A stretch of 64,000 nucleotides of DNA from Candidatus Woesearchaeota archaeon (GTDB lineage: Archaea; Nanobdellota; Nanobdellia; Pacearchaeales; GW2011-AR1). The stretch is from positions 26,856-90,855 of the forward strand of contig CAYWQI010000001.1 of NCBI GenBank assembly GCA_964460535.1, given 5' to 3'. The position numbers were made by a program, and so were the translations under genes. This document shows positions 1 to 64,000 of this stretch, one piece after another. A model generated the notes under the pieces. The model had not been told where the DNA came from, ran no database searches, and worked only from the letters and a program-made list of their open reading frames with translations. Positions within the stretch are counted from its first letter, which is position 1. Each line of letters opens with the position of its first letter.

Positions 1-1
1 T

Positions 2-415
2 ATTTTTCTTGCAGGACAGATATTAGAATTATCTGGAAAAGCAAAAAAAGGAAAGGGAGAAGAAATAGCACGAAAAGAATTAATATCCGGAAGAGCATTT
101 TCTAAATTTAAAGAAATAATTACTGAACAAAAAGGAAATTTAAGCAATATAAAATATGCAAAATACAAATCAAACATTAAATCTTATTATTCTGGAAAAA
201 TAACAAGGACAAAAAACAAGGATATTTCAATTTTAGCAAGATTAGCAGGAGCACCTACAGATATAAGAGCAGGAATTTATTTACATAAAAAAACAGGAGA
301 TAAGATAAAAAAAGGAGATATTTTAATTACAATTTATTCTGAATCTTTATCAAGATTAAAAAGATCAAAGAAATTTTTCAAAAAAGCAAGACCTCTTGAA
401 ATTTCTAAAACTTAA
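2..415 (+). CDS. AMP/thymidine phosphorylase family protein, C-terminal part (5' end lies outside the window)
   Basis: Frame 2 is open from the window edge to a TAA at 413-415. The translation ...ILARLAGAPTDIRAGIYLHKKTGDKIKKGDILITIYSES... matches the C-terminal domain of pyrimidine-nucleoside/AMP phosphorylases. It is absent from the ORF track because there is no in-window start codon. Confidence 0.5.
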   Translation: MFLAGQILELSGKAKKGKGEEIARKELISGRAFSKFKEIITEQKGNLSNIKYAKYKSNIKSYYSGKITRTKNKDISILARLAGAPTDIRAGIYLHKKTGDKIKKGDILITIYSESLSRLKRSKKFFKKARPLEISKT

Positions 416-446
416 ATTATTTAAATGCTCTTTTCTTTAATATTTT

Positions 447-722
447 ATGGCAACAAACTACAGGAGAAGAGTTATTGAATACTTTAAGAAAAATCTCAAA
501 AAAGGATATACTTCAGAATCTCTTAAATGGGCATTAATTAATCAAGGATACACTAAAACTCTTGTAGAAACTTCTCTTAAAAAAGCACAAATTGAACTTG
601 CTGAAGAAGCACCAATTTTAAAAGAAAAACCAAGGATAAAATATGAAATTATTGATGAAAAAAATAAACCAATAAAAATAAAAAAACCTTTTTTCAAAAA
701 AATAAAAGATCTATTTAGGTAA
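447..722 (+). CDS. small hypothetical protein (91 aa)
   Basis: ORF only; basic, K-rich, no recognisable motif. Confidence 0.25.
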   Translation: MATNYRRRVIEYFKKNLKKGYTSESLKWALINQGYTKTLVETSLKKAQIELAEEAPILKEKPRIKYEIIDEKNKPIKIKKPFFKKIKDLFR

Positions 723-755
723 GCTTTTTAAATAAGGAATTAATGTTATTTCTAT

Positions 756-836
756 GCCGCCATCGCATAAAGGTATTGCACCTGGCTTGAGACCAGGGCC
801 CTTCGGGGCATCCCCGTTCGATTCGGGGTGGCGGCG
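756..836 (+). tRNA. tRNA-Ser (anticodon TGA)
   Basis: Cloverleaf read by hand. Acceptor stem GCCGCCA/TGGCGGC. Anticodon stem CCTGG/CCAGG with loop cTTGAga. Long variable arm GCCC-TTCG-GGGC. T-arm CCCCG-TTCGATT-CGGGG. Discriminator G. Confidence 0.8.
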
Positions 837-1041
837 TTGCATATTTTAATTTTAAAAAATCTTTCAATAACATAAATTCATGAGTTTTTAGTATTGATAA
901 TCCTTTTTAATAAGATTCAAGAACATATCTAGATATTTATGAAAATATCTTGCTTAGATACCAAAAGTCTTTATTATCAATTTCCTTTTAATGAACAAAG
1001 TTTAAATTTTATCCTGCATTTCTAAAATATTAAAAAGATTT

Positions 1042-2991
1042 TTAAGAATTTTTTCCAGTAACATGAGTTTCTAATACATTTAAAACTCTTGAATCAGGAG
1101 AAAGAACAAAAACAAAATCTTCTTTGAATCTTAACCCTCTATAAAGTTTTTGAAACAATTCTCTAGAAGCCTTGTCTTTATAAAATTCCCAATATTGTCC
1201 TGGATGTGTTTTATGAAGAATTCTCCAAAAAGCATCTTTAACATCCGGATTAGGATATTTTGTAAATATAATTGAGCGACATTGTTCTCCAGGAAAATCC
1301 ATTCCTCTTGAAGCACGAGTTGAGAAGAATATATCTCTTTCACCAGATTTAAATTCTTTAACAATCTCTCCAGTATTATCAGAAAATTGTTCTTCTTTGA
1401 GTTCTTGTCTTGAAATTAGGTTTTTTAGATTAAATTCTTCTTTTTCTTTTTCATTAGGTAAATCTCCAAAAGAATTTACATGAACAAGAGTTGGACGAGG
1501 AGCTTCTTTTAAGCAAGATTCAAGCGCATCAAGATAATCTTTACGAGTATGGTTTCCTTGAGAAAAATTAGAATATTTGCAATCTTTTTCAAGACCTGTT
1601 CTCCTAATTTCAATTTTTCCAGGATTAGAAGTCTCAGCATCAACAATAGTAAATTTTTCTAAACCAAAAATATCTCTCAAAACTTGTTCTGAATGAAGAG
1701 TTCCTGACATCAAGACTATTGATTTGTTCTTTCTCACCATTTCTTTGAATCTTTTTGCAAGATTTGTTGTTACAATATTTACAATAAAGAGTTCATCTTT
1801 TTTTGTTATATTCATATAACTTTCATTTAAGAATCCTTCAAACATCCTTGATGTTTCTTCAACATCAACTAGATAACTTTCAGGATCTATTTCATCAAGT
1901 ATTTGGGGGTTTTTTAGTATTAGTTTAATCATGTCATATATTCCTGTTTTTTTTAACTCAATTATGTTTCCATTTTCAGCAAGAGAATCAATTCTCTTAT
2001 CTTTTTTAAAATGTTTTATAAGTTTTAATAATTCATCAATAACATCTTCTGCATTTTCATTAATTCCAAATAAATTAATAAGTGAATTTTGAAGACGATT
2101 TATATTTATACTTCTTTGATTTGAAAAACTATCTAAAAATTCATCACATTCATCTATAATTTCAACTTCAGTCATAGGCTTCCTTCCTAAGGCACTTTCA
2201 AGTTTGTATTTTAGAGAATTAAAAACAATAACATCAGAATTAACATAAGAGAGATATTGTTCATAAAATTTGCATCCAGGTTTTCCACAATTAACTACAA
2301 AATTTTTATTATCTATTCCAACATAAGAAAATTTATTTTTTTCAGGAAAGTTTTTTAATTCATATTTTTCAGGCAAAACCGGAGACCAATAAGGGCATGC
2401 AGCAGCAACACTTGCTCTCTTTACATCTTGTATTTCATTAAAATTATTTACATTTACATTTGGATTTTGTTTAATATACTCTTTTAGTTGTCCGATATTT
2501 CTTTTTTTAATTTCTATTTTACAAGGAATATTTGGATTATTAGCACTAAAATCTCTAGTTTTTTCTTTTTTCTTTTTATTACTAAAAATATCTAAAAGAT
2601 TTTTATCTGTTTCATAAGACTTTTTATTTAAAGGTATATTTTTTTGTTCTTCAAGAAATTTACACTTATGATTTTTTCTTCCAGTCATTACACTTATATT
2701 AAGTTTTTTCTTAGAATTTTTTAAAAGATATTTATTTATCTCATAATCTGCTTTATATTGTGCTTGTAGATTTTTTCCTGGAACCACAACACTTGTTTTT
2801 CCAAGTTCCTTTGCTATATTTAATGCAATTCCTGATTTTCCAGTACCACAAACTCCTCTAATAAAAATTATTTTTTCACCTTTTTTTATTTTAGAGACTA
2901 TTTCATTTACAACATCTTCTTGTGTTTTTTTATTACTAAATTTTAAAGGTTGTAGAAATTCTCCCTCTTTATTATATAATGACCATACCAT
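1042..2991 (-). CDS. Rad3/XPD-family superfamily-2 DNA helicase, probable Fe-S type
   Basis: Walker A GVCGTGKSG. DECDEF (DExx box). Six Cys between motifs I and II (HKCK, IPCK, AACPYW, NCGKPGCK), consistent with an Fe-S domain. Motif VI-like STRASRGMDFPG. Confidence 0.5.
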   Translation of the reverse strand: MVWSLYNKEGEFLQPLKFSNKKTQEDVVNEIVSKIKKGEKIIFIRGVCGTGKSGIALNIAKELGKTSVVVPGKNLQAQYKADYEINKYLLKNSKKKLNISVMTGRKNHKCKFLEEQKNIPLNKKSYETDKNLLDIFSNKKKKEKTRDFSANNPNIPCKIEIKKRNIGQLKEYIKQNPNVNVNNFNEIQDVKRASVAAACPYWSPVLPEKYELKNFPEKNKFSYVGIDNKNFVVNCGKPGCKFYEQYLSYVNSDVIVFNSLKYKLESALGRKPMTEVEIIDECDEFLDSFSNQRSININRLQNSLINLFGINENAEDVIDELLKLIKHFKKDKRIDSLAENGNIIELKKTGIYDMIKLILKNPQILDEIDPESYLVDVEETSRMFEGFLNESYMNITKKDELFIVNIVTTNLAKRFKEMVRKNKSIVLMSGTLHSEQVLRDIFGLEKFTIVDAETSNPGKIEIRRTGLEKDCKYSNFSQGNHTRKDYLDALESCLKEAPRPTLVHVNSFGDLPNEKEKEEFNLKNLISRQELKEEQFSDNTGEIVKEFKSGERDIFFSTRASRGMDFPGEQCRSIIFTKYPNPDVKDAFWRILHKTHPGQYWEFYKDKASRELFQKLYRGLRFKEDFVFVLSPDSRVLNVLETHVTGKNS

Positions 2992-3082
2992 TAAAGAAAA
3001 ACATAAAATAGCATTATAAAGTTTATTGTTTAAAAAGTCCCAACTAGATCTATGGACTTAGTGCTTAATTAAAAAATTAAAA

Positions 3083-3397
3083 TTAACCAAACAATGCACT
3101 AAGACCTTCAGCTGCAGCTTCAGATTTTTCTTCTTTTTTCTCTTCTTTCTTTTCGTCTGCTTTAGAAGAATCCCCTGAACTTTCAGTTCCACTTGTTCCA
3201 GCATTTCCACTAGGAACAGCTAAACTTGCAGATTCAAGTTCTTTTTCTATGTCCACATCTTTCAGACTAGCAACAAGACTTTTTATCTGAGCTTCGTCAG
3301 GTGTTTTTCCAACAGCTGTTAAAACCTTTTTAAGGTTTTCTTCATTCACTTCTTGTCCTGCTTTATGCAAAAGCAATGCAGAGTATATGTTTTCCAT
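3083..3397 (-). CDS. rpl12: 50S ribosomal stalk protein P1 (L12e)
   Basis: About 100 aa with an acidic/Ala-rich tail ending GLSALFG. Lies directly downstream of P0. Confidence 0.8.
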   Translation of the reverse strand: MENIYSALLLHKAGQEVNEENLKKVLTAVGKTPDEAQIKSLVASLKDVDIEKELESASLAVPSGNAGTSGTESSGDSSKADEKKEEKKEEKSEAAAEGLSALFG

Positions 3398-3435
3398 TTT
3401 TTTGTTGTTTTTTATTTATTTAGTTGAGTATTTAA

Positions 3436-4359
3436 TTATCCAAACAATGCTCCAAGACCTTCTGTTGAAGGGCCTTGAGTTTCTTCTTTGTTTTCTTGTT
3501 TAGATTCTTCAGTTGGTTTTTCTTCTTGTGTCTGGACTTGTGTCTCTGGTTCTGGCTCACCAGTTATTGTTCTATTTATTTTTAATGCATGAGAATTTGC
3601 CTTTCCTAATAAAAATCCAATAGTGTCTTTTGAAGTATAACCCATCTCAACTGCAAAAGCCAATGCCTTTGAATAAGATTGCACTAAGTTTTTAATAGTT
3701 TCTTCAGTATCTATGTTTATTTCACTATATAATTTTTTCTCTTCAGTATCAAAAGCACAAACAGGAATAAATCCTATTGAAAAAGGTTTTATATCTAATT
3801 TAGACATGACATCTGCAACTTCTTGAGATATTTTTTCTCCTTGTTTAACTATTGTTTTATCTGTCTTAATATTGATTTTTCCTTCCTTAATTTCAATTGG
3901 AATTCCAACAGCTCCTAATTCAGAGATTGCTGGTCCTGGAGCAAGATCTGTAGGGCCTGCTCGGATAACTATGTCTTGTGGAGCTTCTTGTCCTGGTTTT
4001 GCTTTAGCAGGTGTTTTCTTTTTAATCAATTCTCCTGCAATATCAAAAGCATCCATGTCTGAAAACAAAACCGCAACTCCTTCTTTAAAATAATCTTCTA
4101 GTTCTTTTACTTCTTTTTGTTTTGAATTTTCAATAGCTCTGAATATTAAGCTTTTCTTTGGAACCTGAACTGTTGCCTTTCCTCTTAACATTTTTGAAAT
4201 TTCTTGAAATTGTTTTGCAGGAAGATTTTTTATTGATGCAATTAAAACTGTTTTTTTTGTTTCAAGAAGGTTTTTCATTCTATCTACAAGCTTTTTCTTT
4301 CTTGCAGGTATTGGGTTTATTCTATGCTCTATTTTTTCTTTATTCTTATTCTGATTCAT
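3436..4359 (-). CDS. rplP0: 50S ribosomal protein P0 (L10e)
   Basis: 307 aa with a C-terminus ending EGLGALFG. Sits in the conserved archaeal L1-P0-P1 order. Confidence 0.85.
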   Translation of the reverse strand: MNQNKNKEKIEHRINPIPARKKKLVDRMKNLLETKKTVLIASIKNLPAKQFQEISKMLRGKATVQVPKKSLIFRAIENSKQKEVKELEDYFKEGVAVLFSDMDAFDIAGELIKKKTPAKAKPGQEAPQDIVIRAGPTDLAPGPAISELGAVGIPIEIKEGKINIKTDKTIVKQGEKISQEVADVMSKLDIKPFSIGFIPVCAFDTEEKKLYSEINIDTEETIKNLVQSYSKALAFAVEMGYTSKDTIGFLLGKANSHALKINRTITGEPEPETQVQTQEEKPTEESKQENKEETQGPSTEGLGALFG

Positions 4360-4991
4360 TTTAATTTTATTTTTTGAGGTTTAGTCATAGTAAATTTAAT
4401 TTCAATATTCTTGATATTATCTTTTCCTCTTGAAAATTCCTTAACAAGAGAATTATAAATCGCCATTGCATTTTCAACAATTTCCTCATCTTTCATATCT
4501 TGTTTGCCTACAGGAACTTTGATGCTTGCTTCTTTTGTTTTTATTTTAATACTAGTATTTATCTTTTTAATCAGATTTTCAATTATTTTATCATCTGCAT
4601 TTGGAATAATTCCTAATTGAGGACTTGGCATTTTTCCTAATGGACCAAGTGCACGTCCAAAAGTAGTAGCAACTTTAGGCATTAAATTTGCTTGAGAAAT
4701 GAAAAAATCATATTTTCTAACTAATTTTTTTAAGGATTTTTTATCTTTATATTTTCCAAATTCACTCGGAGGAATTGTATTAATTTTACTAGATGAACCA
4801 TCAATAAACCCTGCAATTTTCTTATCCTTTATTTTATGAGGAACACTTACAATAGTGTTGATACTATCTTTTTTCAAATCAAATTTTTGAAGATTAATAA
4901 TTAAATCCACTGTTTGATTAAATTTTCTTTCTTTTGAATTCTTTCTAAGTTCTTTTAATGATTTCTTTAATTCTTGACTTAATTCTGTCAT
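4356..4991 (-). CDS. rpl1: 50S ribosomal protein L1
   Basis: 211 aa L1-like sequence. Overlaps the P0 start by 4 nt (operon). Confidence 0.8.
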   Translation of the reverse strand: MTELSQELKKSLKELRKNSKERKFNQTVDLIINLQKFDLKKDSINTIVSVPHKIKDKKIAGFIDGSSSKINTIPPSEFGKYKDKKSLKKLVRKYDFFISQANLMPKVATTFGRALGPLGKMPSPQLGIIPNADDKIIENLIKKINTSIKIKTKEASIKVPVGKQDMKDEEIVENAMAIYNSLVKEFSRGKDNIKNIEIKFTMTKPQKIKLK

Positions 4992-5410
4992 TTTATTCCT
5001 CCTACATAATGCGCTTGTGTTCAGAATTCTTTGAATTTAAATGAACTCAGCGATGTAGTTTTTGGTAAATTTTCAAGATAAATAGGGTTTTTAAATCATT
5101 CGGTTTTCAATCTAGCCACACAAGATATAAAAAATTCAAAATTCATTCTCTAATAAGATATCAATAGAAATAACTTTCTCAGATTGCACATAACAAATTA
5201 GAGATATATCTTTTAAAAGCAAAAAATATCAAGGATACTTCTAATAATGCCTATGACTCTATTAATTAAAATTCTTATTATTTATCAAATCCCTAAGAAA
5301 TGAAATTATTAACAAAAAAGCAAGGATGTTACAATGTAAATTGTTTTGACAAATCTTTTCATTTTTTGAAAATAACAAAACTTTAAATACAAAAGCTGAT
5401 TTATTATCTT

Positions 5411-6361
5411 ATGAAAATAAAAGAGGCATTTGCAAGAATAAAGAAAATTAAAAAACCACTATCAACTAATAGAATTAGTTTTTCTTATACTAACCAAGCA
5501 ATTTTGAAAGATATAACTCTGAATTTAAAAAAATCAGAAATTCTTGCTATTATTGGAAAGTCTGGAAGTGGAAAATCAACTTTTTTAAAATTAATTTCAG
5601 GAATTATTTCAAAAAAATATGCAGGAAAAATAAAAATATTTGGAAAACCAAAATTTTTCAAAAAATCTAAGATTGGATTTGTTCCACAAGAACTTTCCTT
5701 TATTCCAGATCTTTCTTTATATGATAACATTAGAATAACAGGATTGAATTTAGGATTAAGTGAAAAAACAGCACTAAACAGAGCAGAAAAGTTTCTGACT
5801 TTCTTAAAAATGGATGAATCTTTAAATAAATTTCCAAGAGAACTTTCAGGAGGGCAAAAAGTTAGATTTAATATTGTTTTATCTTTATTGCATGAACCTG
5901 AAATTATTGTTCTAGATGAACCTTTTGTAGGACTTGATTTTTCAAACAGAAAACTTTTATGGCATTTTATAGAATCTCTAAAAAATAAAGGAAAATCAAT
6001 CATTCTAACTTCTCATTTATTAACAGAAACTCAAGAACATGTTGATAGATTAATTATCTTAAAAAATGGAAAAATTTTATTTAATGGCAATCTTGAAAGA
6101 TTAAAACAAAAATTTAAATTAAATTATATCTTTGAGATAAGGTTTTCAAGATTATCAAAGGACAATTTTAATAAAATAAAAAAATATTGCACTTACAAGG
6201 AAATTCCAATACTTGATAATTATGAAAGATATTTAATGATAGGAATAAAAACAGAAAAACAAAGAAAAATGTTATTAAATCTTTTTTCAAAATTAAATTT
6301 ACAATTCAAGGAAATTAGTTTTAGAGAACCTAATTTAGATGAAATTTTTTTAAAAACTTAA
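5411..6361 (+). CDS. ABC transporter ATP-binding protein
   Basis: Walker A GKSGSGKST. ABC signature LSGGQK. Walker B IIVLDEP. Confidence 0.85.
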   Translation: MKIKEAFARIKKIKKPLSTNRISFSYTNQAILKDITLNLKKSEILAIIGKSGSGKSTFLKLISGIISKKYAGKIKIFGKPKFFKKSKIGFVPQELSFIPDLSLYDNIRITGLNLGLSEKTALNRAEKFLTFLKMDESLNKFPRELSGGQKVRFNIVLSLLHEPEIIVLDEPFVGLDFSNRKLLWHFIESLKNKGKSIILTSHLLTETQEHVDRLIILKNGKILFNGNLERLKQKFKLNYIFEIRFSRLSKDNFNKIKKYCTYKEIPILDNYERYLMIGIKTEKQRKMLLNLFSKLNLQFKEISFREPNLDEIFLKT

Positions 6362-6362
6362 A

Positions 6363-7631
6363 ATGACAAACAAGAAACCTTCAAGATTAAATAATACAGG
6401 AAATTTTTTAGTATCTCCATTTAGGAAATTTTATGGATATATTAAAAAAGACTTCTTGTTATTATACAAAAGAAAAAAATATTTGTATCTTTTCATATTA
6501 CTTCCCTTGATTATAGCAAGTCTTTTTTTATTTGCTCTTAATCCAACAGAATATAAAATTGATGTTGGAGTTTGTGATAATGACGATTCAGAATATTCTT
6601 CTCAATCTTTATCAGATTTAAGAAACTTCAATCCTGTTTTGTTAAACGAACCAGATAATTGTGAACAAAAACTTTTACAGAAGATAAAATCCGGAGAATT
6701 TGATTTAGGATTACTAGTTCCTCAAGGATTTTCAGACAATATACAAAACTTAAATCAAGCAAGATTAATTATTTTTTATGACAATACTGATATTGCTTTT
6801 GCAAATCTTGTTTCATGGAAAGTTGACCAATCTATTGAACCTTTTAAAAGAGACATCATTGATAATTTAAATCAAGAATTAAAATCAAGAGTTAAAAATA
6901 TACAAAAAGGAACAGAATTAATAATTGATTATCCTTTGCCGCAACTTTTTAATTCAGAAGTTAAAGATATTAACAAAAATTTAAAAAATCTTGAAGAAAT
7001 GGATACAGAATTTTTAGTTCGTCCAATATGGACACAAAAAATACCTCTTTATGACGATACATTCAAAAAATCTTCTGCAATTGCTTTTGTTTTTCCAATT
7101 TTATCCTTGTTTATTCTTTTAATGTTAGCATCAACTTCAATTATTTATGATAAAAAAACAGGTCACATAACTAGAGTAAAATCTTCTTCCTCTCCATTAA
7201 TTTATCTTTTTTCAAAAACAATTTTTTTCATTTTTCTTGCAATTGTCCAGTTTTTAATTATCTTCTTATTATTTTTAGCTTATGGTTCTTCTTATAGTTT
7301 CAGTATCTTAGAAGCTCTTAAATTAATTATTTACATAGGAGTTATTAATTCTCTTTTAGGATTTATCATTGGATTTATTTCAAATAATGAAGGAATAGCA
7401 GTATTGTTTTCTCTAATACTTGCATTTCCATTAATGCTAGTTTCAGGAATATTCTTTCCAATTCAAACACTTCCAAAAGTTTTACAATGGATTGCACAGA
7501 TTCTTCCATTGAAGTATCAAATTGATGCAACAAAATCAGTATTATTATTTAATCAAACTCTTTCATTAAATTGGTTTTATGTTTGTATTGGAATGTTTGT
7601 AATAGTTTTATGGTTAAATAAAAAAAGTTAA
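6363..7631 (+). CDS. ABC-2 type transporter permease
   Basis: Start overlaps the stop of the ATPase gene (TAAAATG). One N-terminal TM helix, a large extracytoplasmic loop, then five C-terminal TM helices. Confidence 0.6.
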   Translation: MTNKKPSRLNNTGNFLVSPFRKFYGYIKKDFLLLYKRKKYLYLFILLPLIIASLFLFALNPTEYKIDVGVCDNDDSEYSSQSLSDLRNFNPVLLNEPDNCEQKLLQKIKSGEFDLGLLVPQGFSDNIQNLNQARLIIFYDNTDIAFANLVSWKVDQSIEPFKRDIIDNLNQELKSRVKNIQKGTELIIDYPLPQLFNSEVKDINKNLKNLEEMDTEFLVRPIWTQKIPLYDDTFKKSSAIAFVFPILSLFILLMLASTSIIYDKKTGHITRVKSSSSPLIYLFSKTIFFIFLAIVQFLIIFLLFLAYGSSYSFSILEALKLIIYIGVINSLLGFIIGFISNNEGIAVLFSLILAFPLMLVSGIFFPIQTLPKVLQWIAQILPLKYQIDATKSVLLFNQTLSLNWFYVCIGMFVIVLWLNKKS

Positions 7632-7671
7632 ATATTTTTTAAATATTTATAGAATATCATTAATTTAAGAA

Positions 7672-9468
7672 TTATTTTCCCCAATCTATTTTTTCTCTTC
7701 TTTTTATATCTGCAATTTCTTGAAGTACTTTTATTTCTTCATTTCCAAGAAGGTCTTTATTTTTTTTAAATGTTTTAAATTGTTTTTCAGATAAGTTTGA
7801 ATATAAGTTTTCTGTGTCTTTTAATTGTCTTTCAAAATTAACTCCTGGAATTGAAATAGCAACTTCCATATCTTTTTCTGCAGATTCAACAGGCTTGTTT
7901 TCAGATTGAATGTTTTTTATCCTTCCTATTTTTTTCCTTTCTGAATCAATCAATTCCTGGTTTTGGACTATTTTGCCACCTAAAACTTTTACTCCAAAAA
8001 CTGCAGGATTAGAATTTCTAAATACATATTCTGGAAGAATCTTTATTTTTGAAATTGTTGCAAGTTCCATTAAACGTTTTTTTTCAATCTCCTTTCTTTT
8101 TTGTTCTCTAAATTCAAGTAGTTCTTCTATTAACTTATATACTACTTCTTCTGTAAATACTTTTATTCCTTTGTAAGATTTAGATAATTCTTTTGCATCT
8201 TCATCAAGAGAAGTATTAAAACCAACAATAACTGCATCAAGTTCATTTATGTCAAGATTTGCTTTTGCAGATATAATATCTCTTTTATTAATATTTCCAA
8301 TACCTGCTTTTACAACCTGAATATTATTTTGTTTTAACATTGTTAAGAGTGCTTCTAGACTTCCAAGAGAATCTGCTTTTGCAATTATTCCTTGTTTACT
8401 TAATCTTTTTAATAATGTTTCTGAAAGTTCTTTTTCAAATATCTCCTTGATTTCTTTTTTATTATTTTGAAATTTTAAAAAAGGCATTCCAGGCAATATT
8501 TCTGATTTTTCTTTTATTTGAATTCTAATTCCAGTAGAAGCTTGAGCATTCTCAACTGGTTCAAATTTTTCACTTAGGGGTTTTATTTCTTCTAAGACTC
8601 TTATTTTACTAATAATAGGTTCATTTCCCTTTGCTTCAAAATTAATATTAGCTATAGCAATTTCATCATTCTTGTTTAATTTACCATCATGAAGTATAGC
8701 TTCTATAAAATTTCCTGAAGCATTTTTTTTAACTTCAAGAACAACTCCTCGAGGTTCATTATTTAATGTAAGTTTATCTTGAAGATATTTTTGACTTAAA
8801 CCACACAACATCATAATTAATTCAGGAATTCCTTCTTGTGTTTCAGCAGAGCACGGAACTAGAGCAATTTTTTTTGTAAAATCATTAATATTATAAAACA
8901 AATCAGCTTCAAAACCATAACTATTCAGACTTCCAATTAAAGTTAAATAACGTTCATTAAAAACTTGCTGAACTCTTTGAGGTTGTTTTTCAATATTTTC
9001 TTTAAGACTGATTTCTCCAGGTTTTTGAGATTGCCATGCAGAAATATTGTCTATTTTGTTTAATGCAATTATAAAAGGAGTAGAATTTTTTTTAAGAAGT
9101 TGTATAACTTCTGCTGTTTGAGGTTTTATTCCATCATTTATATCAATAACTAGAATAGCTAAATCAGCAAGTCCTCCACCACGTTTACGAAGATTAGTAA
9201 ATGCAGCATGTCCAGGAGTATCTATAAACAAAAAACCAGGGATATTTAATTGAATTCCAGATTTTTCAATCAAAGGACAAGATTGTTTTAATTTTTCTAA
9301 AGGATATTTTGTAAAAGATATTTTTTGAGTAATATTTCCAGCCTCGCCTTTTTGGATAGTAGTATTTCGCAAGCTATCAAGAACACTTGTTTTTCCATGA
9401 TCAACATGTCCGCAAACAGTTACAATTGGTTGCCTAATGTTTTTCTTTGTATTTTTTTCTGTTTCCAT
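7672..9468 (-). CDS. infB: translation initiation factor aIF5B (IF2 homologue)
   Basis: G1 VCGHVDHGKTS. G3 DTPGH. G4 NKID. About 600 aa. Start is probably the M of METEKN. Confidence 0.85.
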   Translation of the reverse strand: METEKNTKKNIRQPIVTVCGHVDHGKTSVLDSLRNTTIQKGEAGNITQKISFTKYPLEKLKQSCPLIEKSGIQLNIPGFLFIDTPGHAAFTNLRKRGGGLADLAILVIDINDGIKPQTAEVIQLLKKNSTPFIIALNKIDNISAWQSQKPGEISLKENIEKQPQRVQQVFNERYLTLIGSLNSYGFEADLFYNINDFTKKIALVPCSAETQEGIPELIMMLCGLSQKYLQDKLTLNNEPRGVVLEVKKNASGNFIEAILHDGKLNKNDEIAIANINFEAKGNEPIISKIRVLEEIKPLSEKFEPVENAQASTGIRIQIKEKSEILPGMPFLKFQNNKKEIKEIFEKELSETLLKRLSKQGIIAKADSLGSLEALLTMLKQNNIQVVKAGIGNINKRDIISAKANLDINELDAVIVGFNTSLDEDAKELSKSYKGIKVFTEEVVYKLIEELLEFREQKRKEIEKKRLMELATISKIKILPEYVFRNSNPAVFGVKVLGGKIVQNQELIDSERKKIGRIKNIQSENKPVESAEKDMEVAISIPGVNFERQLKDTENLYSNLSEKQFKTFKKNKDLLGNEEIKVLQEIADIKRREKIDWGK

Positions 9469-9509
9469 AAAAATATACAAGAAATAATTGTTTTTAAAGA
9501 TTGGGAAAA

Positions 9510-11105
9510 TTATAATTTTGTTCTTCTTAAAATCTCTTGAGTCATTTCAGATTGAAAACTTTCATGTTCTTCTGGAGAATACCATGAAGCAACAGAATAA
9601 ATATTTTTACAAGGACTTCTATTATGACAGAATCCTGTATACTGGCATTTAACTCTCATAAAATCTTTTATATCTTGAGGAAGATTGCTAGATTGTAAAA
9701 GTTCATATTCTTGCCAAGTTGTTTTTTTCATTTCAGGTTCTACATCCTTGCACCTTCTCAATGATTCAAAACCCGTTGTTAAATTATATGTATCATAAGT
9801 TCTAAAAACACCTAATTTTAAACCTCTAGGGAAAACATAGATTGCATCACTTTCTGGGATCCCAATTTCTTTTAATTTTTCAAAAGTATTATTTGAATCC
9901 ACAATTCTATTTATCCAGATATTTAAATTTTCAAAATCTTCTTTAATTTCTTCTGGAAGTGAAAAGACTCTTTCTAACTCTCTTAAATTAGGTCCCAAGC
10001 CATCTTTTTTATTTTCAATAATTCTTTGAACAATAGGAGAAATTCTTTTTCTTGCTTGATAAATAGATTCTGCTTCTTGTGGCATTGTCCTATGTCTTTT
10101 GTATTCTCCCCAAACTCTCCAAGGACTTACAGAAAAAACACTTGCTCGAACATCTTGATTATGGTCTTGAACAATTTCATGGGCTTCTTGCAATAGTTGT
10201 TCATGTTGTTTTTTTGTTAGGTCTTTTGATTTAGAAACTTCTTTAAATTTTTTCAACCATTTATAAATTCTATTTTTTCTATCTAAAGAATCTCGAGAAT
10301 ATGTATCAACAATTATTAGATTTTCAGAATTTTCATCTCTTAATTCTTCTGCAGAAGTTTTTCTATAATGAAAAATACTTGGATTTGGACAAGTTGCTCT
10401 TGGGGAAGCCTTTCTTGCCTCATACGTTATTGTCATTCCATTCTCATAAACCATCTCTTCAAGTTGTGATAAGATTTCCTTTCCTTCTTGAGGAATTGCA
10501 TTAGGATTAAATTTAAAATCTCTTGAAAATGAAACAAGAGTCTCTAGAGGAATTTTAATAAAGCCTCCTCCAGTTAAACCATATTGAACAATCTTTGAAG
10601 CTTGTTGTTTATGAACTCCTCTTTCTTTAAGTTTTTCATAAGCTCTAATGTTTTCTTTACTATTTTTCATATAAATTTGGACTGCTTCATTTCCTGCAGA
10701 TTTAATTGACTTTGGAACAAGAATCTGATCTTCTTTAATTGGAACTCTTCTTCCTGAAGGCATCAAAGCACTTTCAAATCTAGCCCCAGTAAACATAGAA
10801 TCAATAAATTTTGAAGTTGAGTCTTCTGCAGAAATTGTTAAATCAATACCTGTTGACAGAGAAGCATGCCCTGCACCCGCAGAATTAACAAGACCTTTCA
10901 TGAGTTTTCTATATTCCTCTTCGTCACCTTCACCATAGTCTCCTAGTTGAATTTTTCTAAGAACGTCTGAAAAATGTCTAACATCTTTAAAAGTAATTCC
11001 TGCAGCAGCACAGATAACTTCATCAGGATTGACAATTCTTCCTTCTTGCAATTTTATCTTTGGACTATAGTCTCTTAAATGAATTTTAGGATTAACAATT
11101 TGCAT
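9510..11105 (-). CDS. thyX: ThyX-like flavin-dependent thymidylate synthase, apparent tandem duplication
   Basis: The second half carries KRHRTMPQEAES, fitting the ThyX RHR-x7-S motif, preceded by FSVSPWRVWGEY (compare FHVKAPIFVARQWF). The first half shows a degenerate copy: GHASLSTGIDLTISAEDSTSKFIDSMF...SGRR. Confidence 0.4.
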   Translation of the reverse strand: MQIVNPKIHLRDYSPKIKLQEGRIVNPDEVICAAAGITFKDVRHFSDVLRKIQLGDYGEGDEEEYRKLMKGLVNSAGAGHASLSTGIDLTISAEDSTSKFIDSMFTGARFESALMPSGRRVPIKEDQILVPKSIKSAGNEAVQIYMKNSKENIRAYEKLKERGVHKQQASKIVQYGLTGGGFIKIPLETLVSFSRDFKFNPNAIPQEGKEILSQLEEMVYENGMTITYEARKASPRATCPNPSIFHYRKTSAEELRDENSENLIIVDTYSRDSLDRKNRIYKWLKKFKEVSKSKDLTKKQHEQLLQEAHEIVQDHNQDVRASVFSVSPWRVWGEYKRHRTMPQEAESIYQARKRISPIVQRIIENKKDGLGPNLRELERVFSLPEEIKEDFENLNIWINRIVDSNNTFEKLKEIGIPESDAIYVFPRGLKLGVFRTYDTYNLTTGFESLRRCKDVEPEMKKTTWQEYELLQSSNLPQDIKDFMRVKCQYTGFCHNRSPCKNIYSVASWYSPEEHESFQSEMTQEILRRTKL

Positions 11106-11173
11106 AAATGAAAAAAATAAAACATCTTTTTAAACATTAATATACTTGAAAATATATTTTAGAATTCAACAAA

Positions 11174-11461
11174 TTATTGTTTCTTCTCTTCAACTTTTCC
11201 AGATTCTTCTTTTTTCTCTTCCTTGTTTTCTTGAGGTTTAGATTCTTCTGCAGGTTTTTTAGAAACAAATTCAGAATAATGGCATTTTCCACAATAAACT
11301 CTGTCACTAGCAGTCATTAAAAAAATTCCAGGGCCACAACGAGGACAAGTTTTTGCTCTTATAATCTTATTCCCCTCAATTTTATATTTTGCATATTTCT
11401 TACTTGTTGGTTTATTCTTATGAGGTTTTTTTCCTTTTTTAACTGGTTTTTTTTGTCCCAT
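11174..11461 (-). CDS. rps27ae: 30S ribosomal protein S27ae
   Basis: Basic N-terminus and a C4 zinc ribbon, CPRCG...CGKC. Has a K/E-rich C-terminal tail. Confidence 0.8.
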   Translation of the reverse strand: MGQKKPVKKGKKPHKNKPTSKKYAKYKIEGNKIIRAKTCPRCGPGIFLMTASDRVYCGKCHYSEFVSKKPAEESKPQENKEEKKEESGKVEEKKQ

Positions 11462-11463
11462 TT

Positions 11464-11919
11464 TTATTCTTTTTTATCCTCAGTTTTAGTTTCTTCTTTA
11501 TTTTGAATGTTTTCTTTGGATTCAGTTTCTTCTGGTTTTGATTCTTTAGTTTCTTCTTGTTTATTTTCAGTTTCTTCTTTTTTTTCTTCAGCAGCTTTTT
11601 CAGCTTCTGCATTTTTCTTTTCTTCCTCTTCTTTAGCAGCTTTTTTTTCAGCTTCTATTTCTTGTTTTGTTTTTTTAACATATTTCTCTTTATCTTCTTT
11701 TGTTTTATAAATTTCTGCAATAACTTTAAATTCTGGTTTTCCAAAATTTCCAAGAATTTGTCTTATCTTAATATTTTCAATAGGATTTGAAGTTTTTTTT
11801 GAAATAATTTCACTTGCTTCAGAATTACTTAAAGAAGCTTCTGTTTTTATATTTGCTATTATTTCTTTTCTATTAAATAAAGGATTTTCTTTTTCTTGAA
11901 TATCTATAATTTCTGCCAT
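11464..11919 (-). CDS. rps24e: 30S ribosomal protein S24e with K/E-rich C-terminal extension
   Basis: MAEIIDIQEKENPLFNRKEIIANIK..., the S24e pattern, upstream of S27ae (conserved pair). Start taken at MAEI. Confidence 0.75.
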   Translation of the reverse strand: MAEIIDIQEKENPLFNRKEIIANIKTEASLSNSEASEIISKKTSNPIENIKIRQILGNFGKPEFKVIAEIYKTKEDKEKYVKKTKQEIEAEKKAAKEEEEKKNAEAEKAAEEKKEETENKQEETKESKPEETESKENIQNKEETKTEDKKE

Positions 11920-11920
11920 T

Positions 11921-12112
11921 TTATGAAGTTTTAATTGCAAAGTCTCCTTTTTCTTTTATATTTATTTTGTCAGCAATTTCAGATTTTTCTGGATTTGTAA
12001 CTATTATATGTCCTTTAAAACCTTCAGTAAATTCTTTGCTTCCACATTTAGGACATTTATCTTTTCCTTCATAAACAGTCTTACAAATTTTACATGCTTT
12101 TTTCTTTGGCAT
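11921..12112 (-). CDS. spt4: transcription elongation factor Spt4 (RpoE'')
   Basis: MPKKKACKICKTVYEGKDKCPKCGS, a C4 zinc ribbon. About 63 aa. Lies between rpoE' and S24e as in the conserved archaeal cluster. The ORF-track start at 12229 is an upstream extension. Confidence 0.7.
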   Translation of the reverse strand: MPKKKACKICKTVYEGKDKCPKCGSKEFTEGFKGHIIVTNPEKSEIADKINIKEKGDFAIKTS

Positions 12113-12170
12113 CAAAATTTTCCCCTGCAATTTAATTTTGATGAAATAGAAAATTTTATTTTCTTTGGCA

Positions 12171-12785
12171 TTATTTCTTTCCTCCAGATTTCTTTTGTTT
12201 TGAAGCAGCTTTTTCTTGTTCTTTAGCAACTTTCATTGCTTCTTTTTCTTTTTTGATTTTATCTTCTTGTACCCATTCAATTTTTCCAAGCCCAGGTTGT
12301 CTCATTGTCAATCCTACTTTAGGTTGTTCTCCTTTATGACTTATTGCAACAATTCTTGCAATGCATAAGTCACCTTCTTTTAAACTTCTGTTTGAAGATT
12401 TTCCAGCAAGAGTATTTGATTTACTAAAACTTACATAATCATCCATTGTTTGACTAATATGAATCATACCCCTCATAACTCCCATGTCAATAAATGCACC
12501 AAAATTAGTAATTTCTGAAATCATTCCATAAACAATTTCTTGTAATTGAGGTTTCCAAACAAGTAATTTAAATTTTGATTTATAATATGCTGCACCATCA
12601 CCCGGAATTATAACCCCTTCTTCTACTTCAAGAACTTCAATAACTGAAACAACTCTTCCAAATTCTCTGCTATAATATTCAGCATAAGTTTCTAAAAGTT
12701 GTTTTTCTACAGCTTCACTAGTGTCTAAACCAAATAACTTTGGTTCAACTCTTACATGGTCTTCAACTTCTATTAATGAGAACAT
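12171..12785 (-). CDS. rpoE: DNA-directed RNA polymerase subunit E' (Rpo7)
   Basis: An Rpb7-like N-terminus plus an S1 domain (GMISEITNFGAFIDMG). Confidence 0.8.
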   Translation of the reverse strand: MFSLIEVEDHVRVEPKLFGLDTSEAVEKQLLETYAEYYSREFGRVVSVIEVLEVEEGVIIPGDGAAYYKSKFKLLVWKPQLQEIVYGMISEITNFGAFIDMGVMRGMIHISQTMDDYVSFSKSNTLAGKSSNRSLKEGDLCIARIVAISHKGEQPKVGLTMRQPGLGKIEWVQEDKIKKEKEAMKVAKEQEKAASKQKKSGGKK

Positions 12786-12888
12786 TTTACTTGTAAAAAT
12801 TAGCAAATATTGGTTTAAAAAGGTTTTTGTATGGCCTTTTTCAGTTTATTAAAAAGTATTATGAAACATTAGAATGAATTAGGAGAAT

Positions 12889-13272
12889 TTACACAACTTC
12901 TAATCTTTTACCTTTTAGAATAATTGTTTTTCCTTTTAATTTTTTTATTATTTCCTTGTCAAGAGTTCCAATATAAACTTCTTCATCTTCTTTAGCATAA
13001 TTAACCAAACCTGTATCAACTTTTTTAATACCTAAAATAATTTCTTCAAAATCAGAACATTCAATAATTTTCAATGCAGTATCTGCAAGATCTCTAAATT
13101 TCATTCTTTTTTTCTTACCTTGTGCTATTCCTTTTAATTCAATTAAAACTTCCTGTGGAATTAAAATCTTAAATCCAAGATATTCAAGTTCTTTAAAAAA
13201 ATCAATTTTTTTTCCAACTGCAGAAATTATAAAACTTGTATCTAAAACAGCTTTTTTTACCATAAAATACAA
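12889..13272 (-). CDS. PIN-domain protein
   Basis: N-terminal VLDTSFIISA is a PIN signature. About 125 aa. Adjacent to the rpoE cluster. Confidence 0.5.
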   Translation of the reverse strand: MYFMVKKAVLDTSFIISAVGKKIDFFKELEYLGFKILIPQEVLIELKGIAQGKKKRMKFRDLADTALKIIECSDFEEIILGIKKVDTGLVNYAKEDEEVYIGTLDKEIIKKLKGKTIILKGKRLEVV

Positions 13273-13306
13273 GAATAAAAAGACTATAAAAACTTAAGGT
13301 TTCAAT

Positions 13307-13539
13307 GTATCTTGTAACACTTGGAGTTTTACTCAATAATTTCCTGTTTCACAGAAATAATAAATAATAAGAAATTTTAATTAATATCTTCTGAAGTTCT
13401 TTTGGATAATTGTGCCTTTAAATCCCTTATTAGAGGATATTTCTATACCTTGCTATATTTAAGCTCTGAAAGTTTTTATAATTAATTTTTTTCAGAGAAG
13501 ATATTTAGTTTTATTTTTGTAGTTAGTGTTACCAGATAT
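13307..13539 (+). mobile_element. MITE-like dispersed repeat, copy 1 (about 233 bp, 14-bp terminal inverted repeats)
   Basis: Left end gtatcttgtaacac and right end gtgttaccagatat are reverse complements. The interior is shared with four other copies in this window, for example ataattgtgcctttaaatc and tatatttaagctctgaaa. Confidence 0.65.
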
Positions 13540-13709
13540 GTTCCAATCTCTGCTTTTAACTTTATCGAAAATTTCTGTTCAAAACAAATTTGATATAATG
13601 ACAGATATCTATAAATTGATTAATTATAAATTAAAAATTTTCTACTAATATCTCTTTAGTTACTGCATTTCTTCCAAAACTTTATTAACCCCCAACCCTT
13701 TAGATACAT

Positions 13710-14270
13710 ATGCAAGAGGTGGACAATATTCTGAGAATTTTAAAAGAAACAAAATTAGCATTGCAAGAAGAAGATTCACATAAATTAAGAGATTTAAGTA
13801 ATCAAACAAATAATACAGCTTCTAGAACACAAGATCCAGACAATATTGCAATTGCAGTGATTATATATTCTATGAGTAAGATAATAGAAAGAGACCAATA
13901 TAGAAAATTAAAAGGATGGAAAAAATTTTATAAGCAATTCTTAAAAAAATTAGATTTAATTATCCTTGATATTAATAAGAAAAATTCTAGAGAACTTAAA
14001 AAAAATATACAAGAATTAAGAGAGTCAATAGATAATCTTTCTGGAAGATTAAAAGAATTTATTCAAGATGTTTTTAGAAAAGCTTCAATAAACAAAGCAT
14101 CAAAAATTTATGAACATGGTATATCAATGGAAAAAACTTCAAAGCTTCTGGGAATAAGTTTATGGGAACTTGCGAATTATTCAGGAGCAAAAGCAGATAC
14201 ACTTACAGAAGAATTAAAGACAATTAAAACAAAAGACAGAATTAAATTTGCAGAAGGAGTTTTTTCTTAA
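13710..14270 (+). CDS. hypothetical protein
   Basis: ORF only. Its stop overlaps the start of the next gene (TAAATG). Confidence 0.3.
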   Translation: MQEVDNILRILKETKLALQEEDSHKLRDLSNQTNNTASRTQDPDNIAIAVIIYSMSKIIERDQYRKLKGWKKFYKQFLKKLDLIILDINKKNSRELKKNIQELRESIDNLSGRLKEFIQDVFRKASINKASKIYEHGISMEKTSKLLGISLWELANYSGAKADTLTEELKTIKTKDRIKFAEGVFS

Positions 14271-14984
14271 ATGATTTCAAATCCCAAAACAAAAAAAGCA
14301 CTAATCTTTGATGCAAGTTCTTTAATTAGTTTAGCAATGAATGGGCTTTTACCCATACTTGAAAAATTGAAAAAAAATTTTAAGGGTTATTTTTTAATAA
14401 CAAGAGAAGTTCAATATGAGGTAATTGAAAGACCTCTTAAAATAAAAAAATTTAAATTAGAAGCTTTAATGATTCAGAAACTTCTTAAAACAAAAATACT
14501 AGAAACTCCAGAAAAAATTGGATTAGATATCAAAGATAATCAAGTATCAAAAAGAACTAATGAAATCATGGAAGATATTAATGATTTATTTATAACAAAA
14601 GGAAAACCTGTGGAAGTTATAGATTTAGGAGAATCTTCTTGTCTTGCTTTAAGTGAGATGCTTTCTGAAAAAAAGATGCATAGTGTTATTTGTATGGATG
14701 AAAGAACAACAAGGGTTTTAATTGAAAAACCCTCAAATCTTCAGAATTTATTAGAAAAAAGATTACATTCTAGAATAAAATCAAACAAAGAATTTTTAGA
14801 TACTTTAAAAAGAAAACAATATAAAATTATTCGTTCTGCAGAATTAATGTATCTTGCATATAAAAAACAATTATTTGATATATCAGATTCAAAACTTTTA
14901 GATGCTGTATTATATGCTTTAAAATTTAAAGGATGTGCAATTTCTGAACAAGAAATAGAAGAAATAAAAAAATTATCCAAATAA
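14271..14984 (+). CDS. PIN-like domain protein (hypothetical)
   Basis: N-terminal ALIFDASSLISLA resembles a PIN fold. No other motifs. Confidence 0.3.
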   Translation: MISNPKTKKALIFDASSLISLAMNGLLPILEKLKKNFKGYFLITREVQYEVIERPLKIKKFKLEALMIQKLLKTKILETPEKIGLDIKDNQVSKRTNEIMEDINDLFITKGKPVEVIDLGESSCLALSEMLSEKKMHSVICMDERTTRVLIEKPSNLQNLLEKRLHSRIKSNKEFLDTLKRKQYKIIRSAELMYLAYKKQLFDISDSKLLDAVLYALKFKGCAISEQEIEEIKKLSK

Positions 14985-15350
14985 ATTAAAATCTTCTTTA
15001 TCCAAATCACTAATTGAAATTGTCAAGACTCTTTCTTTTGAAGAATATTCAATACTTATGATATATTTCAAATTTTGTTTTGACACTTCAAAACTTTCTT
15101 GAGATTCATCATCTTCTAATTCATTAATCATAAAACCAGATTCAACATAATATCTTTTAATTACTCTTGAAAATTCCCTTATTTCTGAAACTCTTTTTTC
15201 ATCTATTGTTATTTGCAAAACTCCTATTTGAGGTGATTCAGAAATAATGCTCTTAAAATTCTCTTGTTTTGATTTTCCAAATAATTCTGAAATTTTTTTA
15301 CCTATATTTTCAAGATGCGGCAAATTGTCTAAATTATCTTCTTTTTCCAT
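14973..15350 (-). CDS. hypothetical acidic protein
   Basis: ORF only. Confidence 0.3.
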   Translation of the reverse strand: MEKEDNLDNLPHLENIGKKISELFGKSKQENFKSIISESPQIGVLQITIDEKRVSEIREFSRVIKRYYVESGFMINELEDDESQESFEVSKQNLKYIISIEYSSKERVLTISISDLDKEDFNLFG

Positions 15351-15402
15351 AATTATCTATAACAACAGATTTTAAAAATGCTACTATCAACCTATTTTAT
15401 AA

Positions 15403-15473
15403 GGGTGCATCGCTTAATGGTAAAGTATCCGGCTCCAGACCGGAAGCTGAGGGTTCAATTCCCTCTGCGCCCA
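15403..15473 (+). tRNA. tRNA-Trp (anticodon CCA)
   Basis: Acceptor stem GGGTGCA/TGCGCCC. Anticodon stem TCCGG/CCGGA with loop cTCCAga. T-arm GAGGG-TTCAATT-CCCTC. Discriminator A. Confidence 0.75.
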
Positions 15474-15481
15474 TTTTTAGA

Positions 15482-15769
15482 ATGTCAGAACAACAAAAAC
15501 AACCTTTAGAAGAATTAGAAGATTTAAGAAAAGAGATAAATATTTTAGATAATCAAATTTTGAATCTTTTAAAAAATAGACAAGAGATTGTGGAGAAAGT
15601 TAAAGAATTTAAGATAAAAAATAATGTTTCTTTTTATCAGCCAGATAGAGAAAAGATGATTTTAGAAAGAATAAAAAATATAGCTGATGAAAAAGGAATG
15701 AATTCTGAGATAGCAAAAAATATATTTAAAAAAATTATACAAGAATTTAGGAATTCAGAAATAAAATGA
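15482..15769 (+). CDS. chorismate mutase (AroQ type, monofunctional)
   Basis: About 95 aa, helical, with the AroQ pattern LEELEDLRKEINILDNQILNLLKNRQEI...YQPDREKMILER. Confidence 0.65.
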   Translation: MSEQQKQPLEELEDLRKEINILDNQILNLLKNRQEIVEKVKEFKIKNNVSFYQPDREKMILERIKNIADEKGMNSEIAKNIFKKIIQEFRNSEIK

Positions 15770-16608
15770 AAATAGGATTTTTAGGACCTGCAGGAACATT
15801 TACAGAAAAATTAGCTAAAGAGATTTTTCCAGATGAAGTATTAATCCCTTTGCAACCAATTAGAAAAGTTGTATTAGCTGTTGAAACAGGAGAAGTTGAT
15901 TCTGCAGTGGTTCCAATAGAAAACATTTACAATGGTGAAGTTCGACAAACTCTCGATTCTCTAACAGAATGCAATAAAACAAAAATAGTAAGAGAATTTT
16001 CTAAAAAAATTGTTCATTGTATTGGAGCTCCTTTAGACTCTGATTTAAAACAAATTAAAAAAGTCTATTCAAAAGACCAAGCTTTAGAACAATGTAGTAA
16101 ATATTTAATAGATAAACTTCCTAAAGCAGAATTAATTTCTGTAGCAAGTACATCTGAAGCAGCTAGAATAGTTTCTGAACAATCTTCTCCAATTCAAGCT
16201 GTTATAGCTTCTGAAAATGCCTTAAATGAAAGAGGATTAAATATTTTAGATAAAGACTTGTGTCCAAACAATCAAACAAGGTTTATTGCACTTTCCCAAA
16301 AATCAACAGAGTCAACAGGAAATGATAAAACATTTGTAGCACTTCACCCAGAAATAAAAGATAAGCCAGGTATTTTATACAATTCTCTAAAATTTATTTC
16401 AGGACAAAATATTAATTTGGAATATATTCAATCACGTCCAGATGGAGAAAATGGTTATTATTTTTATTTAGAATTAGAAGGCCATGAAAAAGATGAAAAA
16501 ATAAAAAAAACTCTTGAAAAAATAAAGACCTTTCTTGATCCAGAAAACCAGTTTCCAAATACTCTTAAAATTTTAGGAAGTTATTCAAACACTAATTGGA
16601 AACATTAA
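15766..16608 (+). CDS. pheA: prephenate dehydratase
   Basis: MKIGFLGPAGTFTE, the PDT N-terminus, plus a C-terminal ACT-like region. Overlaps chorismate mutase by 4 nt. Confidence 0.75.
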   Translation: MKIGFLGPAGTFTEKLAKEIFPDEVLIPLQPIRKVVLAVETGEVDSAVVPIENIYNGEVRQTLDSLTECNKTKIVREFSKKIVHCIGAPLDSDLKQIKKVYSKDQALEQCSKYLIDKLPKAELISVASTSEAARIVSEQSSPIQAVIASENALNERGLNILDKDLCPNNQTRFIALSQKSTESTGNDKTFVALHPEIKDKPGILYNSLKFISGQNINLEYIQSRPDGENGYYFYLELEGHEKDEKIKKTLEKIKTFLDPENQFPNTLKILGSYSNTNWKH

Positions 16609-16616
16609 TAGATAAA

Positions 16617-17110
16617 ATGAAGATAAATATAATCTGAGGAATAGGATTAATCTGCAAGATCCACAAGGACTTTTTTGAATTTTCAGGATATGAGTTTTTC
16701 TTATTGAAAGAAATTCAAATAAAGATATTGAAAAAGCAACCCAAGATTCAGAAGTGATAATTATTTATGTTCCAATTTCTGTAACTAAAAAAGCAATTGA
16801 GCAAATTGCTCCTATTTGTCAGAACAAGGCTTTGATAGATTTTACAGGAATAAAAAGAAGTTCCTTCAGAAAAACAGGACAAACTTGTTTCAGGAATTTT
16901 TCAAAATTTAAGAACACAAATGTTTCAATCTTATGCAAGCCCTTTAAAAAAAACAATGTTCAGATGAATTTTCAATTAAAGATATTTATGAACTCTCACA
17001 TCCTCAAACAAAAGCTCTTATTGATTTAATTTTAAGACAAATACATAATGGAAATGATAATTTATTTTATGAAATAAGAAAATCTAATATTCATTAGAAT
17101 TGTATTAATC
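16617..17110 (+). pseudogene. decayed prephenate dehydrogenase (tyrA-like) remnant
   Basis: Fragments lie in different frames and are separated by stops: MKINII*, GIGLICKIHKDFFEFSGYEF and DSEVIIIYVPISVTKKAIEQIAPICQNKALIDFTGIKRS. They match the TyrA N-terminal Rossmann region (GLGLIGGS...DLVILAVPI...DVxSVK). Confidence 0.45.
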
Positions 17111-17565
17111 AAGAATTAGAAAAAGTCTAAGAAAGAATGAAAAGGAAAATCAGAGATACTTAATTGAAGAGCTCCTAGCCCATATATTTTTAAAGTTTCT
17201 TTCCTACTAAAGACTCGTAATATTTAATGTTCATTTTCTAGAAGTCATAAATATATATAAAGAATCTATTCTTTATTTAATCATGAAAAAAGAGGACAAA
17301 ATCATGTCTGAAGTTAGTGATGAAGTCTTCTTGCTTATGAAAAAAATCCAGAGAAGATTCAATCTCTCTTGGAGCAAAGCAAGAGAAGGTGTAAGTTCAT
17401 CACTTGTAGCTCTTTATGGGCTTCAACTTTAATTTTTATTTTTTTTATTTAATTCCTATAGAAGTCAATGCGCTTTTTGAATAAATCTTGTGCGAAGGTT
17501 TTTCAATAGAAATCCATTAGAAACCTTTAAAAATCAATTGCAATATATCTTTATAACAGAATTTA

Positions 17566-17637
17566 TGCCTACGTGGTCTAACGGCTATGACACTACCCTG
17601 TCGCGGTGGTAACCCGGGTTCAACTCCCGGCGTGGGC
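17566..17637 (+). tRNA. tRNA-Asp (anticodon GTC)
   Basis: Acceptor stem GCCTACG/CGTGGGC. Anticodon stem CTACC/GGTGG with loop cTGTCgc. T-arm CCGGG-TTCAACT-CCCGG. Discriminator G. Confidence 0.75.
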
Positions 17638-17731
17638 GTTCGGAACTTTTTTACTCACACTCTCATTTTACAGACGACAAAATAAATTAACTCCCAAATT
17701 TCAAAATTGAGAAGAGTGCGGGCATTGAACT

Positions 17732-17752
17732 TTGTAGACATTTTTGTAGAAA
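17732..17752 (+). repeat. direct repeat TTGTAGACATTTTTGTAGA(A/C)A, left copy, flanking the fic gene
   Basis: Identical at 20 of 21 positions to 18720..18740. Extra TGTAGACA octamers at 17763-17770 and 18751-18758. Confidence 0.7.
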
Positions 17753-17783
17753 AGTTTATAAATGTAGACACCATAATATAATT

Positions 17784-18725
17784 ATGTATCTTGAAAAGAA
17801 AAAAGTAAAAGGAAAGATAAAATACTATTTGGCACATTCTTTTAGAGAAGGGGGAAAAGTTCATAAAATTAGAAAAAAATTAGGTACAGATTTATCCAAA
17901 GAAATTTTAGAAGAAAGAATAAAAAAAGCAGAAGAATTGATTTTAGAAGAAATAGAAAAATACAAATTTATTAAGGATCCTCTTGATAAAGATTTATCCA
18001 AAGAAGAAATTGAATTTGTAAAAAGATTACAAAAAGAGAATAAATTTGAGATCTATCATCTATCTGAAAAAGAATGGAAATTATTTTCAAAGATATTCAC
18101 TTACAATACAAATGCAATTGAAGGTAGCAAGTTAACAAAAAAAGAAGTTGAAGAAGTTTTAGAAGAAAACAAATGGCCAGATAAATCAAAAGAAGATATT
18201 GCCGAGACTTATGGAGTCAATGAGGCCATTAAATTTGTAAGAGATACTAAAGAACATTTATCTATTGAATTATTAAAAAGCATACATACAATAGTTTTCA
18301 AAAATTCAAAATCCTTTGCAGGAAAATTTAGAAAAAAAGGAGAAGAAGTTGCAGTTATTAATTCTGATGGTTTTATTGTTCATGAAGGAGCGCCACAAAC
18401 AAGAGTCTTAGGATTATTAGAAAATTTAGTTAAATGGTATAATAAAAACAAGACCAAATATCCTGGATTAATTTTAGCATCAGTAGTCCATAACCAATTT
18501 GAAAACATTCACCCTTTTGCAGACGGAAATGGAAGAGTTGGAAGAATTATTATGAATAATATACTAATGAAAAATAATCTTCCCCCAATAAATATAGACT
18601 TAGATAATCGAAGTGAATATTATTCAATTTTAAAAGAATATGAAAAAAACAAAAATCTAAGGCCCACAATCGAGTTTTTGATAAAAGAATACAAAAAGAC
18701 TAAAAAACAAATAAAGAAGTTGTAG
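17784..18725 (+). CDS. Fic/Doc family protein (putative AMPylase)
   Basis: Canonical Fic motif HPFADGNGRVGR. 313 aa. Confidence 0.8.
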   Translation: MYLEKKKVKGKIKYYLAHSFREGGKVHKIRKKLGTDLSKEILEERIKKAEELILEEIEKYKFIKDPLDKDLSKEEIEFVKRLQKENKFEIYHLSEKEWKLFSKIFTYNTNAIEGSKLTKKEVEEVLEENKWPDKSKEDIAETYGVNEAIKFVRDTKEHLSIELLKSIHTIVFKNSKSFAGKFRKKGEEVAVINSDGFIVHEGAPQTRVLGLLENLVKWYNKNKTKYPGLILASVVHNQFENIHPFADGNGRVGRIIMNNILMKNNLPPINIDLDNRSEYYSILKEYEKNKNLRPTIEFLIKEYKKTKKQIKKL

Positions 18726-18740
18726 ACATTTTTGTAGACA
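18720..18740 (+). repeat. direct repeat TTGTAGACATTTTTGTAGACA, right copy
   Basis: Matches 17732..17752. Overlaps the fic stop codon. Confidence 0.7.
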
Positions 18741-18913
18741 TTTTTTATTTTGTAGACAAGGTTTTCAAAAAGAAAGTTTTAAAAACAAGTCTTTTTGTCT
18801 AAATTCTAGAGAAAAAATAGAAACAAAACAAAATTATCTATTTTTTGAATATTAAAATCAATATTAAAATATTAAGATATTAAGATATATATTGAAGTTA
18901 TATTAAAATTAAA

Positions 18914-20203
18914 ATGAATAAAAATAAATTTAAACAACTTGGCTTAAGTGAGCAACTTTCAAAAAACCTTGAGAAAATTGGAATTACTGAACCTACAGAA
19001 ATTCAGGAAAAAACAATTCCTCTTACTTTAAAAGGAAAAGATGTAATTGGAGGAAGTGCAACAGGTAGTGGAAAAACTCTTGCTTTTTCTGCAAATATAA
19101 TTGAAAATATTCAAGATAAAAAACCTCAAGAAATTCAAGCACTTATCTTAACACCTACAAGAGAACTTGCAGAACAAATTCTAAATTCAATAAAAAGTTT
19201 TTCACAAGGCTTTCCAGTAAAAGTTTCAACAATCTATGGAGGTGTGGATATTGAAAAACAATTTAGAAATATTCCAAAATCAAATATTATTGTTGGAACT
19301 CCAGGAAGAATTTTAGATCATTTAAATAGAAAAACACTTAATCTTTCAAAAATAAAATATCTTGTTTTAGATGAAGTTGATAGAATGTTTGAAATGGGTT
19401 TTCAAGAAGATGTTGAAAAGATACTTTATTGTTGTCCAAAACCAAAAGAAAGACAAAACCTTTTGTTCTCTGCAACAATTTCTTCAGAAGTAGGATATCT
19501 TTCTGAAAAACATTCCAATAATCCAATAGAGATATCTGTTCAATCTCATGTTGATCCAGCAAAATTAAAACAAGTTTATTATGATGTTCCTTCATCAAGA
19601 AAATTTCCTTTATTAGTTCATTTATTAAAAAATGAAAGTGCAGATTTAGTTATGGTTTTCTGCAATACAAGAAGAAATGTAGATTTTGTGACTCAAAATT
19701 TAAAATTAAATAATATAAATGCTACAGCAATTCACGGAGGATTAACTCAAAATAAAAGAAAAAATGTTTTGTCTGATTTTCACAAAGGACAAACCAATGT
19801 TCTTGTTTGTACTGATGTTGCTGCCAGAGGATTAGACATAAAAAATGTAAGCCATGTTTATAATTATGATATGTCTCCAAATAGTAAAGAATACACTCAT
19901 AGAATAGGAAGAACTGCAAGAGCAGGAGAAGAAGGAATAGCAATAAATCTTATTTCTTCAAGAGATTATGAAAATTTTAGAGAAGTAATTGATAATCCAA
20001 AATTAAAAAAAGTAATAAAAAGAAGAGATTGTCCATATATTCCAAGAGCAAAAATGAAGATTCCTTCAAGAAATAATAAAGGAGATAATAGAAACAGAGG
20101 AAGATTTAATAAATCAAATAATAAATTTGGTCAAAGACATAAAAGAAATTTTCAAAAAAAGAATTCTCAAAAGAACTTTAAATCTAAAAAAAGAAATTTT
20201 TAA
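18914..20203 (+). CDS. DEAD-box ATP-dependent RNA helicase
   Basis: Q-motif region. GSATGSGKT (motif I). DEVD. SAT. HRIGRTARAG (motif VI). Basic RNA-binding tail. Confidence 0.85.
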   Translation: MNKNKFKQLGLSEQLSKNLEKIGITEPTEIQEKTIPLTLKGKDVIGGSATGSGKTLAFSANIIENIQDKKPQEIQALILTPTRELAEQILNSIKSFSQGFPVKVSTIYGGVDIEKQFRNIPKSNIIVGTPGRILDHLNRKTLNLSKIKYLVLDEVDRMFEMGFQEDVEKILYCCPKPKERQNLLFSATISSEVGYLSEKHSNNPIEISVQSHVDPAKLKQVYYDVPSSRKFPLLVHLLKNESADLVMVFCNTRRNVDFVTQNLKLNNINATAIHGGLTQNKRKNVLSDFHKGQTNVLVCTDVAARGLDIKNVSHVYNYDMSPNSKEYTHRIGRTARAGEEGIAINLISSRDYENFREVIDNPKLKKVIKRRDCPYIPRAKMKIPSRNNKGDNRNRGRFNKSNNKFGQRHKRNFQKKNSQKNFKSKKRNF

Positions 20204-20206
20204 ATT

Positions 20207-20437
20207 TTATTTCTCATATCTTGCAATTGAAATAGTTTGATTATCTTCTAAAGTAAGAGTGACTCCTCCAGATGAATTAATTGCAGAAACTATTGAGGTT
20301 AATGCATCTTTTCCACCTTCAATATACTTTTTTTCAAGAGCAGTTTGATGATATCCAAAAGCAAGAATTCCTAGTGCAATTAAAATTATAAATAAAAATA
20401 TGAATCCTATTTTCCATTTATTTTTCTTATTTCCCAT
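20207..20437 (-). CDS. small membrane protein
   Basis: One predicted TM helix. ORF only. Confidence 0.3.
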   Translation of the reverse strand: MGNKKNKWKIGFIFLFIILIALGILAFGYHQTALEKKYIEGGKDALTSIVSAINSSGGVTLTLEDNQTISIARYEK

Positions 20438-20943
20438 TATGAACTTCCCTCACAGAAGTCTAATTCATCTTCACATTCTTCATATTTTTCTTTCCATTCT
20501 TCAATTTCTTGTTCAAGAACCTCTTTTTCATCTTCACAAGTATCTTGAATATCTTTTTTTAATTCCCATTTTTCATTATTACATTCAGTTATCATTTTAT
20601 TTTTCAAACTTTGTTCTTCTTCACTTAAATCAATTGAACTTTCTTTAATTGGAATTCCAAAAATCTCTGGATTTGATTTATTTATATCATATGTAAAATA
20701 TCCTGTTAATTCTGAAGAAATTCCTTCAGCAGATATTAAAAAACCACTCATTTGGATGTTTTCATTAAGATAAAGGTAAGTTCCTCCTCCTAAGATAATT
20801 AAAATAAAGAAGGACATTAATCCAATAACTATTTTTCCATAATGAGGATGCTTTTCTACTTTAGAAAGCACTTCTAATATTTCTTGAAATGTAGGAACAT
20901 TTGTTCTTTCATCAACATCAAAATTCACATCTTTTTTTACCAT
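20437..20943 (-). CDS. membrane protein with acidic Cys-containing C-terminus
   Basis: One TM helix. ORF only. Confidence 0.3.
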   Translation of the reverse strand: MVKKDVNFDVDERTNVPTFQEILEVLSKVEKHPHYGKIVIGLMSFFILIILGGGTYLYLNENIQMSGFLISAEGISSELTGYFTYDINKSNPEIFGIPIKESSIDLSEEEQSLKNKMITECNNEKWELKKDIQDTCEDEKEVLEQEIEEWKEKYEECEDELDFCEGSS

Positions 20944-20986
20944 TTGATAAAATTAATTTGGAATCATTTATTTAAAAATATTTCCT

Positions 20987-21352
20987 TTAATGTCCTAAAA
21001 ACTTGTTATAAATCCATGCAAAAATAAATAATCCTGCAAAAACATCAACAAAACCATAAACAGCTCCAATCAAAGAACCAATCCAACTTACACTATAACC
21101 TGCAAAACCATACATTGCCTCTAACCAAGGAATAGCAAGATTTGTATATCCTGAAAAACTTCCTCCTAAAGCTAATAATGTAGTAATTAAAACACAAGCT
21201 CCAGAAAGAATACCTCCTGCTAATCCAAACTTAACTTTATCTAAACCAGGATATTTAGGATGAACAAAAGCTTCGACTTCATTATGAATTTCTCTTTGTC
21301 TTGCTTTATCCTCTTTTAGAATGTTCTTTTTTGTTTTATTGGATTTTGCCAT
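20987..21352 (-). CDS. small integral membrane protein
   Basis: Three predicted TM helices, Gly-rich. Confidence 0.35.
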   Translation of the reverse strand: MAKSNKTKKNILKEDKARQREIHNEVEAFVHPKYPGLDKVKFGLAGGILSGACVLITTLLALGGSFSGYTNLAIPWLEAMYGFAGYSVSWIGSLIGAVYGFVDVFAGLFIFAWIYNKFLGH

Positions 21353-21408
21353 TTTCCTCTTTTATATTAATAAGAGCAACTCTTCCTTTTTAAATTTTTC
21401 TAAGAATG

Positions 21409-21645
21409 GTCTTTGGTAACCAAAGTATGTTCTTCTTAATAATTTCTTATGGCTTTAATTTAAAAAATAATAAGAAATTTTAATTAATATTTTTTGAAGT
21501 TCTTTTGGATAATTGTGCCTTTAAATCAATTATTATTAGAAAATATTTCTATAACTCATATGTTTAAGATTTGAAATTTTTTACTATTAATCTTTTTTTA
21601 GTAAACATATTTGTTTTTATTTTTGTAGTTAGGACTACTATCTTC
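21409..21645 (+). mobile_element. MITE-like dispersed repeat, copy 2 (degenerate ends)
   Basis: Shares the internal blocks aataataagaaattttaattaatat, ttgaagttcttttggataattgtgcctttaaatc and tttatttttgtagtt with the other copies. Confidence 0.55.
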
Positions 21646-21729
21646 TAAGAGTGCAATTATCTGTAAAAACAAGATATCTTAATAATTAAAAATAATTAAA
21701 TTTAAAATATCTCATTTATTTAAGATTAT

Positions 21730-22524
21730 ATGATAAAAAAGAAAAAACTAGCTAAACTTACTTATATTTCACTAGTTTTATTTACAATCTTTATTTTATC
21801 TTCTATAAGTTATTTTTTTCTCAAAATACAGACTTCTGCAAGTTCTATTAAATATCTTTTAAATATTTTAAATGAAAAAAATTTTCAAGAAATATTAAAA
21901 CAAATAAGTTTTGAATTAGATTCTATTTCAGGATTAATAACAATACAAACAATATTTTCTTTAATAATTATTATTTCTCTTATTTCACTTGCGAGTTTTT
22001 TATTTAAAGCTTATTTAGTAAAACATAGAAATTCAATAATAGATCCTTTAACAGGAATTTACAACAGAGGAGCAATTAAATTTGGTCTTCAACAATCTAT
22101 TAAAGAATCAAGAAGATATAAACATCCTTTAAGTCTTGCAATTTTAGATATAGATCATTTCAAAACTTTTAATGATAAAAACGGACATACAAAAGGAGAC
22201 AACGCATTAATCAAATTTTCAAATATATTATCAAATGAAATAAGAGAATCAGATATTCTTGGAAGATACGGAGGAGAAGAATTTATAATAATCTTTCCTG
22301 AAACATCTTTAAAAAATTCTAAAAAAATCTGTGAAAGAATAAAAAACAAGATACAAAAAACATCTTTTGAAGGTGAAGAAAAACTTCCTGAAAAAAAATT
22401 AACAACAAGTATTGGTTTAGCTTCTTTTTCTGATAAAAGAAAAAGCCTCTCTTCATTAATAAATGAAGCAGATAAAAATCTTTATTCTGCAAAAGCTCTT
22501 GGAAGAAACAAAATAATTGGATAA
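21730..22524 (+). CDS. GGDEF-domain diguanylate cyclase with N-terminal transmembrane region
   Basis: Two N-terminal TM helices. A complete GGDEF domain: DPLTGIYNRG, ILDIDHFKTFNDKNGHTKGDNAL, RYGGEEF (intact GGEEF active site) and ADKNLYSAKALGRNK. Confidence 0.8.
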   Translation: MIKKKKLAKLTYISLVLFTIFILSSISYFFLKIQTSASSIKYLLNILNEKNFQEILKQISFELDSISGLITIQTIFSLIIIISLISLASFLFKAYLVKHRNSIIDPLTGIYNRGAIKFGLQQSIKESRRYKHPLSLAILDIDHFKTFNDKNGHTKGDNALIKFSNILSNEIRESDILGRYGGEEFIIIFPETSLKNSKKICERIKNKIQKTSFEGEEKLPEKKLTTSIGLASFSDKRKSLSSLINEADKNLYSAKALGRNKIIG

Positions 22525-22525
22525 T

Positions 22526-23821
22526 TTAATTTAAGTTATCTTTTTTAATAACTTTTTTACCATTCATGTAAGGTTGAAGAACTTTTGGAATTTTTATACT
22601 TCCATCTTTTTGTTGATTATTTTCTATTAAAGCAACAAGAGCTCTTGAAGTTGCAATAGCTGTATTGTTTAGAGTGTGAGGAATAATTCTTTGACCCTTT
22701 ATTCTTGTTGAAATTCCGAGTTTTCTTGCTTGAGCATCTGTCAAGTTTGAACAACTTCCAACTTCAAAATAATCCTTTTTTCTAGGAGAATAACTTTCAA
22801 TATCAACTTGCTCTTTTTTTAAATCTCCTAAATCTCCTGAACATATTTTTAAAACCCTTATTGGAATTTCCATTTTCTTGAATATGTCAATTGTAATTTT
22901 TTTCATTTGTTTATAAAAATTATCAGAATCTTCAGGTTTGCAAATTACAACCATCTCTATTTTATTAAATTGGTGTGTTCTAAATATTCCTTTTTCATCT
23001 ATTCCATGACTACCAATCTCTTTTCTAAAACACATACTATATGAAGTTTGTTTTAGAGGCAACCTTTTTTCATCTATTTCTCTATCAACAAATCTTCCAA
23101 TTAAAGAATGTTCTGAAGTTCCAATCAACGCCATTTTTTGTTCATCTTCAACAAGATAAATCTGCTGTTGTTTATCATTCAAATCAGTAACTCTGTCAAT
23201 AATTTCTTCTTTTAACATATAAGGAGTTTCAACATATCTAAATCCGCTTTTAACCATATAATCTCTTGCAAAATTTAACATTGCCTGGTTTAATAATGCA
23301 ATATCCCCTTCAATATAATAAAAACCATTTCCTGAAACTCTTGCTGAAGAATCAAAATCTCCTAAACCAAGTTCTTCTATTAATTCTCCATGAGATTTTA
23401 TTTCAAAATCTTGTTTTTTTGGTTTACCAATATATTCTTCAGGAACATTCTCCTCATCATCTTTTCCAATAGGAACATTTTCAGAAATAAGATTAGGAAT
23501 TTTAATTAAAATATCTCTAAGTTCTTTTTCTAATTTCTTTTCCTTTTTTTCATTATTTTCAATTTTTTTAGGAATCTCTTTTGCTTTTTTAATAAATTCT
23601 TTTGCTTTTTTTTCATCCTTGTTCTTTTTAGCTTTATTAATTTCTTCAGAAATCTTATTTCTTTCAGACCTCAATTTATCCCCTTTCTGTTTTTGAATTC
23701 TCCATTTTTCATCAATTTCAATTGCCTTATCCACAAGAGGAAGTTTATTTTCTTGAAATTTTTTCTTTATATTCTCTTTATAAATTTCAGGTCTTTCTCT
23801 AAGGTCTTTTATATCTATCAT
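22526..23821 (-). CDS. serS: seryl-tRNA synthetase
   Basis: N-terminal coiled-coil arm and class II motifs (FRKEIGSHG..., GLGDFDSS...). Start taken at MIDIKDL. Confidence 0.8.
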   Translation of the reverse strand: MIDIKDLRERPEIYKENIKKKFQENKLPLVDKAIEIDEKWRIQKQKGDKLRSERNKISEEINKAKKNKDEKKAKEFIKKAKEIPKKIENNEKKEKKLEKELRDILIKIPNLISENVPIGKDDEENVPEEYIGKPKKQDFEIKSHGELIEELGLGDFDSSARVSGNGFYYIEGDIALLNQAMLNFARDYMVKSGFRYVETPYMLKEEIIDRVTDLNDKQQQIYLVEDEQKMALIGTSEHSLIGRFVDREIDEKRLPLKQTSYSMCFRKEIGSHGIDEKGIFRTHQFNKIEMVVICKPEDSDNFYKQMKKITIDIFKKMEIPIRVLKICSGDLGDLKKEQVDIESYSPRKKDYFEVGSCSNLTDAQARKLGISTRIKGQRIIPHTLNNTAIATSRALVALIENNQQKDGSIKIPKVLQPYMNGKKVIKKDNLN

Positions 23822-23860
23822 GTAAATCAAAAAACAAGACATTATTTAAATCTTATTATC

Positions 23861-24098
23861 ATATCTGGTAATCAAGGCATACACTTTTCACTAATTTTTT
23901 GTTTCACAAATTTAATAAGCAATAAGAAATTTTAATTAATATATCTTGAGTTTTTTGAATAATTGTGACTTGATATTTTTTTATTATGAGAGAATATCTC
24001 TACAAATTGTTATGTCCAATCTCTGAAAGTTTTTACAATTAATCTTGCTTTAAGAAATGTATTTGTTTTTATTTTTGTAGTTGAGATTACTAAGAGAT
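23861..24098 (+). mobile_element. MITE-like dispersed repeat, copy 3
   Basis: Left TIR atatctggtaatca, degenerate right end gagattactaagagat. Internal blocks shared with the other copies. Confidence 0.6.
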
Positions 24099-24140
24099 TA
24101 TCATCAACAAGTTTAAAAATCCTATAAACTTGATTAAATC

Positions 24141-24809
24141 ATGACAGAGGTGGTAAATGAAATTGCGAATCAGACTACAGGAATATATCAAGAAATAGCA
24201 AGTGTTCTTCCACATCCTTTTGGAGTCTTGTTACCTGTTTTAGTACTTGTTTTAGGAGTTTTTATATATTCTTTATTTGTCTGGCATTTTTATAGGTTTG
24301 TTGCAAAAAAAGACCTTATTACTCTAAATTTAGGAGATTATGGAAAATCAATTGAAAATAATTTTATGTCAAAGATAGTTTTGGGGTTTATTTATTTTAT
24401 TGAAAACATCCTTTTTTCTCTAGTAATTATATTCATAGGTTATTCAGCATTTACAATTCTATTTATATTTTTAAATGAGTCTTTAACAACTCAAAATGTT
24501 ATCTTAGTTTCTGCAGTTATTGTTTCAGTTATAAGAATGACTGCTTATTATAAAGAAGCATTAGCTAAGGATTTAAGTAAAATGCTTCCTTTTACTTTAC
24601 TTGCTGTTTCACTACTTAATCCTAAATTTTTTGACATGTCAAGAATAGCCTCTTCTTTTTCAGACATATTTAATTTATTTGATATAATTATCTTGTATTT
24701 TTTATTCATTATTGTTCTTGAAGTTGTTTTAAGATTATCTGAATTTGTTTTTTCATTTTTTAGTCTAGAAGAAATTGAACAAAGAGAAGAAGAAGTAAAA
24801 GAAGAGTAA
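24141..24809 (+). CDS. integral membrane protein (hypothetical)
   Basis: Five predicted TM helices and an acidic C-terminus. Confidence 0.35.
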   Translation: MTEVVNEIANQTTGIYQEIASVLPHPFGVLLPVLVLVLGVFIYSLFVWHFYRFVAKKDLITLNLGDYGKSIENNFMSKIVLGFIYFIENILFSLVIIFIGYSAFTILFIFLNESLTTQNVILVSAVIVSVIRMTAYYKEALAKDLSKMLPFTLLAVSLLNPKFFDMSRIASSFSDIFNLFDIIILYFLFIIVLEVVLRLSEFVFSFFSLEEIEQREEEVKEE

Positions 24810-25054
24810 GTTTTGAAGATTTTTTCAATCAATGTATCTAGTAATCCTAATTACAAAAATAAAACTCAACACATTACTTGAAAAAATATTAATAGTAAAA
24901 ACTTTAAGGACTTAAACATAACAATCTGCAGAAATATTTCTCAATAATAAAAAATTCAAATACCCATTTCTTCAAAAAATCTAAAGACATTAACTTATTA
25001 AATTTACTAAGCAGAAAATTATTAAGTAGAACTTTAAGTGTTACAAGATATTAA

Positions 25055-26761
25055 TCAATTCTTTTCCACTCGAGGATGTTCATGGCCTTTTTTCATTCTC
25101 TCAAGCAACATCTTGACATGTTTCTTTTTTTCATTTTCATATCCTTTTTTGTTTGATTTATCTTGAGAAATCATTTTTGCAACATATTCTCCTCCTAAGA
25201 AATGCGGAGTTAAAACATAACTAGCTCCTTTTCTATAAAGTTCCATTGCATCTTCAATCTGATGTGCAGTAACAATAATAATTGCATTTGGATTTACAAG
25301 CCTTATTTGTTCAATCAATAATAGATTTGTTTCTTGGTCAGGAATTGTTGAAACTGCAAGTTGCATTTTGTCAAGAGGTAATTCTTCAAGTAAATCTGTA
25401 TCATAACTATCTCCATATAAACAAGGAATTCTTAATTTTTTTAAATCTTCAATAACATCAGGATTAAAATCTACTACAAGATATTTCTTTTTTATTTTTT
25501 TCAAGGATCTCAAAATACTAAATCCAATTCTATTATATCCAAATAAAATAGCATCATAGTGTTTGCTTGTATTTCTTGATTTTTTAATGTTCTTTTTTTC
25601 AAATATAGATAAAAATCTAGAGATTCTATTATAAATTTGCTTTGAATAAGTAATCATATAAGTTGAACCTGCAATTGTTATTAAACCAACTACAGTTACA
25701 AGCGAGAGTACTGTTGAATCAACATGGCCTACAGAAACTCCAAGTGCAACAAGAATTATAGAGAATTCACTTATTTGTGCTACAGTTAATCCAGATAAAA
25801 ACCCTGTTCTTTTTGTGTATCCCATTGAACCCATTAAAACCATTACAATAAAAGGATTTCCAATAAGAATAAATAAAGAAAACATAACTATTGGAAAAAT
25901 ATTATCTATTACATTACCCATTTCCATTTGAGAACCAATAATTATAAAGAATAAAACAATAAAGAAATCTCTTAGAGGTTTCATTTTTGAACTTATTTCA
26001 TTTGAATAAGGAGTTGTAGATAAAATTATTCCTGCTAGTAATGCACCAATTTCTAGAGAAAAATTAAGAAAATCAAACCAGCTTGCAAGTGCTAAACACC
26101 ATCCAATTGAAAAAAGAAATAAAAATTCTTGTGACCTTGCTATTTTCTTTAAAAGAGAAGGCATAACACTAAGACCTAATAAAAAAAGAATAGTTATGCT
26201 CAAAAATCCATAAATAAGAATACTTGTAATAGAACCTGAATCACTATTTCCAGAAAATGAAGAAACAGCCATTAAAATAAAAACTGCAATCAAATCTTGA
26301 ACAATCAAAAAACCAACAGAAATTTTTCCATAAAGACTATTCATATCTCCTTTATCTGATATTAGTTTCATAATAATAATAGTACTACTAAATGTAAGAG
26401 CTATAGCAATGTATACAGAAGCAATAATAGAAAATCCTAATAAAAAGGAAATAATAAAAGATATTATTGAGGTAAAAAGAACTTGTCCAACACCAGTAAC
26501 TAGGGATATTTTTCCAACCTCTTTAATAACTTTAGGATTAAGATGCAAACCAACAGTAAAGAGAAGCAATGCAACACCTATCTTTGAGAAAGTTCCTAAT
26601 GCAGAACCCTCTGAAATTAAATTTAAAAAAATAGGCCCAACAAGAATTCCTGTGATAATATAACCTATTAACAAAGGCTGTTTAAATGCTTTCATAATTG
26701 CAGAAACACCAATAGCTACAATAAGTATAATTGATAATTGTATAAATGTATTTTCTATCAT
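25055..26761 (-). CDS. CPA2-family monovalent cation/H+ antiporter (Kef-type) with C-terminal TrkA-N/RCK domain
   Basis: About 12 TM helices followed by a Rossmann RCK region (LVVDFNPDVIEDL...). Confidence 0.7.
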   Translation of the reverse strand: MIENTFIQLSIILIVAIGVSAIMKAFKQPLLIGYIITGILVGPIFLNLISEGSALGTFSKIGVALLLFTVGLHLNPKVIKEVGKISLVTGVGQVLFTSIISFIISFLLGFSIIASVYIAIALTFSSTIIIMKLISDKGDMNSLYGKISVGFLIVQDLIAVFILMAVSSFSGNSDSGSITSILIYGFLSITILFLLGLSVMPSLLKKIARSQEFLFLFSIGWCLALASWFDFLNFSLEIGALLAGIILSTTPYSNEISSKMKPLRDFFIVLFFIIIGSQMEMGNVIDNIFPIVMFSLFILIGNPFIVMVLMGSMGYTKRTGFLSGLTVAQISEFSIILVALGVSVGHVDSTVLSLVTVVGLITIAGSTYMITYSKQIYNRISRFLSIFEKKNIKKSRNTSKHYDAILFGYNRIGFSILRSLKKIKKKYLVVDFNPDVIEDLKKLRIPCLYGDSYDTDLLEELPLDKMQLAVSTIPDQETNLLLIEQIRLVNPNAIIIVTAHQIEDAMELYRKGASYVLTPHFLGGEYVAKMISQDKSNKKGYENEKKKHVKMLLERMKKGHEHPRVEKN

Positions 26762-26894
26762 TTTTCTCTTTTTTATATCTTTAAAAAAAGAAAAAAGGGT
26801 ATAAAAAGCTTTTTAAACCTTCTAACATCTATTTTTATAGGTTGGAAAGTTGGAGGAGGTTTCCAAGAATATAAAACATAATGGAAAAAGCAAA

Positions 26895-27203
26895 ATGCCA
26901 AAAGTAAGAATAAAATTAAATAGTCCAGATATAGAAATGCTTAATAATATCTGTGATTCTATAAAACAAACTGCTAAAAAATCTGGAATAAATATTTCTG
27001 GTCCTGTTCCTCTTAAAACAAAAAAACTTAAGATTACTACAAGAAAAAGTCCTTGTGGTGACGGAACTGCAACATTTGATAATTATGAAATGAGAATTCA
27101 TAAAAGACTAATTGACATTCCAGCAAATGAAAAAATACTTCATCATATAATGAGGATGAAAGTTCCAAAATCTGTGAATATTAAGATTGAAATGAAAGAA
27201 TAG
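26895..27203 (+). CDS. rps10: 30S ribosomal protein S10
   Basis: PKVRIKLNSPDIEMLNNICDSIKQTAKKSGINISGPVPLKTKKL...EMRIHKRLIDI matches uS10. Start taken at the internal M. Confidence 0.75.
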   Translation: MPKVRIKLNSPDIEMLNNICDSIKQTAKKSGINISGPVPLKTKKLKITTRKSPCGDGTATFDNYEMRIHKRLIDIPANEKILHHIMRMKVPKSVNIKIEMKE

Positions 27204-27346
27204 TTTTTTCTTTATTTATAAAAACAATATAATAAAACATATCTTTTACAATATATATTTTATATTATATATGTTGCATTATATATTTTACTTTATATAT
27301 TTCTAAAGATAAATTTATTTAAAAGAAACTCTTAGATAAAATAAAT

Positions 27347-27994
27347 ATGAAAAAAAGAAATAAAAAAGGTTTATTTATTGCTTTTGAAGGAATTGATGGA
27401 TGTGGAAAAGGAACTCAAATAAAAAAACTTTTAGAATATATAAACAATATTAGTAAATATAATCCTCTTCTTTTAACAAGAGAACCTTATTCAGATACAG
27501 ATATTAGAACAATTTTAAAGAGTGAAGACAATCCTTATTCTCAAAAAGAAAAACTTACAGAGCTTTTTATCTATGATCGTAGAAAACATTTGAAAAATTT
27601 AATAAAACCAAATTTAAAAAAAGGAGTTCATGTTATTTCAGATAGATATAGCTTATCAACTCTTGCTTATCAAAATGCTCAAGGAATGCCTTTAAATGAA
27701 TTATTAAGGATGCATAAAGGAATTTTAATTCCAGATATTATTTTTCTTATTGACATTTCAGGACAAGAAGCAGTTGAAAGAATGCAAAAAGATTTTTCAA
27801 GAGTAGAAGAACAGAAATTTGAAAAGTCTGCAGAATTTTTAGAAAAACTAAGAAAAAATTATTTAAAATTATCTGATTTAAAAAATCACAACATTGTTTT
27901 AATCAATGGTATGAATAAACCAGAACAAATATTTAATGAACAAATACTTCCTGCTTTTCATAAGATTTATAACTCTTACAATAATTCTAGATAA
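27347..27994 (+). CDS. tmk: thymidylate kinase
   Basis: P-loop FIAFEGIDGCGKGTQ. DRY-like motif DRYSLST. Confidence 0.8.
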   Translation: MKKRNKKGLFIAFEGIDGCGKGTQIKKLLEYINNISKYNPLLLTREPYSDTDIRTILKSEDNPYSQKEKLTELFIYDRRKHLKNLIKPNLKKGVHVISDRYSLSTLAYQNAQGMPLNELLRMHKGILIPDIIFLIDISGQEAVERMQKDFSRVEEQKFEKSAEFLEKLRKNYLKLSDLKNHNIVLINGMNKPEQIFNEQILPAFHKIYNSYNNSR

Positions 27995-28004
27995 TAAGTT
28001 TTAT

Positions 28005-28085
28005 GCCTGTATCGCATAATGGTATTGCACTGCCTTGGAGTGGCAGGCCTTTCGAGGCTTCCCTGTTCGATTCAGGGTGCAGGCG
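28005..28085 (+). tRNA. tRNA-Ser (anticodon GGA)
   Basis: Acceptor stem GCCTGTA/TGCAGGC with one G-U pair. Anticodon stem CTGCC/GGCAG with loop tTGGAgt. Long variable arm. T-arm CCCTG-TTCGATT-CAGGG. Discriminator G. Same architecture as the Ser-TGA gene at 756. Confidence 0.8.
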
Positions 28086-28101
28086 TTTTATAATATTAAA
28101 A

Positions 28102-29118
28102 ATGATATCAAAAAATAAGATTATTACTCAAATGAATAAGCAAGGATATAGATTTATAGGTCCTCAAGGAGCTGTGAAAATTTGCAGATGGACAAAGAAA
28201 TCTCTTAATGGTGAAGGTTGCTGTTATAAGGAAAAATTCTATGGAATAAAATCCCATAAATGTTGTCAAGTTACACCTTGGTTAGGCTGTGATAATAAAT
28301 GTTTACATTGTTGGAGAGCTATTGAATTTGATTTTAATAATTTTAATAAAAATAAAATAACTAAACCCCAAGAATTTATTCAAGAATCAATTCAATTCCA
28401 AAGAAAACTTCTCCAAGGTTTTAAAAAAGATCCAAAGAGTAAGAAAAAACAACTTTCAAAAGCAGATCAATTTCTTTGGAAAGAAGCACAAGAACCAGAT
28501 CAGTTTGCAATTTCTTTAAGTGGAGAACCAACAATTTATCCATATATTGGAGAATTTATTCAAGAATTAAGAAAACAAGATAAAACAAGTTTTTTAGTTA
28601 CAAATGGTTTGCACCCTCTTATTTTAAAAGAACTTTATAAAAAAAATCAACTTCCAACTCAACTTTATGTTTCTGTAAATTCAAGTAATAAAAAAGATTA
28701 TCTTCCTTTTCATAGAAGTCAAATAAAACAGCCTTGGAAAAAATTAAATTCATCATTAGAACTCTTACCAAAACTAAATAAAAAAACAAGAACAGTTTTT
28801 AGAATAAACCTAATCAAGGATTTAAATATGTCTGATAAAAATATTAATGAATTTGCAGAATTAATTAAAAAATCCCAAGCAAGATTTATTGAACTTAAAG
28901 GATTTATGTCTGTAGGTTTTGCAAGAAAAAGATTAGGATATAATAGAATGCCTTATCACGAGGACATAAAAGAATTTGCAAAAAAACTTGAAAAACAACT
29001 AAACAAAATTGATGTAAAATATAAAATTCTAGATGAACATTATTTCTCTAGAGCAATTGTTTTAGGTAATTCAAAAACAGGAAAAAAAGATTTAAAGATA
29101 AAGAAGAAAGAGGTTTGA
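28102..29118 (+). CDS. taw1: tRNA 4-demethylwyosine synthase Taw1 (radical SAM, TYW1 homologue)
   Basis: KQGYRFIGPQGAVKICRWTKKSLNGEGCCYKEKFYGIKSHKCCQVTPWLGCDNKCLHCWR matches archaeal Taw1. The ORF-track start at 28003 lies inside the tRNA, so the start at 28102 is used. Confidence 0.75.
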   Translation: MISKNKIITQMNKQGYRFIGPQGAVKICRWTKKSLNGEGCCYKEKFYGIKSHKCCQVTPWLGCDNKCLHCWRAIEFDFNNFNKNKITKPQEFIQESIQFQRKLLQGFKKDPKSKKKQLSKADQFLWKEAQEPDQFAISLSGEPTIYPYIGEFIQELRKQDKTSFLVTNGLHPLILKELYKKNQLPTQLYVSVNSSNKKDYLPFHRSQIKQPWKKLNSSLELLPKLNKKTRTVFRINLIKDLNMSDKNINEFAELIKKSQARFIELKGFMSVGFARKRLGYNRMPYHEDIKEFAKKLEKQLNKIDVKYKILDEHYFSRAIVLGNSKTGKKDLKIKKKEV

Positions 29119-29138
29119 TTAAATGCTTTATGCCAATC

Positions 29139-29743
29139 TCAAATTCTAGTAGGCCTAGAATGCATCTCTCTTGAATCTTTGGGCTGATAATCGATCCAGT
29201 CTTGAATAACTTTTTTTCTATGTTCAACCTCTTGTCTTGCTTGTTCTGAAGTTCTCCAGGATTCAGAGACATAGTTGATAATAAACCCTATTGAATCTCC
29301 CATAAAGTGCCCCAGAGAACCTCTCCACACTGGCCTTCCACCCGCCAGATAAATTAAATCTTCATCATATTTTTTTGTTCTATTCCCATCCTCTACAAAT
29401 CAATAACTCCTTCTTTAGTCAAAGCAGCAAAGCGAATTCCAACAGGAAGATTAATCAAAGCAGAAATCAAAGACATGTGTTGTTTTCCATCTCCAGAAGC
29501 TATTGTTAAAGCAACTTCTGTTCCTTGAAACTTGCCTTTTAATTTTTGTGAAAATTCTTCTTTTAAATCTTTTATTTTTTTATTTAAATCAACTTTAATA
29601 AATTCAAATTGTTTTTCATGGGAAAATTGTTTTGCAAAATCATCTCCAAGAATAAATATTTTATCCCATTCTCCATATTTCATTAATCCAGAGATTTGCC
29701 CCCAGGTTCCTTTTCCACTTGATAATAATGCTACTAATTCCAT
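29139..29743 (-). CDS. hypothetical protein, either split by a frameshift or two overlapping small ORFs
   Basis: The 116-aa ORF 29393..29743 ends at TAG 29393-29395. The downstream frame is open from 29399 and reads ...FVEDGNRTKKYDEDLIYLAGGRPVWRGSLGHFMG..., with a GTG start only at 29330. Confidence 0.3.
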
Positions 29744-29793
29744 ATAAAAATTAAATCTTAGGGCTTTAAAAGAATTTATATTCTAGAATATAA

Positions 29794-30714
29794 CTATTTT
29801 CTAAACAAAATATCCTCTATTTCATCATCTGTTAAGTCTTCTTTATTTTTCTTAATTTCCTCAGGCCTTTTCCAGATTCTTTCTCCAGACTTTTCTAAAC
29901 TTTTTTTAATTTCTGATTTTAATTTTTCTTTGTCTTCTTCTGAATAATTCTCTTTTACTCTATTTTTCATTGTTTCTTGAATTTTTTCTCTTAATTCATC
30001 CTCATTTATTTTTTCTTGTTCAGGAGTTTTATCTAAATTAAATTTTCTTTTAAATCTTTGAATTAATTCGCTTTTTTGAGAAGTTTTTTCTGGTTCTTGA
30101 ATTTTATTGTTTTCATGAACTTTTTTCACATCTCCAATAGTAAGATTGTTTTTATTTGAATTTTCCTCTTCTTTTTTTCTTAAGGAATTATTTTCAAAAT
30201 ACTGATTTTCTTGTTTTTTAAATAAAGAAATTCTAAGGAATTGTTCTAATTTTCTTAAAAATTCTTTTTCATTTGAAGGAAGATGCCCTCTTTCAGCTTT
30301 TTTAATAGTTTCAGGATTTTCATTTATTTTTCTTCCAAGTTCAATTAGAGTTAATTTATTTCTCCTTCTTGCATTCATAATTTTCCAATGAAAATTTTCA
30401 ATTAAATCTTCTCTCTTTTTTGGAAATTTAGAATAATCTTTTCCTATTTTATCCTCAATAATATCCCTGTAACTTCTTCCTTCTTTTGCAACACTTCCTT
30501 TAAAAAATCTTTTTCCACTTGCTCTTTGCATTTTTTCTTTAACAGTTTCTTGTTTTTTTGATTCTTCAATTTGATTAGAAGTAGGTTTTCTAATTATTGG
30601 AAGATTTTCATCACTTAAACATCTACTACACAGAGGTTTTATTCCTTCTGAAGTTATTGCATCATGCATATTAGCAAGTTCTTCAGAAATTCCACATTTA
30701 AAGCATTCTTTCAT
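29794..30714 (-). CDS. MBF1-like transcription factor with a long K/E-rich C-terminal extension
   Basis: N-terminal zinc ribbon CFKCG...CSRC, then an XRE-type HTH (LTLIELGRKINENPETIKKAERGHLPSNEKEFLRKLEQFLRISL), as in archaeal MBF1. It is about 150 aa longer than usual. Confidence 0.55.
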   Translation of the reverse strand: MKECFKCGISEELANMHDAITSEGIKPLCSRCLSDENLPIIRKPTSNQIEESKKQETVKEKMQRASGKRFFKGSVAKEGRSYRDIIEDKIGKDYSKFPKKREDLIENFHWKIMNARRRNKLTLIELGRKINENPETIKKAERGHLPSNEKEFLRKLEQFLRISLFKKQENQYFENNSLRKKEEENSNKNNLTIGDVKKVHENNKIQEPEKTSQKSELIQRFKRKFNLDKTPEQEKINEDELREKIQETMKNRVKENYSEEDKEKLKSEIKKSLEKSGERIWKRPEEIKKNKEDLTDDEIEDILFRK

Positions 30715-30775
30715 GCAATATCTAGTTATTCAGAGTTTTTTAATATTATTGTGGTAAAATATATAGAATTAATTG

Positions 30776-31159
30776 TCATTTAAATGTCCATAACAAAGAG
30801 CCAAGGAAACTTAAGGGAATTCCAGCAATAATTCCAGAGATAGCAGCAATATTCGCATAAAAAGTTCCATCCCCTAAAAGAGAATTAACTAATAAACTTA
30901 CACAGAAATTAACTAAAAAGACAAAAGAGTAAACAAGAAGATATCTTGGAATTTGATAATAAAATCTTTTATTTCTTGCATTAAATATAAAATTCCTATT
31001 TATTATAAAAACAAAACTTATAGAAAACAAAATTGCAAGTAATTTAGATATCTGAAAGATTATTCCAAATGAATAAAATATATTAAATATCAGTAGTTCT
31101 AGAAGTGCTCCAGTTCCACCAACCATACAAAACCCAATAAATTTTTTTAAGATATTCAT
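30776..31159 (-). CDS. GtrA-family membrane protein
   Basis: 127 aa with four TM helices. Sits in a glycosyltransferase neighbourhood. Confidence 0.5.
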   Translation of the reverse strand: MNILKKFIGFCMVGGTGALLELLIFNIFYSFGIIFQISKLLAILFSISFVFIINRNFIFNARNKRFYYQIPRYLLVYSFVFLVNFCVSLLVNSLLGDGTFYANIAAISGIIAGIPLSFLGSLLWTFK

Positions 31160-31228
31160 AAAGATGATAATAAAAAAAGATTAATAAAATTAACTAAAAC
31201 TTATAAATACAAATAAATTATAAGTTTT

Positions 31229-31920
31229 ATGAAGCTTTCAATAATTGTTCCAATTTATAATGAAGAAGATACTCTAAGAAAAATTTTCAATAAAATACAA
31301 GAAGCTAAATTACCTATAGAAAAAGAGATAATACTTGTAGATGATTTTTCAACAGATAAAACCAGGAAAATTTTAGAATTCATTAAGTTCCAAAACGTAA
31401 GAAGAGTTTATCATTCTGAAAATAAAGGAAAAGGAGAAAGCATAAGAACAGGAATAAGGAAATCAACAGGAGACATAATCTTAATTCAAGATGCAGATTT
31501 GGAATATTCTCCAAAAGATTATACAAGACTAATTTATCCAATTTTAAATAAAAAAACTAAAGTAGTCTATGGTTCTAGATTTTTAAAAAAATATTATCAT
31601 AGAAAAACACCTTTTTTTATGCAAATAAATGCCTTTCTCTTTTAACTTCTATTCTATATTTTAAAAGAATAACAGATATGGAAACATGTTACAAGGTCTT
31701 TGACAAGGAATTAAAATCACTTGTTCTCAAAACCAAATCAAAGGGCTTTGATATAGAACCAGAGATAACTGCAAAAATTTTAAGAAAAAAATATAAAATA
31801 AAGGAGATACCTATTTCTTATTTTCCAAGAAAAGCAAGTCAAGGAAAAAAAATAAGATTTTATGATGGGTTTAAGGCAGTCATAACTCTTTTAAGATTCA
31901 GATTTAAATCTCTGGATTAA
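31229..31920 (+). pseudogene. family-2 glycosyltransferase (DPM1-like), interrupted by a frameshift in a T7 run
   Basis: IIVPIYNEEDTL...LVDDFSTDKT...IQDADLEYSP. The frame is lost at the T run 31612-31618. The -1 frame continues ...YANKCLSLLTSILYFKRITDMETCYKVF..., the typical GT2 downstream region. Confidence 0.55.
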
Positions 31921-33385
31921 GAAATCTACAGGTTTTGTAAGCAAGTTTTTTCAATTTCAAAAAATCAAATCTTTCAGAAATAAACTCACATTGATTTGAA
32001 ATACTCGGAGAACCATATCCTCTCCATCTTGGACAATTTTCTTTTGTTAAGTTTTCTGGAATTATTATTGTATATTCTTCTTCTGAAATAATCCTTGAAT
32101 AATTATCGATATTTCTTTGATTGTATTTATCATCAATAGTTTTAAAACTAGTAAATATGGCAACAATTTTATTTTGGGAAATTGCCTTTTCAATATCATA
32201 GGGTAGAAAAAAAGCAGTTTCAACATAATAATTTATTAAAACCCAATGAGGACTAAGAACAATACACCCATCTAAATCTAAATTTTCTATTTCTTGTGAA
32301 ACAGTTTTAAAGGCCTCTGAAGTTTTATTTTGGTAGGCATTTATTGTAAGGAAAATTATAAATAAAGAAAATAAAACAAGAATTAATAAGAATACTATCT
32401 TTCTACAGATTTTTTTGCATTTTATTTTATTCCATATTAAGATGAATCCAAGTGATGAAAAAAATGCCACAGGCAAGGTTATATTGAACAAATATCTAAA
32501 TATCTTAAAGGGGGTTTGATACCAATCTAAGAGAATCATTAGGAAAATAAGTATAAAAACCAGAGGAATTTTGATAGATTTAGTTTTTTCTTTTTTACAC
32601 AGATAAATAAAATATCCCAAACCAATAATAAAAAAAGGAATTAACCAATTTATAGATATCAACATACCTGAAATATCAAATGCTTGAAACAAATTCTGTC
32701 TTGAAACAACATTTAAATTATATGAATCAACTATGCTTGCAAAACCATTTCCATATTTAAAAAAATAAAATAAATAAAATGGAAAAAGAGTAATTAAAAA
32801 AATGGAAATATCAATAAAAATTTTTTTCCAACTCTTGTTAAAAAATAAAAAAATAAAAAACATTAAAAAATTATATCTTGTTAAAAATGCAAGACCTAAA
32901 AAATGTCCAGAGTATTTGTTTTGCAAAAAAAAGCATAAAAAAAGCATAAAAAAACTTAATCCTAAAAGTTCAGTTCCAAGAAGAGTAGCATATTGCAATA
33001 CAAAAGGAGATAAAAGAAAAAAGTAAAAAATTAATCTAAATAATTCTTTATCTATTTTAAATCTGTAAAAATATTTTAAATAAAGAGTATCTGAAAGTTT
33101 TATAGAAGAAAAAAAGAAGAGGCTTGTCACAAGAACAATAAAAGTGTATTCCATTAATTTTCCAAGAGGTAGTAATAAGAATAAAATAAAACTTACAAGA
33201 GGAGCACGATAGATTTCAAAGGCACCATTTTGAGAAAATAAGTTTTGTGCATTTAAGACATAGGCCATAAAATCCCAATTTAGATTAAGAGAGTGCTGAA
33301 TAAGAAAAAAGATTAAAGAAATAAGAAACAAATAAATCAATAATTTATTTTTAGAAATAAAATTCTTAATACCCTCTAATTTCAT
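31904..33385 (-). CDS. polytopic membrane protein, possibly a GT-C-type glycosyltransferase
   Basis: About 12 TM helices, Phe/Leu-rich. Sits among GT2 and GtrA genes. Confidence 0.3.
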   Translation of the reverse strand: MKLEGIKNFISKNKLLIYLFLISLIFFLIQHSLNLNWDFMAYVLNAQNLFSQNGAFEIYRAPLVSFILFLLLPLGKLMEYTFIVLVTSLFFFSSIKLSDTLYLKYFYRFKIDKELFRLIFYFFLLSPFVLQYATLLGTELLGLSFFMLFLCFFLQNKYSGHFLGLAFLTRYNFLMFFIFLFFNKSWKKIFIDISIFLITLFPFYLFYFFKYGNGFASIVDSYNLNVVSRQNLFQAFDISGMLISINWLIPFFIIGLGYFIYLCKKEKTKSIKIPLVFILIFLMILLDWYQTPFKIFRYLFNITLPVAFFSSLGFILIWNKIKCKKICRKIVFLLILVLFSLFIIFLTINAYQNKTSEAFKTVSQEIENLDLDGCIVLSPHWVLINYYVETAFFLPYDIEKAISQNKIVAIFTSFKTIDDKYNQRNIDNYSRIISEEEYTIIIPENLTKENCPRWRGYGSPSISNQCEFISERFDFLKLKKLAYKTCRFLNPEI

Positions 33386-33386
33386 T

Positions 33387-34040
33387 TTAATTTTTGATAT
33401 GTTCTTTTATATCATTTACATTTTTAAATTTATTAATGATTGCTTTTTCATTTATTACAAGCATGTTTGGTTGATTAATATTATATTTTTGTTTTAAAAT
33501 ATCTATAACATTTGAATCTAGATTATAATCAAAAGAGTAAACCATTACTTCTTCTTGATTCTTTAGGGAACTAAGCATTATACCTATTTCTTCTGCCCTT
33601 TCCTTTAAATTTTTCTCATTTGAATAAAAGAAAAGAATTGTGGGTATTTCATTTGGACAATTTTCATTATTTTCTTTAATGTACAAAAAATGCCTGGTTT
33701 CTAAAAGAGAGTATATCTTCTTTTGTTGTAAGATATCTGGATTATTTTCTCCAAGTCTTTGTTCAAGTATACCAATAATTCTTCCAAGATTATCCATTTT
33801 TTCACTAAATAAATAAGGATTAAAGTTTTCACAATCATCTCCTAATAGATTTTTCTGAATTTCAAAACTTAGTAATTCATATCTTAAATCTTCCTGTGAT
33901 TGAATTAATTTTTGAGAGTTGTAATAAGAGAGAATATAACCTAAAAAAAAGATTCCTATAAAGATAATAGTTCCCAATATAACTGCTATAATGAAATTCC
34001 TTAAATAACGAGTATTTTTTTCCATTTTTATTTTAATCAA
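33387..34040 (-). CDS. hypothetical membrane-anchored protein
   Basis: One N-terminal TM helix. ORF only. Confidence 0.3.
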   Translation of the reverse strand: MIKIKMEKNTRYLRNFIIAVILGTIIFIGIFFLGYILSYYNSQKLIQSQEDLRYELLSFEIQKNLLGDDCENFNPYLFSEKMDNLGRIIGILEQRLGENNPDILQQKKIYSLLETRHFLYIKENNENCPNEIPTILFFYSNEKNLKERAEEIGIMLSSLKNQEEVMVYSFDYNLDSNVIDILKQKYNINQPNMLVINEKAIINKFKNVNDIKEHIKN

Positions 34041-34060
34041 TCACTCTTTTTATATTTTTC

Positions 34061-35308
34061 CTATCTCCAAGATACTTTTTTAGTTAAAAAATGATATATA
34101 AAAGAAATTACCCACCAAAATGCAAACAAAAAAGAGTATAAGGCTAAAAAAAGTGGAAGACTAAGTCTTATGTTACTATGCTCTTTGACCTTCCTTTTTG
34201 CAAAAATCATATAACCCCAAGTCATTAATATAAATAATATAAAAAAAAGCATAATTGGATCTGTAAAAAAATTAATAATAAAAGATTCTATAGCATATTT
34301 ACTAAACTCAATAGTGCTGAATATATTAAAATTAACACTCTGTAGAAAATTAAATTGTTTTTTTGTATCAATTATTGAGCGAATTGCAATAATCAGGGTT
34401 AATATAACTGTAACCATTATTGCAAAGATTGCCGAAGGAAGCACTACTAACCCTAACGATTTATGTTCTTTTGTAAATAATCTTTTATATTTTAAAAAAT
34501 TTCTAATTAGTCCAATATACCACCTTTTTCTTTGAATCAAAAGTTGTTTAAACTTTCTTGGAGGTTTTGTATAAACAATTGATTCAAGACTATTTTCAAC
34601 AATCAAATGATGGGCATGTATCCTTAGTGCCATTTCCATGTCTTCAGTTAAATTATCTGTATCAAATCCTCCATGCTCTTCAAAAAAAGATTTTCTATAT
34701 GCAGAAAAAGCTCCAGGAGTTATATGGACTGCATTAACACTTGCAAAAGCCTCTCTTAAATATACTCCAAGAAGGTATTCTATTTGTTGAATTCTTTCTA
34801 AAATATTCTTTGGATTATAGATTGCAACAATCGGAGATACACACATTACATCCGGATTTCTAAAATAAACTACCTGGTTTTTTAATGCATTGGGTTTAAC
34901 TATTGAATCTGCATCCATTGTAACAACAATTTCTCCCTGAGATTTTGAAATTCCATAATTCAATGCACTTCCTTTTCCACCATTTTTTTTAGAAAAGACT
35001 TTTACTTTTTCACTAGAATATTTTTTTGCTATTTCCAGAGTTTTATCCTTACTTCCATCATCTACAACAATTATCTCTAATTTATCTTCTGGATAATCAA
35101 TTCCTAAAGCAGATTCAATTGTTCTTGCAATACCCTTTTGTTCATTATATGCAGGAATAATAATTGATACAAAAGGAGATTCTTTTTCTCTAAAAACAAG
35201 GTCTGTTTTTTTCTTTATATTTTTTCTTCCAAAAATATTAAGAGTGTAAAATATAAAAATAATAATTCCAATATAAGAAGAGAGATAGATTAAAAAATTG
35301 CTAATCAT
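34061..35308 (-). CDS. membrane-bound family-2 glycosyltransferase (processive, QxxRW type)
   Basis: IIIPAYNE, VVDDGSKDKT, TMDADS and QRKRW, flanked by TM helices. Confidence 0.7.
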   Translation of the reverse strand: MISNFLIYLSSYIGIIIFIFYTLNIFGRKNIKKKTDLVFREKESPFVSIIIPAYNEQKGIARTIESALGIDYPEDKLEIIVVDDGSKDKTLEIAKKYSSEKVKVFSKKNGGKGSALNYGISKSQGEIVVTMDADSIVKPNALKNQVVYFRNPDVMCVSPIVAIYNPKNILERIQQIEYLLGVYLREAFASVNAVHITPGAFSAYRKSFFEEHGGFDTDNLTEDMEMALRIHAHHLIVENSLESIVYTKPPRKFKQLLIQRKRWYIGLIRNFLKYKRLFTKEHKSLGLVVLPSAIFAIMVTVILTLIIAIRSIIDTKKQFNFLQSVNFNIFSTIEFSKYAIESFIINFFTDPIMLFFILFILMTWGYMIFAKRKVKEHSNIRLSLPLFLALYSFLFAFWWVISFIYHFLTKKVSWR

Positions 35309-35316
35309 TTTAATTT

Positions 35317-36090
35317 CTATAAATTGGTTTCAGTACCTTTTTTTTCATTTTTTATTTCTTTCTTTTCAACTTCTTCCTTCTTCCCACTATTTTTATCTTC
35401 CAAGTTTTCTTTTTTATTTCTTATTATTGTTCCTTCATTTTCAGCTTCTTCCTTTTCTCCACTTTTTTCATCTTTTATTTCTCTTTTATTTTCAGTTTCT
35501 TTTCCTATGTTTTCTTTTGTTTCTATATTTTCTTTTTCTTCCCAAGTTTCTTGTTCTTTCTTTTTGTCTTTTTCTTGAACAGAAAAATAATCATAAAAAT
35601 CTTCACTTAAACTTAATTCATTTGTATGTCCTGATTTCTTTTTATTTATTAATCCAAGGTCATAGAATTTTTTAATATGGTCATAAGATTTATTTCCACG
35701 AATTTTTACAATAACAGATTGTTTTATAGGCTGTTTATAAGCAATTATTGCAAGTGTTTCTTGTTCTGCTTTTGTAAATTCAGCACTTCCTGTAGCAAGT
35801 TTATTAACAATATCAGAATATTCTTGTGAAACATCCATTTTCCATAATCCATTTTTTTCAACAATCTCTATTGCACTATTATTATTTTCATATTTCTCTT
35901 TTAGTTTTGCAATTAATTCTCTAATAATAATAGGATTTAAATCACTTAAACTAACAAGTTCAGACATATTAAGGAATTTTCCAGATATAAAAAAAACTGC
36001 TTCAAGTCTTTTCAAGTCCTCAATTTCTTTAGCTTCATCTATTTCATCTATTGTTTTTGAAGAAACTCTAGTGTTTGGTCCTTTTTCCAT
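35317..36090 (-). CDS. scpB: ScpB-like segregation and condensation protein with K/E-rich tail
   Basis: Tandem winged-helix pattern LEAVFFISGKFLNMSEL...ETLAIIAYKQPIKQSVIVKIRG. Confidence 0.55.
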   Translation of the reverse strand: MEKGPNTRVSSKTIDEIDEAKEIEDLKRLEAVFFISGKFLNMSELVSLSDLNPIIIRELIAKLKEKYENNNSAIEIVEKNGLWKMDVSQEYSDIVNKLATGSAEFTKAEQETLAIIAYKQPIKQSVIVKIRGNKSYDHIKKFYDLGLINKKKSGHTNELSLSEDFYDYFSVQEKDKKKEQETWEEKENIETKENIGKETENKREIKDEKSGEKEEAENEGTIIRNKKENLEDKNSGKKEEVEKKEIKNEKKGTETNL

Positions 36091-36177
36091 GATTTATTAA
36101 GAATCTTAGGATTTATAAAAGTTTTATTATTGTATTCACATCAAAAAGTTAATAAACTCTTTCCTAATTCTTCTACC

Positions 36178-36405
36178 ATGAAAAAATTAAAAATTTTATG
36201 CCTTTTCCAAAAGGAAGAGTTTTTTGTAAAATGAAAAAATTAAAAATTTTATGCCTTTTCCAAATTAAAAACAACAGGAAAAATTTGTAAAATGAAAAAA
36301 TTAAAAATTTTATGCCTTTTCCAAAAGGAAGAGTTTTTTGTAAAATGAAAAAATTAAAAATTTTATGCCTTTTCCAAATTAAACACAACAGGAAAAATTT
36401 GTAAA
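36178..36405 (+). repeat. tandem repeat, 2 x 114 bp (subunits of 53 and 61 bp), copying the 5' end of the downstream gene
   Basis: ATGAAAAAATTAAAAATTTTATGCCTTTTCCAAA... begins at 36178, 36231, 36292 and 36345. The real acyP start ATGAAAAAATCAGTAAG is at 36406. Confidence 0.8.
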
Positions 36406-36681
36406 ATGAAAAAATCAGTAAGACTATACATTTCAGGAGCAGTTCAAGGAGTATTTTTTAGAGCATTTATAAGAGAAAATGCAGAGAAATTAGATGTTAA
36501 AGGCTTTACCAGAAACCTTGAAGATGGACGCGTAGAGGTTTTTTTAGAAGGAGATTCTTCAAAGGTAAATCAAATGATAGATATCTGTAAGCAAGGACCT
36601 AAACATTCAATTGTAAAAAAAGTAGATCTTAAACCAGAAAAATTTCAGTCTATTAAAGGATTTAAAATTTTACACATATAA
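36406..36681 (+). CDS. acyP: acylphosphatase
   Basis: VQGVFFRAF...GFTRNLEDGRVEV matches the acylphosphatase signatures. Confidence 0.8.
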   Translation: MKKSVRLYISGAVQGVFFRAFIRENAEKLDVKGFTRNLEDGRVEVFLEGDSSKVNQMIDICKQGPKHSIVKKVDLKPEKFQSIKGFKILHI

Positions 36682-36714
36682 TTAATTTATTAAACAATAT
36701 TAAAAGAGGAATAA

Positions 36715-37161
36715 ATGATATATACAAATAGTGATGGAGGAGCAAGAGGCAATCCAGGCCCAGGAGCAATTGGAGTAATAATCAGGGATAATAAAACCAT
36801 TTTAACAAGATATAGCCAGATGATTGGACAAAGAGTAACTAATAATGTTGCAGAATACGAAGCCTTGATAAAAGCACTTGAATTAGCTAAAAATATAACT
36901 TCTGATGAATTAACTTGTATTCTGGATTCAGAACTTGTTGTTAAGCAACTACTTGGAGAATATAAAGTAAAACATCCAAATCTTTTAGAACTTTTTTTAA
37001 AAGTACAAAAATTACAAGAAAATTTTAAAAAAATAACTTATAAACATGCAAGAAGAGAAGAAGAATTTCAACAAAGAGCTGATGAACTTGTTAATCAAGA
37101 ACTTGAAAAATACGGATATCCCAAAAGTGAATACTTTAGAAAAAAGAGATTCAATAAATAA
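36715..37161 (+). CDS. rnhA: ribonuclease HI (type 1 RNase H)
   Basis: DGGARGNPGPGAIGVII...NNVAEYEALIKALELA...DSELVVKQL shows the RNase H1 catalytic pattern. Confidence 0.7.
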   Translation: MIYTNSDGGARGNPGPGAIGVIIRDNKTILTRYSQMIGQRVTNNVAEYEALIKALELAKNITSDELTCILDSELVVKQLLGEYKVKHPNLLELFLKVQKLQENFKKITYKHARREEEFQQRADELVNQELEKYGYPKSEYFRKKRFNK

Positions 37162-37166
37162 AATTT

Positions 37167-37778
37167 TTATTTATGTTTTTTATTTAAAATTTTCTTTAGT
37201 TTTTGAATATGCTTTTTAAGAAATAATCTTATTAAATAAATTAAAATAAAAACAAGGATTAATAATAAAAGAGTTAAATTCAGGTTTTGATATGCTTTTG
37301 TGAATATTGCTAAACCTCTTCCAATTCCCCATCCAAATACAACAAAAAGAAACATAAGAAGAAGATTAACTAAAACATTGCTAATAAAGAATTTTCTTAT
37401 ATCTCTTGAAGTTCTTCCAAGATGCATCATTGTTGGAATAGCTAATCCATAAAACAATTTAGCTAAAAGCATTGAATTAAAGAAATTTTTTGAAGTAATT
37501 TTCTCTAACATGTTTTGAGATTTTATGTATGTTTTACCTATATAAGGAATATTTTTTAAAAATTTCAAAGGTTCTTTTCTTCCAAGATAAAACCAGGTAT
37601 TATCAGCAATTATAAAACCACAAAATCCAAATATAAAAACAAGAGATAATTTAAAAAAACTATCTGAAGCAATCATTGAAAAAATTATAATTGCCTCTCC
37701 TCCAGCAAGAAAACCTCCTAAAAAAGAGATTATTATAATATATTCTACAAAAAACACACTAAGAGTTTCTAATAGCAT
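37167..37778 (-). CDS. DedA/SNARE-associated-like membrane protein
   Basis: Five TM helices. Weak resemblance only. Confidence 0.3.
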   Translation of the reverse strand: MLLETLSVFFVEYIIIISFLGGFLAGGEAIIIFSMIASDSFFKLSLVFIFGFCGFIIADNTWFYLGRKEPLKFLKNIPYIGKTYIKSQNMLEKITSKNFFNSMLLAKLFYGLAIPTMMHLGRTSRDIRKFFISNVLVNLLLMFLFVVFGWGIGRGLAIFTKAYQNLNLTLLLLILVFILIYLIRLFLKKHIQKLKKILNKKHK

Positions 37779-37822
37779 TCTTTATTTATTATTCCAGAGT
37801 TTATAAGTATTAGTATTTTTAG

Positions 37823-38054
37823 TATCTGGCAATATTAAATACAAAAATAAAACTAAATATCTTCCATGAAAAAAATTAATTCTAAAAATTTTCAGAGCTT
37901 AAATATAGCAAGGTATAGAAATATCCTCTAATAAGGGATTTAAAGGCACAATTATACAAAAGAACTTCAGAAGATATTAATTAAAATTTCTTATTATTTA
38001 CTACTTCTGTGAAACAGGAAATTATTGAACAAAACTCCAAGTGTTACCAGATAC
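37823..38054 (-). mobile_element. MITE-like dispersed repeat, copy 4 (inverted orientation)
   Basis: 38041-38054 gtgttaccagatac is the reverse complement of the left TIR. 37823-37836 gtatctggcaatat is the reverse complement of the right TIR. The interior is the reverse complement of copy 1. Confidence 0.65.
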
Positions 38055-38109
38055 TATTTTTATAATCTCTTTCATAAAATTTTATAAACTCTCTTTTTCT
38101 CAATACAAT

Positions 38110-39621
38110 ATGTCACAAAAAGAAAATTCTCCTACAGGCAGAGAATTACAAATAATCAATGAAAGAAAAAAGAAAATAAAAGAACTTAAAGATAATAAAA
38201 TAAATCCTTACAAACACAAGTTTGATAAAAAAAATTCTATCTCTGATTGTTTGAATAGTAAACTCAATACAAAAGTTCAAACAGCTGGAAGAATTATAAC
38301 AAAAAGAGATTTAGGAAAAATTTCATTCTATAAATTACAAGACCAGGTAGGAGAAATACAACTCGTGCTTCAAAAAGACAAAACTTCAGAAGAAATAATG
38401 AAATTTGCAAAAAGATATGCTGATTCAGGAGATTTTATTGGAGTATCTGGAAATATCTTTAAGACAAAAACAGGAGAAAAATCAATTCTTGTTGATAAAA
38501 TTGAAATATTAACAAAAGCAGTTTTACCACTTCCAGAGAAATATCACGGATTACAAGATGAAGAAGAAAGATTAAGAAAGAGATATCTAGATATGCTTAT
38601 TAATCCACAAGTAAGAGAAACTTTTGAAATAAGATCCAAATTAATGAAATCTATGAGGGAATTTATGGAAAAAAATAATTTTATAGAAATTGAAACACCT
38701 CTTTTACAAGGAGTTTACGGAGGTGCAGCAGCAGAACCTTTTAAAACTTATTGCAATGCCTTTAATTCTGAACTTTATTTAAGTATTGCTCCAGAGCTTT
38801 ATTTAAAAAAAGCTTTAGTTGGGGGGTTTGATAGGGTTTATGAAGTAACAAAAAAATTCAGAAATGAAGGAGTAGATAGACAACATAATCCAGAACATAT
38901 GACAATTGAATGGTATCAAGGATATGCTGATTATAAAGATGGTATGAATTTAGTTAAAGATTTTATTTGTTATATCTCAAAACAAGTTTTTGGTAAAACT
39001 ATTATAGAATATCAAGGTAATAAAATAGATTTATCAAAATGGCAGACTCTAAGTCTAGAAGATGCAATAAAAAAATATCTTAATGAAGATATATCAAAAA
39101 TAAAAACAAACAAGGAAGCAAGAGAAATAGCAAAGAAACACAATATTGATGAAAAAGGAATAACAAAAACAAATATTGCAGATGAATTAATGAAACTTTT
39201 TAGAGAAAAATTAATACAACCCACTTTTTTGATTGATTATCCAATAGGCTTGGCACCACTTGCAAAAGCAAAACCAGAAGACCAAACAAAAGCAGAAATT
39301 TTTCAACCTTTTATAGGAGGTATGGAATTAGCTAGAGCATATTCAGAATTAAGTGACCCTCAAATCCAGGAAGAGCATTTTAAAGAACAAGAAAAAGAAA
39401 GAGAAGAAGGAAACAAAGAAGCAATGCCAACTGATTCAGATTTTGTTACTGCCCTTGAACATGGTTTACCTCCTGCTTGTGGAGTTGGATTTGGAATTGA
39501 GAGATTAATCATGCTTTTTACAAACAAAACATCAATTAGAGAAGCAATATCCTTTCCTTTTGTGAAACCTGAAACTCAAGAAGAGAATAAGAAAGATAAA
39601 AATAAAATAAATAAAAAATAA
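38110..39621 (+). CDS. lysS: lysyl-tRNA synthetase, class II
   Basis: N-terminal OB anticodon-binding domain plus class II motifs (FIEIETPLLQ, FRNEG..., GGMELARAYSEL, GFGIERL). Start taken at MSQKEN. The ORF-track start at 38041 lies inside the MITE TIR. Confidence 0.8.
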   Translation: MSQKENSPTGRELQIINERKKKIKELKDNKINPYKHKFDKKNSISDCLNSKLNTKVQTAGRIITKRDLGKISFYKLQDQVGEIQLVLQKDKTSEEIMKFAKRYADSGDFIGVSGNIFKTKTGEKSILVDKIEILTKAVLPLPEKYHGLQDEEERLRKRYLDMLINPQVRETFEIRSKLMKSMREFMEKNNFIEIETPLLQGVYGGAAAEPFKTYCNAFNSELYLSIAPELYLKKALVGGFDRVYEVTKKFRNEGVDRQHNPEHMTIEWYQGYADYKDGMNLVKDFICYISKQVFGKTIIEYQGNKIDLSKWQTLSLEDAIKKYLNEDISKIKTNKEAREIAKKHNIDEKGITKTNIADELMKLFREKLIQPTFLIDYPIGLAPLAKAKPEDQTKAEIFQPFIGGMELARAYSELSDPQIQEEHFKEQEKEREEGNKEAMPTDSDFVTALEHGLPPACGVGFGIERLIMLFTNKTSIREAISFPFVKPETQEENKKDKNKINKK

Positions 39622-39774
39622 TTAAAATGAACAGAACTTTTAGATTTATTAGAAGATAAAACAGATTTCACTCTTCTTTGCGAATATCATTGGCCTGCTC
39701 CAGGACTTACAGGCAGAGTAACTTACAACCATAATGAAGAGGAATTAAATTTAATAAAGACTCATAAATAAAAA

Positions 39775-39960
39775 ATGCCACTAATAATAAAATCCCGAAT
39801 AAAAGAAACAATAAAAGAATTAGATAAAGAAAACAACATAGGAAGTGTTGCTGAAGAAGTTGGAAGAGCATTAGAAAGAAAAACTCAAGAAATTCTTGAA
39901 GAAGCAATAAAGAGAGCTAAGGCAAATAATCGAAGAACTCTTTTAGGAAGAGACCTTTAA
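39775..39960 (+). CDS. small histone-fold-like protein
   Basis: 61 aa. The sequence ...VAEEVGRALERKTQEILEEAIKRAKANNRRTLLGRDL has a histone-fold alpha2/alpha3 pattern (RKT...DL). Confidence 0.35.
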   Translation: MPLIIKSRIKETIKELDKENNIGSVAEEVGRALERKTQEILEEAIKRAKANNRRTLLGRDL

Positions 39961-40084
39961 AAGTGTAAATAATATTTAGGATAACAGCTTTTGAAGTCTA
40001 GGGTAGAGAGATTTGTAGATTGTTACTTTTAATAAATGATGACCCTTCCAAAAGATTTATAAACTTAAAATTTCTAAAATAAAC

Positions 40085-40888
40085 ATGACAGAATTTAAAA
40101 TACCTAAACCAAAACCAGATTTTGAAGGAACAGGCTCACCTGTAAACTTTGCAGATGTTAGGGATGTTTATGCTGAGGCTGTAGAAAAGTTAGTTTTATA
40201 TGATTATGCTAAGTTTGGTAAGGATTGGCAAAATAGAGCACTTGATATTTTAATTGGAGATGAGAGGGTTTATTCTCCATCTTCAGAAGGAAAGTGGAGA
40301 GGTTCAAATCCTCCTATCTGTACTTTGATGCAAGAAAAGATTAAAGGATTAGATTTAATTACATTACAACAATCAAGAAGAGCTTATGAAGCCAATGGAA
40401 ATAGACCTCCTGTTCCTAATGCTTATTTTGAACATGGTTGGGCAGTTATTCCTGGACAAAATTCAGATTATAAAAGAAATCCTGAAATTGCTTCAAGACT
40501 TGTGGAAGGTTTAAAGAGTAAAGGAATTGAAGTTGGGAAAGGGAGGGTTATTAATTTCTCCCAATTACATCTTCAACCAGTACAAGATATAAGAATATTT
40601 GATTTTGTTATAAATAATACTACAACAGAAGATAATGTTGCTAAGGTTGGGGATTATAATTGGGATTACGGTTTTCCTAATTCAGCAAGTGGCGCTTTCC
40701 GTGCGATTCTTGGCAGTAACTCGGGCTGGGGTGTCGGCAGAGGCAATCCTGAGATTTCGGGCGAGGATGGTCGGGTAGTGCGGTTTATAGCCGAAGGCGA
40801 CGCGCCAGAAAAATTAAGTTCTCTAGTTCAAGAAAAAGATCCTCTAAAAGAGAGAATCACAGAATTTAGAAAAAGAATTTCTTCTTAG
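40085..40888 (+). CDS. DGR target (variable) protein, with the variable repeat at its 3' end
   Basis: The codons of the 3' region 40696-40777, AFRAILGSNSGWGVGRGNPEISGEDGRV, are the mutated counterpart of the template repeat at 41054-41135. The region is locally GC-rich in an AT-rich gene. Confidence 0.7.
   Translation: MTEFKIPKPKPDFEGTGSPVNFADVRDVYAEAVEKLVLYDYAKFGKDWQNRALDILIGDERVYSPSSEGKWRGSNPPICTLMQEKIKGLDLITLQQSRRAYEANGNRPPVPNAYFEHGWAVIPGQNSDYKRNPEIASRLVEGLKSKGIEVGKGRVINFSQLHLQPVQDIRIFDFVINNTTTEDNVAKVGDYNWDYGFPNSASGAFRAILGSNSGWGVGRGNPEISGEDGRVVRFIAEGDAPEKLSSLVQEKDPLKERITEFRKRISS
40696..40777 (+). repeat. DGR variable repeat (VR)
   Basis: Matches the TR at 64 of 82 positions. Of the 18 mismatches, 17 are TR=A (16 are G in the VR, 1 is T). 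Confidence 0.75.
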
Positions 40889-41053
40889 AAAGTTTTATAA
40901 ATTTCTTTTTTGATTTAATATTCCTAATCAGAAATGGTTAGGCTACACGCCAAATTATTGAGAATACAGATTTTCCTTGCGAGGAACTTCAGTGAGCAAA
41001 ATAATTTTGTGAAATAATAATTTGGCTATTAAGTTCCGTGCGATTCTTAATAG

Positions 41054-41135
41054 TAACTCGAACTGGAATGTCAACAAAGACAATCCTGAGAATTCGAACG
41101 AGAATGGTCAAATAGCTTAGCCAGGGTTAGGATTT
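41054..41135 (+). repeat. DGR template repeat (TR)
   Basis: Intergenic, between the target gene and the reverse transcriptase. In the VR frame it reads F R A I L N S N S N W N V N K D N P E N S N E N, which is rich in AAC/AAT codons. Confidence 0.75.
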
Positions 41136-41141
41136 TTTAAA

Positions 41142-42127
41142 ATGCAAAATCTCTACTACAAAATTTATTCATGGAAAAATATGCTTTCAGCATGGAGAAA
41201 AGCAAGAAAAGGAAAAACAAAGAAAAATTATGTTATGGGGTTTGAAAAGAATCTTCGAGAAAATTTAAAACAATTAAGATTTGAATTAATGACTGAAACT
41301 TATTTTCCTCAGTTATCAAAAACATTTATTTTGCGAGATCCAAAAACTAGAGTTATAAGCAAATCTGATTTTAGAGATAGAATTGTGCATCATGCTTTGA
41401 TTAATATAATTCAGAATATTTTTGAGAGGTCTTTTATTTATGATTCTTGTGCAAATCAAAGAGGCAAAGGAAATTTATTTGCAATTTCAAGATTTGATAA
41501 ATTTAAGAGAAAAGTTACTTCAAATCTTAAACAAGAAGCCTTTTGTTTAAAAGCAGACATAAAACATTATTTTCAAGAAGTAAATCACGAGATTCTTTTT
41601 GAAATTTTACAAAGAAAAATCAAAGATGAAAAAGTTATTAATTTAATTGTAAAAATCTTGCAGAACAGTGCGGACAGAGAGAGAGAGAGACGCGACATTC
41701 TTTATCAAAAGGCATGCCTCTTGGAAATTTAACAAGTCAATTTTTTGCAAATGTTTATCTTAATGAATTAGATTATTTTGTGAAACATAAATTAAAATGT
41801 AATTGTTATATTAGAGATGTTGATGATTTCGTTATTTTGCATAAATCTAAAAAACAACTTGAAATTTGGAAAACCCAAATCTTTCAATTTCTTCAGGATA
41901 AATTAAAACTTGAATTGCATAAAGACAAATCTTCTATTAGAATCCTGTCTCGAGGAATTGATTTTGTTGGTTTTAGAAATTTTTACAAAAAACGTTTAAT
42001 TAGAAAAAGAAGTTATAGAAAAATGAGAGCTAGAATAAAAGAATTTAATAAAGGAAATCTCTCTACAGATAAATTTTTTGAATGTTTTCAAGGTTGGTTA
42101 GCTAATGCAAGATGGCAGGAGTTTTGA
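41142..42127 (+). CDS. DGR reverse transcriptase (two ORFs joined by a frameshift near 41669-41700)
   Basis: RT1 FRDRIVHHAL. RT2 LKADIKHYFQEVNHEIL. RT3 GMPLGNLTSQFFANVYL, containing the DGR-specific [ILV]GxxxSQ. RT5 CYIRDVDDFVIL. RT7 GIDFVGF. The frame switches within ...gcggacagagagagagagagacgcgac... Confidence 0.75.
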
Positions 42128-42179
42128 AATTTCCAAAAATCAAAACATTTAAATAACTATAGCCACTTATATAATCACT

Positions 42180-42404
42180 ATGGCAACAACAATTCAAATA
42201 AGTAAGGAGCTTTTACAAGAATTAGCATCTATGAAAATGCATACAAAAGAAAGTTATGAAGAAGTGATCTGGGATTTAGTTGAAGATAGAAAAGAACTTA
42301 GTGAAGAAACTAAAAGAAATTTGGCAGAAGCTGAAAAAGATATCAAAGAGGGAAGAGTACATTCTTGGGAAGATGTTAAAAAGGAGTTAGGATTAAATGT
42401 ATAG
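42180..42404 (+). CDS. putative antitoxin (partner of RelE/ParE)
   Basis: 74 aa, acidic, overlaps the toxin start by 8 nt. Confidence 0.4.
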   Translation: MATTIQISKELLQELASMKMHTKESYEEVIWDLVEDRKELSEETKRNLAEAEKDIKEGRVHSWEDVKKELGLNV

Positions 42405-42648
42405 CATAGTTCTTGCAGATAAATTCAAAAAGCAATTAAAAAAAATTCCAAAACAGGAACAAGAAAGAATCGGTAAGGTCATAGAAAGAATAAAAATACG
42501 TCCTTTTTCACATGCTGAAAGAATTGTGGGAAGCCCCCATTTTAGAGTTCGTTCAGGAGATTATAGAATAATTATTAACATAAAACAAAAAGTATTAATT
42601 ATCTACGTTTTAGAGGTCGGACACAGAAAAAACATTTATAAAAAATAA
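42397..42648 (+). CDS. RelE/ParE-family type II toxin
   Basis: 83 aa. ...SGDYRIIINIKQKVLIIYVLEVGHRKNIYKK is the RelE/YoeB C-terminal signature. Confidence 0.6.
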   Translation: MYSIVLADKFKKQLKKIPKQEQERIGKVIERIKIRPFSHAERIVGSPHFRVRSGDYRIIINIKQKVLIIYVLEVGHRKNIYKK

Positions 42649-42937
42649 ATTCTTATATTATATTAAAGAATTTAGAAGAATAATTCAAAAAATTTAAAAT
42701 GCCAAAAAGAAAATTTCCAGCACTTGCAACTCTATTATTGATATTTGGTGTAGCTTGGTTAGCTTCAGAGATTTATAACATTGCCATTGATTTACCTTGG
42801 TTACCAACTATTTTAATTGTAATTGCAATTGCTATGATTTATAATCGGTTAAGAGAATAATTAAATTTAGGTTTTAGGTTTGCAATTTCAAAACCTTAAT
42901 AGCAAGATTTAAATACTCTAGTCAATAATTTAACTAT

Positions 42938-43483
42938 ATGGTAAAAAAAGTAACCAAATGGACATTTTTAGAACCATTCTTAAGAACATCAGAAGAACTA
43001 CATCTTTTAGATATATCTCGTCAATTAAGAGAGAACCATGCAACAGTTAGAAATTATCTGAATGATTTTGAGAAAATAGGAATCCTAGAAAAAAGAAACA
43101 AGGGAAGGCTTACTCTTTATAGATTAATTAAAGAAAATCCTTTGATCATAGACTATTTATGTTTAGCTGAAAAAGATAAACTTATTAGAAAAACTAAAGA
43201 TAATAATATTCTAAAAGAGCTTGTTTCATTATTACATAAAGAGACAAATAAACCAACAATAATATTTGGATCTGCTGTTGAAGATTTAAAAAAAGCAAAC
43301 GATATAGATATCTTAACAACAGGAAATCTAGATGAAGAAGAATTAGAAAAAATAATAAGAAGAAAAATTCATCTTGTAAAAATTTCTTCTTTAAATAAAG
43401 TTACAGATTCTCTAAAAAATGAAATTTTAAAAAAACATTTAATAATAAACTCTTCTGAAGAGGTTTTAAAATGGTTGGTTTGA
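42938..43483 (+). CDS. winged-HTH plus minimal nucleotidyltransferase (MNT) domain protein
   Basis: TIIFGSAVEDLKKANDIDIL fits the GS...D.D nucleotidyltransferase motif. The N-terminal region is wHTH-like. Confidence 0.5.
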   Translation: MVKKVTKWTFLEPFLRTSEELHLLDISRQLRENHATVRNYLNDFEKIGILEKRNKGRLTLYRLIKENPLIIDYLCLAEKDKLIRKTKDNNILKELVSLLHKETNKPTIIFGSAVEDLKKANDIDILTTGNLDEEELEKIIRRKIHLVKISSLNKVTDSLKNEILKKHLIINSSEEVLKWLV

Positions 43484-43680
43484 GATGGTGTAAAAAACAA
43501 AAAAAAGGAATTGAGATTATTGAGCCTAATGAAAATTTAGTAAAAGAATACCTTCAAACAGCAAAGGAAACAACAATTGAGATTGTAAATGAAAATTCAA
43601 ATATGCCAAACAATAAAAATCAAAGATTTTTAAGCATGTCAATTTTAAAAACAATAGAAGAGAAAAATGCCAAACAATAA
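43471..43680 (+). pseudogene. possible truncated HEPN-domain remnant
   Basis: 69 aa. NENLVKEYLQTAKETTIEI resembles a HEPN helix-1. Overlaps the MNT gene upstream and hjc downstream. Confidence 0.2.
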
Positions 43681-44149
43681 ATCAAAAGGTTCAAAAGTAG
43701 AAAGAGAATTGTTTCAGATGTTTATTTCTGAAGGAACTTATAGAGTAGTTCGTGTAGCTGGTTCAGGAACAATGGAAAATGCTGATTGTGATTTACTTGC
43801 TGGAAAAAAAGGGAAAAAATTTGCAATAGAAGTTAAATCTTCAAAAAAACCTATAAAATATATTTCAAAAGAACAAATAGATAGGTTTGTGACTTTTTCA
43901 GAAATTTTTAAATTATATCCAGTTATTGCATTAAGATTTAATAGAGAAGGTTGGTTTTTCATACATCCTAAAGAAATGAAAAAAACACAAAAAAATTGGT
44001 CAATAAATTTAGAACAAGCAAAAAAGAAAGGTAAGAGATTCACCCAGTTTTTTTCTTCAATAAATAAAAAATCAAAATCAAAAACAAATTCTAAAAATAA
44101 AACAAAACAAGAAACAGATTATGACTTGTATTTAGAAAGTTTGAAATAA
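43667..44149 (+). CDS. hjc: Holliday junction resolvase Hjc
   Basis: GSKVERELFQMFISEGTYRVVRVAGSG...DCDLLAGKKGKKFAIEVKSS shows the Hjc catalytic pattern E...D...E.K. Confidence 0.7.
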   Translation: MPNNKSKGSKVERELFQMFISEGTYRVVRVAGSGTMENADCDLLAGKKGKKFAIEVKSSKKPIKYISKEQIDRFVTFSEIFKLYPVIALRFNREGWFFIHPKEMKKTQKNWSINLEQAKKKGKRFTQFFSSINKKSKSKTNSKNKTKQETDYDLYLESLK

Positions 44150-44209
44150 TAAGAAATAGTTTTTTCTTACTACAATAAAATTTAAAATATATAATTTCTT
44201 AAAAAAAAC

Positions 44210-44983
44210 ATGAAAAAAGAAGTAATGTTTTTACTTTTAATAATATCTTTATCTAGTTTTATTTCTGCAAAAAATATCAGTTTAAATTATGAGCAAGAAA
44301 ACTGTGTAAATGAAGAGTTTAATCTTAAAATAGAACTCATTGATTATCCAGAAGATATTTATGATGTGAAAATAGATTCTCAGGTTAATGGAGAGAGAAT
44401 TTTTAGAATTTATGATAATGGAAAATGGAAATCAACTTTTTATTATATTAAGGAGATAATTTCTCCCACTAATCCAGAAACTTTTACATTAAAATCAGAG
44501 TCATATCTTGGTAAAGCACATTTTATAGTAAAAATAAGAAATTCAGAAGGAGATTATAATACTTTCTCAGGTTATGATATTGAGATAATTGAATGTCAAA
44601 ACAACACAGAAGAAGAAAGTTCAGATTCAAATGAAAATATTACAGAAGAGAATATTAACAATTCTATAAAAAATTCTACAGATAATAAAGATATAAAAAG
44701 TTTCTATCCTTTAGATAAAAATAATTCAGAAAAAAACTCAGAAAATGAAATTCAGGATTCTCAAATAACTGGAGAGACAATTGTTTTAAACAACCCAAAA
44801 GATATAAAAACCCCTTCAAATTCTCAGATTAAGAAAGGAATTTCAATTAAATTTAATAAAGATTTAACAACAAGATTGTCTTTATTAGGGTTTTCACTTT
44901 TATTAGGAATTTTATTCCTTTTAAGAAATAATAAAAATAAAAAATATAATAAAACAGAATTTAATGAAGAAAATGAATTTTAA
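44210..44983 (+). CDS. secreted/surface protein with signal peptide and C-terminal TM anchor
   Basis: N-terminal signal-like helix and a C-terminal hydrophobic segment followed by a basic tail. Confidence 0.4.
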   Translation: MKKEVMFLLLIISLSSFISAKNISLNYEQENCVNEEFNLKIELIDYPEDIYDVKIDSQVNGERIFRIYDNGKWKSTFYYIKEIISPTNPETFTLKSESYLGKAHFIVKIRNSEGDYNTFSGYDIEIIECQNNTEEESSDSNENITEENINNSIKNSTDNKDIKSFYPLDKNNSEKNSENEIQDSQITGETIVLNNPKDIKTPSNSQIKKGISIKFNKDLTTRLSLLGFSLLLGILFLLRNNKNKKYNKTEFNEENEF

Positions 44984-45473
44984 TAAAAAAAACAACAAAA
45001 AGAAAGAAGAATCTCAAGAAAAAAAACAATCAATACAAGCATCAATTATAATAGAAGTTTTAGGCAAACCTCCAGAACATTTAAATGAAACTTTAAAAGA
45101 TTTGATTTCAAAAATAAAACAAGAAAAAGGAGTTGAAGTTATTAATGAAAAAGTAAATTCTTCTAGTGAATTAAAAAATAAACCCGGATTTTACACAAAT
45201 TTTGCAGAAATTGAACTTGAATTAGAAAGCATTATTCATTTAAATATTCTTATGTTCAAATACATGCCTGCTCATATTGAAATAATCTCTCCTGAGAACA
45301 TTGTTTTATCAAATAAAGGATGGAATGATTTTTTAAATGAACTTACAAGAAGACTTCATAGATATGATGAAGTAGCAAGAACAATGAAATATGAAAATCA
45401 AATAATGAGAAAAAAATTAGAACAATTATTACCAAACAAATCTTCTAAAAATAAAGACAACAAAAAAATCTAA
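44964..45473 (+). CDS. hypothetical protein
   Basis: ORF only. Confidence 0.3.
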   Translation: MKKMNFNKKNNKKKEESQEKKQSIQASIIIEVLGKPPEHLNETLKDLISKIKQEKGVEVINEKVNSSSELKNKPGFYTNFAEIELELESIIHLNILMFKYMPAHIEIISPENIVLSNKGWNDFLNELTRRLHRYDEVARTMKYENQIMRKKLEQLLPNKSSKNKDNKKI

Positions 45474-45477
45474 ATAA

Positions 45478-46845
45478 TTATTTTTTACCTTTACCTTTTT
45501 TCATGAATTTAGAAAAACTAAAACTATTTTGAGTTCCTCTGTATTTCTTTAAAAAGAACCAACCTACAAATAATAAAACAAAAACAATAATTATCCATCC
45601 AACAATTTTTTGAGTTTTTCCAGAACTTGGAGTTCCACAAGTTCCTTTGCAACAAACACCATCAATAGCATTTACTTCTTTTCCATCCAAACAAACCTGG
45701 CTTTGATTGCATATCTGACCATCTTCTAAATCCTCACATCTTTTAAAGACAGTTTCTCTTGATTCTTCATTATTCCTTGTTTCATCAGAATCATTAGAAA
45801 TAGGAATAAAATCTTTTATAAATTCTAAACGAATTATTGCATATGCAAAATATGTTTCATGAGAATTTTCCTTATGTGCTTTTGCTTTTAATTGCCCTTC
45901 ATAATCTTCTTCATTATTTCCAGAAACAATTTGCAAGAATATCTCCCTAGTTTCATCTTCTTCAAGTTCAGAAATATTCTCTGGATATAAAGAAACAACA
46001 TTTTTTAATTGAGGAGACAGGCTTAGATTTATATCTTTTAATTCAAAATCTCCTGTGTTTTTAAGTTTAATTAAGATTGTTTTATTATTATTTGTAGACA
46101 TTGAAACTTCAATTTCCTTTTCCTGAAAATCAATTCTTCCTTCTTGTTTTTGGATTTCATCTGCTATTAAATAAATCGGTATTTCATAACTTGTTTTAGA
46201 AGAACTTAATTTTAATATTTCAGCATGTGTTTTTTCAGGTTCTTCAACTTTAAATTTTAAATCTTTTTTTTCTCCTGCTTTTAGAGAAATTGAACCTTCT
46301 GAGTTTGATGTTGATGTTGAATCATCAAACCATAAAAAACTTCCTTCTGAAGTTTCTTTAACTTCTTTATTTATATCTATAGTTATCTGACTTCCTTGCA
46401 AGTTTTGAACCTTTATTTCAAAATTCTCTCCTTGTGAAGTTTTAAATCCAGGGTTAATATCAAAATTTGCTGTTGAATTTGTTATTGTAAAATTCTTTTC
46501 AAGATTTTCATTAGTAATAACTCCTCCTGTTGTATAATATTCAACTCCTTCAATTGCAATTTTATAATTCCCAGATTTAATATTTTTCAATAATGCATAA
46601 ATATAATAATCTCCACCTATCCGAATCATATCATATTCTAACTCCTGTGAAACATGTCCTCTAGTATAAAATTTTATATTCTCTTTTTGAATAGGTTCTA
46701 TAAAATTTCCAGAAATTTTTCCAGTCAGAGTTTCTCCTTTATCAAATTCAGAGTTTTTATCAAGTGTAAATTCTACTGCATTGATAAAGCTTGTTGTTAG
46801 CATAATCATGAGCAAAATAATCAATATCTTTTTCATAGAAATCAA
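45478..46845 (-). CDS. surface protein with signal peptide, Cys-rich stalk and C-terminal TM anchor
   Basis: Signal peptide, a C-terminal CxxC-rich segment, a TM helix and a KKYRG tail. Confidence 0.45.
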   Translation of the reverse strand: MISMKKILIILLMIMLTTSFINAVEFTLDKNSEFDKGETLTGKISGNFIEPIQKENIKFYTRGHVSQELEYDMIRIGGDYYIYALLKNIKSGNYKIAIEGVEYYTTGGVITNENLEKNFTITNSTANFDINPGFKTSQGENFEIKVQNLQGSQITIDINKEVKETSEGSFLWFDDSTSTSNSEGSISLKAGEKKDLKFKVEEPEKTHAEILKLSSSKTSYEIPIYLIADEIQKQEGRIDFQEKEIEVSMSTNNNKTILIKLKNTGDFELKDINLSLSPQLKNVVSLYPENISELEEDETREIFLQIVSGNNEEDYEGQLKAKAHKENSHETYFAYAIIRLEFIKDFIPISNDSDETRNNEESRETVFKRCEDLEDGQICNQSQVCLDGKEVNAIDGVCCKGTCGTPSSGKTQKIVGWIIIVFVLLFVGWFFLKKYRGTQNSFSFSKFMKKGKGKK

Positions 46846-46866
46846 AAGAAAAAAGGGTTAATAAAA

Positions 46867-48834
46867 TTAATTATTTCCCATATCCTTTAATTTTTTAAGA
46901 ACATCATCAATTTCAGAAGATTTTTTCTTTGGTTGAGGTTTTGGAGGACTCTGAGTAGGTCTATTTCTATTTGGATTAGGAATCATTCTTCCTTGCCCTT
47001 GTAATTGAACTCTTGAACTTGGACCAGGAGCATTTTTGTATCTATTATTTGGATTATTTCTATTGTTTGGGAATTGTTTTTTATTTTTCTTATTTTTAAT
47101 CTTGTTTTTTAATTGTTTAAATTTTGTTTTTGTTTTATACCAATAAGGTCTAAGTCTGTCTCTAAAGATAATTGCTAAAACAACAAGCACTATTAGTAAT
47201 AACAACAAGATTATCCAAAACCATAACCATCCTCCCCCATCTTCTTTTTCAACACAACAAGTTTCACTAATTGAATCACATTCATAATCAACTTCTTTTT
47301 CACCATCTGCACAACCAAAACTACAGATTCCTCCTTCTATTTCACATTCATTTTGTTCATCAACAACAATTTCTTCACAACTTCCTCCTCCAACACAACA
47401 AGTCTCACCAGAAAGAGTATCTGAAGCTTCTTCTATTCTTCCTTCAGTACATTTTTCTTCATCTCCACAAATAATTCCTCCTTGAGCTTCACAAGTTGGA
47501 GTTGTTTTTGGTTTATCACAACAAACATAACTTCCTGCACATGTTTGTCCAGAAATTTCTTCACCTCCAGCTTCCTGACAATCCATACTTGACAAACAAT
47601 AATTTCCTTGTTCTTCACAATCAATAACATCACTAGACGAACCTTGATTTTCCTGAGGCCATACAGAGATTAAAACAAATGAAGTATCTCTTATATTTTG
47701 ATTATTCCAACATCCTCCTTCTTCTTGAACATCAAGTAACCAAGATTTTGAATTTCCTTTTTCTGCAGGATTTTCATAAATAAAAGGATAAAGTGCAAGA
47801 GAAGTATCATAAAACTTGCTATTTCCAGAACCAGATTCCCAATATTGGTCTGATTTTTGTTCAAGCAAAAGAGTATTTCTAAAATCATCATATCCTGTTA
47901 AAAAATACAAAAATGCTTCTGGAAGATACTGGTTATTTGATTCTTCTAATGCAATTAAATAAGGATAAAATTTTTCAACTTCTTCTTTATTATCTGTTGA
48001 ACTTAATGCCATTGCAGACCATAAACTTCCTTCATAATCACAACCTGTTTGACTTGGAGATGAAAAACAATATGAATTTACTTCTTCAGTTGTTGTTCCT
48101 TCTGCAGATGAACTTTGTATTTTATCTGAAACATGAATTATTGAAGAACCTGATTTTTTAAATAAAAGATTTGTAGTAAAACTTTTATCACAACTAACCT
48201 TAATTTCCTTGTCATAACAATTATCTGAAACTCTTAACCAGTATCTATCTGAACTTAAACTTAAGCAAGTTCCAGCTGAAGAGCTTATTTTTTTATCTTC
48301 TCCAATCTTTACATTGTAATTTTCCTCATCATAAGAAATTTTACAACTTGTTTCTTCAGAACTTTCTATTTGTAAATACCAGAATATTTCATTAGGAGTT
48401 TGTTTATTATCTAATAACCAATTTTCATAAACCTCTGTATTTTCTGAATTTGCTCTTAAAGCTAAAATTGCTTGAGCAGTTGTTTTTATATCACATTCAC
48501 CTCCATCTGAATTTACTGACCAACATTCAGAATTTTGTCTATCAGATAATAAAGAATTCTTGCAGTTTCCATTTGCCCACAATGAAAAAATCTTTTGTTC
48601 AACACTTAAACTTTCACATCCTTTTTCATTAACTTCTTTATCAAGACAAGAATATGCTTTATCAATCAAATCTTCTTCATTAACAGAACCATCAAGAGAA
48701 ATATCACTTTCTGAACTTCCAGAACTTATTGTTTCATTAGAAGTATTTTCACTTTCATTATCTGCAACCATAAATGGAATTGCAAATATAAAAAATAAAA
48801 TCAAGATACATGAAATAATTCTCCTCTTTTGCAT
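46867..48834 (-). CDS. large Cys-rich surface protein with C-terminal TM anchor and P/N-rich tail
   Basis: Signal peptide and more than 40 Cys. Possible terpenoid-cyclase/prenyltransferase-like alpha-alpha repeat (AQAILALRANS). TM helix near the C-terminus. Confidence 0.45.
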   Translation of the reverse strand: MQKRRIISCILILFFIFAIPFMVADNESENTSNETISSGSSESDISLDGSVNEEDLIDKAYSCLDKEVNEKGCESLSVEQKIFSLWANGNCKNSLLSDRQNSECWSVNSDGGECDIKTTAQAILALRANSENTEVYENWLLDNKQTPNEIFWYLQIESSEETSCKISYDEENYNVKIGEDKKISSSAGTCLSLSSDRYWLRVSDNCYDKEIKVSCDKSFTTNLLFKKSGSSIIHVSDKIQSSSAEGTTTEEVNSYCFSSPSQTGCDYEGSLWSAMALSSTDNKEEVEKFYPYLIALEESNNQYLPEAFLYFLTGYDDFRNTLLLEQKSDQYWESGSGNSKFYDTSLALYPFIYENPAEKGNSKSWLLDVQEEGGCWNNQNIRDTSFVLISVWPQENQGSSSDVIDCEEQGNYCLSSMDCQEAGGEEISGQTCAGSYVCCDKPKTTPTCEAQGGIICGDEEKCTEGRIEEASDTLSGETCCVGGGSCEEIVVDEQNECEIEGGICSFGCADGEKEVDYECDSISETCCVEKEDGGGWLWFWIILLLLLIVLVVLAIIFRDRLRPYWYKTKTKFKQLKNKIKNKKNKKQFPNNRNNPNNRYKNAPGPSSRVQLQGQGRMIPNPNRNRPTQSPPKPQPKKKSSEIDDVLKKLKDMGNN

Positions 48835-48876
48835 GTATTATATTAATATTAGATGTTTTTAAATTATTTGGTTTTT

Positions 48877-49099
48877 AGTAATTAGTAACACTTGAGGTTC
48901 TACTTGATAATTTCCTGCTTAGCAGATTTAATAAAATAATTAATATCATTAGATTTTCTTGGATATATGTGCCTTTAAATCCATTATTATTAAAAAATGT
49001 CTCTATACCTTACTATATTTAAGCTCTGAAAATTTTTAGAATTAATTTTTTTCAGGGAAAGTATTTAGTTTTATTTTTGTATTTAATGTTACTAGATAC
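48877..49099 (+). mobile_element. MITE-like dispersed repeat, copy 5
   Basis: Left end tagtaattagtaacac, right end atgttactagatac. Internal blocks match copies 1 to 4. Confidence 0.6.
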
Positions 49100-49138
49100 G
49101 GTTTTTAAAATAAGAATTATTTAGAGTATTAATTTAAA

Positions 49139-49822
49139 TTATAATATCATAGGCCAGAATCTTTCTCTAAGTTCTAGAAGGGTTTTAGTTGCTTGTCCTT
49201 TTCCTTTGAAATTTTTCATAAGTAATTTTTTTATTTCATCTAACTTTAAATCTCTAGATACTAAAGAATAAAACATTCTATCTCCCAAACCATACCCTTG
49301 AGAATGTATTAAAAATTCAGATAAAATATCATCATCAATATCTCTTAAAGGCTCCAGAGCATCTTGAATGTTTATTTTTTTAAGAGATAATTCAAGATAA
49401 TCAGGATATTTATGATAAGGGTTTTTTCTTGAAGGGTCTAGAATTTTAGAACCAAGAAAACCAAACATCTCAATTAAAGAATTAACTGCAAACCAATCTT
49501 GTTTAGTTTTATTTGCAAGAGTAATCCTTGAATTTCTAAGATGAAAACAATGAGAAGCCTCTTCATTTAAAGCATAATTCTCATCTTTATTTAATATAAT
49601 AACATTTGGCCTATATAGATATATACTGCCTCCTTTTTTTTGACATGAAACAACTTCTTCCCTATATCTTTCAGGAAGAAACAAATCATTAAAATTTCCT
49701 AACTTTCCAAGCCATCTTACTTCAGGATACGAATCAACTTCTAATCCAAATTCTTCTTCTAAATCATTAAGGGCTTCATAAGTTTTCCTTTCTAATATTT
49801 CTTGTTTCTCTATAAATCTCAT
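49139..49822 (-). CDS. hypothetical protein (cotranscribed with priS)
   Basis: ORF only. Its start abuts the primase stop. Confidence 0.3.
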   Translation of the reverse strand: MRFIEKQEILERKTYEALNDLEEEFGLEVDSYPEVRWLGKLGNFNDLFLPERYREEVVSCQKKGGSIYLYRPNVIILNKDENYALNEEASHCFHLRNSRITLANKTKQDWFAVNSLIEMFGFLGSKILDPSRKNPYHKYPDYLELSLKKINIQDALEPLRDIDDDILSEFLIHSQGYGLGDRMFYSLVSRDLKLDEIKKLLMKNFKGKGQATKTLLELRERFWPMIL

Positions 49823-51433
49823 TTATTTTTTCCTTTGAAATTTTTTAGCATTCTTCACACCTTTTTTTCTTCCTTTCTTATTTCCAACTTGTCCCCAATT
49901 TCTTTTTTTCCCTCTTAAACTTTTTCTTATCATTAAACTTACAGGATTTTTAGCTCTTAATTCTTCTTCTGTTGGAATAATTCCAATTCCTCTATAATAA
50001 TCTTTATCATAATTTGGTGGAAGAACTGGTTTATTTCTATAAGCCCAGGATAATTGGCTTTGAACATATCCTTTTTTTAAAGGAATTTCATTTTTTTCAT
50101 TCCATTCATAAATCTTTTTTTCAAGAATCTCTTTATCCATTCCAATTCCTCTAAAAAAATTAATTAAAACAAACAATCCTCTTTTTCTTCCATCTCTCAT
50201 TCCCTGAAGTATTTTTTTAATTGATTCAGGAAATTTTTTCTCATCAATACTCTCTAATTTTATTGGTTTGAAGTTTGCATATTTTCCACTTATTTTTTCT
50301 TCTTCACCACTAAAAGAATTTTCCTTACTCCAGTCAAGTGCTTCAAGAACAAGTTCTTTTGCTTCTTCATCTTCAGAATTAGGCATGAAATTTCTTGGAG
50401 AAACTTTAATTGGATTAGCATCTTTTAATTCAAATGTATCAATCTCTTTTTCATTAAGAACAACACTTGCGAGAGCAGTTTTTTCATGTAAACTATAAGG
50501 CATTCTAAACAAGTGTCTTGAAGATACTAAAACAAGGTCTAATCCCATAAGTTCAAACAAGTCAATTTCTTCATATTTTGAAAAATTTTCAGGATTTTTG
50601 TTAGAATCCTTTTTACATTTTTCACACTTGTAAAATTCTTTTTTTGAAATAACTTCTGTTCTTTTATTGCATGAAGGGCATTTAAATTCTGAAGCTAAAT
50701 TATCTTTTGAAAATTTTCTTTGTTCTCCAATCTTGCATCTATTACAAAATAATTCAATTTCAATATACTCGCTTGCAATTTCACTACAAGCATTGCATTT
50801 GATTCCTCTTTTTATATTAGTATTTTTAAATTGTTCATAAAAATCAGAAGGTAATAGTTTTTTAATTTCTTTTTCAGCCTCTGTTCTTATAAAAGAAACT
50901 ATTATCCTAGGAATTTCAGGAAACAAATTCTTAGTTTCTTGTTTTCCAACAAATTTAGGAAATGCTTTCCATGGAATTAGAATATGAAATCCCTTGCTTC
51001 CAGAAAATTTAATTCCAATATTTTTGATTTTATATCTTTTTAATACATTTATAATTGACTTTGCTGCAAGTCTTGAATAATCAAACCATTTACAATCAAT
51101 ATCAATAAGTAAATCCCAACCAACTCTTATGCTATTTGCTTGTTCTTCAGTTTGTCCTGTTTGTATTTTTAAAGGATCTTCCCACAATTCTTCAGAACAA
51201 TGAAAACTTGTAGCACCTTTTTTAACAAGTTCAAAAATATCTCCAGGAAAATTAAACATATCAGGCCTTTTTCCAAACCCTTGGAAGTATTGAGGACTTA
51301 TTTCTCTATTTTGAGAAAAATCAAAAATTGCTTTTTGTATATCCTTTCTTGAATAATACATTTGTGTTATTTTTCTAATTCTTTTCTCTTTATGGCTTTT
51401 AATGCAACCTTCTTGTTTATTCTTTTCTTCCAT
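49823..51433 (-). CDS. priS: DNA primase small subunit PriS, long form with Zn-ribbons and C-terminal extension
   Basis: Catalytic WDLLIDIDC and FSGSKGFHI. Cys clusters CNACSE...CNRCK and CPSCN...CEKCKK. An extra domain of about 180 aa follows. Confidence 0.65.
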   Translation of the reverse strand: MEEKNKQEGCIKSHKEKRIRKITQMYYSRKDIQKAIFDFSQNREISPQYFQGFGKRPDMFNFPGDIFELVKKGATSFHCSEELWEDPLKIQTGQTEEQANSIRVGWDLLIDIDCKWFDYSRLAAKSIINVLKRYKIKNIGIKFSGSKGFHILIPWKAFPKFVGKQETKNLFPEIPRIIVSFIRTEAEKEIKKLLPSDFYEQFKNTNIKRGIKCNACSEIASEYIEIELFCNRCKIGEQRKFSKDNLASEFKCPSCNKRTEVISKKEFYKCEKCKKDSNKNPENFSKYEEIDLFELMGLDLVLVSSRHLFRMPYSLHEKTALASVVLNEKEIDTFELKDANPIKVSPRNFMPNSEDEEAKELVLEALDWSKENSFSGEEEKISGKYANFKPIKLESIDEKKFPESIKKILQGMRDGRKRGLFVLINFFRGIGMDKEILEKKIYEWNEKNEIPLKKGYVQSQLSWAYRNKPVLPPNYDKDYYRGIGIIPTEEELRAKNPVSLMIRKSLRGKKRNWGQVGNKKGRKKGVKNAKKFQRKK

Positions 51434-51539
51434 ATACTTTTAATGAAATCAGACTTTAAAGGGTTTGTTGTGTTAAACTCCTAGAAAGTACATTATTGAA
51501 CACCAAAATATTTATAACCAGGAATATTCATGTAATAAT

Positions 51540-52274
51540 ATGAAACTCAAATTTTCAAATCCTGGAGAACTATCAAAAGCAATTGATTTAATTTCAGAAT
51601 TAGTAACTGAAGTCAAGATTAATGTTTCTGAAGCAGGGCTTGGAATAACTGCAATGGATCCTGCAAATGTTGCTATGGTGAATTTTAAAATACCTAAGTC
51701 TAGTTTTTCTGAATTTGAAATTTCTGAAGGAGAATCTTCAGAACCTTTAGGAGTTAATCTTGATAATCTCAAAAGAATCTTAAAACGTTGTTCTTCTAAG
51801 AGCCAGTTGATAATTGAAAAAGATGAAAATTCTTTATTAATAAAAATCCAAGACAAAATTCAGAGAAATTTTACACTTGCTCTTTTAGATGTAGATGTTG
51901 AAGACAAATCTCCTCCAAATCTTGAATACACAGCAAATATAGAGATTTTTTCACAGGATTTGATTGATAGTATAGAGGATTGTGCAGTTGTATCAGATGC
52001 TTGTAGTTTTATTGTTGAAGATAATAAATTTATAATTGAAGCAAAAGAATTAAACACCACAAGGTCAGAATTTTCAGGAGATGAAGTAACAATACAAGCA
52101 GAAAATTGTAAATCAAGATATAGTTTAGAATATCTACAAAAATTTATGAAAGGAGCAAAACTTTGTGAAAAAACAATATTAAAGTTTGCAAACGAACATC
52201 CATTAAGAATAGAATTTAAAACTCCAAATTTAGAAATATTTTTTATACTTGCTCCCAGAGTTGAGACAGAGTAA
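51540..52274 (+). CDS. pcn: DNA polymerase sliding clamp PCNA
   Basis: 244 aa with the PCNA pattern AIDLISELVTEVKINVSEAGLGITAMDPANVAMV. Divergent from priS. Confidence 0.8.
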   Translation: MKLKFSNPGELSKAIDLISELVTEVKINVSEAGLGITAMDPANVAMVNFKIPKSSFSEFEISEGESSEPLGVNLDNLKRILKRCSSKSQLIIEKDENSLLIKIQDKIQRNFTLALLDVDVEDKSPPNLEYTANIEIFSQDLIDSIEDCAVVSDACSFIVEDNKFIIEAKELNTTRSEFSGDEVTIQAENCKSRYSLEYLQKFMKGAKLCEKTILKFANEHPLRIEFKTPNLEIFFILAPRVETE

Positions 52275-52363
52275 GTGACAATGATATATTCTAAATCCAA
52301 GGAATCCAATAACTTCAAAATAAAAGTAATTAGATTTATAAATCCTTTTTTCTTGAATAAATC

Positions 52364-55105
52364 ATGAAAAAAGAGGCATTAGTTTTGACATTATTAGTTG
52401 TTTTAGTATCACTTTTTTTAGTAAGTGCAGATTTTGAAAAAGGAAGCAAGGTTTATTCCTTAAATGCAACAAAATATATTCAGGAAGGAAATGTAAAAGG
52501 ATGGGTAAATTTAAGTTTTAATAATGAATCTTCAGAAAACATTTTTGAGGATAATAATGGAAATGAAATTTCATTAGGAAAATTACTCTCTTTAAATAAT
52601 CTTGATCAATATTGCACAATTCCAAATTGTGGAAAGACATACTCTTCTTCAAATCCAGAACAAACAAAAACTTTTTCCTTAAGTTCAGGACAAGAAAAAA
52701 TAATTGGTTTTAAATTAAGTGGGGATGTTCAGGCTGTAAATAATATTGAATTCACTATAGAAAGTGATGCTTCAGAATCTTGTAAAAGTCAATTTGAAAT
52801 TGATTTTTTAAATCAAGAACAAACAATTTTAACTAATAATCTTGCTTCAGATAATGTTTGTTCTACTTCTCCAAGATGTTTTGATTCTTCTCAAGGAATT
52901 GAAGAAAAAATTCTTAAAGAGGATTCTGAAATTTATTGTGATAAAGTAACAATTTCTTCTTCTCCAGGTTTAAAACTAGGAGCATGGTTAAAAAATACAA
53001 ATTCAGCAGATGGAACTATTAATTTATATCTAAAAGATAATCAAGGAAACCCTTTATTTAATGAAGGAGAAAGTGAAGTTTTTTGTGAAATTCAAGCTTC
53101 TGAAATAACAGATTCTGGAGAAGAATATTTTTGCGAGGTTAATTATTCGATTAAAGAAGAAAAAGATTATTATGTTTGTGTTGATTATTCTGGAGATGAA
53201 GAATTAAGATTAAGAGCAAATTCAGATTCAGAACAAGATTGTGGATATTATGGAAACATTAATGACAAAACAAGAGCCTATGATTTTGTTGCAAAAGAAA
53301 TGGGTTATGCACAACCTCTTTCTATAAATATAACAGATGAACAAGGAAGTTATGAAAGTCTTTCTTCTGAAGTTTATAATTATCTAATAAATAGATATTC
53401 TCTAAATTGTTCAAATTCAGAATGTTTTGTTCCATTAAAAATAAAATCAAATACAAATCAAGAATTAACAATAACAGACCTTGTTGTAAATTATGATTCT
53501 CCTGAACCTTCAGAAACAAGCACATTATATGATTTAAACAAAACATCCTCAAAAGTAAATTCAGGATTCATTAAAATAAACCTTGATAATGGAAATTTTA
53601 CTCTTCCAGGTTCTCCAGCTTCAGGAGCTTATGAATTTATTTTAGATTACAATGAAGCAAACTTATTTACAGAAAATTTAACAATTGTAGGTAAGGTTGA
53701 AATTAATTATCTTCTTCCACAAAAAACTTTCAATTCCTATCCTACAAATTTTGAAGCAAATATAGAAAGTAATAATAAATCAATTTCTAAGTATTATTGG
53801 GAATTTGGAGATGGAAACAATAAAACAACAAATTCAAATAAAGTAACACACACATATAATGAAACAGGAAAATATACTTTAATTTTAACAATAACTGATG
53901 AAGATGGAATAAAAAATTCAAAAAATTTTGAAATCCAGGTTGGTTCAGCAAGTGAAATTTTAGAACAAGAATTAAATCAAACTCAAAATAATTTAGAAAA
54001 TCTAAAAAACAAGATAAATGAGTATTCAGGTTTTTACAAATCTGAACTTCAGAGAATTTTAAATATTACAGGAAATGAAAACAAACTCTCTTCTCTTCAA
54101 GAGGATTTTATTAAAGCAAGTTTTGAACAAGATTATGTTGATATAATGAATGATTTTTTAGGATTATATGTTCCAGAAACATTTGTTACAACATATGTAA
54201 AAGACCAAATAACTTTTGTTACAGATAAAAATAATGTAGATATAGAAGTTTTAGAAAAAATTTCAAATTCTCAATTAGAAGAATATTCAAGTGATAAGAT
54301 TAAAAAAGCAGTAGAGAGTTTTGGAATTTCAGGAATCAATTCAAAAATCTCTTTTAAGGTATTTTCTTATAAAGAGAAGGATTATCTTGGAAATTTAATT
54401 ACAATCTATGAACTTGATATTTCAAGATTAGATTCTTCTGATACTCTTTATGTTGTTTTTTCAGATAATTCAATAAATACTCCTGAACAATCTTCTGTTT
54501 CAGAAACAGGAGAAAAATATATTGAAATTTCTCCTGAAGAAAATTCAAAAACAATCTATTTTTCAACAACTCAAGACTTGATTGATCCAAAACAATCTCC
54601 AGTCTTTATTTCACCTTCCTTAGAGAATCTTGAAATTTCTAGGGATATTAATCCTTCTCAGGTTGAAGATAATTTTAATTGGGTCTTGTTTTGGTTAATT
54701 TTATTAATTCTTCTTTTAATTGCAATTGGAATTTATATTTTTCTTCAAGAATGGTATAAAAGAAAATATGAAGACTATTTATTCAAAGGAAGAAACAACA
54801 TGTATAATCTTATTAATTATGTCTCTGTTTCAAAAGAAAAAGGAAAAAAGAATAAAGAGATTATTGAACATCTGAAAAAAGCAGGATGGAATAAAGAACA
54901 AATTAATTATGTCATGAGAAAATATCATGGAAAAAGAACAGGAATGTTAGAAATTCCAGTTGAAGGAATAATTAATTTTTTCAACAAAAATTCAAAAAAA
55001 TCCCATAAAACACCTAAAACAAAAAACAATAAAACAAACATGAAACCCCAGAAAAGCCAAAATTTTCCTAAAAAACACAAATCTTTTTTTAATAACTCTC
55101 ATTAA
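52364..55105 (+). CDS. large surface protein with PKD domain and C-terminal TM anchor
   Basis: Signal peptide. PKD motif YYWEFGDGNNKT...THTYNETGKYTLILTITDEDG. TM helix WVLFWLILLILLLIAIGIYIF. Confidence 0.6.
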   Translation: MKKEALVLTLLVVLVSLFLVSADFEKGSKVYSLNATKYIQEGNVKGWVNLSFNNESSENIFEDNNGNEISLGKLLSLNNLDQYCTIPNCGKTYSSSNPEQTKTFSLSSGQEKIIGFKLSGDVQAVNNIEFTIESDASESCKSQFEIDFLNQEQTILTNNLASDNVCSTSPRCFDSSQGIEEKILKEDSEIYCDKVTISSSPGLKLGAWLKNTNSADGTINLYLKDNQGNPLFNEGESEVFCEIQASEITDSGEEYFCEVNYSIKEEKDYYVCVDYSGDEELRLRANSDSEQDCGYYGNINDKTRAYDFVAKEMGYAQPLSINITDEQGSYESLSSEVYNYLINRYSLNCSNSECFVPLKIKSNTNQELTITDLVVNYDSPEPSETSTLYDLNKTSSKVNSGFIKINLDNGNFTLPGSPASGAYEFILDYNEANLFTENLTIVGKVEINYLLPQKTFNSYPTNFEANIESNNKSISKYYWEFGDGNNKTTNSNKVTHTYNETGKYTLILTITDEDGIKNSKNFEIQVGSASEILEQELNQTQNNLENLKNKINEYSGFYKSELQRILNITGNENKLSSLQEDFIKASFEQDYVDIMNDFLGLYVPETFVTTYVKDQITFVTDKNNVDIEVLEKISNSQLEEYSSDKIKKAVESFGISGINSKISFKVFSYKEKDYLGNLITIYELDISRLDSSDTLYVVFSDNSINTPEQSSVSETGEKYIEISPEENSKTIYFSTTQDLIDPKQSPVFISPSLENLEISRDINPSQVEDNFNWVLFWLILLILLLIAIGIYIFLQEWYKRKYEDYLFKGRNNMYNLINYVSVSKEKGKKNKEIIEHLKKAGWNKEQINYVMRKYHGKRTGMLEIPVEGIINFFNKNSKKSHKTPKTKNNKTNMKPQKSQNFPKKHKSFFNNSH

Positions 55106-55169
55106 AACAAATATTTTAATCCAAAATCAAAACAAAAACCTTTATAAATAAATCTTTTGATATTCTCTT

Positions 55170-55433
55170 ATGGAAATTAAAATATTAAATTCAGATAAAA
55201 ATTCTATTGAAGTAGAATTAGAAGAAATAACTCTAGCAGAAGTTTTAAGAACATATCTTAATCAAGACAAGAATGTTGATTTTGCAGCATGGAAAAGAGA
55301 ACACATAACAAAAAATCCAATATTAAAAATAGAAACCTCTTCTGGAACAGCAAAAAAAGCACTTCAAGATGCAATTAAGTCTGTTGTTAAGGATTTAGAT
55401 AAAATTGAAAAAGATTTTGCTTCAATGAAATAA
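55170..55433 (+). CDS. rpoL: DNA-directed RNA polymerase subunit L (Rpo11)
   Basis: 87 aa with the Rpb11-like pattern. Confidence 0.55.
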   Translation: MEIKILNSDKNSIEVELEEITLAEVLRTYLNQDKNVDFAAWKREHITKNPILKIETSSGTAKKALQDAIKSVVKDLDKIEKDFASMK

Positions 55434-55516
55434 TTTTGTATAAAATAAATCTAGATAATCTTTTATAATTTTTATATAACAATAATCCTTATTAAGTCTC
55501 AATCCAAGATTATTTT

Positions 55517-56284
55517 ATGGTACTTTCAAGAAACTCAAAAAAAATTTCAACAGGAAGTTATGATTTTAATACCTGGCTTTGTGGAGGATATGAAACAGAT
55601 GTTATTTCCATGATAGCAGGACCTCCTGGAAGCGGTAAGACAAATTTTTCTATTCTAGCAGCATGTAGTCAAGCAAGAAAAAACAACAAAGTTTTATTTA
55701 TAGATACTGAAGGAGGATTTTCTGTTGAAAGAGTAAAACAAATTGTAGGAGAAGATAAATTAGATAGGATTCTTTCTAATATTTTGGTTTTACAACCAAC
55801 AAGTTTTTCTGAACAAAAACAAACTTTTGAAAAACTTCAATCTAAAATAAAAACAGGACATATTGGTTTAATTGTTATTGATGGAATGGCAATGCTTTAT
55901 AGATTAGAACTTGGAGATGCTATTAAAACAAAAGATGATGAAAAAATTAGAGAAGTAAACAGGGAAGTTGCAAAACAAATGAGAACTCTCGCAGAAATAT
56001 CAAGAAAACAAAAAATACCTATTTTAATAACAAATCAGGTTTACAAGGATTTTGTTAAAAGAGATGAAAGTGCAAATAATAATAAGGATAATCAAGTTGA
56101 AATGCAAAAATTTAATATTGTAGGAGGAGATTTATTTAAATACTGGAGCAAATGTATAATTCAACTTGAAAATGGAATTCTTGGAAAAAAGAAAGCCAGG
56201 CTTCTTAAACATCGTTCATTACCTGAAAAAGAAATAGGATTTGTAATAAAAGACAAGGGATTATTTAAAAAAGGGTTGATATGA
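55517..56284 (+). CDS. radB: RadB-like RecA-superfamily ATPase
   Basis: Walker A GPPGSGKT and Walker B IVIDG. Short form without the N-terminal HhH domain. Confidence 0.65.
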   Translation: MVLSRNSKKISTGSYDFNTWLCGGYETDVISMIAGPPGSGKTNFSILAACSQARKNNKVLFIDTEGGFSVERVKQIVGEDKLDRILSNILVLQPTSFSEQKQTFEKLQSKIKTGHIGLIVIDGMAMLYRLELGDAIKTKDDEKIREVNREVAKQMRTLAEISRKQKIPILITNQVYKDFVKRDESANNNKDNQVEMQKFNIVGGDLFKYWSKCIIQLENGILGKKKARLLKHRSLPEKEIGFVIKDKGLFKKGLI

Positions 56285-56315
56285 GTTAGAATTTTCAATT
56301 AACTTTTTTGTTCTT

Positions 56316-56756
56316 TTAAGGAAATTCTTCAATAAATCTTTTCTTTTCTTTTTCAATTCGCACATCCTCTTTCCATCTTTGTTTTAAATTTTTTCCAAAA
56401 TCTTTAATAAAATCTTGAAATGCAAAATAAAGTTTATCAGAATATCTCCAACTATCCCTCTCATTATCATAAAATTCAATTCTTATAGGAGTTATATCAT
56501 TTCCTCCAAAACTCTTATAAATATATTCTTTTCCAAGACACATTGAAACAATTCTTTGATTTACAACATACAAAAACTCATCTCCTTTTTGTTTTCTATC
56601 AGTAATTTCTTCATCAAAAGGCAAACTCTGTTTATTAAACTCAGTATAAGAATCATTTAATATTTCATTTGCAGATTCTTCTGCAATCTTTCCAATATTT
56701 AATAATCTTTCTAAATCATTTCTATTATAAATACGTCTTAATTCTTTCATATACAA
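56316..56756 (-). CDS. hypothetical protein
   Basis: ORF only. Confidence 0.3.
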   Translation of the reverse strand: MYMKELRRIYNRNDLERLLNIGKIAEESANEILNDSYTEFNKQSLPFDEEITDRKQKGDEFLYVVNQRIVSMCLGKEYIYKSFGGNDITPIRIEFYDNERDSWRYSDKLYFAFQDFIKDFGKNLKQRWKEDVRIEKEKKRFIEEFP

Positions 56757-56786
56757 TCAAATAATTCAAACTTCTTAAAGATTATT

Positions 56787-58112
56787 GTGCTTAAATATAT
56801 AATTCATAACTTCTTAAACGTGATAATATATTATTATAAACTTGCTTTACTTTGTTTTTTTATGCAAGATAATTCAGAAAACATTAAATTTGAAACTATA
56901 AAAAAACTAGTGCAAACAAAGTTCACTCCAAAAAATTTAGAAAATTTATCTCATCTTGACTCAACAAGTCCTCCAAGTGTTTTTATTGGAAGCAAATTAA
57001 AATATCCAAATGTTAATATTGGAATTCTCTCTCCTTTAGAAAGAGATAAAAATGCCTGGCTTTATGATAGTGAAAAATACTGGGCAAATAAAAACTTTGA
57101 AATAAATGAAGTAGTTAAATTAAGAAAAGGTCTTTTAAATTCAAGATTTAGAGGAGTTGTTAAAGATGCAAGAGCTTCAAATCTCTCTAGTAAAAACAAT
57201 AGATTTATTGAAATAGCAAAACAAATAGCTCTAGGAAACAAGCCAGTTGATTTAGAGATTGATTTAAAGAATAAACTTAATTCAGAATACAAAAAAGACA
57301 GAATTCTAAAACCCACAGGTTTTAAAGGAAGTTTAAAGCAAGCTAAGATAATTGGAAATGTAAAAATTGAAAGACAAATAGAGAAAGTAATAGATGACAA
57401 TATAAAATCTTCTGAAGCTTTAAAACAGTTGTATGAAAAGAATATTGATGAATATAAATTAAACAAAATCCTTTCAGTAGGAGTTTTAGGTTTAAAGAAA
57501 AATAAAAAATTTGTTCCCACACGTTGGTCTATTACAGCAACAGATGATACTTTAGGAAAAAACTTAATTGAGCAAATTAAGAATTATAAATGTATTGAAA
57601 ACCATGAGTTTTTCTTTGGAGAGTTTTTAGGAAATTGTTATTTAATAATGCTTTTTCCAGATGTCTGGTCTTATGAACTTTTTGAATTATATCTTCCTGG
57701 AAGTTCATGGAATCCAAGTAAAGAATTAAAAGCATCAACAAATTATGAATTTTATGAAGGTAGAAAAACCTATGCAGAAGAAACAGCAGGAGGTTATTAT
57801 GCATCACGACTTCCAATTTTAGAATATCTAAATAAAAATAAAAGACAAGCAAGTGTTTTAGTAATAAGAATTGAAACTCCAAGTTATTGGGCTTCTCTTG
57901 GAGTCTGGGTTGTGAGAGAAAGCGTAAGAAAAGCATTGCATAATCCAGCAAGAAAAAACAAACCCATGCAATTTGATTCAAGAAAAGAAATTATAGAAGC
58001 ATGCAAAAAAATTTCAATGATAAAATATGGATATAATCCTGAAAAAATTATAAAGAAAAGTGTTTTATTAAATACAATCAAAACCCAGAAAAAACTTGGA
58101 GAGTGGTTTTGA
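56787..58112 (+). CDS. hypothetical protein (about 415-440 aa, basic)
   Basis: ORF only. The true start may be the internal MQDNSEN. Confidence 0.3.
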   Translation: MLKYIIHNFLNVIIYYYKLALLCFFMQDNSENIKFETIKKLVQTKFTPKNLENLSHLDSTSPPSVFIGSKLKYPNVNIGILSPLERDKNAWLYDSEKYWANKNFEINEVVKLRKGLLNSRFRGVVKDARASNLSSKNNRFIEIAKQIALGNKPVDLEIDLKNKLNSEYKKDRILKPTGFKGSLKQAKIIGNVKIERQIEKVIDDNIKSSEALKQLYEKNIDEYKLNKILSVGVLGLKKNKKFVPTRWSITATDDTLGKNLIEQIKNYKCIENHEFFFGEFLGNCYLIMLFPDVWSYELFELYLPGSSWNPSKELKASTNYEFYEGRKTYAEETAGGYYASRLPILEYLNKNKRQASVLVIRIETPSYWASLGVWVVRESVRKALHNPARKNKPMQFDSRKEIIEACKKISMIKYGYNPEKIIKKSVLLNTIKTQKKLGEWF

Positions 58113-58135
58113 ATATCTCATAAAACAAGGAAGTT

Positions 58136-58693
58136 TTAATAATTAACAATAGCATCTTTATTTGTTTCACCAACAAAAGGTTCAATTATGCTCCATATTT
58201 TATCAAATTCCTGATTTTCTTTATCATTAAAATAATCTCTTGTTTTTTTAATCCAATTTTCTCTTTCATTGTCCCTATATCTTAATAATGTTCCATAACC
58301 CGGATGAGATTCTCTTCCAAAAGCAAAACAATCTTGAGTAACAAGTTCAGCAACAACAAAATGTTCATCTCTATAAGGAACTTCTATGTTATTAATACCT
58401 CTATGTTTAAATGCAGATTCAATACCTTTTCCTATTCTTTCAGAGAATTTTCCCTTTATTTTTTCTAATTTCAGAGGTTTAGCAGAATCATAAGTTGTAC
58501 ATTTAACTTTGTCAGGAGTTATTTTACTTCCATTTAATTTATCTGATAAGATTTTCATTAGTGTTCTTGTTTCATATTCACTTGGAATATATAAATCAAG
58601 AAAAATAGGCTTATCAAATCTTGTTAATAAAGCATGTGTAGACATTTTTCCTAATTCATATTCTGGTGTATTAAAAAATTCAACTTGATCCAT
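58136..58693 (-). CDS. hypothetical protein
   Basis: ORF only. Confidence 0.3.
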   Translation of the reverse strand: MDQVEFFNTPEYELGKMSTHALLTRFDKPIFLDLYIPSEYETRTLMKILSDKLNGSKITPDKVKCTTYDSAKPLKLEKIKGKFSERIGKGIESAFKHRGINNIEVPYRDEHFVVAELVTQDCFAFGRESHPGYGTLLRYRDNERENWIKKTRDYFNDKENQEFDKIWSIIEPFVGETNKDAIVNY

Positions 58694-58870
58694 AAATTAA
58701 AAAACAGGTTTTTCTTTATAAATATTTATGTGCTTAATTCTCTGGTTTAAATTTATTCAAGCAAGAAACAGAAGTTACCTAATACTGTAAAAGCCCAAAA
58801 GAAATTTTTAAGATATTTAATAGTAATATATAAAAACCTTCAATTGTGTTTAATTTTGGTAAAAAATTGA

Positions 58871-60103
58871 ATGACTTTAGAAGCTGACATATTTATTTTA
58901 ATAATACTCATAGTGCTCTCAGGATTTTTTTCAGGTTCAGAAACAGCATTTTTTTCATTAAGCAAACTGAGAGTAGAGCATCTTGCTGAAAAAAAGAAAA
59001 AGGGCATTGAAACAGTAAAAAAACTAAAAGAAAAACCTCATTCATTATTAATAACTCTTTTAATTGGAAATAATTTAGTAAATGTGGGTTCATCTGCATT
59101 AGCCACAAAAATCTCTCTTGATTTTTTTCAAAATAGTGGAATAGGAATTGCTATTGGAGTTATGACTTTTTTAATTTTAACATTTGGAGAAATAATTCCA
59201 AAAAATTTTGCATTAAATCATAATGTGAGATTTTCTATTATCGCTGCAAAACCAATTTATTTTCTATTGATTGTCTTTTTTCCAATAATTAAGTTTTATG
59301 ATTTGTTTTTAAGGAAATCAAATAAATATTCTAAGGGTCCCATAGTAACTGAGGAAGAAATAAAAAGTTATGTAAAAGCAGGTCATAAGGCTGGAGAAAT
59401 CAAAAAACAAGAAAGAGAAATGATATCTAAAATTTTTCAATTTGATGATGTTGCTGTTAAAGAAATAATGACTCCAAAACCAGATATTTTTTTATTAAAT
59501 TCAGAAGATAAATTGCAAGACCATATTAAAGATTTTATTAAAAAACCCTATTCAAGGATTCCAGTTTATTTTAAAAATAAGGATAATATAATCGGAGTTT
59601 TGTACATAAAAGAAATCTTAAAAAAAATAGTTGACAAAAGAGTAAACAGAAAATTGAAAAATTTCGTAAAACCAGTTTTATTTGTACCTGAAACAAGGAT
59701 GATAGACAGTTTGTTAAAAGATTTTCAATTAAAAAACCAACACATGGCAATAGTTGTTGATGAACATGGAATTGTTTCAGGGCTGATTACCTTAGAAGAT
59801 ATCTTAGAGCAGATTGTAGGTGATATTCAAGACGAAGTAGATATTGATAAACCAGGAATAGAGAAAATTAATTATAAAAAATGGAAAATATCTGGAAAAG
59901 TAAATATACATGAAGTAAATGAAAAATTAAAAACAAGAATAAAAAACACTGACGATTATGATACTTTTGGAGGATACGTACTTCACAAAATAGGAAGAGT
60001 TCCAAAAACAGGAGAGATAATTAAAATTTATAATCATAAAATAAAAATTAACAGAAAAGCAGGACAAAGAATTCTTGATACAACAGTTTGGAAAATAAAA
60101 TAA
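58871..60103 (+). CDS. CNNM/HlyC-family membrane protein (DUF21 plus CBS pair plus CorC-HlyC domain)
   Basis: N-terminal SGFFSGSETAF (DUF21), tandem CBS, and a C-terminal transporter-associated domain. Confidence 0.7.
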   Translation: MTLEADIFILIILIVLSGFFSGSETAFFSLSKLRVEHLAEKKKKGIETVKKLKEKPHSLLITLLIGNNLVNVGSSALATKISLDFFQNSGIGIAIGVMTFLILTFGEIIPKNFALNHNVRFSIIAAKPIYFLLIVFFPIIKFYDLFLRKSNKYSKGPIVTEEEIKSYVKAGHKAGEIKKQEREMISKIFQFDDVAVKEIMTPKPDIFLLNSEDKLQDHIKDFIKKPYSRIPVYFKNKDNIIGVLYIKEILKKIVDKRVNRKLKNFVKPVLFVPETRMIDSLLKDFQLKNQHMAIVVDEHGIVSGLITLEDILEQIVGDIQDEVDIDKPGIEKINYKKWKISGKVNIHEVNEKLKTRIKNTDDYDTFGGYVLHKIGRVPKTGEIIKIYNHKIKINRKAGQRILDTTVWKIK

Positions 60104-60115
60104 CTCTTTTATTAA

Positions 60116-62671
60116 TCATTCTTCTTTTTTTTCACTTTTACTAATTCCAGAAAATCCTGCTTCAGCTTGAAGTTTCTTTTTATATTCCTCTCTTTTTTTC
60201 TTAAGTTCTTCATTTGTAGGACAATCCGGATTAAAACAAAATATCCAAGGACGCTTTCCTTTTTTCAAGGCTGAAATCATTGGCCACCCACAACTTTCAC
60301 AGGTTTTTCCAGCAGGTTTCATCAAACCATTTGGAGGAAGAGAGTATGTATTTTTACAATCAGGATATGCATCACAGGCAACAAAATATCTTTTAAATCT
60401 TCTAGAATAATTAATAATCAAATTTCCTTTTTCACATTTAGGACATTTTCTTAGAGTATTTTCTCTTTTTTGTTGTTCAATATTCTCTATATTTGCATTT
60501 AAAAGTTCTTGACCAATTTTATTTTGATGTTCTATAAAATGTTTTGCTATTTTTCTTATGTTGGTTTTTGCTTCTTCTAAAACCTTCTCTTGTTTGGGTT
60601 TCAATTCTTCTTGTTTCTTAAGTTCACGAATAGATTCTGTTTCTTCTTCAAAATGTCTTGTTAATTTTTCATCAATTATAATTGGAGAATATTTTTCAAG
60701 TGTTGCAATTAAAGACATCCCTAAAGGAGTAGCTTCAATACTTTTGTCTTTAATATAACCTCGATTATACAGAGTTTCAAGAATATTTGAACGTGTTGCT
60801 TTAGTTCCAAGATTTCTTTTTTCTAGTTCACTTAAAATACTTGCAGGAGAATATCTTTTTGGAGGTTGTGTTTCCTTTTTCTCAAAGAAAATTTTTTCAA
60901 ATTTAACTTTTCCATTTAAATCTTCAATTGAATTTTCTTTTAATTTACTTGGATAAATTTCCATCCATGCTTTTTTAGTTACTTCAGAACCATTTCCAGA
61001 AAAATACATTTTTTTGTATTTTTCTTGTTCAGGAATAACTTTTATTTTTTTTCTATCAACAACTGCAGATTCACAAAACAAACTTAAAAATCTTTTAACA
61101 ATAAGATTGTAAATTTTTTCTTCATCTCCAGACAAAACTCTTCCAGAGGATTCAACTTCTCCAGTAGGATATATTGAAGGATGAGCTGGGTCTGTTTTTT
61201 TACCTTCAACAGGTTTTTTCTTGATAATTAATTTTTCTACATTATAATATCTAGCAAGTTTTTTAAGAATTTTATCATAACCAATACTTTCTGGAAGTTT
61301 TTGACTTGAAGTTCTTGGATATGAAATCAAACCTGCGAGATATAAACTCTGGGCAGCTTGCAGAGTTTTACTTGGTGTTATTCCATGAAATTTATATGCT
61401 TCTGTTTGTAGAGTTGTTAGATTAAAAGGAACTCCTGGAGGAATTTTTTGTTGAGATTTTTTTGTTTCAGAATTTCCAAATTTTCCTTGAAGTTCTTTAA
61501 AAATCTCTAATTTATCTTCTTCAAAAATATCTTTAGGATGTTGCAATTCTAATTCAGTTTCCTGATATTCTGGTGTTTGTCCTGAAACTTTTGAAAAAAT
61601 CTGCCAAAAAGGTTTTGGTTTAAAATTATTTATCTGTCTTTCTCTTTTAACAATAAGATTTAGTGCAGGTCCTTGAACTCTACCAATTGACATTAATTTA
61701 AACCTACCTGTTGTTTTAATAGCATTCATCAAAGCTTTAGAAAGATTTATACCATAAAACCAATCAAGATAATGTCTTGTTTCTCCTGCAATTGCTTGTC
61801 CCCATTCTATGCTATTAAGTTTGTTTTTGTAAGATTCTTCTAAATCACTTTTTGTTAGTGTTGAGAACTTCATTCTTGAAGCATCTTCTTGACCACAGAT
61901 ATATCTCAAAACATTCAATCCAATAACTTCTCCTTCAACATCAAAATCAGTTGCTATAGTTACTGAACTTGCACCTTTTACAAGTTTTGAAATATTATTA
62001 TAATATTTTCTAGTATAATCACTTTTCTTATTTGCAATAAAATTAGGAACCCATTTAACATCAAAAACAGGAATTCCTCCTCCAGTTGTAATTTGTTTTA
62101 AAGTTAAAAGATGTCCAACAGCACAAGCAACAATAATGTCTTTTCCTTCTTTAGAAAGTTCATAATAATAAATTCCTTTTGTTGGAGATTTTTGTTTTAC
62201 TTTTTCAGATAAAGCATAAGCAATTTTTCCAGCAGCCTGAGGTTTTTCTGTTATAATTAATTCATAACCTTTTCCTTCAGGTTTTAGATTTATTTTTTTA
62301 GGTTCATATTGAATAATCTGTTTAACAAGACTATTAGACTTTTTCCTTGATTTTGAGTATTTCTTTTTTGTTTTTTTCTTCCCTTTACTTTTACCTTTTT
62401 TCTTAATTATTTTTCCTGTTTCACCTAGTTTTTCTACTTTTTCAATTTCATTTTTTTCAGGACGATGATAGGGTTTTTCAACACTTCCTTCAGTATATTC
62501 TTTAGGATTTATCTGAGAGTATTTTTTTTCAACACTTGTTTTTAATTCAATCTCGTCAATTGTCTCATTTTTAATAGGCTTTTCAGTAGCTCTTTCTAAA
62601 TCTTCTTCATCAACTGGAAAAAAGTTTTCAGCTTGAGATTCTTCTTTTGTTTTTTTAGGTTTTTGAGGCAT
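60116..62671 (-). CDS. topA: type IA DNA topoisomerase with N-terminal K-rich extension and C-terminal zinc ribbons
   Basis: Toprim ELIITEKPQAAGKIA. Active-site region LISYPRTSSQ. C-terminal CPKCEKG...CDAYPDC...CESCG. Confidence 0.8.
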   Translation of the reverse strand: MPQKPKKTKEESQAENFFPVDEEDLERATEKPIKNETIDEIELKTSVEKKYSQINPKEYTEGSVEKPYHRPEKNEIEKVEKLGETGKIIKKKGKSKGKKKTKKKYSKSRKKSNSLVKQIIQYEPKKINLKPEGKGYELIITEKPQAAGKIAYALSEKVKQKSPTKGIYYYELSKEGKDIIVACAVGHLLTLKQITTGGGIPVFDVKWVPNFIANKKSDYTRKYYNNISKLVKGASSVTIATDFDVEGEVIGLNVLRYICGQEDASRMKFSTLTKSDLEESYKNKLNSIEWGQAIAGETRHYLDWFYGINLSKALMNAIKTTGRFKLMSIGRVQGPALNLIVKRERQINNFKPKPFWQIFSKVSGQTPEYQETELELQHPKDIFEEDKLEIFKELQGKFGNSETKKSQQKIPPGVPFNLTTLQTEAYKFHGITPSKTLQAAQSLYLAGLISYPRTSSQKLPESIGYDKILKKLARYYNVEKLIIKKKPVEGKKTDPAHPSIYPTGEVESSGRVLSGDEEKIYNLIVKRFLSLFCESAVVDRKKIKVIPEQEKYKKMYFSGNGSEVTKKAWMEIYPSKLKENSIEDLNGKVKFEKIFFEKKETQPPKRYSPASILSELEKRNLGTKATRSNILETLYNRGYIKDKSIEATPLGMSLIATLEKYSPIIIDEKLTRHFEEETESIRELKKQEELKPKQEKVLEEAKTNIRKIAKHFIEHQNKIGQELLNANIENIEQQKRENTLRKCPKCEKGNLIINYSRRFKRYFVACDAYPDCKNTYSLPPNGLMKPAGKTCESCGWPMISALKKGKRPWIFCFNPDCPTNEELKKKREEYKKKLQAEAGFSGISKSEKKEE

Positions 62672-62687
62672 TTTATTTCAAGAGTAT

Positions 62688-63497
62688 TTAATCGAGCAAA
62701 CGAGAAAGGTTTTTAATATTTTTGTTTGCAACATGAGTATAAATTTGAGTTGTTTGAAGATTTGCATGTCCTAAAAGTTGTTGAATATTCCTTAAATCAC
62801 ATCCTGCTTCAAGTAGATGAGTAGCAAAACTATGTCTTAGTGTGTGAGGAGTTACTCTTTTTTTAATACCTGCTCTTTGTGCTGCTTGTTTAACAATAGC
62901 TTGAATTGTTTGCTCAGAGTATTTTTTACCTCTGTTGGATTCAAAAATTTTACCTTCGCGACTAACCTTAAAATTATTTAATTCTTCAATCAAGGAATCA
63001 TGCAGAAAAACAATTCTTTGGTGTTCTCCCTTTGCAATTTTTAATTGAATAGTTTTTCTTTCAAAATCCAAATCCTCCCAGTTTAGATTTCTAACCTCTC
63101 CTAATCTCAATCCTCCGTAGTAAAGAAATCTTAAAATAAGGCGATGTTGTAAATTATCTGTTTTTTGAATCATTTTTAAGACCTCAAATTTGTTTAAAAC
63201 ATTTGGAAGTAAAATTTTCCTTTTTGCAAGAGGCATTTTTTCTCTAAAATTTGATTTTAAGACAAAATTATAATAAAACTGCAATGCAAAATAAACACTC
63301 CTTAGTGTGTTTCTACTCTTTTTAGAATATTTTAATAAAAATTCTTTTGGATTTTCCTTGCTTTTGAGATATAATGTAACATAGTAAAGATATTTCTTTT
63401 TTGTCTTAGAAGAATATTTTCTCAGGTTAAGTTCCTGGTTTAAGGTATTAATTTTTTCAGATATCTCTGCATCTTCCATAATAATTAGGGGAAACAA
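62688..63497 (-). CDS. xerA: tyrosine recombinase (XerA/XerCD family)
   Basis: C-terminal catalytic R...HTLRHSFATHLLEAG...LGHANLQTTQIYTHV. Confidence 0.75.
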   Translation of the reverse strand: MFPLIIMEDAEISEKINTLNQELNLRKYSSKTKKKYLYYVTLYLKSKENPKEFLLKYSKKSRNTLRSVYFALQFYYNFVLKSNFREKMPLAKRKILLPNVLNKFEVLKMIQKTDNLQHRLILRFLYYGGLRLGEVRNLNWEDLDFERKTIQLKIAKGEHQRIVFLHDSLIEELNNFKVSREGKIFESNRGKKYSEQTIQAIVKQAAQRAGIKKRVTPHTLRHSFATHLLEAGCDLRNIQQLLGHANLQTTQIYTHVANKNIKNLSRLLD

Positions 63498-63678
63498 TAA
63501 TATTTAAATCTTTTTATCAAATATTTGGGGTAATAGATGTTCAACTCAATCGTGAGCCAAAACTAAAATGTAAAAAGTTAGTAAAGAGGACACTTTAAAC
63601 CCCCCGACCACCCGCCCCTATTTGGAGAGATTGTCTTTTTTCTTGAGAATGTTGTTCCCCCCTCAAAGACGGAAAATT

Positions 63679-64000
63679 TTATTTTAAATCTATGCCAAGC
63701 TTTAAAAGATGATTCTTTAAGTCCGCATATCCTTTAAAGTGAATTGAATACATGCCCAATTTTTTAGGAGGAATAACATCATCTAAAACTTTATCTCCAA
63801 TCATAACACACTCATTAGCCTTTAATTTTGAAGTCTTCAACATTGTTTTAAAAAACTCTTGAGATGGCTTAATGACACCAACATTATAAGAGAATAAAGG
63901 ATAATCAACATATTTTAATAAATCTGTCTTTTCCTTGACTTTTTTTATTGCAAATTCACTGCTGTTGGAAATCAACCCAATTTTATACCCTTGCTTTCTA
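63679..64000 (-). CDS. HAD-superfamily hydrolase (partial, start beyond the window end)
   Basis: C-terminal ...CVMIGDKVLDDVIPPKKLGMYSIHF is HAD motifs III/IV. Confidence 0.5.
   Translation of the reverse strand, partial: RKQGYKIGLISNSSEFAIKKVKEKTDLLKYVDYPLFSYNVGVIKPSQEFFKTMLKTSKLKANECVMIGDKVLDDVIPPKKLGMYSIHFKGYADLKNHLLKLGIDLK

Follow-up and report, generated by a model that had tools for sequence, protein, structure and literature searches.

The SM1-SM4 elements of Sulfolobus and the MITEs of haloarchaea are non-autonomous elements of ~80-350 bp with terminal inverted repeats (TIRs) and target-site duplications (TSDs), for which the transposases of resident IS elements probably act in trans, the partner IS being found in the same genomes. 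Short dispersed repeats of other kinds can be dense in compact or reduced genomes, e.g. the Rickettsia palindromic elements, the REP/BIME sequences and the IS200/IS605-derived PATEs: The Rickettsia elements are often inserted in-frame into genes and are without clear TSDs, REP sequences form imperfect ~35-bp palindromes, and the hairpins of PATEs are subterminal, with neither TIRs nor TSDs present. MITEs have been reported in 20% of archaeal genomes by a census that lists 18,091 of them with a median length of 104 bp, and the top archaeal densities are those of DPANN genomes, with Ca. Altiarchaeum reaching 146 per Mb and a Woesearchaeon 105 per Mb (PMC11602168). The IS6/IS26 family, which is widespread in archaea, generates 8-bp direct target repeats and has inverted repeats of 14-20 bp with the motif GG..cTGTt..caaa, the GG being at the tips; two MITEs of this family, of 227 and 336 bp, are listed in ISfinder (PMC7986276).

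The window (the whole 64-kb stretch of DNA analysed here) contains seven full-length copies of a repeat, each of 218-237 bp, which we regard as very likely to constitute one bona fide MITE family, i.e. a ~230-bp non-coding, non-autonomous derivative of a DNA transposon. It is comparable to prokaryotic and DPANN MITEs in being small, AT-rich, non-coding, multi-copy, nearly always intergenic, equipped with both TIRs and TSDs and restricted to one taxon. Its density of seven copies per 64 kb (~109 per Mb, assuming the window to be representative) is on par with the highest archaeal values, and its length of ~230 bp exceeds the 104 bp of the census median (PMC11602168). As the density of MITEs in DPANN archaea is already known, the finding is ordinary in kind; it represents a sequence family that is apparently new, whereas elements of this type are well known. 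In contrast to the Sulfolobus and haloarchaeal MITEs, the present family resides in a reduced DPANN genome, with no partner IS found within the window. Its clean TIRs, 8-bp TSDs and strictly intergenic location also distinguish it from the Rickettsia palindromic elements, REPs and PATEs, and a PATE- or REP-like identity was rejected as the element has both TIRs and TSDs.

The window has a G+C content of 26.7% and encodes archaeal aIF5B/IF-2 and archaeal topoisomerase I, PCNA, the primase small subunit, Hjc, Nre, a RadA-like protein, Spt4 and an Rpo7-like protein, along with ribosomal proteins of the archaeal/eukaryotic type. Its SerRS is 100% identical to MFW5846552.1, encoded on a 98.6-kb contig of a Nanoarchaeota archaeon MAG, the next relatives, some of them labelled Pacearchaeota, being at most 75% identical. 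Thus, gene content and SerRS matches together identify the host as an uncultured DPANN archaeon that is Nanoarchaeota/Pacearchaeota-like, whose genome is reduced and its lifestyle probably episymbiotic.

Self-comparison of the window recovered all five blocks listed in the initial annotation, whose coordinates had been off by at most 1 nt, and upheld the family while adding two copies that had been missed (c6 and c7). Four copies are on the forward strand: c1 (13307..13539, 233 bp), the copy named in the initial annotation, c2 (21409..21645, 237 bp), c3 (23861..24097, 237 bp) and c5 (48878..49099, 222 bp). The three on the reverse strand are c4 (37822..38054, 233 bp), c6 (24834..25051, 218 bp) and c7 (5108..5339, 232 bp). 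An nhmmer profile of the seven matched each of them, at E-values between 1e-40 and 8e-61, and had no other match in the window. Together they occupy 2.5% of the window, or ~18% of its non-coding DNA. The copies had been described as near-identical, which holds for c1 and c4 (94%), a young subfamily, whereas the remaining pairs are 59-83% identical. The most diverged copy is c7, which is 59-66% identical to the others (nhmmer E=3.9e-41) and appears to be the oldest, while c5 and c6 have in common an internal deletion of 12-16 nt. A short-read Logan contig from the same organism (L001, SRR11308339), 100% identical to the window, stops inside c2 and c3, as multi-copy repeats break assemblies; a second Logan contig (L007) passes uninterrupted through c7.

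Imperfect TIRs of 14-15 bp, with the consensus 5'-GTATCTGGTAACAC...GTGTTACCAGATAC-3', are present in all copies, in agreement with the claim that the copy ends are reverse complements of each other. In c1 the left TIR reads GTATCTTGTAACACT and the reverse complement of the right one ATATCTGGTAACACT. Complementarity over the first 15 terminal positions amounts to 13/15 in c1, 12/15 in c5 and 11/15 in both c4 and c6, the copies in which the TIRs are best kept (the left TIR of c4 being the best preserved of the family), and the TIRs are decayed in c2, c3 and c7. With up to three mismatches permitted, GTATCTGGTAACAC has 11 matches in the window against 1.95 expected, a number reached in none of 100 shuffles, and eight of these 11 are copy ends. 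The same motif scan of the window found no larger segment bracketed by a TIR pair.

An 8-bp direct repeat flanks all seven copies, a feature that had escaped the initial annotation, which had proposed a search for such duplications. The ends of the element were fixed at identical alignment columns throughout, and the 8-mers on its two sides were then compared: 49 of the 56 positions are identical, whereas random placements of equal spacing give 17.3±3.6 and at most 36 in 200,000 trials. When the two boundaries were shifted independently from -6 to +6 in a 13x13 grid, the maximum was at (0,0) alone, and whereas positions 0-7 in register agree in 5-7 of the seven copies, the adjoining positions do so in 1-4. 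The grid peak and the agreement in register thus place the duplication at exactly 8 bp. It is perfect in two copies: c4, where both flanks read TAAAAATA in element orientation (TATTTTTA on the forward strand, at 38055-38062 and 37814-37821), and c5, with GGTTTTTA at 48870-48877 and again at 49100-49107. In four others it matches at 7/8 positions: GTTTCAAT (13299-13306) and GTTCCAAT (13540-13547) for c1, TAAGAATG (21401-21408) and TAAGAGTG (21646-21653) for c2, TTATTATC (23853-23860) and TTATCATC (24098-24105) for c3, and, in element orientation, ATTGATTA and ATTGATTG for c6 (forward strand 25052-25059 and 24826-24833). Both c6 repeats contain TGA, and the one at 25052-25059 holds the stop codon of a Na+/H+ exchanger gene (25055-25057). 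The most decayed duplication, AAAACAAT and AAAACCGA in element orientation (5/8; forward strand 5340-5347 and 5100-5107), is that of the oldest copy, c7, as expected. The duplicated 8-mer differs from copy to copy.

The copies are found in several distinct genomic contexts, and the placement of four of them in divergent spacers and of c5 between two minus-strand genes had been correctly given. With c7 added, the divergent spacers hold five of the seven: c1 between a PIN-domain gene (-) and ORF 13710..14270 (+), c2 between ORF 20987..21352 (-) and a GGDEF-domain gene 21730..22524 (+), c3 between serS (-, start at 23821 as in MFW5846552.1) and the gene for a 222-aa membrane protein (+), c4 between a VTT-domain gene (-) and lysS (+), and c7 between the ribosomal protein L1 gene (-) and an ABC-transporter ATPase gene (+). 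In the tandem spacer occupied by c5, the copy is located between the stop codon of ORF 49139..49822 (-) and the promoter of the next gene, at the start of ORF 46867..48834 (-), while c6 occupies a convergent 3'-3' spacer between two stop codons. All seven are intergenic in a sequence that was only ~12% non-coding before insertion (P≈3e-7 for random insertion).

These contexts bear on the proposal that the copies are shared regulatory or promoter modules, or that intergenic DNA has been spread by gene conversion or segmental duplication, in either case without transposition. The presence of five of seven copies between divergent promoters would suit it, as would the TATA-like stretch AGAYTATAAAAA, present just outside the element in the left flank of both c1 and c4, but c6 lies between convergent 3' ends and c5 behind a stop codon. 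Moreover, the similarity ends sharply at the TIR tips, beyond which the flanks are unrelated except for TATA-like boxes, both orientations occur, and each copy has its own distinct 8-bp duplication. Conserved divergent-promoter motifs are ruled out as the common denominator by the unrelated contexts, the two orientations and the 3'-3' spacer, and the register test of the TSDs effectively refutes the proposal as a whole, leaving it a negligible probability. Self-comparison, TSDs, varied contexts and one empty site (see below) instead support the reading as a non-autonomous MITE-like family with TIRs that had been put forward at the outset.

The empty site is found at the serS locus of a relative, on a 104-kb ENA contig (L008) that encodes a SerRS 73% identical to that of the window. 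Its gene order is the same, namely Na+/H+ exchanger, membrane protein and serS, with an extra 103-aa ORF, not present in the window, between the first two; its membrane protein is 42% identical to the 222-aa ORF (E=1e-34). The spacer between the membrane protein gene and serS measures 65 bp in the relative versus 319 bp in the window, which is reduced to 74 bp when c3 and one TSD are subtracted, and both short spacers contain two back-to-back TATA-like boxes. This single locus in a distant relative supports an interpretation of c3 as a probable insertion into a pre-existing divergent promoter spacer. The predicted mobility of the family thus draws on the TSDs together with one empty site, in a relative at 73% SerRS identity. 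The serS neighbourhood is not shared by three further SerRS relatives or by P0011, which therefore yielded no second empty site, and nhmmer detected no family members in the ~89 kb of relatives' loci. As a separate observation, the 103-aa ORF of the relative (L008 6959-7270), which has no Pfam match, is located exactly where the window has c6; the two are unrelated by nhmmer.

The initial annotation had further suggested that the element may supply promoter sequence to its neighbours. At the sites that we inspected, i.e. those of the PIN gene (c1), serS and the 222-aa gene (c3), lysS (c4) and ORF 46867..48834 (c5), the unique flank outside the element contains a TATA-like box, which precedes the likely start codon by ~20-32 nt. 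The suggestion is therefore not supported, as promoters need not come from the element. A start of lysS inside a TIR, as had also been noted, applies to the mechanical GTG start at 38041 alone: Solved LysRS homologues align only from residue 40 of the ORF onward, and the likely start is the ATG at 38110 (residue 24), a plausible choice that is preceded by TTTTATAAA and located 56 nt outside c4.

None of the copies encodes a transposase, as had been stated: Stretches free of stop codons extend to at most 24-48 aa, depending on the copy, in frames that vary among copies, and the interior has a G+C content of 19-24%. On either strand (z=-2.6 and -3.4), the single-sequence folds of c1 are somewhat more stable than those of shuffled sequences, mainly via TIR pairing, which could point to genes for a structured non-coding RNA or to cis-regulatory leaders that resemble a transposon only through their pairing ends. 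However, the consensus fold of the seven copies by alifold is essentially nil at -1.19 kcal/mol, with a covariation term of +0.27 and the TIR stem not predicted. At the gathering threshold the Rfam 15 scan of the window returned tRNAs only, and the best Rfam match of c1 was DicF with 15.5 bits against a cut-off of 48 bits (E=0.61). An RNA reading would, in addition, leave both the 8-bp flanking duplications and the empty site unexplained; it was rejected after the single folds, alifold and Rfam, and we consider it very unlikely.

A role for the host is envisaged if the MITE has been domesticated, with former insertions kept as spacers or insulators between back-to-back archaeal promoters, as oligo-T terminators or to donate promoter elements. 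No copy is truncated, even at ~60% identity and including the oldest, c7, at 59-66%, a slightly surprising state for junk DNA in a compact, ~86% coding genome. Five of seven being between divergent genes is likewise compatible with retention, runs of T7 and T4AT5 on the top strand of the element are candidate oligo-T terminators under this reading, and the longest conserved block, the 13-nt TTTTATTTTTGTA near the right end, is kept in at least six of seven copies at every position (invariant in six). Yet a run of 13 conserved columns is reached in 855 of 20,000 column shuffles, and among the columns of the alignment those with an A/T consensus are conserved in at least six of seven copies in 67% of cases versus 19% for those with a G/C consensus. 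Conservation that tracks base composition in this manner is as expected if the copies are decaying neutrally under AT-biased mutation, and internal functional constraint was rejected as an explanation in favour of the AT bias. Further points against domestication are that the TATA-like boxes of the inspected neighbours are in unique flanks, that orientation relative to the neighbours is inconsistent, the genes that read into c5 and c6 meeting opposite faces of the element, and that the relative functions with a spacer of 65 bp at serS. We therefore view domestication as quite unlikely and favour a MITE family in neutral decay, in which any host function would probably be absent.

As to the source of the transposition activity, the ~57 ORFs of the window that were scanned contain no transposase domain in Pfam, and the sole recombinase among them is a XerA-like tyrosine recombinase (62688-63497). 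A scan of the GTDB species genomes, the JGI metagenomes and IMG/VR with a degenerate pattern, to which six of the seven copies conform, retrieved at chance level four loci of marine/Pelagibacter type; these were rejected as family members after blastn, which showed only a shared AT-rich stretch of 40-60 nt of the pattern. No match to c1 was found among PLSDB plasmids and INPHARED phages (blastn in distant mode), and a search of the full-text literature with the TIR sequence gave only irrelevant primer matches.

Among known families, IS6/IS26 resembles the present element in the 8-bp TSD, the ~14-bp inverted repeats and a MITE size of ~230 bp, and a partial resemblance is seen in the CTG at positions 5-7 of GTATCTGGTAACAC. 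In contrast to IS6, the tips are GT or AT rather than GG, and an internal CTGGT...AACA is only a partial match to the motif; no IS6 transposase was seen in the window. Given the absent GG tip, we do not file the element as IS6-derived. TSDs of 8 bp are also typical of IS256, ISL3, IS66/ISBst12, IS1595, ISH6 and the ISH1 group of IS5. As several IS families generate duplications of this size, their length does not settle the parent family. It is unlikely that the family is an orphan MITE of a genome with no matching transposase of its own, mobilised in trans by a transposase of a host archaeon or a virus, or that its uniformly full-length copies have been co-opted, e.g. as spacers or terminators between closely packed transcription units; in either case it would be more than junk DNA.

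On the reading as a MITE family, the following history is proposed. The parent would have been a DNA transposon of the cut-and-paste or copy-in type, and a predicted DDE-type transposase, encoded outside the window, would have recognised the 14-15-bp TIRs and joined the ends of the element to a target that had been cleaved with a stagger of 8 bp, the repair of which would give rise to the 8-bp direct duplication at each copy. Only intergenic insertions would have survived. Most of them occupy the short interval that separates core promoters arranged back to back, ~30-70 nt ahead of start codons, and the others directly follow stop codons. Amplification probably occurred in several waves, as suggested by the subgroups c1/c4, c5/c6 (with their shared internal deletion) and c2/c3 and by the old c7, and the family as a whole would now be decaying neutrally under AT-biased mutation.

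The family shows that an ultra-small, gene-dense DPANN genome has tolerated repeated invasion by a transposon, and the copies mark the spots where insertion was tolerated: mostly the gaps between back-to-back promoters of the leaderless type, or positions past stop codons. In practical terms, the family breaks short-read assemblies of the host organism and can mislead gene callers, e.g. with regard to the GTG "start" of lysS inside a TIR, while the combination of TIR and 8-bp TSD provides a handle for finding the partner transposase in Nanoarchaeota.

Several other features of the window were recorded in the course of this analysis. The GGDEF (diguanylate cyclase) domain gene that adjoins c2 and serS (21730-22524, +; Pfam E=1.3e-44) is absent from the equivalent position in the SerRS relatives examined; c-di-GMP signalling genes are unusual in archaea, and this one may be a bacterial acquisition. 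Genes of the toxin-antitoxin type and Fic genes are represented by PIN (12889-13272), Fic (17784-18725), ParE (42397-42648) and nucleotidyltransferase/HTH (42938-43483) genes, and three Fic-domain genes are also found near serS in the relative with the empty site. A 531-aa ORF (9510-11105, -) matches ThyX in its C-terminal half (Pfam Thy1, E=3.8e-14), while the ~290 aa by which it is extended at the N-terminus match no family.

The window also contains a diversity-generating retroelement (DGR; 40085-42127), a class of elements common in DPANN archaea. Its template repeat of ~80 nt (TR, 41034-41115) is located just upstream of the reverse transcriptase (RT), and its variable repeat (VR, 40697-40778) at the 3' end of ORF 40085..40888, which encodes 267 aa with no Pfam match; ~18 of the 19 differences between VR and TR affect adenines of the template, in place of which VR has G or T. 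Two overlapping ORFs, 41142..41732 and 41714..42127, share the RT (Pfam RVT_1) between them and cover profile positions 8-115 and 119-204 respectively; such a split points to a frameshift, a sequencing error or a pseudogene. Finally, a tandem duplication at 36178-36415 comprises 2.1 copies, 99% identical, of a 114-nt unit that is itself built of sub-repeats of ~53-61 nt, with ATGAAAAAATTAAAAATTTTATG contained in each unit. The array runs into the start of an acylphosphatase ORF (36406..36681), and it looks like a recent duplication of the 5' end of that gene together with its promoter.

What the first reader, a model, noticed from the sequence alone, without database searches (positions are those of the whole stretch)
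17566..18760. Fic-domain gene inserted next to tRNA-Asp and bracketed by 20-bp direct repeats
The fic ORF (HPFADGNGRVGR) begins about 150 bp after the 3' end of tRNA-Asp. A 21-mer TTGTAGACATTTTTGTAGA(A/C)A occurs just upstream (17732-17752) and again overlapping its stop codon (18720-18740). Extra TGTAGACA octamers lie at 17763 and 18751.

Flanking by tRNA plus direct repeats is the classic footprint of a site-specifically integrated cassette. Alternatively the repeats are operator sites for a regulator of this toxin-like AMPylase.
Basis: seen in the sequence. Interest (0 to 1): 0.55.

Follow-up and report, generated by a model that had tools for sequence, protein, structure and literature searches.

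The report
Self-regulating archaeal Fic gene module
A gene for a protein-modifying (AMPylating) Fic enzyme in a tiny DPANN archaeon carries an extra, probably DNA-binding head and has TGTAGACA boxes around its promoter and again at its stop codon; related archaea keep this layout but change the box sequence along with the head, so the boxes are most likely the enzyme's own control sites, not integration scars.

Summary
tRNA-Asp lies at 17566-17639, a 313-aa Fic ORF at 17784-18725, and five of the window's seven TGTAGACA octamers (0.9 expected) flank that ORF. They form a 39-nt direct repeat, 17732-17770 and 18720-18758.

The repeats are not tRNA-derived att sites. In all 27 orthologous loci (DPANN archaea) boxes sit at fixed promoter positions: about -51, and -21 directly after a TATA box. 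In 22 of 26 loci they recur at the stop codon, which is often inside a box. Box density is about 150 times that of the flanks.

Distant homologues in other archaeal phyla keep the geometry with different box sequences. The boxes also accompany the protein's unannotated basic N-terminal domain (three strands plus a helix) when that domain is fused to non-Fic enzymes.

Best reading: a self-contained, autoregulated FICD-like class II Fic gene whose own N-domain binds operators around the TATA box of a probably leaderless transcript. The 3' cluster is probably a second operator or roadblock. All of this is inferred, not shown.

No gene neighbour is conserved. tRNA genes of varied identity are over-represented beside the module, always with the 3' end facing it, so mobility is not excluded. 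It is a new variant of known kinds.

The parts
17566..17639 (+). tRNA-Asp (GTC). Its 3' end faces the fic module, 92 nt before the first box. It is not part of the conserved module.
   Evidence: ARAGORN; Rfam RF00005, 56 bits. tRNA adjacency is not conserved as a specific site. It recurs with other tRNAs in 6 Rfam-confirmed ortholog loci, plus ARAGORN-only or unconventional cases.
17732..17772 (+). 5' operator-promoter cluster. Box TGTAGACA at 17733-17740. Degenerate box TGTAGAAA at 17745-17752, overlapping the BRE position. TATA-like TTTATAAA at 17755-17762. Box TGTAGACA(CC) at 17763-17772.
   Evidence: The positions are conserved in 26 aligned orthologous upstream regions. Box starts lie at -51 (+/-2) and -21 (+/-1) relative to the ATG.
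17755..17762 (+). Putative archaeal TATA box. Its centre lies about 26 nt before the ATG, which implies a leaderless or near-leaderless mRNA.
   Evidence: TTTATAAA, TTTAAATA or TTTATATA is conserved at this position in orthologues and in distant homologues. The window is archaeal: aIF5B, topA_arch, Rpb7/RpoE', S24e. The start-site position is inferred from established archaeal promoter geometry and has not been measured.
17784..18725 (+). fic ORF, 313 aa: an FICD-like class II Fic (AMPylase/deAMPylase) with an extra N-terminal domain.
   Evidence: Pfam Fic 9.4e-19. PDB profile search: FICD 4.4e-26. Foldseek: FICD 5e-13. AlphaFold model pLDDT 88. More than 3,300 homologues; the listed orthologues are 65-88% identical and 304-344 aa long, mostly 310-316.
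17784..17987 (+). N-terminal domain, residues 1-68: three antiparallel strands (2-8, 11-22, 25-35) plus a long helix (39-62). It is very basic. It is the proposed DNA-binding head.
   Evidence: Models (pLDDT 88). No Pfam, PHROG or PDB sequence match. The best Foldseek hit is an integrase arm-type DNA-binding domain, 3jtz, but it is not significant (E 0.78). An HMM search finds the domain fused to HAD, PEP-utilizer, HisKA-like and membrane proteins as well.
18108..18125 (+). TNAIEG, residues 109-114: the class II inhibitory-helix motif (S/T)xxxE(G/N).
   Evidence: Invariant in 23 orthologues. Aligned to FICD TVAIEG.
18510..18545 (+). Fic active-site motif HPFADGNGRVGR, residues 243-254.
   Evidence: Read directly. 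The motif core is invariant.
18720..18758 (+). 3' box cluster. TGTAGACA at 18721-18728 (contains the stop codon TAG, 18723-18725), 18733-18740 and 18751-18758. An AT-rich spacer lies at the TATA-equivalent position.
   Evidence: Boxes occur at or next to the stop codon in 22 of 26 orthologous loci that have a 3' end. In each lineage the cluster mirrors the order, orientation and spacing of the 5' boxes, for example L090, L001 and L087.

Best explanation
The region is a self-contained, single-gene regulatory module that is widespread in DPANN archaea. It encodes an FICD-like class II Fic enzyme with an intact HPFxDGNGRxxR active site and an intact inhibitory TNAIEG helix. This enzyme is fused to a previously unannotated basic N-terminal domain of three strands plus a helix.

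The TGTAGACA boxes (full half-site TGTAG(A/T)CA(CC)) are protein-binding operators, most probably read by the enzyme's own N-domain.

In the 5' cluster one box sits just upstream of the BRE/TATA region. Another directly abuts the TATA box on its downstream side, at -21 to -12 from an ATG that is probably also the transcription start (leaderless mRNA). Occupancy there would block assembly of the pre-initiation complex and recruitment of RNA polymerase, giving negative autoregulation of a potentially toxic enzyme.

The 3' cluster repeats the same box geometry across the stop codon. It is most likely a second operator for the same protein, acting through cooperative looping to the promoter and/or as a roadblock that insulates the gene from neighbouring transcription.

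What is shown: the anatomy, its conservation, the co-variation of boxes and protein, and the enzyme family. What is inferred: binding by the N-domain, the direction of regulation, the leaderless start, and the role of the 3' cluster.
For: 1. Local enrichment. Five of seven TGTAGACA copies in 64 kb flank this gene, against 0.9 expected in the whole window. Across 27 non-redundant orthologous loci, box density is:
- 21.9 per kb in -100..-1;
- 14.1 per kb around the stop codon;
- 0.08 per kb inside the CDS;
- 0.12 per kb in 193 kb of flanks.

2. Fixed geometry. Box starts lie at -21 (+/-1) and -51 (+/-2), plus an inverted box at -72 in many lineages. A TATA-like octamer lies directly 5' of the -21 box in 26 aligned promoters.

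3. Co-variation. Distant homologues (28-37% identity) that retain the N-domain keep the layout 'box, TATA, box, about 10 nt, ATG', but with other boxes:
- TGTAGGGGTAA (Methanoperedens and Nitrosotenuis type);
- GTGCCCCCTAA (Micrarchaeota);
- GTGTGCCCATAA (Aenigmatarchaeota);
- TGTGGGTATAAC and GTAGGTATAAC (other lineages).
Two paralogous N-domain Fic genes on one contig (L083) have different boxes, TGTAGACA and TGTAAGGGGTAA.

4. The boxes follow the N-domain, not the Fic domain. N-domain fusions to a HAD hydrolase (L171), a 502-aa membrane protein (L172) and a HisKA-like fragment (L175) carry TGT(A/G)GTCACC boxes at the same promoter positions. A divergent N-domain fused to a PEP-utilizer domain (L169) has its own repeat, TGTACGTCCACA twice, 30 nt apart.

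5. No other candidate regulator travels with the gene. No neighbouring gene family is shared by more than 2 of 26 loci. No other promoter in the window carries the boxes.

6. The N-domain is confidently modelled (pLDDT 88) as a three-stranded sheet plus helix. It is very basic, 13 K/R in the first 34 residues. Its top structural neighbour is an integrase arm-type DNA-binding domain.

7. In each lineage the 3' cluster uses the same box variants, in the same order and spacing, as the 5' cluster. This is expected if one protein reads both.
Against: - No binding data exist.
- The structural match of the N-domain to a DNA-binding fold is not significant (E 0.78, probability 0.21).
- There is no sequence match to any known DNA-binding family.
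- The promoter and the N-terminal coding region are physically adjacent. Their joint retention in fusion proteins, and their joint divergence, could partly reflect linkage and shared ancestry and need not reflect recognition.
- The function of the 3' cluster is unexplained by direct evidence, and four orthologues lack it (L004, L006, L010, L095).
- A 3' operator locked onto the stop codon is unusual for a looping site.
- Some findings point towards mobility, which the regulatory model does not explain: the absence of synteny, the tRNA 3'-end association and a circularly permuted contig.
Confidence: 0.6

Rival explanations
1. Mobile cassette. The two box clusters are the ends of a roughly 1-kb mobile fic cassette. 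They would be binding or recombination sites for a recombinase acting in trans, or for the N-domain protein itself, and the cassette would tend to land next to tRNA 3' ends.
For: - The closest relatives (88% and 86% aa identity) lie in unrelated gene contexts. Nucleotide similarity to the window begins at the first 5' box and ends at the last 3' box.
- No neighbour is conserved in 26 loci.
- A tRNA lies within 310 nt in 6 Rfam-confirmed ortholog loci (WIN, L010, L089, L091, L094, L096). L003 is ARAGORN-only, L001/L176 carry unconventional tRNA-like genes, and the distant homologue L023 also has one. The tRNA identities differ, and the 3' end always faces fic. The binomial P for 7 of 31 is 0.0007-0.03, depending on the assumed background.
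- In L176 a 2.8-kb segment containing fic is bracketed by 92-bp direct repeats inside tRNA-like genes. It also occurs as a circularly permuted contig with a 55-bp terminal overlap (L183).
- L018 shows an att-like repeat, a tRNA-3'-end-like sequence followed by ATTCTTTTTATTTTA, on both sides of a fic-only module.
- A stop codon embedded in a terminal repeat, and a promoter embedded in the other end, resemble insertion sequences.
Against: - No integrase, transposase or HUH protein lies in the module or within about 6 kb.
- The boxes are unrelated to the tRNA, and the tRNA end has no second copy.
- The distance from tRNA end to nearest box varies from 8 to 237 nt, so there is no precise junction.
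- Most loci have no tRNA nearby.
- Only one copy exists in the 64-kb window.
- No orthologue occurs in 2.9 million viral contigs.
- The family is as conserved as aIF5B across the same clade: Fic plateau 66-75%, aIF5B 67-71%. This fits vertical inheritance under strong selection.
- Four orthologues have no 3' cluster, and distant homologues mostly have only the promoter boxes.
- The ends are direct repeats in the window's lineage.
- The L183 circle could be an assembly-graph loop caused by the 92-bp repeat.
Confidence: 0.17
2. Unlinked regulator. The boxes are operators for a trans-acting transcription factor encoded elsewhere, with fic as one member of its regulon. The N-domain would then have another role, such as substrate or nucleic-acid binding.
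For: The operator-like geometry around the TATA box says nothing by itself about which protein binds. The N-domain has no significant match to a known DNA-binding fold.
Against: - No other promoter in the 64-kb window, or in 193 kb of flanks of orthologous loci, carries the boxes. Density there, 0.12 per kb, is close to a rough composition-based estimate of about 0.15 per kb (my own calculation, not a tool result).
- Box sequence changes with the lineage of the linked N-domain across archaeal phyla. It differs between two paralogues on one contig.
- The boxes accompany the N-domain in non-Fic fusions.
Confidence: 0.1
3. RNA-level element. The boxes act in the transcript, either as hairpins or protein-binding sites in 5' and 3' untranslated regions for translational autoregulation, or as a terminator or stabiliser.
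For: In many lineages the 3' boxes form a perfect inverted repeat, GGTGACTACA-N9-12-TGTAGTCACC, that would fold as a 10-bp hairpin at the mRNA 3' end. The N-domain profile's only weak sequence similarities are to basic RNA-binding ribosomal proteins L34 and eS1, E 0.02-1.
Against: - In the window and its near relatives all boxes are direct repeats and cannot form a hairpin.
- A box position can hold either orientation in different lineages, as L098 and L099 show at about -50. Equivalence of the two orientations is a property of double-stranded DNA recognition.
- The 5' boxes flank a conserved TATA element placed about 26 nt before the ATG, so they are probably not transcribed.
Confidence: 0.05
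4. Chance. The repeats are low-complexity AT-rich sequence with no function.
For: The genome is about 26% G+C, and many weak AT-rich repeats are reported in the region.
Against: None of 100 shuffles reached the observed count. Boxes lie at the same positions in 27 of 27 orthologous loci, with about 150-fold enrichment over flanks.
Confidence: 0.01

Closest known systems
FICD/HYPE (metazoan class II Fic AMPylase/deAMPylase of BiP)
   Same: It is the best sequence and structure match for residues about 106-303 (PDB profile 4.4e-26, Foldseek 5e-13). It has the same inhibitory-helix motif (TVAIEG against TNAIEG) and the same active-site motif.
   Different: FICD has a membrane anchor and TPR repeats N-terminal to the Fic core (established knowledge). 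The archaeal protein has instead a 68-residue basic sheet-plus-helix domain with no TPR. Its target is unknown. FICD is not described as flanked by its own binding sites.
Fic enzymes fused to DNA-binding domains: Coxiella CbFic2 and Shewanella SoFic (C-terminal helix-turn-helix)
   Same: Each is a Fic core fused to a DNA-binding module. In CbFic2, DNA binding through the helix-turn-helix regulates the switch between AMPylation and deAMPylation by dimerisation (PMC10628234, abstract). SoFic-type models hit the Fic core (PADLOC SoFic 1.2e-34).
   Different: Here the extra domain is N-terminal and is not a helix-turn-helix. The NCBIfam SoFic equivalog scores 54 bits against a cut-off of 550. No specific, conserved, gene-flanking operator set came up for those enzymes in the two literature searches run here.
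Autoregulated toxin modules (Phd/Doc, FicT/FicA)
   Same: Each is a Fido-fold, potentially toxic enzyme whose expression is held down by repeated operator sites at its own promoter (established knowledge of Phd/Doc autoregulation).
   Different: Those systems use a separate small antitoxin gene as DNA binder and inhibitor. Here there is no conserved partner gene. The inhibitory helix and the putative DNA-binding domain are both in the enzyme's own polypeptide.
Archaeal repressors that bind at or downstream of the TATA box (for example MDR1, LrpA, Phr)
   Same: An operator placed between the TATA box and the start site, or overlapping BRE/TATA, blocks recruitment of RNA polymerase or of TBP/TFB (established knowledge). 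The -21 box abutting the TATA box fits this logic.
   Different: Those are dedicated helix-turn-helix-type regulators. Here the presumed regulator is an enzyme with a new type of DNA-binding head, and a second operator cluster sits on the stop codon.
tRNA-targeting integrative elements and insertion sequences
   Same: The module lies beside a tRNA 3' end and is flanked by direct repeats. Its promoter lies in one end and its stop codon in the other. It has no synteny.
   Different: There is no integrase or transposase. The repeats are not derived from the tRNA. The repeats are conserved at promoter positions in loci without a tRNA, and the junction distances vary.

Membership tests
Fic/Fido superfamily | Active-site motif HxFx(D/E)GNGRxxR within the Fic fold | tested here: met
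   HPFADGNGRVGR at residues 243-254. Pfam PF02661 at 9.4e-19, 68.5 bits against a cut-off of 24. Fic fold in the model, with Foldseek hits to many Fic structures.
Class II Fic proteins (intramolecular N-terminal inhibitory helix) | (S/T)xxxE(G/N) motif on a helix N-terminal to the Fic core, in the same polypeptide | tested here: met
   TNAIEG at residues 109-114 is invariant in 23 orthologues. It aligns to FICD TVAIEG and lies at the end of helix 95-112 in the model.
FICD/HYPE orthologues | N-terminal membrane anchor plus TPR repeats preceding the Fic domain | tested here: not met
   The PDB match covers only residues 106-303. Residues 1-99 have no TPR or other Pfam hit. The model shows a three-stranded sheet plus helix there.
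SoFic-type Fic (NCBIfam NF046030; PADLOC SoFic defence protein) | Full-length equivalog match, including the Fic_N region and the C-terminal winged helix | tested here: not met
   NF046030 scores 54.2 bits against a cut-off of 550 and covers residues 203-308 only. The PADLOC SoFic and PDC-S04 hits (1e-34 to 3e-36) cover only the Fic core region, residues 79-310. An anti-phage role was not tested.
Toxin-antitoxin Fic/Doc modules (FicT/FicA, Phd/Doc) | An adjacent, co-transcribed small antitoxin gene | tested here: not met
   No neighbouring gene family is shared by more than 2 of 26 loci. In the window the nearest upstream feature is a tRNA, and the nearest downstream gene is a DEAD-box helicase 189 nt away.
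Mobile mystery protein B (TIGR02613) | Equivalog-level match, plus a partner 'mobile mystery protein A' | tested here: not met
   43.1 bits against a cut-off of 124.4. There is no conserved partner.
tRNA-integrated genomic island or integrative element | Integrase gene within the element | tested here: not met
   Pfam scans of ORFs from 11464 to 24809 found no integrase, recombinase or transposase.
tRNA-integrated genomic island or integrative element | Direct repeat (att) derived from the tRNA 3' end at the far boundary | tested here: not met
   No second copy of the 15- or 22-nt tRNA-Asp 3' end exists in the window at up to 3 mismatches. The 39-nt repeat has no similarity to the tRNA. A comparable att-like repeat is seen in a distant homologue, L018, but not here.
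IS200/IS605-like elements | Subterminal hairpins at both ends plus an HUH TnpA | tested here: not met
   The window's boxes are all direct and form no hairpin. No HUH protein was found. Some other lineages do have hairpin-capable inverted boxes at both ends.
AP2 / integrase arm-type DNA-binding fold | Three-stranded antiparallel sheet packed against a helix, with a significant structural match | tested here: inconclusive
   The topology fits: strands 2-8, 11-22 and 25-35, then helix 39-63. The top Foldseek PDB hit is the arm-type binding domain of HPI integrase, 3jtz, but with E 0.78, probability 0.21 and TM 0.39.
Autoregulatory operator (cis-linked transcription factor and site pair) | Sites at the regulator's own promoter that co-vary with the regulator across lineages | tested here: met
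   for the Fic genes; for the non-Fic N-domain fusions.
Autoregulatory operator (cis-linked transcription factor and site pair) | Direct physical binding of the protein to the sites | not testable with these tools
   This needs EMSA, footprinting, DAP-seq or protein-DNA structure modelling.

The most novel reading that the evidence does not exclude
The box clusters at both ends of the gene may be more than transcriptional operators. They could be docking sites that hold the Fic enzyme on its own gene and switch its activity, in the way that DNA binding switches Coxiella CbFic2 between AMPylation and deAMPylation.

The DNA locus itself would then act as the enzyme's cis 'antitoxin' or allosteric regulator. 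The one-gene module would be context-independent and self-insulating, and it could move between genomic sites, preferentially to tRNA 3' flanks. This would be a new kind of single-gene selfish or defence element in archaea.
Probability: 0.08. Interest if true: 0.85.

Novelty: new variant of a known kind. Interest (0 to 1): 0.58.

Why it matters
Fic enzymes are studied mainly in bacteria and animals, and no study of Fic genes in DPANN archaea turned up in the two literature searches.

This gene is present in thousands of DPANN sequences. It is as conserved as translation factor aIF5B, so it is probably important to these reduced-genome organisms.

The analysis gives it three things:
- a defined promoter and operator architecture;
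- a candidate new DNA-binding domain family, also fused to other enzymes, which suggests a class of enzyme-regulators in archaea;
- a natural set of orthogonal domain and box pairs (TGTAGACA, TGTAGTCACC, TGTAGGGGTAA, GTGCCCCCTAA and others) that makes recognition directly testable.

A repeated operator cluster locked onto the stop codon is unusual for an archaeal gene, and so is the recurrent placement next to tRNA 3' ends. Both bear on how potentially toxic genes are insulated or moved in compact genomes.

Tried and rejected
1. att-site test. I searched the window for a second copy of the tRNA-Asp 3' end (22-mer and 15-mer, up to 3 mismatches). There was none.

2. Empty-site comparison through the downstream DEAD-box helicase.
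- Its nearest non-self homologues are only 67% identical.
- They lie in bacterial-looking contigs with sigma-70.
- No closely related genome was available, so no presence/absence test could be made.

3. The 3' cluster as promoter of the downstream gene: rejected. Downstream genes are co-oriented in 10 loci and convergent in 10, and none is conserved.

4. Virus-borne gene. No N-domain Fic orthologue occurs in IMG/VR. The best hits are 28-34% identical over the Fic core only.

5. Horizontal transfer inferred from conservation.
- Fic has near relatives at 88% and 86%, against 75% for aIF5B and 67% for the helicase.
- Its broad plateau (66-75%) equals that of aIF5B (67-71%).
- Conservation alone therefore does not demand transfer.

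6. Identifying the N-domain. Pfam, PHROGs, a PDB sequence profile and Foldseek gave nothing significant.

7. The 165-aa and 186-aa proteins that share the 2.8-kb circularly permuted segment with fic have no Pfam or PHROG match.

8. Residue-to-base correlation. An aromatic at position 32 goes with TGTAGTCACC, and L/K/R at position 32 goes with TGTAGACA. The pattern holds in almost all orthologues (exception L098), but it follows phylogeny, so I did not count it as independent evidence.
Full report
**What is in the window**

ARAGORN and Rfam place tRNA-Asp(GTC) at 17566-17639 on the + strand. A 313-aa ORF at 17784-18725 has a Pfam Fic domain (9.4e-19) and the motif HPFADGNGRVGR.

TGTAGACA occurs seven times in 64 kb against 0.9 expected, and no shuffle reached seven. 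Five copies flank the ORF, at 17733, 17763, 18721, 18733 and 18751. The other two are single copies inside long ORFs.

The two clusters share more than the 21-mer. Box starts are spaced 0, +12 and +30 in both, which gives a 39-nt direct repeat, 17732-17770 and 18720-18758, 79% identical. The stop codon TAG lies inside the first 3' box. In the 5' copy, TTTATAAA (17755-17762) directly abuts the third box.

**The organism and the protein**

The window is archaeal:
- aIF5B equivalog, 638 bits;
- archaeal topoisomerase I, 637 bits;
- Rpb7/RpoE';
- ribosomal protein S24e.

An identical Fic protein is annotated from a Nanoarchaeota MAG.

The Fic core is closest to FICD/HYPE (PDB profile 4.4e-26, Foldseek 5e-13). 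It carries the class II inhibitory motif TNAIEG at residues 109-114, which is invariant in 23 orthologues.

Residues 1-68 match no Pfam, PHROG or PDB sequence family. They are confidently modelled (pLDDT 88) as three antiparallel strands plus a long helix and are very basic. The best structural neighbour is the arm-type DNA-binding domain of an integrase (3jtz), but the match is not significant (E 0.78). The fold assignment is therefore only suggestive.

**Comparative anatomy of orthologues**

I used one scan each of genome and metagenome contigs, plus look-ups of exact proteins. This gave 27 non-redundant orthologous loci (44-88% aa identity) from MAGs labelled Nanoarchaeota, Pacearchaeota, Woesearchaeota and Aenigmatarchaeota, a few labelled Methanosarcinales, and unlabelled metagenome contigs.

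Every locus has the same upstream layout:
- a box at -51 (+/-2);
- a TATA-like octamer (TTTAAATA, TTTATAAA or TTTATATA);
- a box starting at -21 (+/-1), directly after the TATA element;
- about 12 nt with no Shine-Dalgarno sequence;
- then the ATG.

Many lineages add an inverted box at -72, which gives the palindrome GGTGACTACA-N12-TGTAGTCACC. The full half-site is TGTAG(A/T)CA(CC).

In 22 of 26 loci with a complete 3' end, boxes recur at the stop codon. The stop codon is often part of a box (ttgTAGaca, ggTGActaca, aagTAGtcacc). In each lineage the 3' cluster mirrors the variants, orientation and spacing of the 5' cluster.

Box density is as follows:

| Region | Boxes per kb |
|---|---|
| -100..-1 | 21.9 |
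| around the stop codon | 14.1 |
| inside the CDS | 0.08 |
| 193 kb of flanks | 0.12 |

The flank value is close to a rough composition-based estimate (my own, not a tool result).

**Co-variation**

Distant homologues (28-37% identity) that keep the N-domain, from MAGs labelled as other archaeal phyla, keep the same layout: box, TATA, box, about 10 nt, ATG. Their box sequences differ:
- TGTAGGGGTAA with an inverted partner TTACCCCTACA (Methanoperedens and Nitrosotenuis type);
- GTGCCCCCTAA (Micrarchaeota; in L013 it also abuts the stop codon);
- GTGTGCCCATAA (Aenigmatarchaeota);
- TGTGGGTATAAC and GTAGGTATAAC (other lineages).

On contig L083, two paralogous N-domain Fic genes 800 nt apart have different boxes, TGTAGACA and TGTAAGGGGTAA.

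An HMM of the N-domain searched against 1.84 billion representative proteins found only 110 hits. They include fusions to a HAD hydrolase, a PEP-utilizer domain, a HisKA-like segment and a 502-aa membrane protein. Three of these genes carry TGT(A/G)GTCACC boxes at the same promoter positions. The most divergent has its own repeat, TGTACGTCCACA twice, 30 nt apart.

The boxes therefore travel and change with the N-domain, not with the Fic core. No other gene travels with them: no neighbour family is shared by more than two of 26 loci.

**Mechanism proposed**

The simplest reading is cis autoregulation. The N-domain of the Fic protein binds the boxes.

One site lies upstream of BRE/TATA. Another lies between the TATA box and the start site, and the TATA centre sits about 26 nt before the ATG, so the mRNA is probably leaderless. 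This is the classic position from which archaeal repressors block pre-initiation complex assembly or polymerase recruitment (established knowledge). Autorepression fits an enzyme that is potentially toxic and already self-inhibited by its glutamate helix.

The 3' cluster is not a promoter for a downstream gene. Downstream genes are unrelated and are co-oriented or convergent in equal numbers. I infer that it is a second operator for the same protein. It would act by looping to the promoter or as a roadblock that ends or insulates transcription at the stop codon.

Binding, the sign of regulation, the start site and the role of the 3' cluster are all inferences.

**The cassette question**

- no integrase lies within about 6 kb;
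- no repeat is derived from the tRNA;
- the repeats are promoter-anchored elements present in loci without tRNAs.

Several observations nevertheless keep mobility open.
- The 88% and 86% relatives are in unrelated contexts, and similarity starts and stops at the box clusters.
- tRNA genes lie within 310 nt of fic in six Rfam-confirmed ortholog loci: Asp, Tyr, Thr and Ala upstream; Arg and Ser downstream. There are further ARAGORN-only or unconventional cases in L003 and L001/L176, and one distant homologue, L023.
- In every one of these cases the tRNA 3' end faces fic. Only three tRNAs (L005, L088, L009) lie more than 310 nt from fic in the fetched ortholog flanks, and three more lie in the 64-kb window itself.
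- The binomial P for 7 of 31 is 0.0007-0.03, depending on the assumed background.
- In the P0083 lineage a 2.8-kb segment (two unknown genes plus fic) is bracketed by 92-bp repeats inside tRNA-like genes. It also appears as a circularly permuted 2843-bp contig with a 55-bp terminal overlap. This may be a circle, a tandem copy or an assembly loop.
- L018 shows an att-like repeat on both sides of a fic-only module.

Against frequent transfer:
- the family's identity plateau (66-75%) matches that of aIF5B (67-71%) over the same breadth;
- no orthologue is found in viral contigs.

I give the mobile-cassette reading about 0.17.

**Comparison with known systems**

The enzyme is a member of the Fic superfamily and of class II (tested, met). 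It is not an FICD orthologue, because it has no TPR repeats. It is not a SoFic equivalog (54 bits against 550). It is not a toxin-antitoxin pair, because it has no partner gene.

Fic enzymes with DNA-binding domains are known. [quoted passage not shown] Autoregulated Fido toxins are also known (Phd/Doc; established knowledge).

Three things differ here: the N-terminal domain type, the archaeal TATA-embedded operator, and the duplicate operator cluster on the stop codon. Two literature searches found nothing on Fic genes in these archaea.

I rate this a new variant of a known kind, with moderate-to-good interest (0.58).

Noticed in passing
L176:2252-5131 and L183 (whole contig): In the P0083 lineage (70% identical Fic), 92-bp direct repeats with one mismatch lie inside two tRNA-like genes on the minus strand, as a T-loop insert. 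They bracket a 2.8-kb segment carrying a 165-aa gene, a 186-aa gene and fic. Contig L183 (2843 bp, seen in 2 samples) is that segment circularly permuted, with a 55-bp terminal overlap and one repeat copy. It may be a circle, a tandem copy or an assembly-graph loop.
   Followed up: partly
L018:3900-4990: In an Aenigmatarchaeota homologue, a tRNA-3'-half-like sequence followed by ATTCTTTTTATTTTA lies just upstream of the promoter boxes. A similar tRNA-end-like sequence followed by the identical 15-mer lies just after the stop codon. This is an att-like direct repeat around a fic-only module.
   Followed up: no
L184, L187, L190, L191: The identical Fic protein P0046 occurs with two different upstream contexts and the same downstream context. 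Identity between the two begins 116 nt before the ATG. In MAG GCA_002687975.1, two contigs both end 78 nt after the fic stop codon, which suggests an assembly break at a repeated or variable fic locus.
   Followed up: partly
L171, L172, L175, L169 (proteins P0321, P0326, P0289, P0333): The N-terminal domain also heads non-Fic proteins: a HAD hydrolase, a 502-aa membrane protein, a HisKA-like fragment and a PEP-utilizer-domain protein. Each has box repeats at its promoter. This suggests a wider family of enzyme-regulators in archaea.
   Followed up: partly
L083:2259-3266: A second, paralogous N-domain Fic gene lies 800 nt downstream of the orthologue, with a Maf gene between them. It has its own box type, CTCTACA / TGTAAGGGGTAA.
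   Followed up: partly
L013:4856-4900 and L019:4874-4960: Downstream of Micrarchaeota fic genes, whose own box is GTGCCCCCTAA, there are also Pacearchaeota-type boxes: TGTAGTCACCC in L013 and GGTGGCTACAAAA..TGTAGCC in L019. This hints at a second N-domain protein acting there, or at cross-talk.
   Followed up: no
window:16610-17098: Between the prephenate dehydratase gene and the tRNA there is no long ORF. Fragments in three frames (MKINII.GIGLI..., VIIIYVPISVTKKAIEQIAP..., HPQTKALIDLILRQ...) look like a frameshifted prephenate-dehydrogenase-like pseudogene, or sequencing errors.
   Followed up: partly
window:21730-22524, 18914-20203, 38041-39621: The archaeal window carries bacterial-type genes. 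There is a GGDEF diguanylate cyclase (TIGR00254, 168 bits). There is a DEAD-box helicase whose nearest homologues lie in contigs with sigma-70. There is also a class II, bacterial-type LysRS (lysS_bact, 523 bits).
   Followed up: no
proteins P0279, P0289, P0245 and similar: Gene callers often extend N-domain ORFs upstream into the TATA box and the -21 box. The result is spurious N-termini such as MFKNVVTYIIY- or AIFKYVVTFISY-, which are translations of TTTAAAxxTGTGGTCACC.
   Followed up: partly
L081:1-4801: The 88%-identical orthologue sits directly after a defence-island-like run: MT-A70 and N6/N4 methyltransferases, then a GmrSD type IV restriction enzyme.
   Followed up: no

Follow-up and report, generated by a model that had tools for sequence, protein, structure and literature searches.

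To our knowledge, the only established diguanylate cyclase outside Bacteria is DgcA of Dictyostelium, a functional GGDEF enzyme whose activity was reportedly proven experimentally by Chen and Schaap in 2012. Dictyostelium has no canonical EAL, HD-GYP, or PilZ partners and uses c-di-GMP as a secreted morphogen. According to reviews published up to 2023, no archaeon has ever been found to contain c-di-GMP, and diguanylate cyclases are nearly confined to bacteria (PMC10249747; the nondetection is also stated in PMC8646023). The initial annotation of the DNA described here had likewise called this signaling essentially bacterial, in agreement with a literature that still treats archaea as essentially without c-di-GMP (PMC10249747, PMC5847659). 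GGDEF domains had been recorded earlier in Methanocella arvoryzae (CAJ37382) and, in inactive form and joined to REC, in proteins of 'Ca. Micrarchaeum acidiphilum' (Galperin et al. 2018, PMC5847659), and more than 300 unverified GGDEF matches obtained by BLAST in MAGs of Asgard and DPANN archaea were mentioned in passing (Braun et al. 2021, PMC8646023). Since such hits were known, the presence of a GGDEF gene in these lineages is not new in itself, and specialists asked whether GGDEF on archaeal contigs is real or contamination (PMC5847659, PMC10086821).

The window, that is, the whole stretch of 64,000 nucleotides analyzed here, carries a GGDEF gene at 21730..22524 on the forward strand, an ATG-to-stop ORF of 264 aa. 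Its product is identical, by database comparison, to NCBI MFW5846551.1, 'GGDEF domain-containing protein [Nanoarchaeota archaeon]'. With a probability of about 80%, we consider this protein to be a membrane-anchored diguanylate cyclase that is encoded by a DPANN archaeon and capable of catalysis, belonging to a small DPANN-specific family of ~260-aa '2TM-hairpin + GGDEF' proteins that has been passed on by vertical descent at a conserved locus and is sometimes duplicated in tandem. The taxon labels (Nanoarchaeota; Pacearchaeota for the relatives) were assigned by NCBI depositors, and all hosts are MAGs or metagenomic contigs. The family, defined in this work as the DPANN 2TM-GGDEF family, comprises proteins of ~250–285 aa with a predicted N-in two-TM hairpin and a GGDEF domain of apparently active type with an I-site. 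Around 27 full-length relatives of the cyclase, 35–45% identical, make up this small family, and at least 15 full-length representatives at the 50% level were present among ~600,000 GGDEF representatives. It is probably included in the DPANN hits of Braun et al. (PMC8646023).

The cyclase gene has a GC content of 22.8% and a GC3 of 7.9%, both inside the range of the window genes, so that the compositional comparison with its neighbors proposed in the initial annotation gave a good fit. The AT-rich upstream intergenic region of 377 bp (21353..21729, forward strand) was read directly. It contains a TATA-like TTTAAAATA at 21701–21709, corresponding to −29 to −21 relative to the cyclase ATG, and no Shine-Dalgarno sequence was found in it ahead of this ATG. 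These features would fit a promoter of archaeal type and a leaderless transcript, though only weakly; the TATA-like box was not relied on because the DNA there is only 24% GC.

The GGDEF catalytic domain covers residues 103–261 (22036..22512, forward strand) and was recognized by Pfam, phmmer, and Foldseek. The Pfam profile PF00990 matched from position 2 to 161 of its 161 positions (E = 1.3e-44, 152.3 bits, cutoff 23.8), and a phmmer search against the PDB matched 54 cyclase sequences, the best being 3ign (1.5e-32). The A-site motif G181-G-E-E-F185 (22270..22284, forward strand) aligns with PleD 368–372 and does not vary in the family alignment or in a mixed alignment of family and bacterial sequences. 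All metal, guanine, and phosphate ligands were found, namely D140, D142, K145, N148, D157, K255, and R259. Among these, the Mg2+ ligand D140, together with E183, and the transition-state lysine K145 align with PleD D327, E370, and K332 and are invariant in the family, as are N148 and D157, which specify guanine and align with PleD N335 and D344. The phosphate-binding K255 and R259 correspond to PleD K442 and R446, being invariant in the family and at least 90% conserved in the mixed alignment.

The predicted allosteric product-inhibition site, an RxxD motif R172-E-S-D175 (22243..22254, forward strand), sits five residues upstream of GGEEF, separated from it by the spacer ILGRY, and aligns with PleD R359/D362. 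Its R172 and D175 did not vary in either of two family alignments, of 12 and of 20 sequences, and the secondary I-site arginine R203, which aligns with PleD R390, is at least 90% conserved in the family. The numbering of the PleD sequence used for residue mapping agrees with the 2wb4 offsets from the PDB search. The intact cyclase described in the initial annotation was thus borne out by the full profile match, and no catalytic residue was missing from the alignment with PleD. With its complete set of catalytic and allosteric residues, the enzyme is apparently a working diguanylate cyclase.

Two TM helices had been proposed ahead of the domain, and both the hydropathy profile and the AlphaFold2 model contain them. 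The hydrophobic segments are centered at residues 15–25 and 72–89, with Kyte-Doolittle peaks of 2.28 and 2.55 (19-residue window), and the charges around both follow a positive-inside pattern. The lysine-rich N-terminus MIKKKKLAK (charge +5/0) is predicted to be cytoplasmic and precedes TM helix 1 (~residues 10–31; 21757..21822, forward strand), which contains the first peak and lies within a modeled helix of residues 2–45. Between the TM segments is a short, putatively extracytoplasmic helical-hairpin tip with a net charge of 0 (~residues 32–67; 21823..21930, forward strand), modeled as a helix-turn-helix with the turn at residues 46–51. This tip is weakly conserved across the family alignment and is the only candidate for a sensory input of the cyclase. 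TM helix 2 (~68–92), with the second peak and the inside-positive KAYLVKHR, leads together with a short cytoplasmic stalk (93–104) into the GGDEF domain (21931..22041, forward strand), and the two form one continuous helix of residues 52–103 in the model.

The AlphaFold2 model, a predicted monomer and not an experimental structure, had a pLDDT of 91.7, the helices 2–45 and 52–103 forming the hairpin. Its top Foldseek matches were all active cyclases (3ign, 5euh, 4zve, and PleD; E ~1e-18, rmsd 2–3 Å), with target-normalized TM-scores of 0.85–0.91 against 3ign, 5euh, and DosC. The alignments with PadC 5llx, WspR 3i5a, and DgcB 6ttr exceeded 200 columns and included the stalk helices. As modeled, the continuous TM2-stalk helix is compatible with, rather than proof of, dimerization.

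A mechanism can be proposed from these features. The cyclase would insert into the membrane with a cytoplasmic N-terminus. Its TM1 and TM2 would form a helical hairpin with the 36-residue tip outward, and TM2 would continue unbroken as a short stalk helix bearing the cytoplasmic GGDEF domain. By analogy with WspR, PadC, and DgcB, two protomers may pair via their TM2/stalk helices, so that two GTP-loaded A-sites meet. To judge from the intact residues, the paired A-sites would convert two GTP into c-di-GMP and two PPi, and binding of c-di-GMP to the RxxD/R203 I-site would be expected to limit the output. More speculatively, a change in the hairpin tip or in the membrane state might shift the register of the stalk and thereby tune the activity.

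The absence of EAL, HD-GYP, and PilZ partners reported in the initial annotation held for every ORF of at least 100 aa in the 64-kb window, and the precomputed Pfam annotations of ~120 kb of related loci also contained none. No c-di-GMP-I/II (GEMM) riboswitch was detected in the window or in the ~120 kb of related loci, whether at the Rfam gathering threshold or at E ≤ 1. A conserved nonhousekeeping partner gene was sought across the family loci, which yielded no convincing candidate. A metallophosphoesterase of ~200 aa, with no PDB relative by sequence, recurs in five of eight loci and is not in the window; it was rejected as a noncanonical phosphodiesterase, its linkage being inseparable from the general housekeeping synteny. 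Only L001 and L087, which are closely related, share a wHTH-like gene of 280 aa downstream of the cyclase.

DPANN archaea live as obligate episymbionts and have reduced genomes, and this lifestyle would suit a reading in which the enzyme is active but its c-di-GMP is exported or passed to the host or to neighboring bacteria, manipulating their biofilm/motility switch, or is a nucleotide store or other nonsignaling product. Such a use would account for the missing canonical receptors and phosphodiesterases, and the lack of partners and riboswitches in the window and in the related loci speaks for it. An invariant I-site points instead to tight control of an intracellular product, as in bacterial signaling enzymes, and none of the linked genes encodes an exporter or a secretion component. 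The known DPANN hosts are mostly archaea, in which we know of no c-di-GMP receptors. Furthermore, the loci surveyed represent part of each genome, and receptors may lie elsewhere or be noncanonical. Although diguanylate cyclase genes are also enriched in MAGs of sediment-attached ultra-small prokaryotes, with Patescibacteria and DPANN pooled (PMC9938205), we regard export or a nonsignaling product as unlikely. That c-di-GMP truly serves as a second messenger in a deep DPANN clade (Pacearchaeota/Nanoarchaeota-type) is a tentative proposal, to which we give somewhat less than even odds. It would involve a vertically inherited, feedback-inhibited membrane cyclase, readers and degraders other than EAL, HD-GYP, and PilZ proteins, and new archaeal effectors or a symbiont-host signal, and if true, it would be the first c-di-GMP signaling system in the domain Archaea. 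Candidate effectors would be the Metallophos protein of the synteny, the AAA_28 protein, the GT2/GtrA polysaccharide genes at 30.7–35.3 kb, and the pilus ATPases.

The membership of the family was delimited by a family profile, which scored 262–391 bits for members and at most 243 for nonfamily sequences, the window protein reaching 361. This protein can be aligned with the members over its full length, has the same TM pattern, and is encoded next to the seryl-tRNA synthetase (SerRS) gene. The members have the stalk motif (N/S)ALID(E/P)LT..YNR, and their genes lie on archaeal contigs in the vicinity of SerRS, TopoI, and RadA. When the domain alone was scored, out-of-sample family members outscored 182 of the 183 nonfamily sequences; the lone exception was P0006 (248 bits), a fragment of 172 aa that probably belongs to the family as well. 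P0011 was left out of the family analyses, since it matches P0009 exactly over its first ~138 residues and then diverges, which makes it a probable chimera or recombinant.

All seven long contigs with a family gene that were examined are archaeal. They come from different samples, the family contigs spanning 13–257 kb and carrying MCM, RadA, eIF2beta, RpoL, and CDC48. The family gene lies near SerRS in six of the seven, at distances of 0.1–8 kb (L001, L003, L005, L087, L088, and L089), and near TopoI/RadA too in five, so SerRS is a conserved syntenic anchor of the family. The conserved synteny also takes in UPPS and Metallophos genes. In the window, SerRS (22526..23842, reverse strand; identified by Pfam) is convergent with the cyclase gene and lies 1 bp from its stop codon. 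A six-gene block is collinear with locus L088, order and orientation being kept; beyond the cyclase and SerRS, the rest of it (24141..27994) consists of genes for an unknown membrane protein (24141..24809, forward strand; 43% identical to its L088 counterpart), an NhaP/TrkA-N antiporter (25055..26761, reverse strand; 58%), ribosomal protein S10 (26850..27203, forward strand; 83%), and thymidylate kinase (27347..27994, forward strand; 29%). The hosts sharing this gene position differ considerably, their RadA and SerRS proteins being only 38–59% identical. Since related archaea retain this gene at the same chromosomal position, it has long belonged to the archaeal gene set and is neither a contaminant nor a newcomer.

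The initial annotation had also raised horizontal acquisition from bacteria. A recent transfer, perhaps neutral or decaying, which would make the gene a functionless 'orphan' in the archaeon, could draw on the window without partner genes, on a plausibly bacterial ultimate origin, and on the identity of the domain to bacterial ones, which is only 36–47%. This reading is very improbable in view of how the gene has evolved. The gene is fully ameliorated in composition, its GC following that of the locus across hosts of 26–40% GC (r = 0.95), and it has kept its position. GGDEF identity correlates with the identity of RadA (rho 0.77) and TopoI (rho 0.69), indicating co-divergence. With dN/dS values of 0.10–0.17 for both tandem copies, the gene is under strong purifying selection, and the A-site and I-site residues are all invariant despite the overall identity of 35–45%. 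Tandem duplicates occur in three of the seven long contigs, and the tandem paralogues are orthologous across genomes. A recent or one-off acquisition was therefore discarded, while a bacterial origin stays plausible only if ancient.

A phylogeny had been suggested to test the bacterial affinity of the domain. Outside the family, the best domain-only matches were bacterial, at 40–49% identity. In the domain-only phylogeny, constructed by NJ with bootstrap, the family came out as strictly monophyletic in no more than ~25% of the replicates, and one bacterial fragment (P0205) fell inside the family in the point tree. A scan of GTDB genome contigs with the family alignment matched the generic back-translated motifs DIDHFKxYND and RYGGEEF; the matches listed were in bacterial genomes, with neither an archaeal locus nor the source genome itself among them, and the scan was uninformative on archaeal distribution. 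Judging from these similarities, the ultimate origin of the GGDEF domain is plausibly bacterial. Because the family is conserved in position, ameliorated, co-diverging, and under selection, any such origin must be ancient.

Synthesis of another product, whether the 3′,3′-cGAMP made by Hypr-GGDEF enzymes or, in the manner of Cas10-like palm domains, c-di-AMP or an oligonucleotide, is very improbable, and so is a role as a defense-system cyclase. The GGDEF and Cas10 palm domains have a common fold, and there were a weak PADLOC match to Cas10 (E = 2e-4, 44 residues) and weak precomputed PF22335 Cas10-Cmr2 palm matches in some relatives. The PADLOC match is partial, with no stretch passing alone, and there are no Cas, CARF, HD, or defense genes adjoining the cyclase, whose neighborhood is housekeeping; a Cas10/defense palm cyclase was rejected on these grounds. 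The Hypr signature, Ser/Thr at the position of PleD D344, is replaced by the family-invariant D157, which indicates guanine rather than Hypr/cGAMP specificity, and N148 is intact.

The contig itself is archaeal, and neither of the possibilities raised in the initial annotation, a bacterial or a chimeric contig, agrees with its contents. Archaeal or eukaryal-type markers lie on both flanks of the cyclase gene in the window, including the P1/P2 stalk protein, L10P with insert, aIF5B, S24e, Spt4, Rpo7, Taw1, Hjc, PriS, PCNA, RadA, and Nre. A bacterial GGDEF gene mis-joined into an archaeal contig during assembly or binning, which the overwhelmingly bacterial distribution of GGDEF, the bacterial nearest domain-only matches outside the family, and the cautions against contamination of archaeal hits in the literature (Galperin 2018, PMC5847659; Roemling 2022, PMC10086821) would favor, is effectively refuted by the host-like GC and GC3, the GGDEF-SerRS junction of 1 bp reproduced in an independent assembly (Logan contig L095), the orthologues in the same gene order on seven further archaeal contigs, which stem from different samples, and the archaeal markers on both sides of the gene in the window.

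The preferred reading, a resident and probably active archaeal diguanylate cyclase, answers the real-or-contamination question for one lineage. Because the enzyme type is ordinary and the protein was already annotated in GenBank, the advance concerns distribution and evolution, not mechanism, and the points of interest are the host lineage and the stable inheritance of the cyclase there. Its retention and duplication in genomes so reduced suggest that it matters for episymbiosis, for example in attachment or surface polysaccharide. Archaeal c-di-GMP signaling also becomes directly testable, using the 170-residue soluble domain and c-di-GMP as bait for effectors.

Compared with known systems, PleD (1w25/2v0n), WspR (3bre/3i5a), DgcB (6ttr), PadC (5llx), and the Marinobacter protein (3ign) have the same catalytic domain at 34–38% identity, with target-normalized TM-scores of 0.85–0.91 for isolated domains. 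These bacterial stalk/coiled-coil cyclases share with the archaeal protein the A-site, the ligands, the I-site, and a long helix leading into the domain. Their inputs are REC, PAS, GAF, or phytochrome domains, whereas the archaeal cyclase has a two-TM hairpin with a 36-residue tip; unlike PleD, WspR, DgcB, and PadC, it has an archaeal host and no EAL, HD-GYP, or PilZ partner seen nearby. The nearest nonfamily proteins by profile score, P0138 (a 262-aa 2TM-GGDEF protein; 243 bits) and P0020 (239 bits), have a similar architecture and the stalk motif 'ALIDELTxIYNRR' but score under the family band of 262–391 bits, and P0020 is encoded on a bacterial contig of 60% GC, adjoining genes for CopB, c-type cytochromes, and a multicopper oxidase. 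Dictyostelium DgcA is a precedent for a domesticated bacterial-type GGDEF protein, its host being eukaryotic, whereas the host here is archaeal and the protein is known from sequence. Earlier archaeal GGDEF hits were deemed possibly contaminant or inactive and were reported without context analysis. In contrast, the DPANN 2TM-GGDEF family has an intact active site and I-site, and its residence in archaea is documented by synteny, amelioration, co-divergence, and purifying selection.

The open reading frame running from 21730 (ATG) to 22524 (stop) on the forward strand encoded a protein of 264 aa, whose residues 103-261 aligned with positions 2-161 of the 161-position Pfam GGDEF profile PF00990 at E = 1.3e-44 and 152 bits (cutoff, 23.8 bits). 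A phmmer search of the PDB sequences with this cyclase returned 54 distinct GGDEF-domain sequences, most of them diguanylate cyclases, with the c-di-GMP-bound Marinobacter domain 3ign at the top (1.5e-32), followed by PleD, WspR, DosC, DgcZ, and others. N-terminal to the domain, the Kyte-Doolittle profile (19-residue window) revealed two hydrophobic segments centred on residues 15-25 and 72-89, with peaks of 2.3 and 2.6. Since the N-terminus (MIKKKKLAK) and the segment following TM2 (KAYLVKHR) were positively charged and the 36-residue loop was neutral, the charge pattern points to an N-in topology that places the GGDEF domain in the cytoplasm. The ORF, Pfam, phmmer, and hydropathy results thus agreed with the initial annotation, which had described a GGDEF domain behind two TM helices.

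Residue roles were assigned by aligning the cyclase with the GGDEF domain of PleD, in a sequence whose numbering matched both published PleD numbering and the phmmer coordinates for 2wb4. D140 corresponded to the metal ligand D327 of PleD, K145 to the transition-state lysine K332, N148 and D157 to the guanine-recognizing N335 and D344, and K255 and R259 to the phosphate-binding K442 and R446. The A-site motif G181-G-E-E-F185 aligned with PleD 368-372, the primary I-site R172xxD175 with R359xxD362, and R203 with R390 of the secondary I-site; all A-site and primary I-site residues were invariant throughout the family, that is, the DPANN 2TM-GGDEF proteins resembling the cyclase end to end, and R203 was at least 90% conserved. 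D157 speaks against a cGAMP-forming Hypr enzyme. The AlphaFold2 model, computed with a 34-sequence alignment as input, had a mean pLDDT of 91.7, and its top Foldseek matches in the PDB were diguanylate cyclases only (E of about 1e-18), with target-normalised TM-scores of 0.85-0.91 against isolated domains. The PleD-equivalent residues and the predicted fold therefore contradict the idea of a domain lacking catalytic residues, all of which were in place.

A chimeric contig was effectively excluded, because archaeal genes flank the cyclase, the GC content matches, the junction recurs in an independent assembly, and an identical protein is deposited from a Nanoarchaeota archaeon. Pfam scans of every window ORF of at least 100 aa placed archaeal/eukaryal-type genes on both sides: upstream, the ribosomal stalk protein P1/P2 (3083), L10P/P0 with an insert (3436), L1, aIF5B (7672), and S24e, Spt4, and Rpo7 (11.4-12.8 kb); downstream, S10, Taw1 (28.0 kb), Hjc (43.7 kb), PriS (49.8 kb), PCNA, RpoL, RadA, Nre, and topoisomerase I. 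GC across the window was uniform at about 26%, and the cyclase gene (GC 22.8%, GC3 7.9%) lay inside the range of its neighbours (GC3 of 5.7% to 22%). The GGDEF-SerRS junction was reproduced on a 2.4-kb contig of the independent Logan assembly of run SRR11308339, and GenBank MFW5846551.1, which is encoded on a contig of 98.6 kb and named "GGDEF domain-containing protein [Nanoarchaeota archaeon]", was identical to the cyclase.

Several other elements were recorded in the window. A diversity-generating retroelement (DGR), an element common in DPANN archaea, occupied 40085-42127 and coincided with a GC bump to 31-37%. Its variable repeat (40697-40772) lay inside the C-terminus (aa 205-230) of the target ORF 40085-40888, and the template repeat (41034-41109), whose adenines accounted for 14 of the 15 mismatches between the repeats, was followed by an RVT_1 reverse transcriptase in two overlapping ORFs (41142-41732 and 41714-42127); a sub-threshold Rfam match to RT-16 RNA lay at 40923-41034. 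A ParE-like toxin homologue was located at 42397-42648, and a Fic/DOC-domain protein at 17784-18725 (+), adjoined by a DEAD-box helicase (18914-20203), strongly matched the PADLOC candidate defence models SoFic and PDC-S04 (E down to 3e-36). A 531-aa ORF at 9510-11105 (-) carried a ThyX (Thy1) domain confined to residues 293-471, its long N-terminal extension being without a Pfam match. The tRNA-Ser(GGA) called by ARAGORN at 28004-28086 overlapped the start listed for the Taw1 (wyosine) ORF (28003-29118), and neither it nor a tRNA-Ser at 755-837 was reported by Rfam at the gathering threshold; either Taw1 probably starts further downstream than listed, or this is an atypical tRNA call.

In a collection of 5.8 billion proteins, single-sequence and profile searches delimited the family as about 27 clusters (90% identity) of 241-283-aa proteins, a discrete set in which one member is labelled Candidatus Pacearchaeota by its depositor. 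The clusters matched the query end to end at 35-45% identity and 262-391 bits; the 262-bit entry, a 485-aa two-domain protein (P0137), was dropped from later family analyses, after which the band starts at 278 bits. Bacterial GAF-, REC-, and PAS-GGDEF proteins were matched in the catalytic domain alone at no more than 243 bits, leaving a score gap to the family. When 1.84 billion 50%-identity representatives were searched exhaustively with HMMER, at least 15 full-length single-domain family representatives emerged among about 600,000 GGDEF-containing ones. Members left out of the domain HMM all outscored every non-family sequence other than the 172-aa fragment P0006, which is probably a family member. 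P0011, from an 18-kb ENA contig, was identical to the database protein P0009 over its first ~138 residues, diverged sharply in its C-terminal half, and fell outside the family in the GGDEF-domain tree; it arose either by recombination of a family member with a different GGDEF gene or by chimeric assembly.

For seven family members, long contigs (13-257 kb; JGI, ENA, and NCBI samples) supplied the context, and every one lay among archaeal genes such as MCM, RadA, eIF2beta, RpoL, CDC48, and the archaeal PheRS beta subunit. The recurring neighbourhood was RpoL - AMMECR1 - RadA - TopoI - GGDEF - Metallophos - UPP synthase - SerRS - eIF2beta; in the window it was split, with RpoL, RadA, and TopoI at 55-62 kb and the cyclase still adjoining SerRS. 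Six genes were collinear between the window and the related database locus L088, with identities of 39% for GGDEF, 59% for SerRS, 43% for an unknown membrane protein, 58% for NhaP/TrkA, 83% for S10, and 29% for Tmk. Three related archaeal genomes carried tandem 2TM-GGDEF pairs (L001 9150-10777, L087 9016-10630, and L089 10001-11602), the copies being ~50% identical within each pair, each orthologous to the copy at the matching position of the other two loci (59-79% identity), and both under purifying selection. A tyrosine recombinase/integrase at 62688-63497 (-) adjoined topoisomerase I; since a 45%-identical homologue (L005 12301-13122) lies near the GGDEF gene of another locus, the protein may serve as a XerA-like housekeeping recombinase rather than belong to a mobile element.

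Across hosts of 27% to 40% GC, the GC of the cyclase gene tracked that of its locus (r = 0.95), and pairwise cyclase identity correlated with RadA (rho 0.77) and TopoI (rho 0.69) identity, the p-values being indicative only since the pairs are non-independent. The four closest orthologous pairs had dN/dS values of 0.10-0.17 (Nei-Gojobori), with dS near saturation. Together, the synteny, GC tracking, co-divergence, dN/dS, and invariant sites indicate that a deep DPANN clade inherited the gene from its common ancestor and that selection has since maintained cyclase activity and c-di-GMP binding at the I-site. The nearest non-family sequences were bacterial or lay on contigs too short for the host to be judged (3 kb for P0138); P0020, one of them, came from a contig of 60% GC that also encoded CopB, c-type cytochromes, and a multicopper oxidase. 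The family formed a single split in only ~25% of bootstraps (domain-only NJ; 211 sequences, 167 columns). The most economical origin would be an ancient transfer from Bacteria; the gene is no stray but belongs to a conserved, syntenic archaeal family. The finding itself was real, and the cautious parts of its initial interpretation held.

Pfam scans of window ORFs of at least 100 aa detected no EAL, HD-GYP, PilZ, or MshEN-type domains, in line, for the first three, with the initial annotation, and none occurred among the precomputed Pfam annotations of the related loci. Rfam detected no c-di-GMP riboswitch, whether at the gathering threshold or with the cutoff relaxed to E <= 1, and PADLOC gave the cyclase negligible Cas10-palm similarity and nothing more. 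Lacking canonical partners in the window and the related loci surveyed, the cyclase is, as far as these data reach, an orphan there. A ~200-aa Metallophos/Metallophos_2 phosphoesterase, missing from the window, recurred close to the GGDEF genes, a few kb away at most, in five of the eight archaeal loci (L001 12620-13222, L003 11427-12026, L005 7540-8157, L087 14064-14681, and L089 11910-12518) and matched no PDB sequence at E <= 1e-3. It could conceivably be a non-canonical c-di-GMP phosphodiesterase; its linkage was indistinguishable from general synteny. By analogy with bacterial exopolysaccharide control, the polysaccharide cluster at 30776-35308 could be an output: it comprised a GtrA-like gene (30776-31159), a short GT2 (31229-31645), two unknown ORFs, and, at its end, a processive cellulose/chitin-synthase-like GT2 (34061-35308), and no PilZ domain was attached to these GT2/GtrA genes.

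The sole archaeal GGDEF protein known to Galperin et al. (2018) was that of Methanocella, other bacterial-type regulators in archaeal drafts being suspected contamination (PMC5847659). Braun et al. (2021) obtained >300 BLAST matches, many in Asgard and DPANN MAGs, and detected no c-di-GMP in Haloferax and Sulfolobus (PMC8646023); GGDEF proteins on archaeal contigs were still awaiting confirmation in 2022 (Roemling, 2022; PMC10086821), and according to a 2023 review c-di-GMP had been detected in no archaeon (PMC10249747). Such genes have been tallied without analysis in archaeal and ultra-small MAG surveys (PMC9938205, PMC12781772), and our literature search turned up no study devoted to diguanylate cyclases of DPANN archaea. 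The enzyme type is ordinary and the protein already carries an annotation; the noteworthy point is that a DPANN lineage has stably inherited the cyclase, under selection and without canonical partners in the regions surveyed. We put at roughly 40% the probability that c-di-GMP signalling truly operates in these archaea through non-canonical effectors.

In the proposed mechanism, the protein would dimerize via TM2 and the stalk, as a homodimer or, since both tandem copies are under purifying selection, possibly as a heterodimer of tandem paralogues. Two GTP would be condensed to c-di-GMP, with RxxD and R203 providing feedback inhibition; the small outer hairpin or the membrane state might modulate the cyclase, and the product might control attachment or surface polysaccharide, or signal to a host. 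In the AlphaFold2 model the hairpin consisted of helices 2-45 and 52-103, the second being one unbroken helix that spans TM2 and joins the outer tip to the GGDEF domain. Foldseek ranked highest the alignments of this model, each of >200 columns, to the stalk- or coiled-coil-regulated cyclases PadC, WspR, SiaD, and DgcB.

Follow-up and report, generated by a model that had tools for sequence, protein, structure and literature searches.

The window that we analysed, a 64-kb stretch from a Nanoarchaeota MAG, carries on its forward (+) strand a gene for a 267-aa target (variable) protein (40085-40888), an intergenic TR (41034-41115) and an interrupted gene for a reverse transcriptase (RT) (41142-42127). 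The VR occupies codons 205-231 of the target gene (40697-40778), at its 3' end, and forms an 82-bp repeat with the TR. The first-pass annotation had called this a complete diversity-generating retroelement (DGR) with a 3' VR in the target, an intergenic TR and a DGR-type RT. All of the tests that we ran uphold the identification as a DGR, since the RT, the target fold, the IMH/IMH* pair, the hairpin, the RNA helix and the layout in relatives all agree. We conclude that the locus is a genuine chromosomal DGR of the Nanoarchaeota/DPANN type, ordered target-TR-RT and lacking avd. All of the DGR parts are present, but "complete" does not describe the RT, whose ORF is broken within an (AG)7 repeat and whose YxDD box carries a Tyr-to-Asp change (Y225D).

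As had been noted, there is no avd-like ORF between target and RT, because the end of the TR lies only 26 nt upstream of the RT ATG; moreover, we found no ORF of a size fitting avd (or an HRDC, MSL or CH1 accessory) between or beside the DGR parts. Accessory genes are missing from 29% of catalogued DGRs (architecture A), such that their absence is not disqualifying (PMC5758913). The same avd-free layout is common to most of 80 related DPANN loci, which were picked by tblastn score and all have an uninterrupted RT, and in most of these the RT follows closely after the TR, with a median of 39 nt between the TR and the start of the aligned RT (50 loci). Thousands of such DGRs have been catalogued in DPANN and CPR genomes. 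As a DGR the element is therefore an ordinary member of a very abundant, published type, rather than the distinct system that had been proposed (PMC4372165, PMC5006420, PMC5758913). It shares its host lineage and its compact, accessory-free target-TR-RT order with the Nanoarchaeota/DPANN DGRs (PMC4372165; architecture A1, Wu et al. 2017, PMC5758913), together with adenine-specific differences, an IMH (..GGGT..) and IMH* (..GAAT..) and a GRA-loop GC hairpin in the target (Paul et al. 2015, PMC4372165). It differs from them in that the RT frame is broken in (AG)7, the IMH* reads CAAAT rather than CGAAT, and the Tyr of the YxDD box is Asp. Thus, as a DGR the locus adds nothing, its cis elements matching the published description, and the point of interest is the control of the hypermutator, that is, the repeat-borne frameshift in the RT.

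The 82-bp repeat between the 3' end of the target gene and the intergenic region is real, with a best ungapped offset of 337 nt, although the TR had been placed 20 nt too high (41054-41135). We confirmed the earlier count of 18 mismatches, which comprise 16 TR-A/VR-G, one TR-A/VR-T (41092/40755) and a single non-A mismatch (TR T41051/VR C40714). Thus, 17 of the 30 TR adenines differ in the VR while 51 of 52 non-A TR positions are identical (binomial P = 4.4e-7 for ≥17 of 18 mismatches on A, with A = 30/82 of the TR). The in-frame translations quoted for the two copies are exact: the TR is AAY-rich in the frame of the target, and the VR is unusually glycine-rich, with five AAY codons converted to GGY; GG accounts for 16% of doublet outcomes clade-wide. 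A search of both strands of the window with A as wildcard detected no further copies of the TR, and an exact search of JGI metagenome contigs with the TR found no match.

The adenine-specific signature thus stands at 17 of 18 mismatches, but with one T/C exception and with three of the 17 belonging to a fixed mark. The last three A/G differences, AAA in the TR (41110-41112) against GGG in the VR (40773-40775), fall within the IMH*/IMH element, and since the equivalent AA/GG is present in most of 72 related TR/VR pairs, we consider them a fixed directional mark and not the product of stochastic mutagenesis. Setting this mark aside leaves 14 mutagenesis-type substitutions of A (13 G, 1 T). Adenine specificity also holds when more copies are compared, with 72 A-specific TR/VR pairs within the 80 related DPANN loci. 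We considered the 16:1 bias for A>G as a sign of a non-DGR origin and rejected this idea, because A>G is also the most frequent change in the clade as a whole (63% of 891 substitutions) and the bias is compatible with a DGR. Per TR adenine across the clade, excluding the IMH, 33% are G, 17% T and 2% C in the VR, and 8 of 72 pairs have ≥90% G.

The VR ends in the IMH-like element GGTCGGGTAG (40769-40778), which encodes the family-conserved GRVV, and the TR ends in the IMH*-like element GGTCAAATAG (41106-41115), which is GGTCGAATAG in relatives. In most of the 72 related pairs, homology ends on the 3' side with ..GGGT.. in the VR and ..GAAT.. in the TR, which agrees with the published Nanoarchaeota motifs, IMH TGGGGT and IMH* TGGAAT (PMC4372165); here the IMH* reads AAAT where relatives have GAAT. 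Just past the VR (40790-40806) are GC-rich inverted repeats, GCCGAAGGC with a GAA loop, overlapping GGCGACGCGCC, which constitute a hairpin/cruciform element. The stems are weak here, at 3-4 bp (best 4 bp) compared to a median of 5 bp in related loci, where the loop is most often 3 nt and commonly GAA; a GRA-loop hairpin within the target gene has been published for Nanoarchaeota DGRs (PMC4372165). Thus, the locus has both a difference between IMH and IMH* and a GC hairpin downstream of the VR.

We found that the RNA around the TR has the makings of a long-range helix. An upstream element (40922-40951) consists of arm A, UCCUAAUC (40922-40929), arm B, GGUUAGGCUA (40936-40945), and a conserved CACGCC (40946-40951), while the spacer just after the TR (41113-41132) contains UAGCUUAGCC (41113-41122), complementary to arm B, and GGUUAGGA (41125-41132), complementary to arm A. 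The predicted fold of 40889-41175 is more stable than shuffled sequences (z = -3.24; 0 of 200 shuffles equally stable), and for the duplex between the upstream element and the post-TR spacer, z is -4.7 in the window and below -2 at 32 of the 50 loci compared. Across 32 loci, 91.3% of helix cells are paired compared to 70.7% in shuffles (0 of 500), with only 18-49% paired in slid registers. Both sides have changed in 7 of the 10 pairs, and one pair is CG in 16 loci, UA in 16 and unpaired in none. From these sequence comparisons, we conclude that a covarying long-range RNA helix would clamp the TR. This resembles the Bordetella phage BPP-1 DGR, in which RNA segments flanking the template pair across it (cf. 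the avd:Sp cPRT-stop duplex); the spacer between TR and RT is ~26 nt here versus ~140 nt in BPP-1, and so the partner strand of the helix lies upstream of the TR, in the gap between target and TR. A local hairpin after the TR was dropped in favor of the long-range helix, because RNAalifold predicted no structure from the MAFFT-aligned TR-to-RT spacer and single-sequence folds were not above shuffles.

The target protein models as a divergent C-type-lectin fold, with the VR at the 3' end of its gene, and at many related loci the gene that carries the VR belongs to the same family. This model supports the expectation of a C-type-lectin fold, but Foldseek of the target against the PDB yielded nothing significant and its family profile found no solved relative. 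The nanoarchaeal DGR variable protein AvpA (~260 aa) is similar in that its CLec fold is undetectable by sequence (Handa et al. 2016, PMC5006420); both proteins have a short VR (~27 codons) with a fixed hydrophobic residue inside it, and in both a C-terminal extension of ~36-46 aa comes after the VR, with the IMH and hairpin in its DNA. Separately, the three closest homologues of the target have neither an RT nor a TR nearby.

The adjoining ORF pair is, as had been proposed, an RT: both ORFs (41142-41732 and 41714-42127) are present and Pfam RVT_1 matches each half. The N-terminal part is in frame to 41732 and the C-terminal part lies in the frame 2 nt ahead; removal of one AG yields a 327-aa RT that aligns end to end with uninterrupted DPANN/CPR RTs at 61-67% identity. 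That this RT is of the DGR type is borne out by the motif LGNLTSQ ([ILV]GxxxSQ; 41720-41740), in which GNLTSQ is invariant in a 17-sequence alignment, and by its nearest solved relative, the RT of the BPP-1 DGR ribonucleoprotein (8ub7/8ubd), which is the best PDB match by both sequence and fold. By profile and structure scores, the RT is closer to the DGR RT than to group II intron or retron RTs. With the family profile, the DGR RT 8ub7 scored E 6.5e-55, compared to 1e-30 for the best group II intron RT and 2e-4 for a retron RT; the top five Foldseek matches are all DGR RNP RTs (TM 0.68-0.71), and NCBIfam scores are far below the cut-offs for group II (135 vs 300 bits) and retron (44 vs 235 bits) RTs. 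The BPP-1 RT (8ub7-8ubf; bioRxiv 10.1101/2023.10.23.563531) is 26% identical (TM ~0.7), and the two systems share [ILV]GxxxSQ, the signature of A mutagenesis and the IMH/IMH* logic; they differ in that our locus is without Avd, the Bordetella RT (bRT) is without the repeat loop described below, and the target here is chromosomal and not a phage tail fibre.

Read from the assembled sequence, the two RT ORFs are parts of a single gene that an (AG)7 simple-sequence repeat (41676-41689) interrupts. Since the frameshift falls inside this tract, the assembled sequence cannot yield a full-length RT, and the locus lacks an intact, expressible RT gene. The tract is a pure short-unit repeat within the ORF, where a change of unit number shifts the frame; (AG)6 or (AG)9 would be in frame, making it a candidate slippage switch. 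It is the only dinucleotide repeat of ≥5 units in the 64-kb window, in which A/T runs stop at 8 and no homopolymer is longer than 8. The tract lies within a variable loop before motif 3, predicted with low confidence in the model (fused residues 177-196, pLDDT < 50) and absent from bRT. We found no sister allele with a different repeat number for this RT, as its closest relatives are only ~70% identical or less.

Dinucleotide repeats are prone to PCR stutter, and thus we considered that the frameshift might be a sequencing or assembly error and that the true RT sequence is in frame. The same frameshift is present in the Logan assembly, and the surrounding 10.9-kb sequence is identical from two different assemblers, but the two assemblies probably derive from the same reads. 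An (AG)7 tract is, however, short for a systematic Illumina error, and >50 unrelated contigs, drawn from many different projects, are out of frame in the same way; we therefore regard error as extremely unlikely.

We also considered that the element might be dead, that is, a decaying relic in which an ordinary slip inactivated the RT, leaving the VR frozen and the target to evolve like any other gene. Besides the frameshift, the RT has GAT for Asp225 (41816-41818), converting YIRYVDD to YIRDVDD at a catalytic-box residue (the Y of YxDD) that is Tyr in all 120 homologues as well as at the equivalent position in bRT (ARYMDD). Moreover, it deviates at 5 of 114 highly conserved columns, compared to a mean of 1.65 and with 5 deviations reached by only 3 of 120 RTs. 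Together, Y225D and these deviations suggest relaxed constraint on this RT copy, and Y225D raises the chance that it is decaying. The weak stem after the VR and the AAAT in place of the GAAT of relatives fit the same explanation, and the glycine-rich VR could reflect drift or selection after freezing. Against these points, neither half of the RT contains stops or further frameshifts, and the TR, the IMH/IMH*, the hairpin and both arms of the helix are intact. Furthermore, dozens of independent lineages have this same single lesion in the tract and show no secondary decay, a pattern not expected from irreversible death. Thus, we think it unlikely that the element is simply dead.

This recurrence emerged from a metagenome scan for (AG)≥6 before GMPLGNLT, which gave at least 120 matches; all figures from it are among the matches listed, with 66 loci scorable. 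Among the matches listed, 10 of the 66 scorable RT loci were in frame (ON) and 56 (~85%) out of frame (OFF), with the two wrong frames about equally common (30 vs 26). When clustered at 90% nucleotide identity, again among the matches listed, 8 clusters were ON, 50 OFF and 2 mixed (P = 6.5e-4 vs 1/3), an OFF excess that is also expected from transcriptional slippage or from mere tolerance of OFF alleles. In most OFF loci, both halves of the RT were recovered by tblastn with few internal stops, and of the 36 metagenomic loci whose flanks were long enough, 26 kept an A-specific TR/VR pair. The loop before motif 3 also carries tracts in RTs sharing 50-70% identity with that of the window, and in 22 of the 120 nearest full-length RTs it holds a repeat-type peptide, mostly RERE.. 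or GGG..; the lengths of G runs at related loci show two peaks, the second at 9-10. Thus, the tract is kept both against the genomic background and across lineages, although most members of the RT family are plain fused ORFs without it. The best 120 database matches to the C half are all C-half-only ORFs, most of which start at the Met of GMPLGN; this protein search gives no frequency of splitting, because it is seemingly biased to targets of similar length, with similar full-length RTs absent. When we sampled four of these split RTs without preselecting for repeats, all had a tract at the junction (two poly-G runs, an (AG)7 and a mixed (AG)/(CG)). Scans of viral contigs yielded no matches with the poly-G search and two with the motif alone; the RT clade is cellular.

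Repeat number differs between near-identical contigs in these relatives, though not at the locus of the window. Locus L102, with (AG)9 and OFF, has 2 differences in 1070 nt from L161, with (AG)10 and ON; L104 (AG)19 and L164 (AG)16 have no other differences; and L093 and L146 likewise differ in repeat number from the near-identical L132.

One explanation for a predominantly OFF DNA state is recoding, in which RNA polymerase (or, with lower probability, the ribosome) would be programmed to slip at the (AG)n or poly-G tract, such that a small part of the mRNA is in frame and supplies a low, steady level of full-length RT, with differences in DNA length as a by-product. This would account for the out-of-frame majority (50 of 58 single-state clusters among the matches listed), and it fits the largely stop-free halves, as the OFF DNA would be the normal expressed form; the long pure tracts, up to (AG)19 and poly-G runs, are also what slippage needs. 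However, in-frame alleles exist within the same near-identical lineages, and most family members are tract-free plain ORFs. Since both wrong frames are about equally common, recoding would also need slippage in both directions, and known transcriptional slippage sites are mostly runs of A or T. We consider recoding quite unlikely.

Alternatively, each ORF might be translated on its own, the second from the Met of GMPLGNLTSQ, and the products might combine into an active RT, as in other nanoarchaeal split genes. The C-half ORF begins exactly at this near-invariant Met of motif 3, with a 19-nt overlap with the end of the first ORF, and ~100 database ORFs among the matches listed begin at the same Met. 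The Met, however, is conserved in fused members too, which form most of the family and lack the tract, and a stable split needs no long pure repeat. Moreover, the N-terminal ORFs end in differing out-of-frame tails in the two wrong frames. A split enzyme thus seems improbable.

We somewhat favor, as the best explanation, a DGR of the Nanoarchaeota/DPANN type with a phase-variable RT, which in the window is OFF. Judging from the family, the DGR RNA would be a transcript over ~40920-41140, in which the template would be clamped by the helix that joins the 20 nt following the TR to the element ~90 nt before it. The enzyme would copy the TR into cDNA, misreading adenines, and the cDNA would replace the VR, directed by the difference between IMH (GGGT) and IMH* (AAAT here) and by the GC hairpin after the VR, such that ~10 codons on the ligand-binding face of the C-type-lectin-fold target would be rewritten. 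The RT gene bears this presumably hypermutable (AG)n tract shortly ahead of motif 3, in a surface loop that is dispensable. Since (AG)7 puts the catalytic half out of frame, the element is OFF as assembled; the frame could be restored by slipped-strand mispairing, through loss of one unit or gain of two, and thus the repeat could act as a stochastic, heritable and reversible switch. Most cells would then keep hypermutation silent, and a minority would have it on. This scenario supposes that switching occurs within populations, that OFF is favored because ON is costly, and that this copy is workable despite Y225D. What we observe is the anatomy and family membership of the element, the frameshift within a repeat, the recurrence and mostly out-of-frame state of that repeat, and differences in repeat number among near-identical contigs; from these, the repeat may serve as an on/off switch for targeted hypermutation. 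The wider proposition is that the DGR RT of DPANN, and of some CPR, is a contingency gene in which a selected (AG)n or poly-G tract keeps the mutator off in most cells and slippage turns it on in a few, with two diversity generators stacked and the window caught in the OFF phase. On this proposition we are evenly divided.

The proposed switch resembles the contingency loci of Neisseria, Campylobacter, Haemophilus and Mycoplasma (PMC3315296, PMC11868660), in which a pure mono- or dinucleotide coding tract switches the frame between alleles that differ by one unit, repeat number is the sole difference among near-identical strains, and the rest of the genome avoids such tracts. The known examples are bacterial surface antigens or restriction-modification methylases, whereas here the gene would be an archaeal mutator enzyme of a second diversification system. 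We found no report in the literature of such an RT switch and, in the work on DPANN DGRs that we compared (Paul et al. 2017, a CPR/DPANN survey in Nat Microbiol, falls outside this comparison), no mention of the repeat in the loop or of the out-of-frame state. If true, this would put SSR phase variation on record in archaea, with lectin-fold hypermutation gated by a second heritable, stochastic switch.

The regulation of DGRs is poorly understood, and many have been scored "inactive" in surveys without a cause. Signs of recent activity were seen in only 50-75% of DGRs (Roux et al. 2021). A slippage-prone tract puts ~85% of the tract-bearing RT genes (among the matches listed) out of frame with both halves intact, and its length differs by one unit in near-identical strains; this is a concrete candidate mechanism for such inactivity. 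Annotation pipelines and DGR finders that accept only an unbroken RT ORF would consistently overlook these elements or score them wrongly. The genes that flank the split-RT relatives vary from locus to locus.

The element in the window is a diversity-generating retroelement (DGR) of known archaeal type in which a hypermutable tract throws the reverse transcriptase (RT) gene out of frame. The first-pass annotation had read the ORF pair at 41142-42127 as an RT; this identity held, as both ORFs match Pfam RVT_1 (profile positions 8-115 and 119-204, respectively), but the two are frames of a single gene broken inside an (AG)7 repeat at 41676-41689. Deletion of one AG unit yields a 327-aa RT protein, and this repaired RT matches thousands of uninterrupted proteins over 98-100% of length with 61-67% identity, from Nanoarchaeota, Pacearchaeota, Woesearchaeota and Paceibacteria. 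Assignment to the DGR type rather than to group II introns was borne out: the RT family profile matched a solved DGR RT (8ub7 series) with E of 6.5e-55, whereas the top group II intron RT reached 1e-30, and the five best Foldseek matches of the AF2 model were all DGR RNP entries (8ub7 series; TM 0.63-0.71). Within the annotated motif 3, LGNLTSQ, the residues GNLTSQ are invariant in the RT alignment. The same sequence over 10,893 nt, with all DGR parts described, was recovered in an independent Logan assembly of run SRR11308339.

The (AG)7 tract is the sole dinucleotide repeat of at least five units in the window (G+C 26.7%), and the A/T runs there fall smoothly in number to length 7 (169), then to 40 at length 8 and 0 at length 9 or more; thus, the genome avoids slippery tracts except in the RT gene. 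Using the RT alignment to search GTDB species genomes, we obtained 587 relatives and kept 80 loci, nearly all from DPANN. These loci contain nine A/T runs of length 9 and none longer, while the lengths of their G runs show two peaks, the second at 9-10. The run-length pattern suggests that slippery tracts have been purged throughout the genome, with a few exceptions. In the protein, the tract corresponds to a loop (residues 177-196 of the fused RT; pLDDT < 50 in the AF2 model) that the Bordetella phage DGR RT (bRT) lacks. A repeat-type peptide, mostly RERE.. or GGG.., occupies this loop in 22 of the 120 closest full-length RTs; among the genome loci, L008 carries an in-frame (AG)13 and some others G9-G10.

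We scanned metagenomes for at least six AG units followed 3-33 nt on by codons for GMPLGNLT, and at least 120 stretches matched. Among the matches listed, the upstream frame could be set in 66 loci, 10 in frame (ON) and 56 out of frame (OFF), with 30 of the latter one unit short and 26 one unit over. In most OFF loci, tblastn gave two HSPs in different frames, with the break at residues ~175-190 and few other lesions. Clustering these 66 loci at 90% nucleotide identity yielded 60 clusters (8 ON, 50 OFF and 2 mixed); for the single-state clusters among the matches listed, the probability of 8 or fewer ON of 58, given an expectation of 1/3, is 6.5e-4. An A-specific pair of template region (TR) and variable region (VR) is kept in 26 of the 36 tract loci with enough flank among these matches.

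We considered that these loci might reflect either a maintained slippage switch or repeated irreversible decay. The switch explains the data better, because RTs only 50-70% identical to that of the window keep the tract at one and the same loop, in genomes otherwise without such tracts, and because the halves are intact and near-identical strains straddle the frame boundary. Alleles in the mixed clusters differ essentially by the tract alone: (AG)9 in L102 and (AG)10 in L161 are accompanied by 2 mismatches in 1070 nt, and (AG)19 in L104 and (AG)16 in L164 by none. Slippage at the RNA level, rather than switching in the DNA, is an improbable account of the locus. In another near-identical pair, L125 and L133, a difference of one AG unit is joined by a second 2-nt indel ~30 nt upstream that keeps the same wrong frame and may be a further slippage site or a compensating change.

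In a protein search with the C half of the window RT, the best 120 matches were all 137-236 aa, many on long contigs, and ~100 of them start at the Met of GMPLGNLTSQ. Four matches fetched without regard to repeats all proved to have target, TR and split RT; the junction holds a tract in every case (two poly-G, one (AG)7 and one mixed (AG)/(CG)). That the two pieces form a functional enzyme seems to us very unlikely, and we favor the maintained switch. Within the library searched, no paper was found that connects DGR RTs to simple repeats, phase variation or frameshifts.

When the 3' part of the target gene (40085-40888) is aligned without gaps to the downstream spacer, the best register, at an offset of 337 nt, pairs a VR at 40697-40778 with a TR at 41034-41115, placing the TR 20 nt below the annotated 41054-41135. 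The differences reported earlier were reproduced: 18 in 82 bp, comprising 16 TR-A/VR-G, one TR-A/VR-T and one TR-T/VR-C (P = 4.4e-7 for at least 17 of 18 on A, with 30 A in 82), and both in-frame translations were exact. No second VR for this TR was found within the 64-kb window. A simple detector found 72 A-specific TR/VR pairs in the 80 related loci; in most of them the TR closely precedes the RT, whose aligned start is a median 39 nt away (50 loci), and the VR precedes the TR by 300-500 nt, an arrangement shared by the window. Since A>G dominates the clade spectrum (63% of 891 changes in related loci, with A>T 33% and A>C 4%), the G bias of the window lies at the upper end of what the clade shows. 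Clade-wide, 48% of TR adenines outside the IMH, the fixed 3'-edge mark of the VR, are unchanged, 33% become G, 17% T and 2% C, and GG makes up 16% of AA doublet outcomes. The window VR is unusually glycine-rich (40712-40775), with five AAY template codons converted to GGY and one GAC to GGC; a few other loci (L050, L040, L068) also show the all-A>G pattern.

In most related pairs, homology ends with GGGT(A/G) in the VR opposite GAAT(A/G) in the TR, which corresponds to the TGGGGT/TGGAAT pair of IMH and its TR counterpart, IMH*, in published Nanoarchaeota DGRs (Paul et al. 2015, PMC4372165). In the window, the IMH is GGTCGGGTAG and the IMH* is GGTCAAATAG, so three of the 17 A differences belong to this fixed mark. 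In L010, L017, L053, L068 and L071, the TR is longer by 20-40 nt just before the IMH*-proximal segment, and this extra stretch is often a small hairpin between CTCG and CGAG. The VR lacks it, as though it had been skipped in the cDNA or at integration; no such segment is seen in the window TR. Nanoarchaeota DGRs also carry a GRA-loop hairpin within the target gene (Paul et al. 2015, PMC4372165), and a GC stem 3' of the VR is typical of this clade (median 5 bp; loop mostly 3 nt, commonly GAA). Translated, the palindrome GACGCCGAAGGCGTC of the close target relatives L022 and L029 would give Asp-Ala-Glu-Gly-Val and may be the source of the conserved AEG motif of the target family. The window has GCCGAAGGC (3 bp), overlapped by GGCGACGCGCC (4 bp). 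In the RT, residue 225 (41816-41818), the Tyr of YxDD in 120 of 120 homologues and in bRT, is Asp (YIRDVDD), and the protein is off consensus at 5 of 114 columns conserved at 95% or more (homologue mean 1.65; 3 of 120 reach 5). Y225D and the weak hairpin together raise the odds that this copy is on its way out.

The RNA around the template (40889-41175) folds more stably than 200 of 200 shuffles (z = -3.24), with a long-range duplex between 40922-40945 and 41113-41132, and 32 of 50 loci show this pairing between the two sides of the TR at z < -2. The 10-bp inner helix joins upstream NNNNNGGCYA, followed by conserved ACAYG, to U(A/G)GCYNNNNN at the TR end. In a fixed-register alignment of 32 loci, 91.3% of its cells are paired, compared to 70.7% in shuffles (0 of 500 reach this value) and 18-49% in slid registers. 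The register was maximised for pairing on the same 32 loci, and therefore the slid controls and the covariation carry the weight: both sides change at seven pairs, and one pair is CG in 16 loci, UA in 16 and unpaired in none. This cross-template pairing recalls the duplexes flanking the TR in the Bordetella RNP.

An exact copy of the target protein is annotated as hypothetical in Nanoarchaeota archaeon MAG GCA_048617275.1 (contig JBMCHU010000001.1). The target had no match in Pfam or NCBIfam and stands alone in 90% protein clusters; exhaustive HMMER searches gave a family of 32 representatives, whose alignment conserves GLFRAxLxxxxxWxxxxxxLxxSxxxGRVVxxxAEG around hypervariable positions. The AF2 model is confident (pLDDT 89.7, pTM 0.87) and had no significant match in Foldseek, and no sequence link was found to the archaeal DGR variable protein AvpA or any PDB chain. 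In many related DGR loci, it is a member of this family that carries the VR (e.g. L021, L022 and L029 at E < 1e-88). Some homologues have no RT or TR nearby, as likewise reported for AvpA relatives (PMC5006420). The closest (L003, L004 and L005; 35-45% identity) are surrounded by housekeeping genes on contigs of 3.7-13.5 kb that show neither RT nor TR, and are either remote targets or non-diversified paralogues. Protein P0145 (L006, 85-684, on a 938-nt contig) has an Asn-rich, template-like variable segment, YLNRNGDWNSNNDNLANSNDNGR, that may be either an unmutated VR or a chimera of VR and TR.

Neighboring genes are ordinary archaeal ones: RNase H (36715-37161), a class II aaRS (tRNA-synt_2, lysyl/aspartyl type; 38041-39621), a 61-aa histone-fold-like ORF (39775-39960) and Hjc resolvase (43667-44149). 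Directly 3' of the RT, a toxin-antitoxin pair (42180-42648) comprises an 83-aa ParE-family toxin and an overlapping 74-aa antitoxin-like ORF, with weak DUF7557/VapB matches, both below Pfam cut-offs. A ParE toxin is likewise found beside the split-RT locus L210, and the split-RT DGR locus L209 is flanked by a PIN/MazE pair. L209 also adjoins an acylphosphatase and a tRNA-synt_2 gene, and this last neighbor, shared with the window, hints at a conserved chromosomal site.
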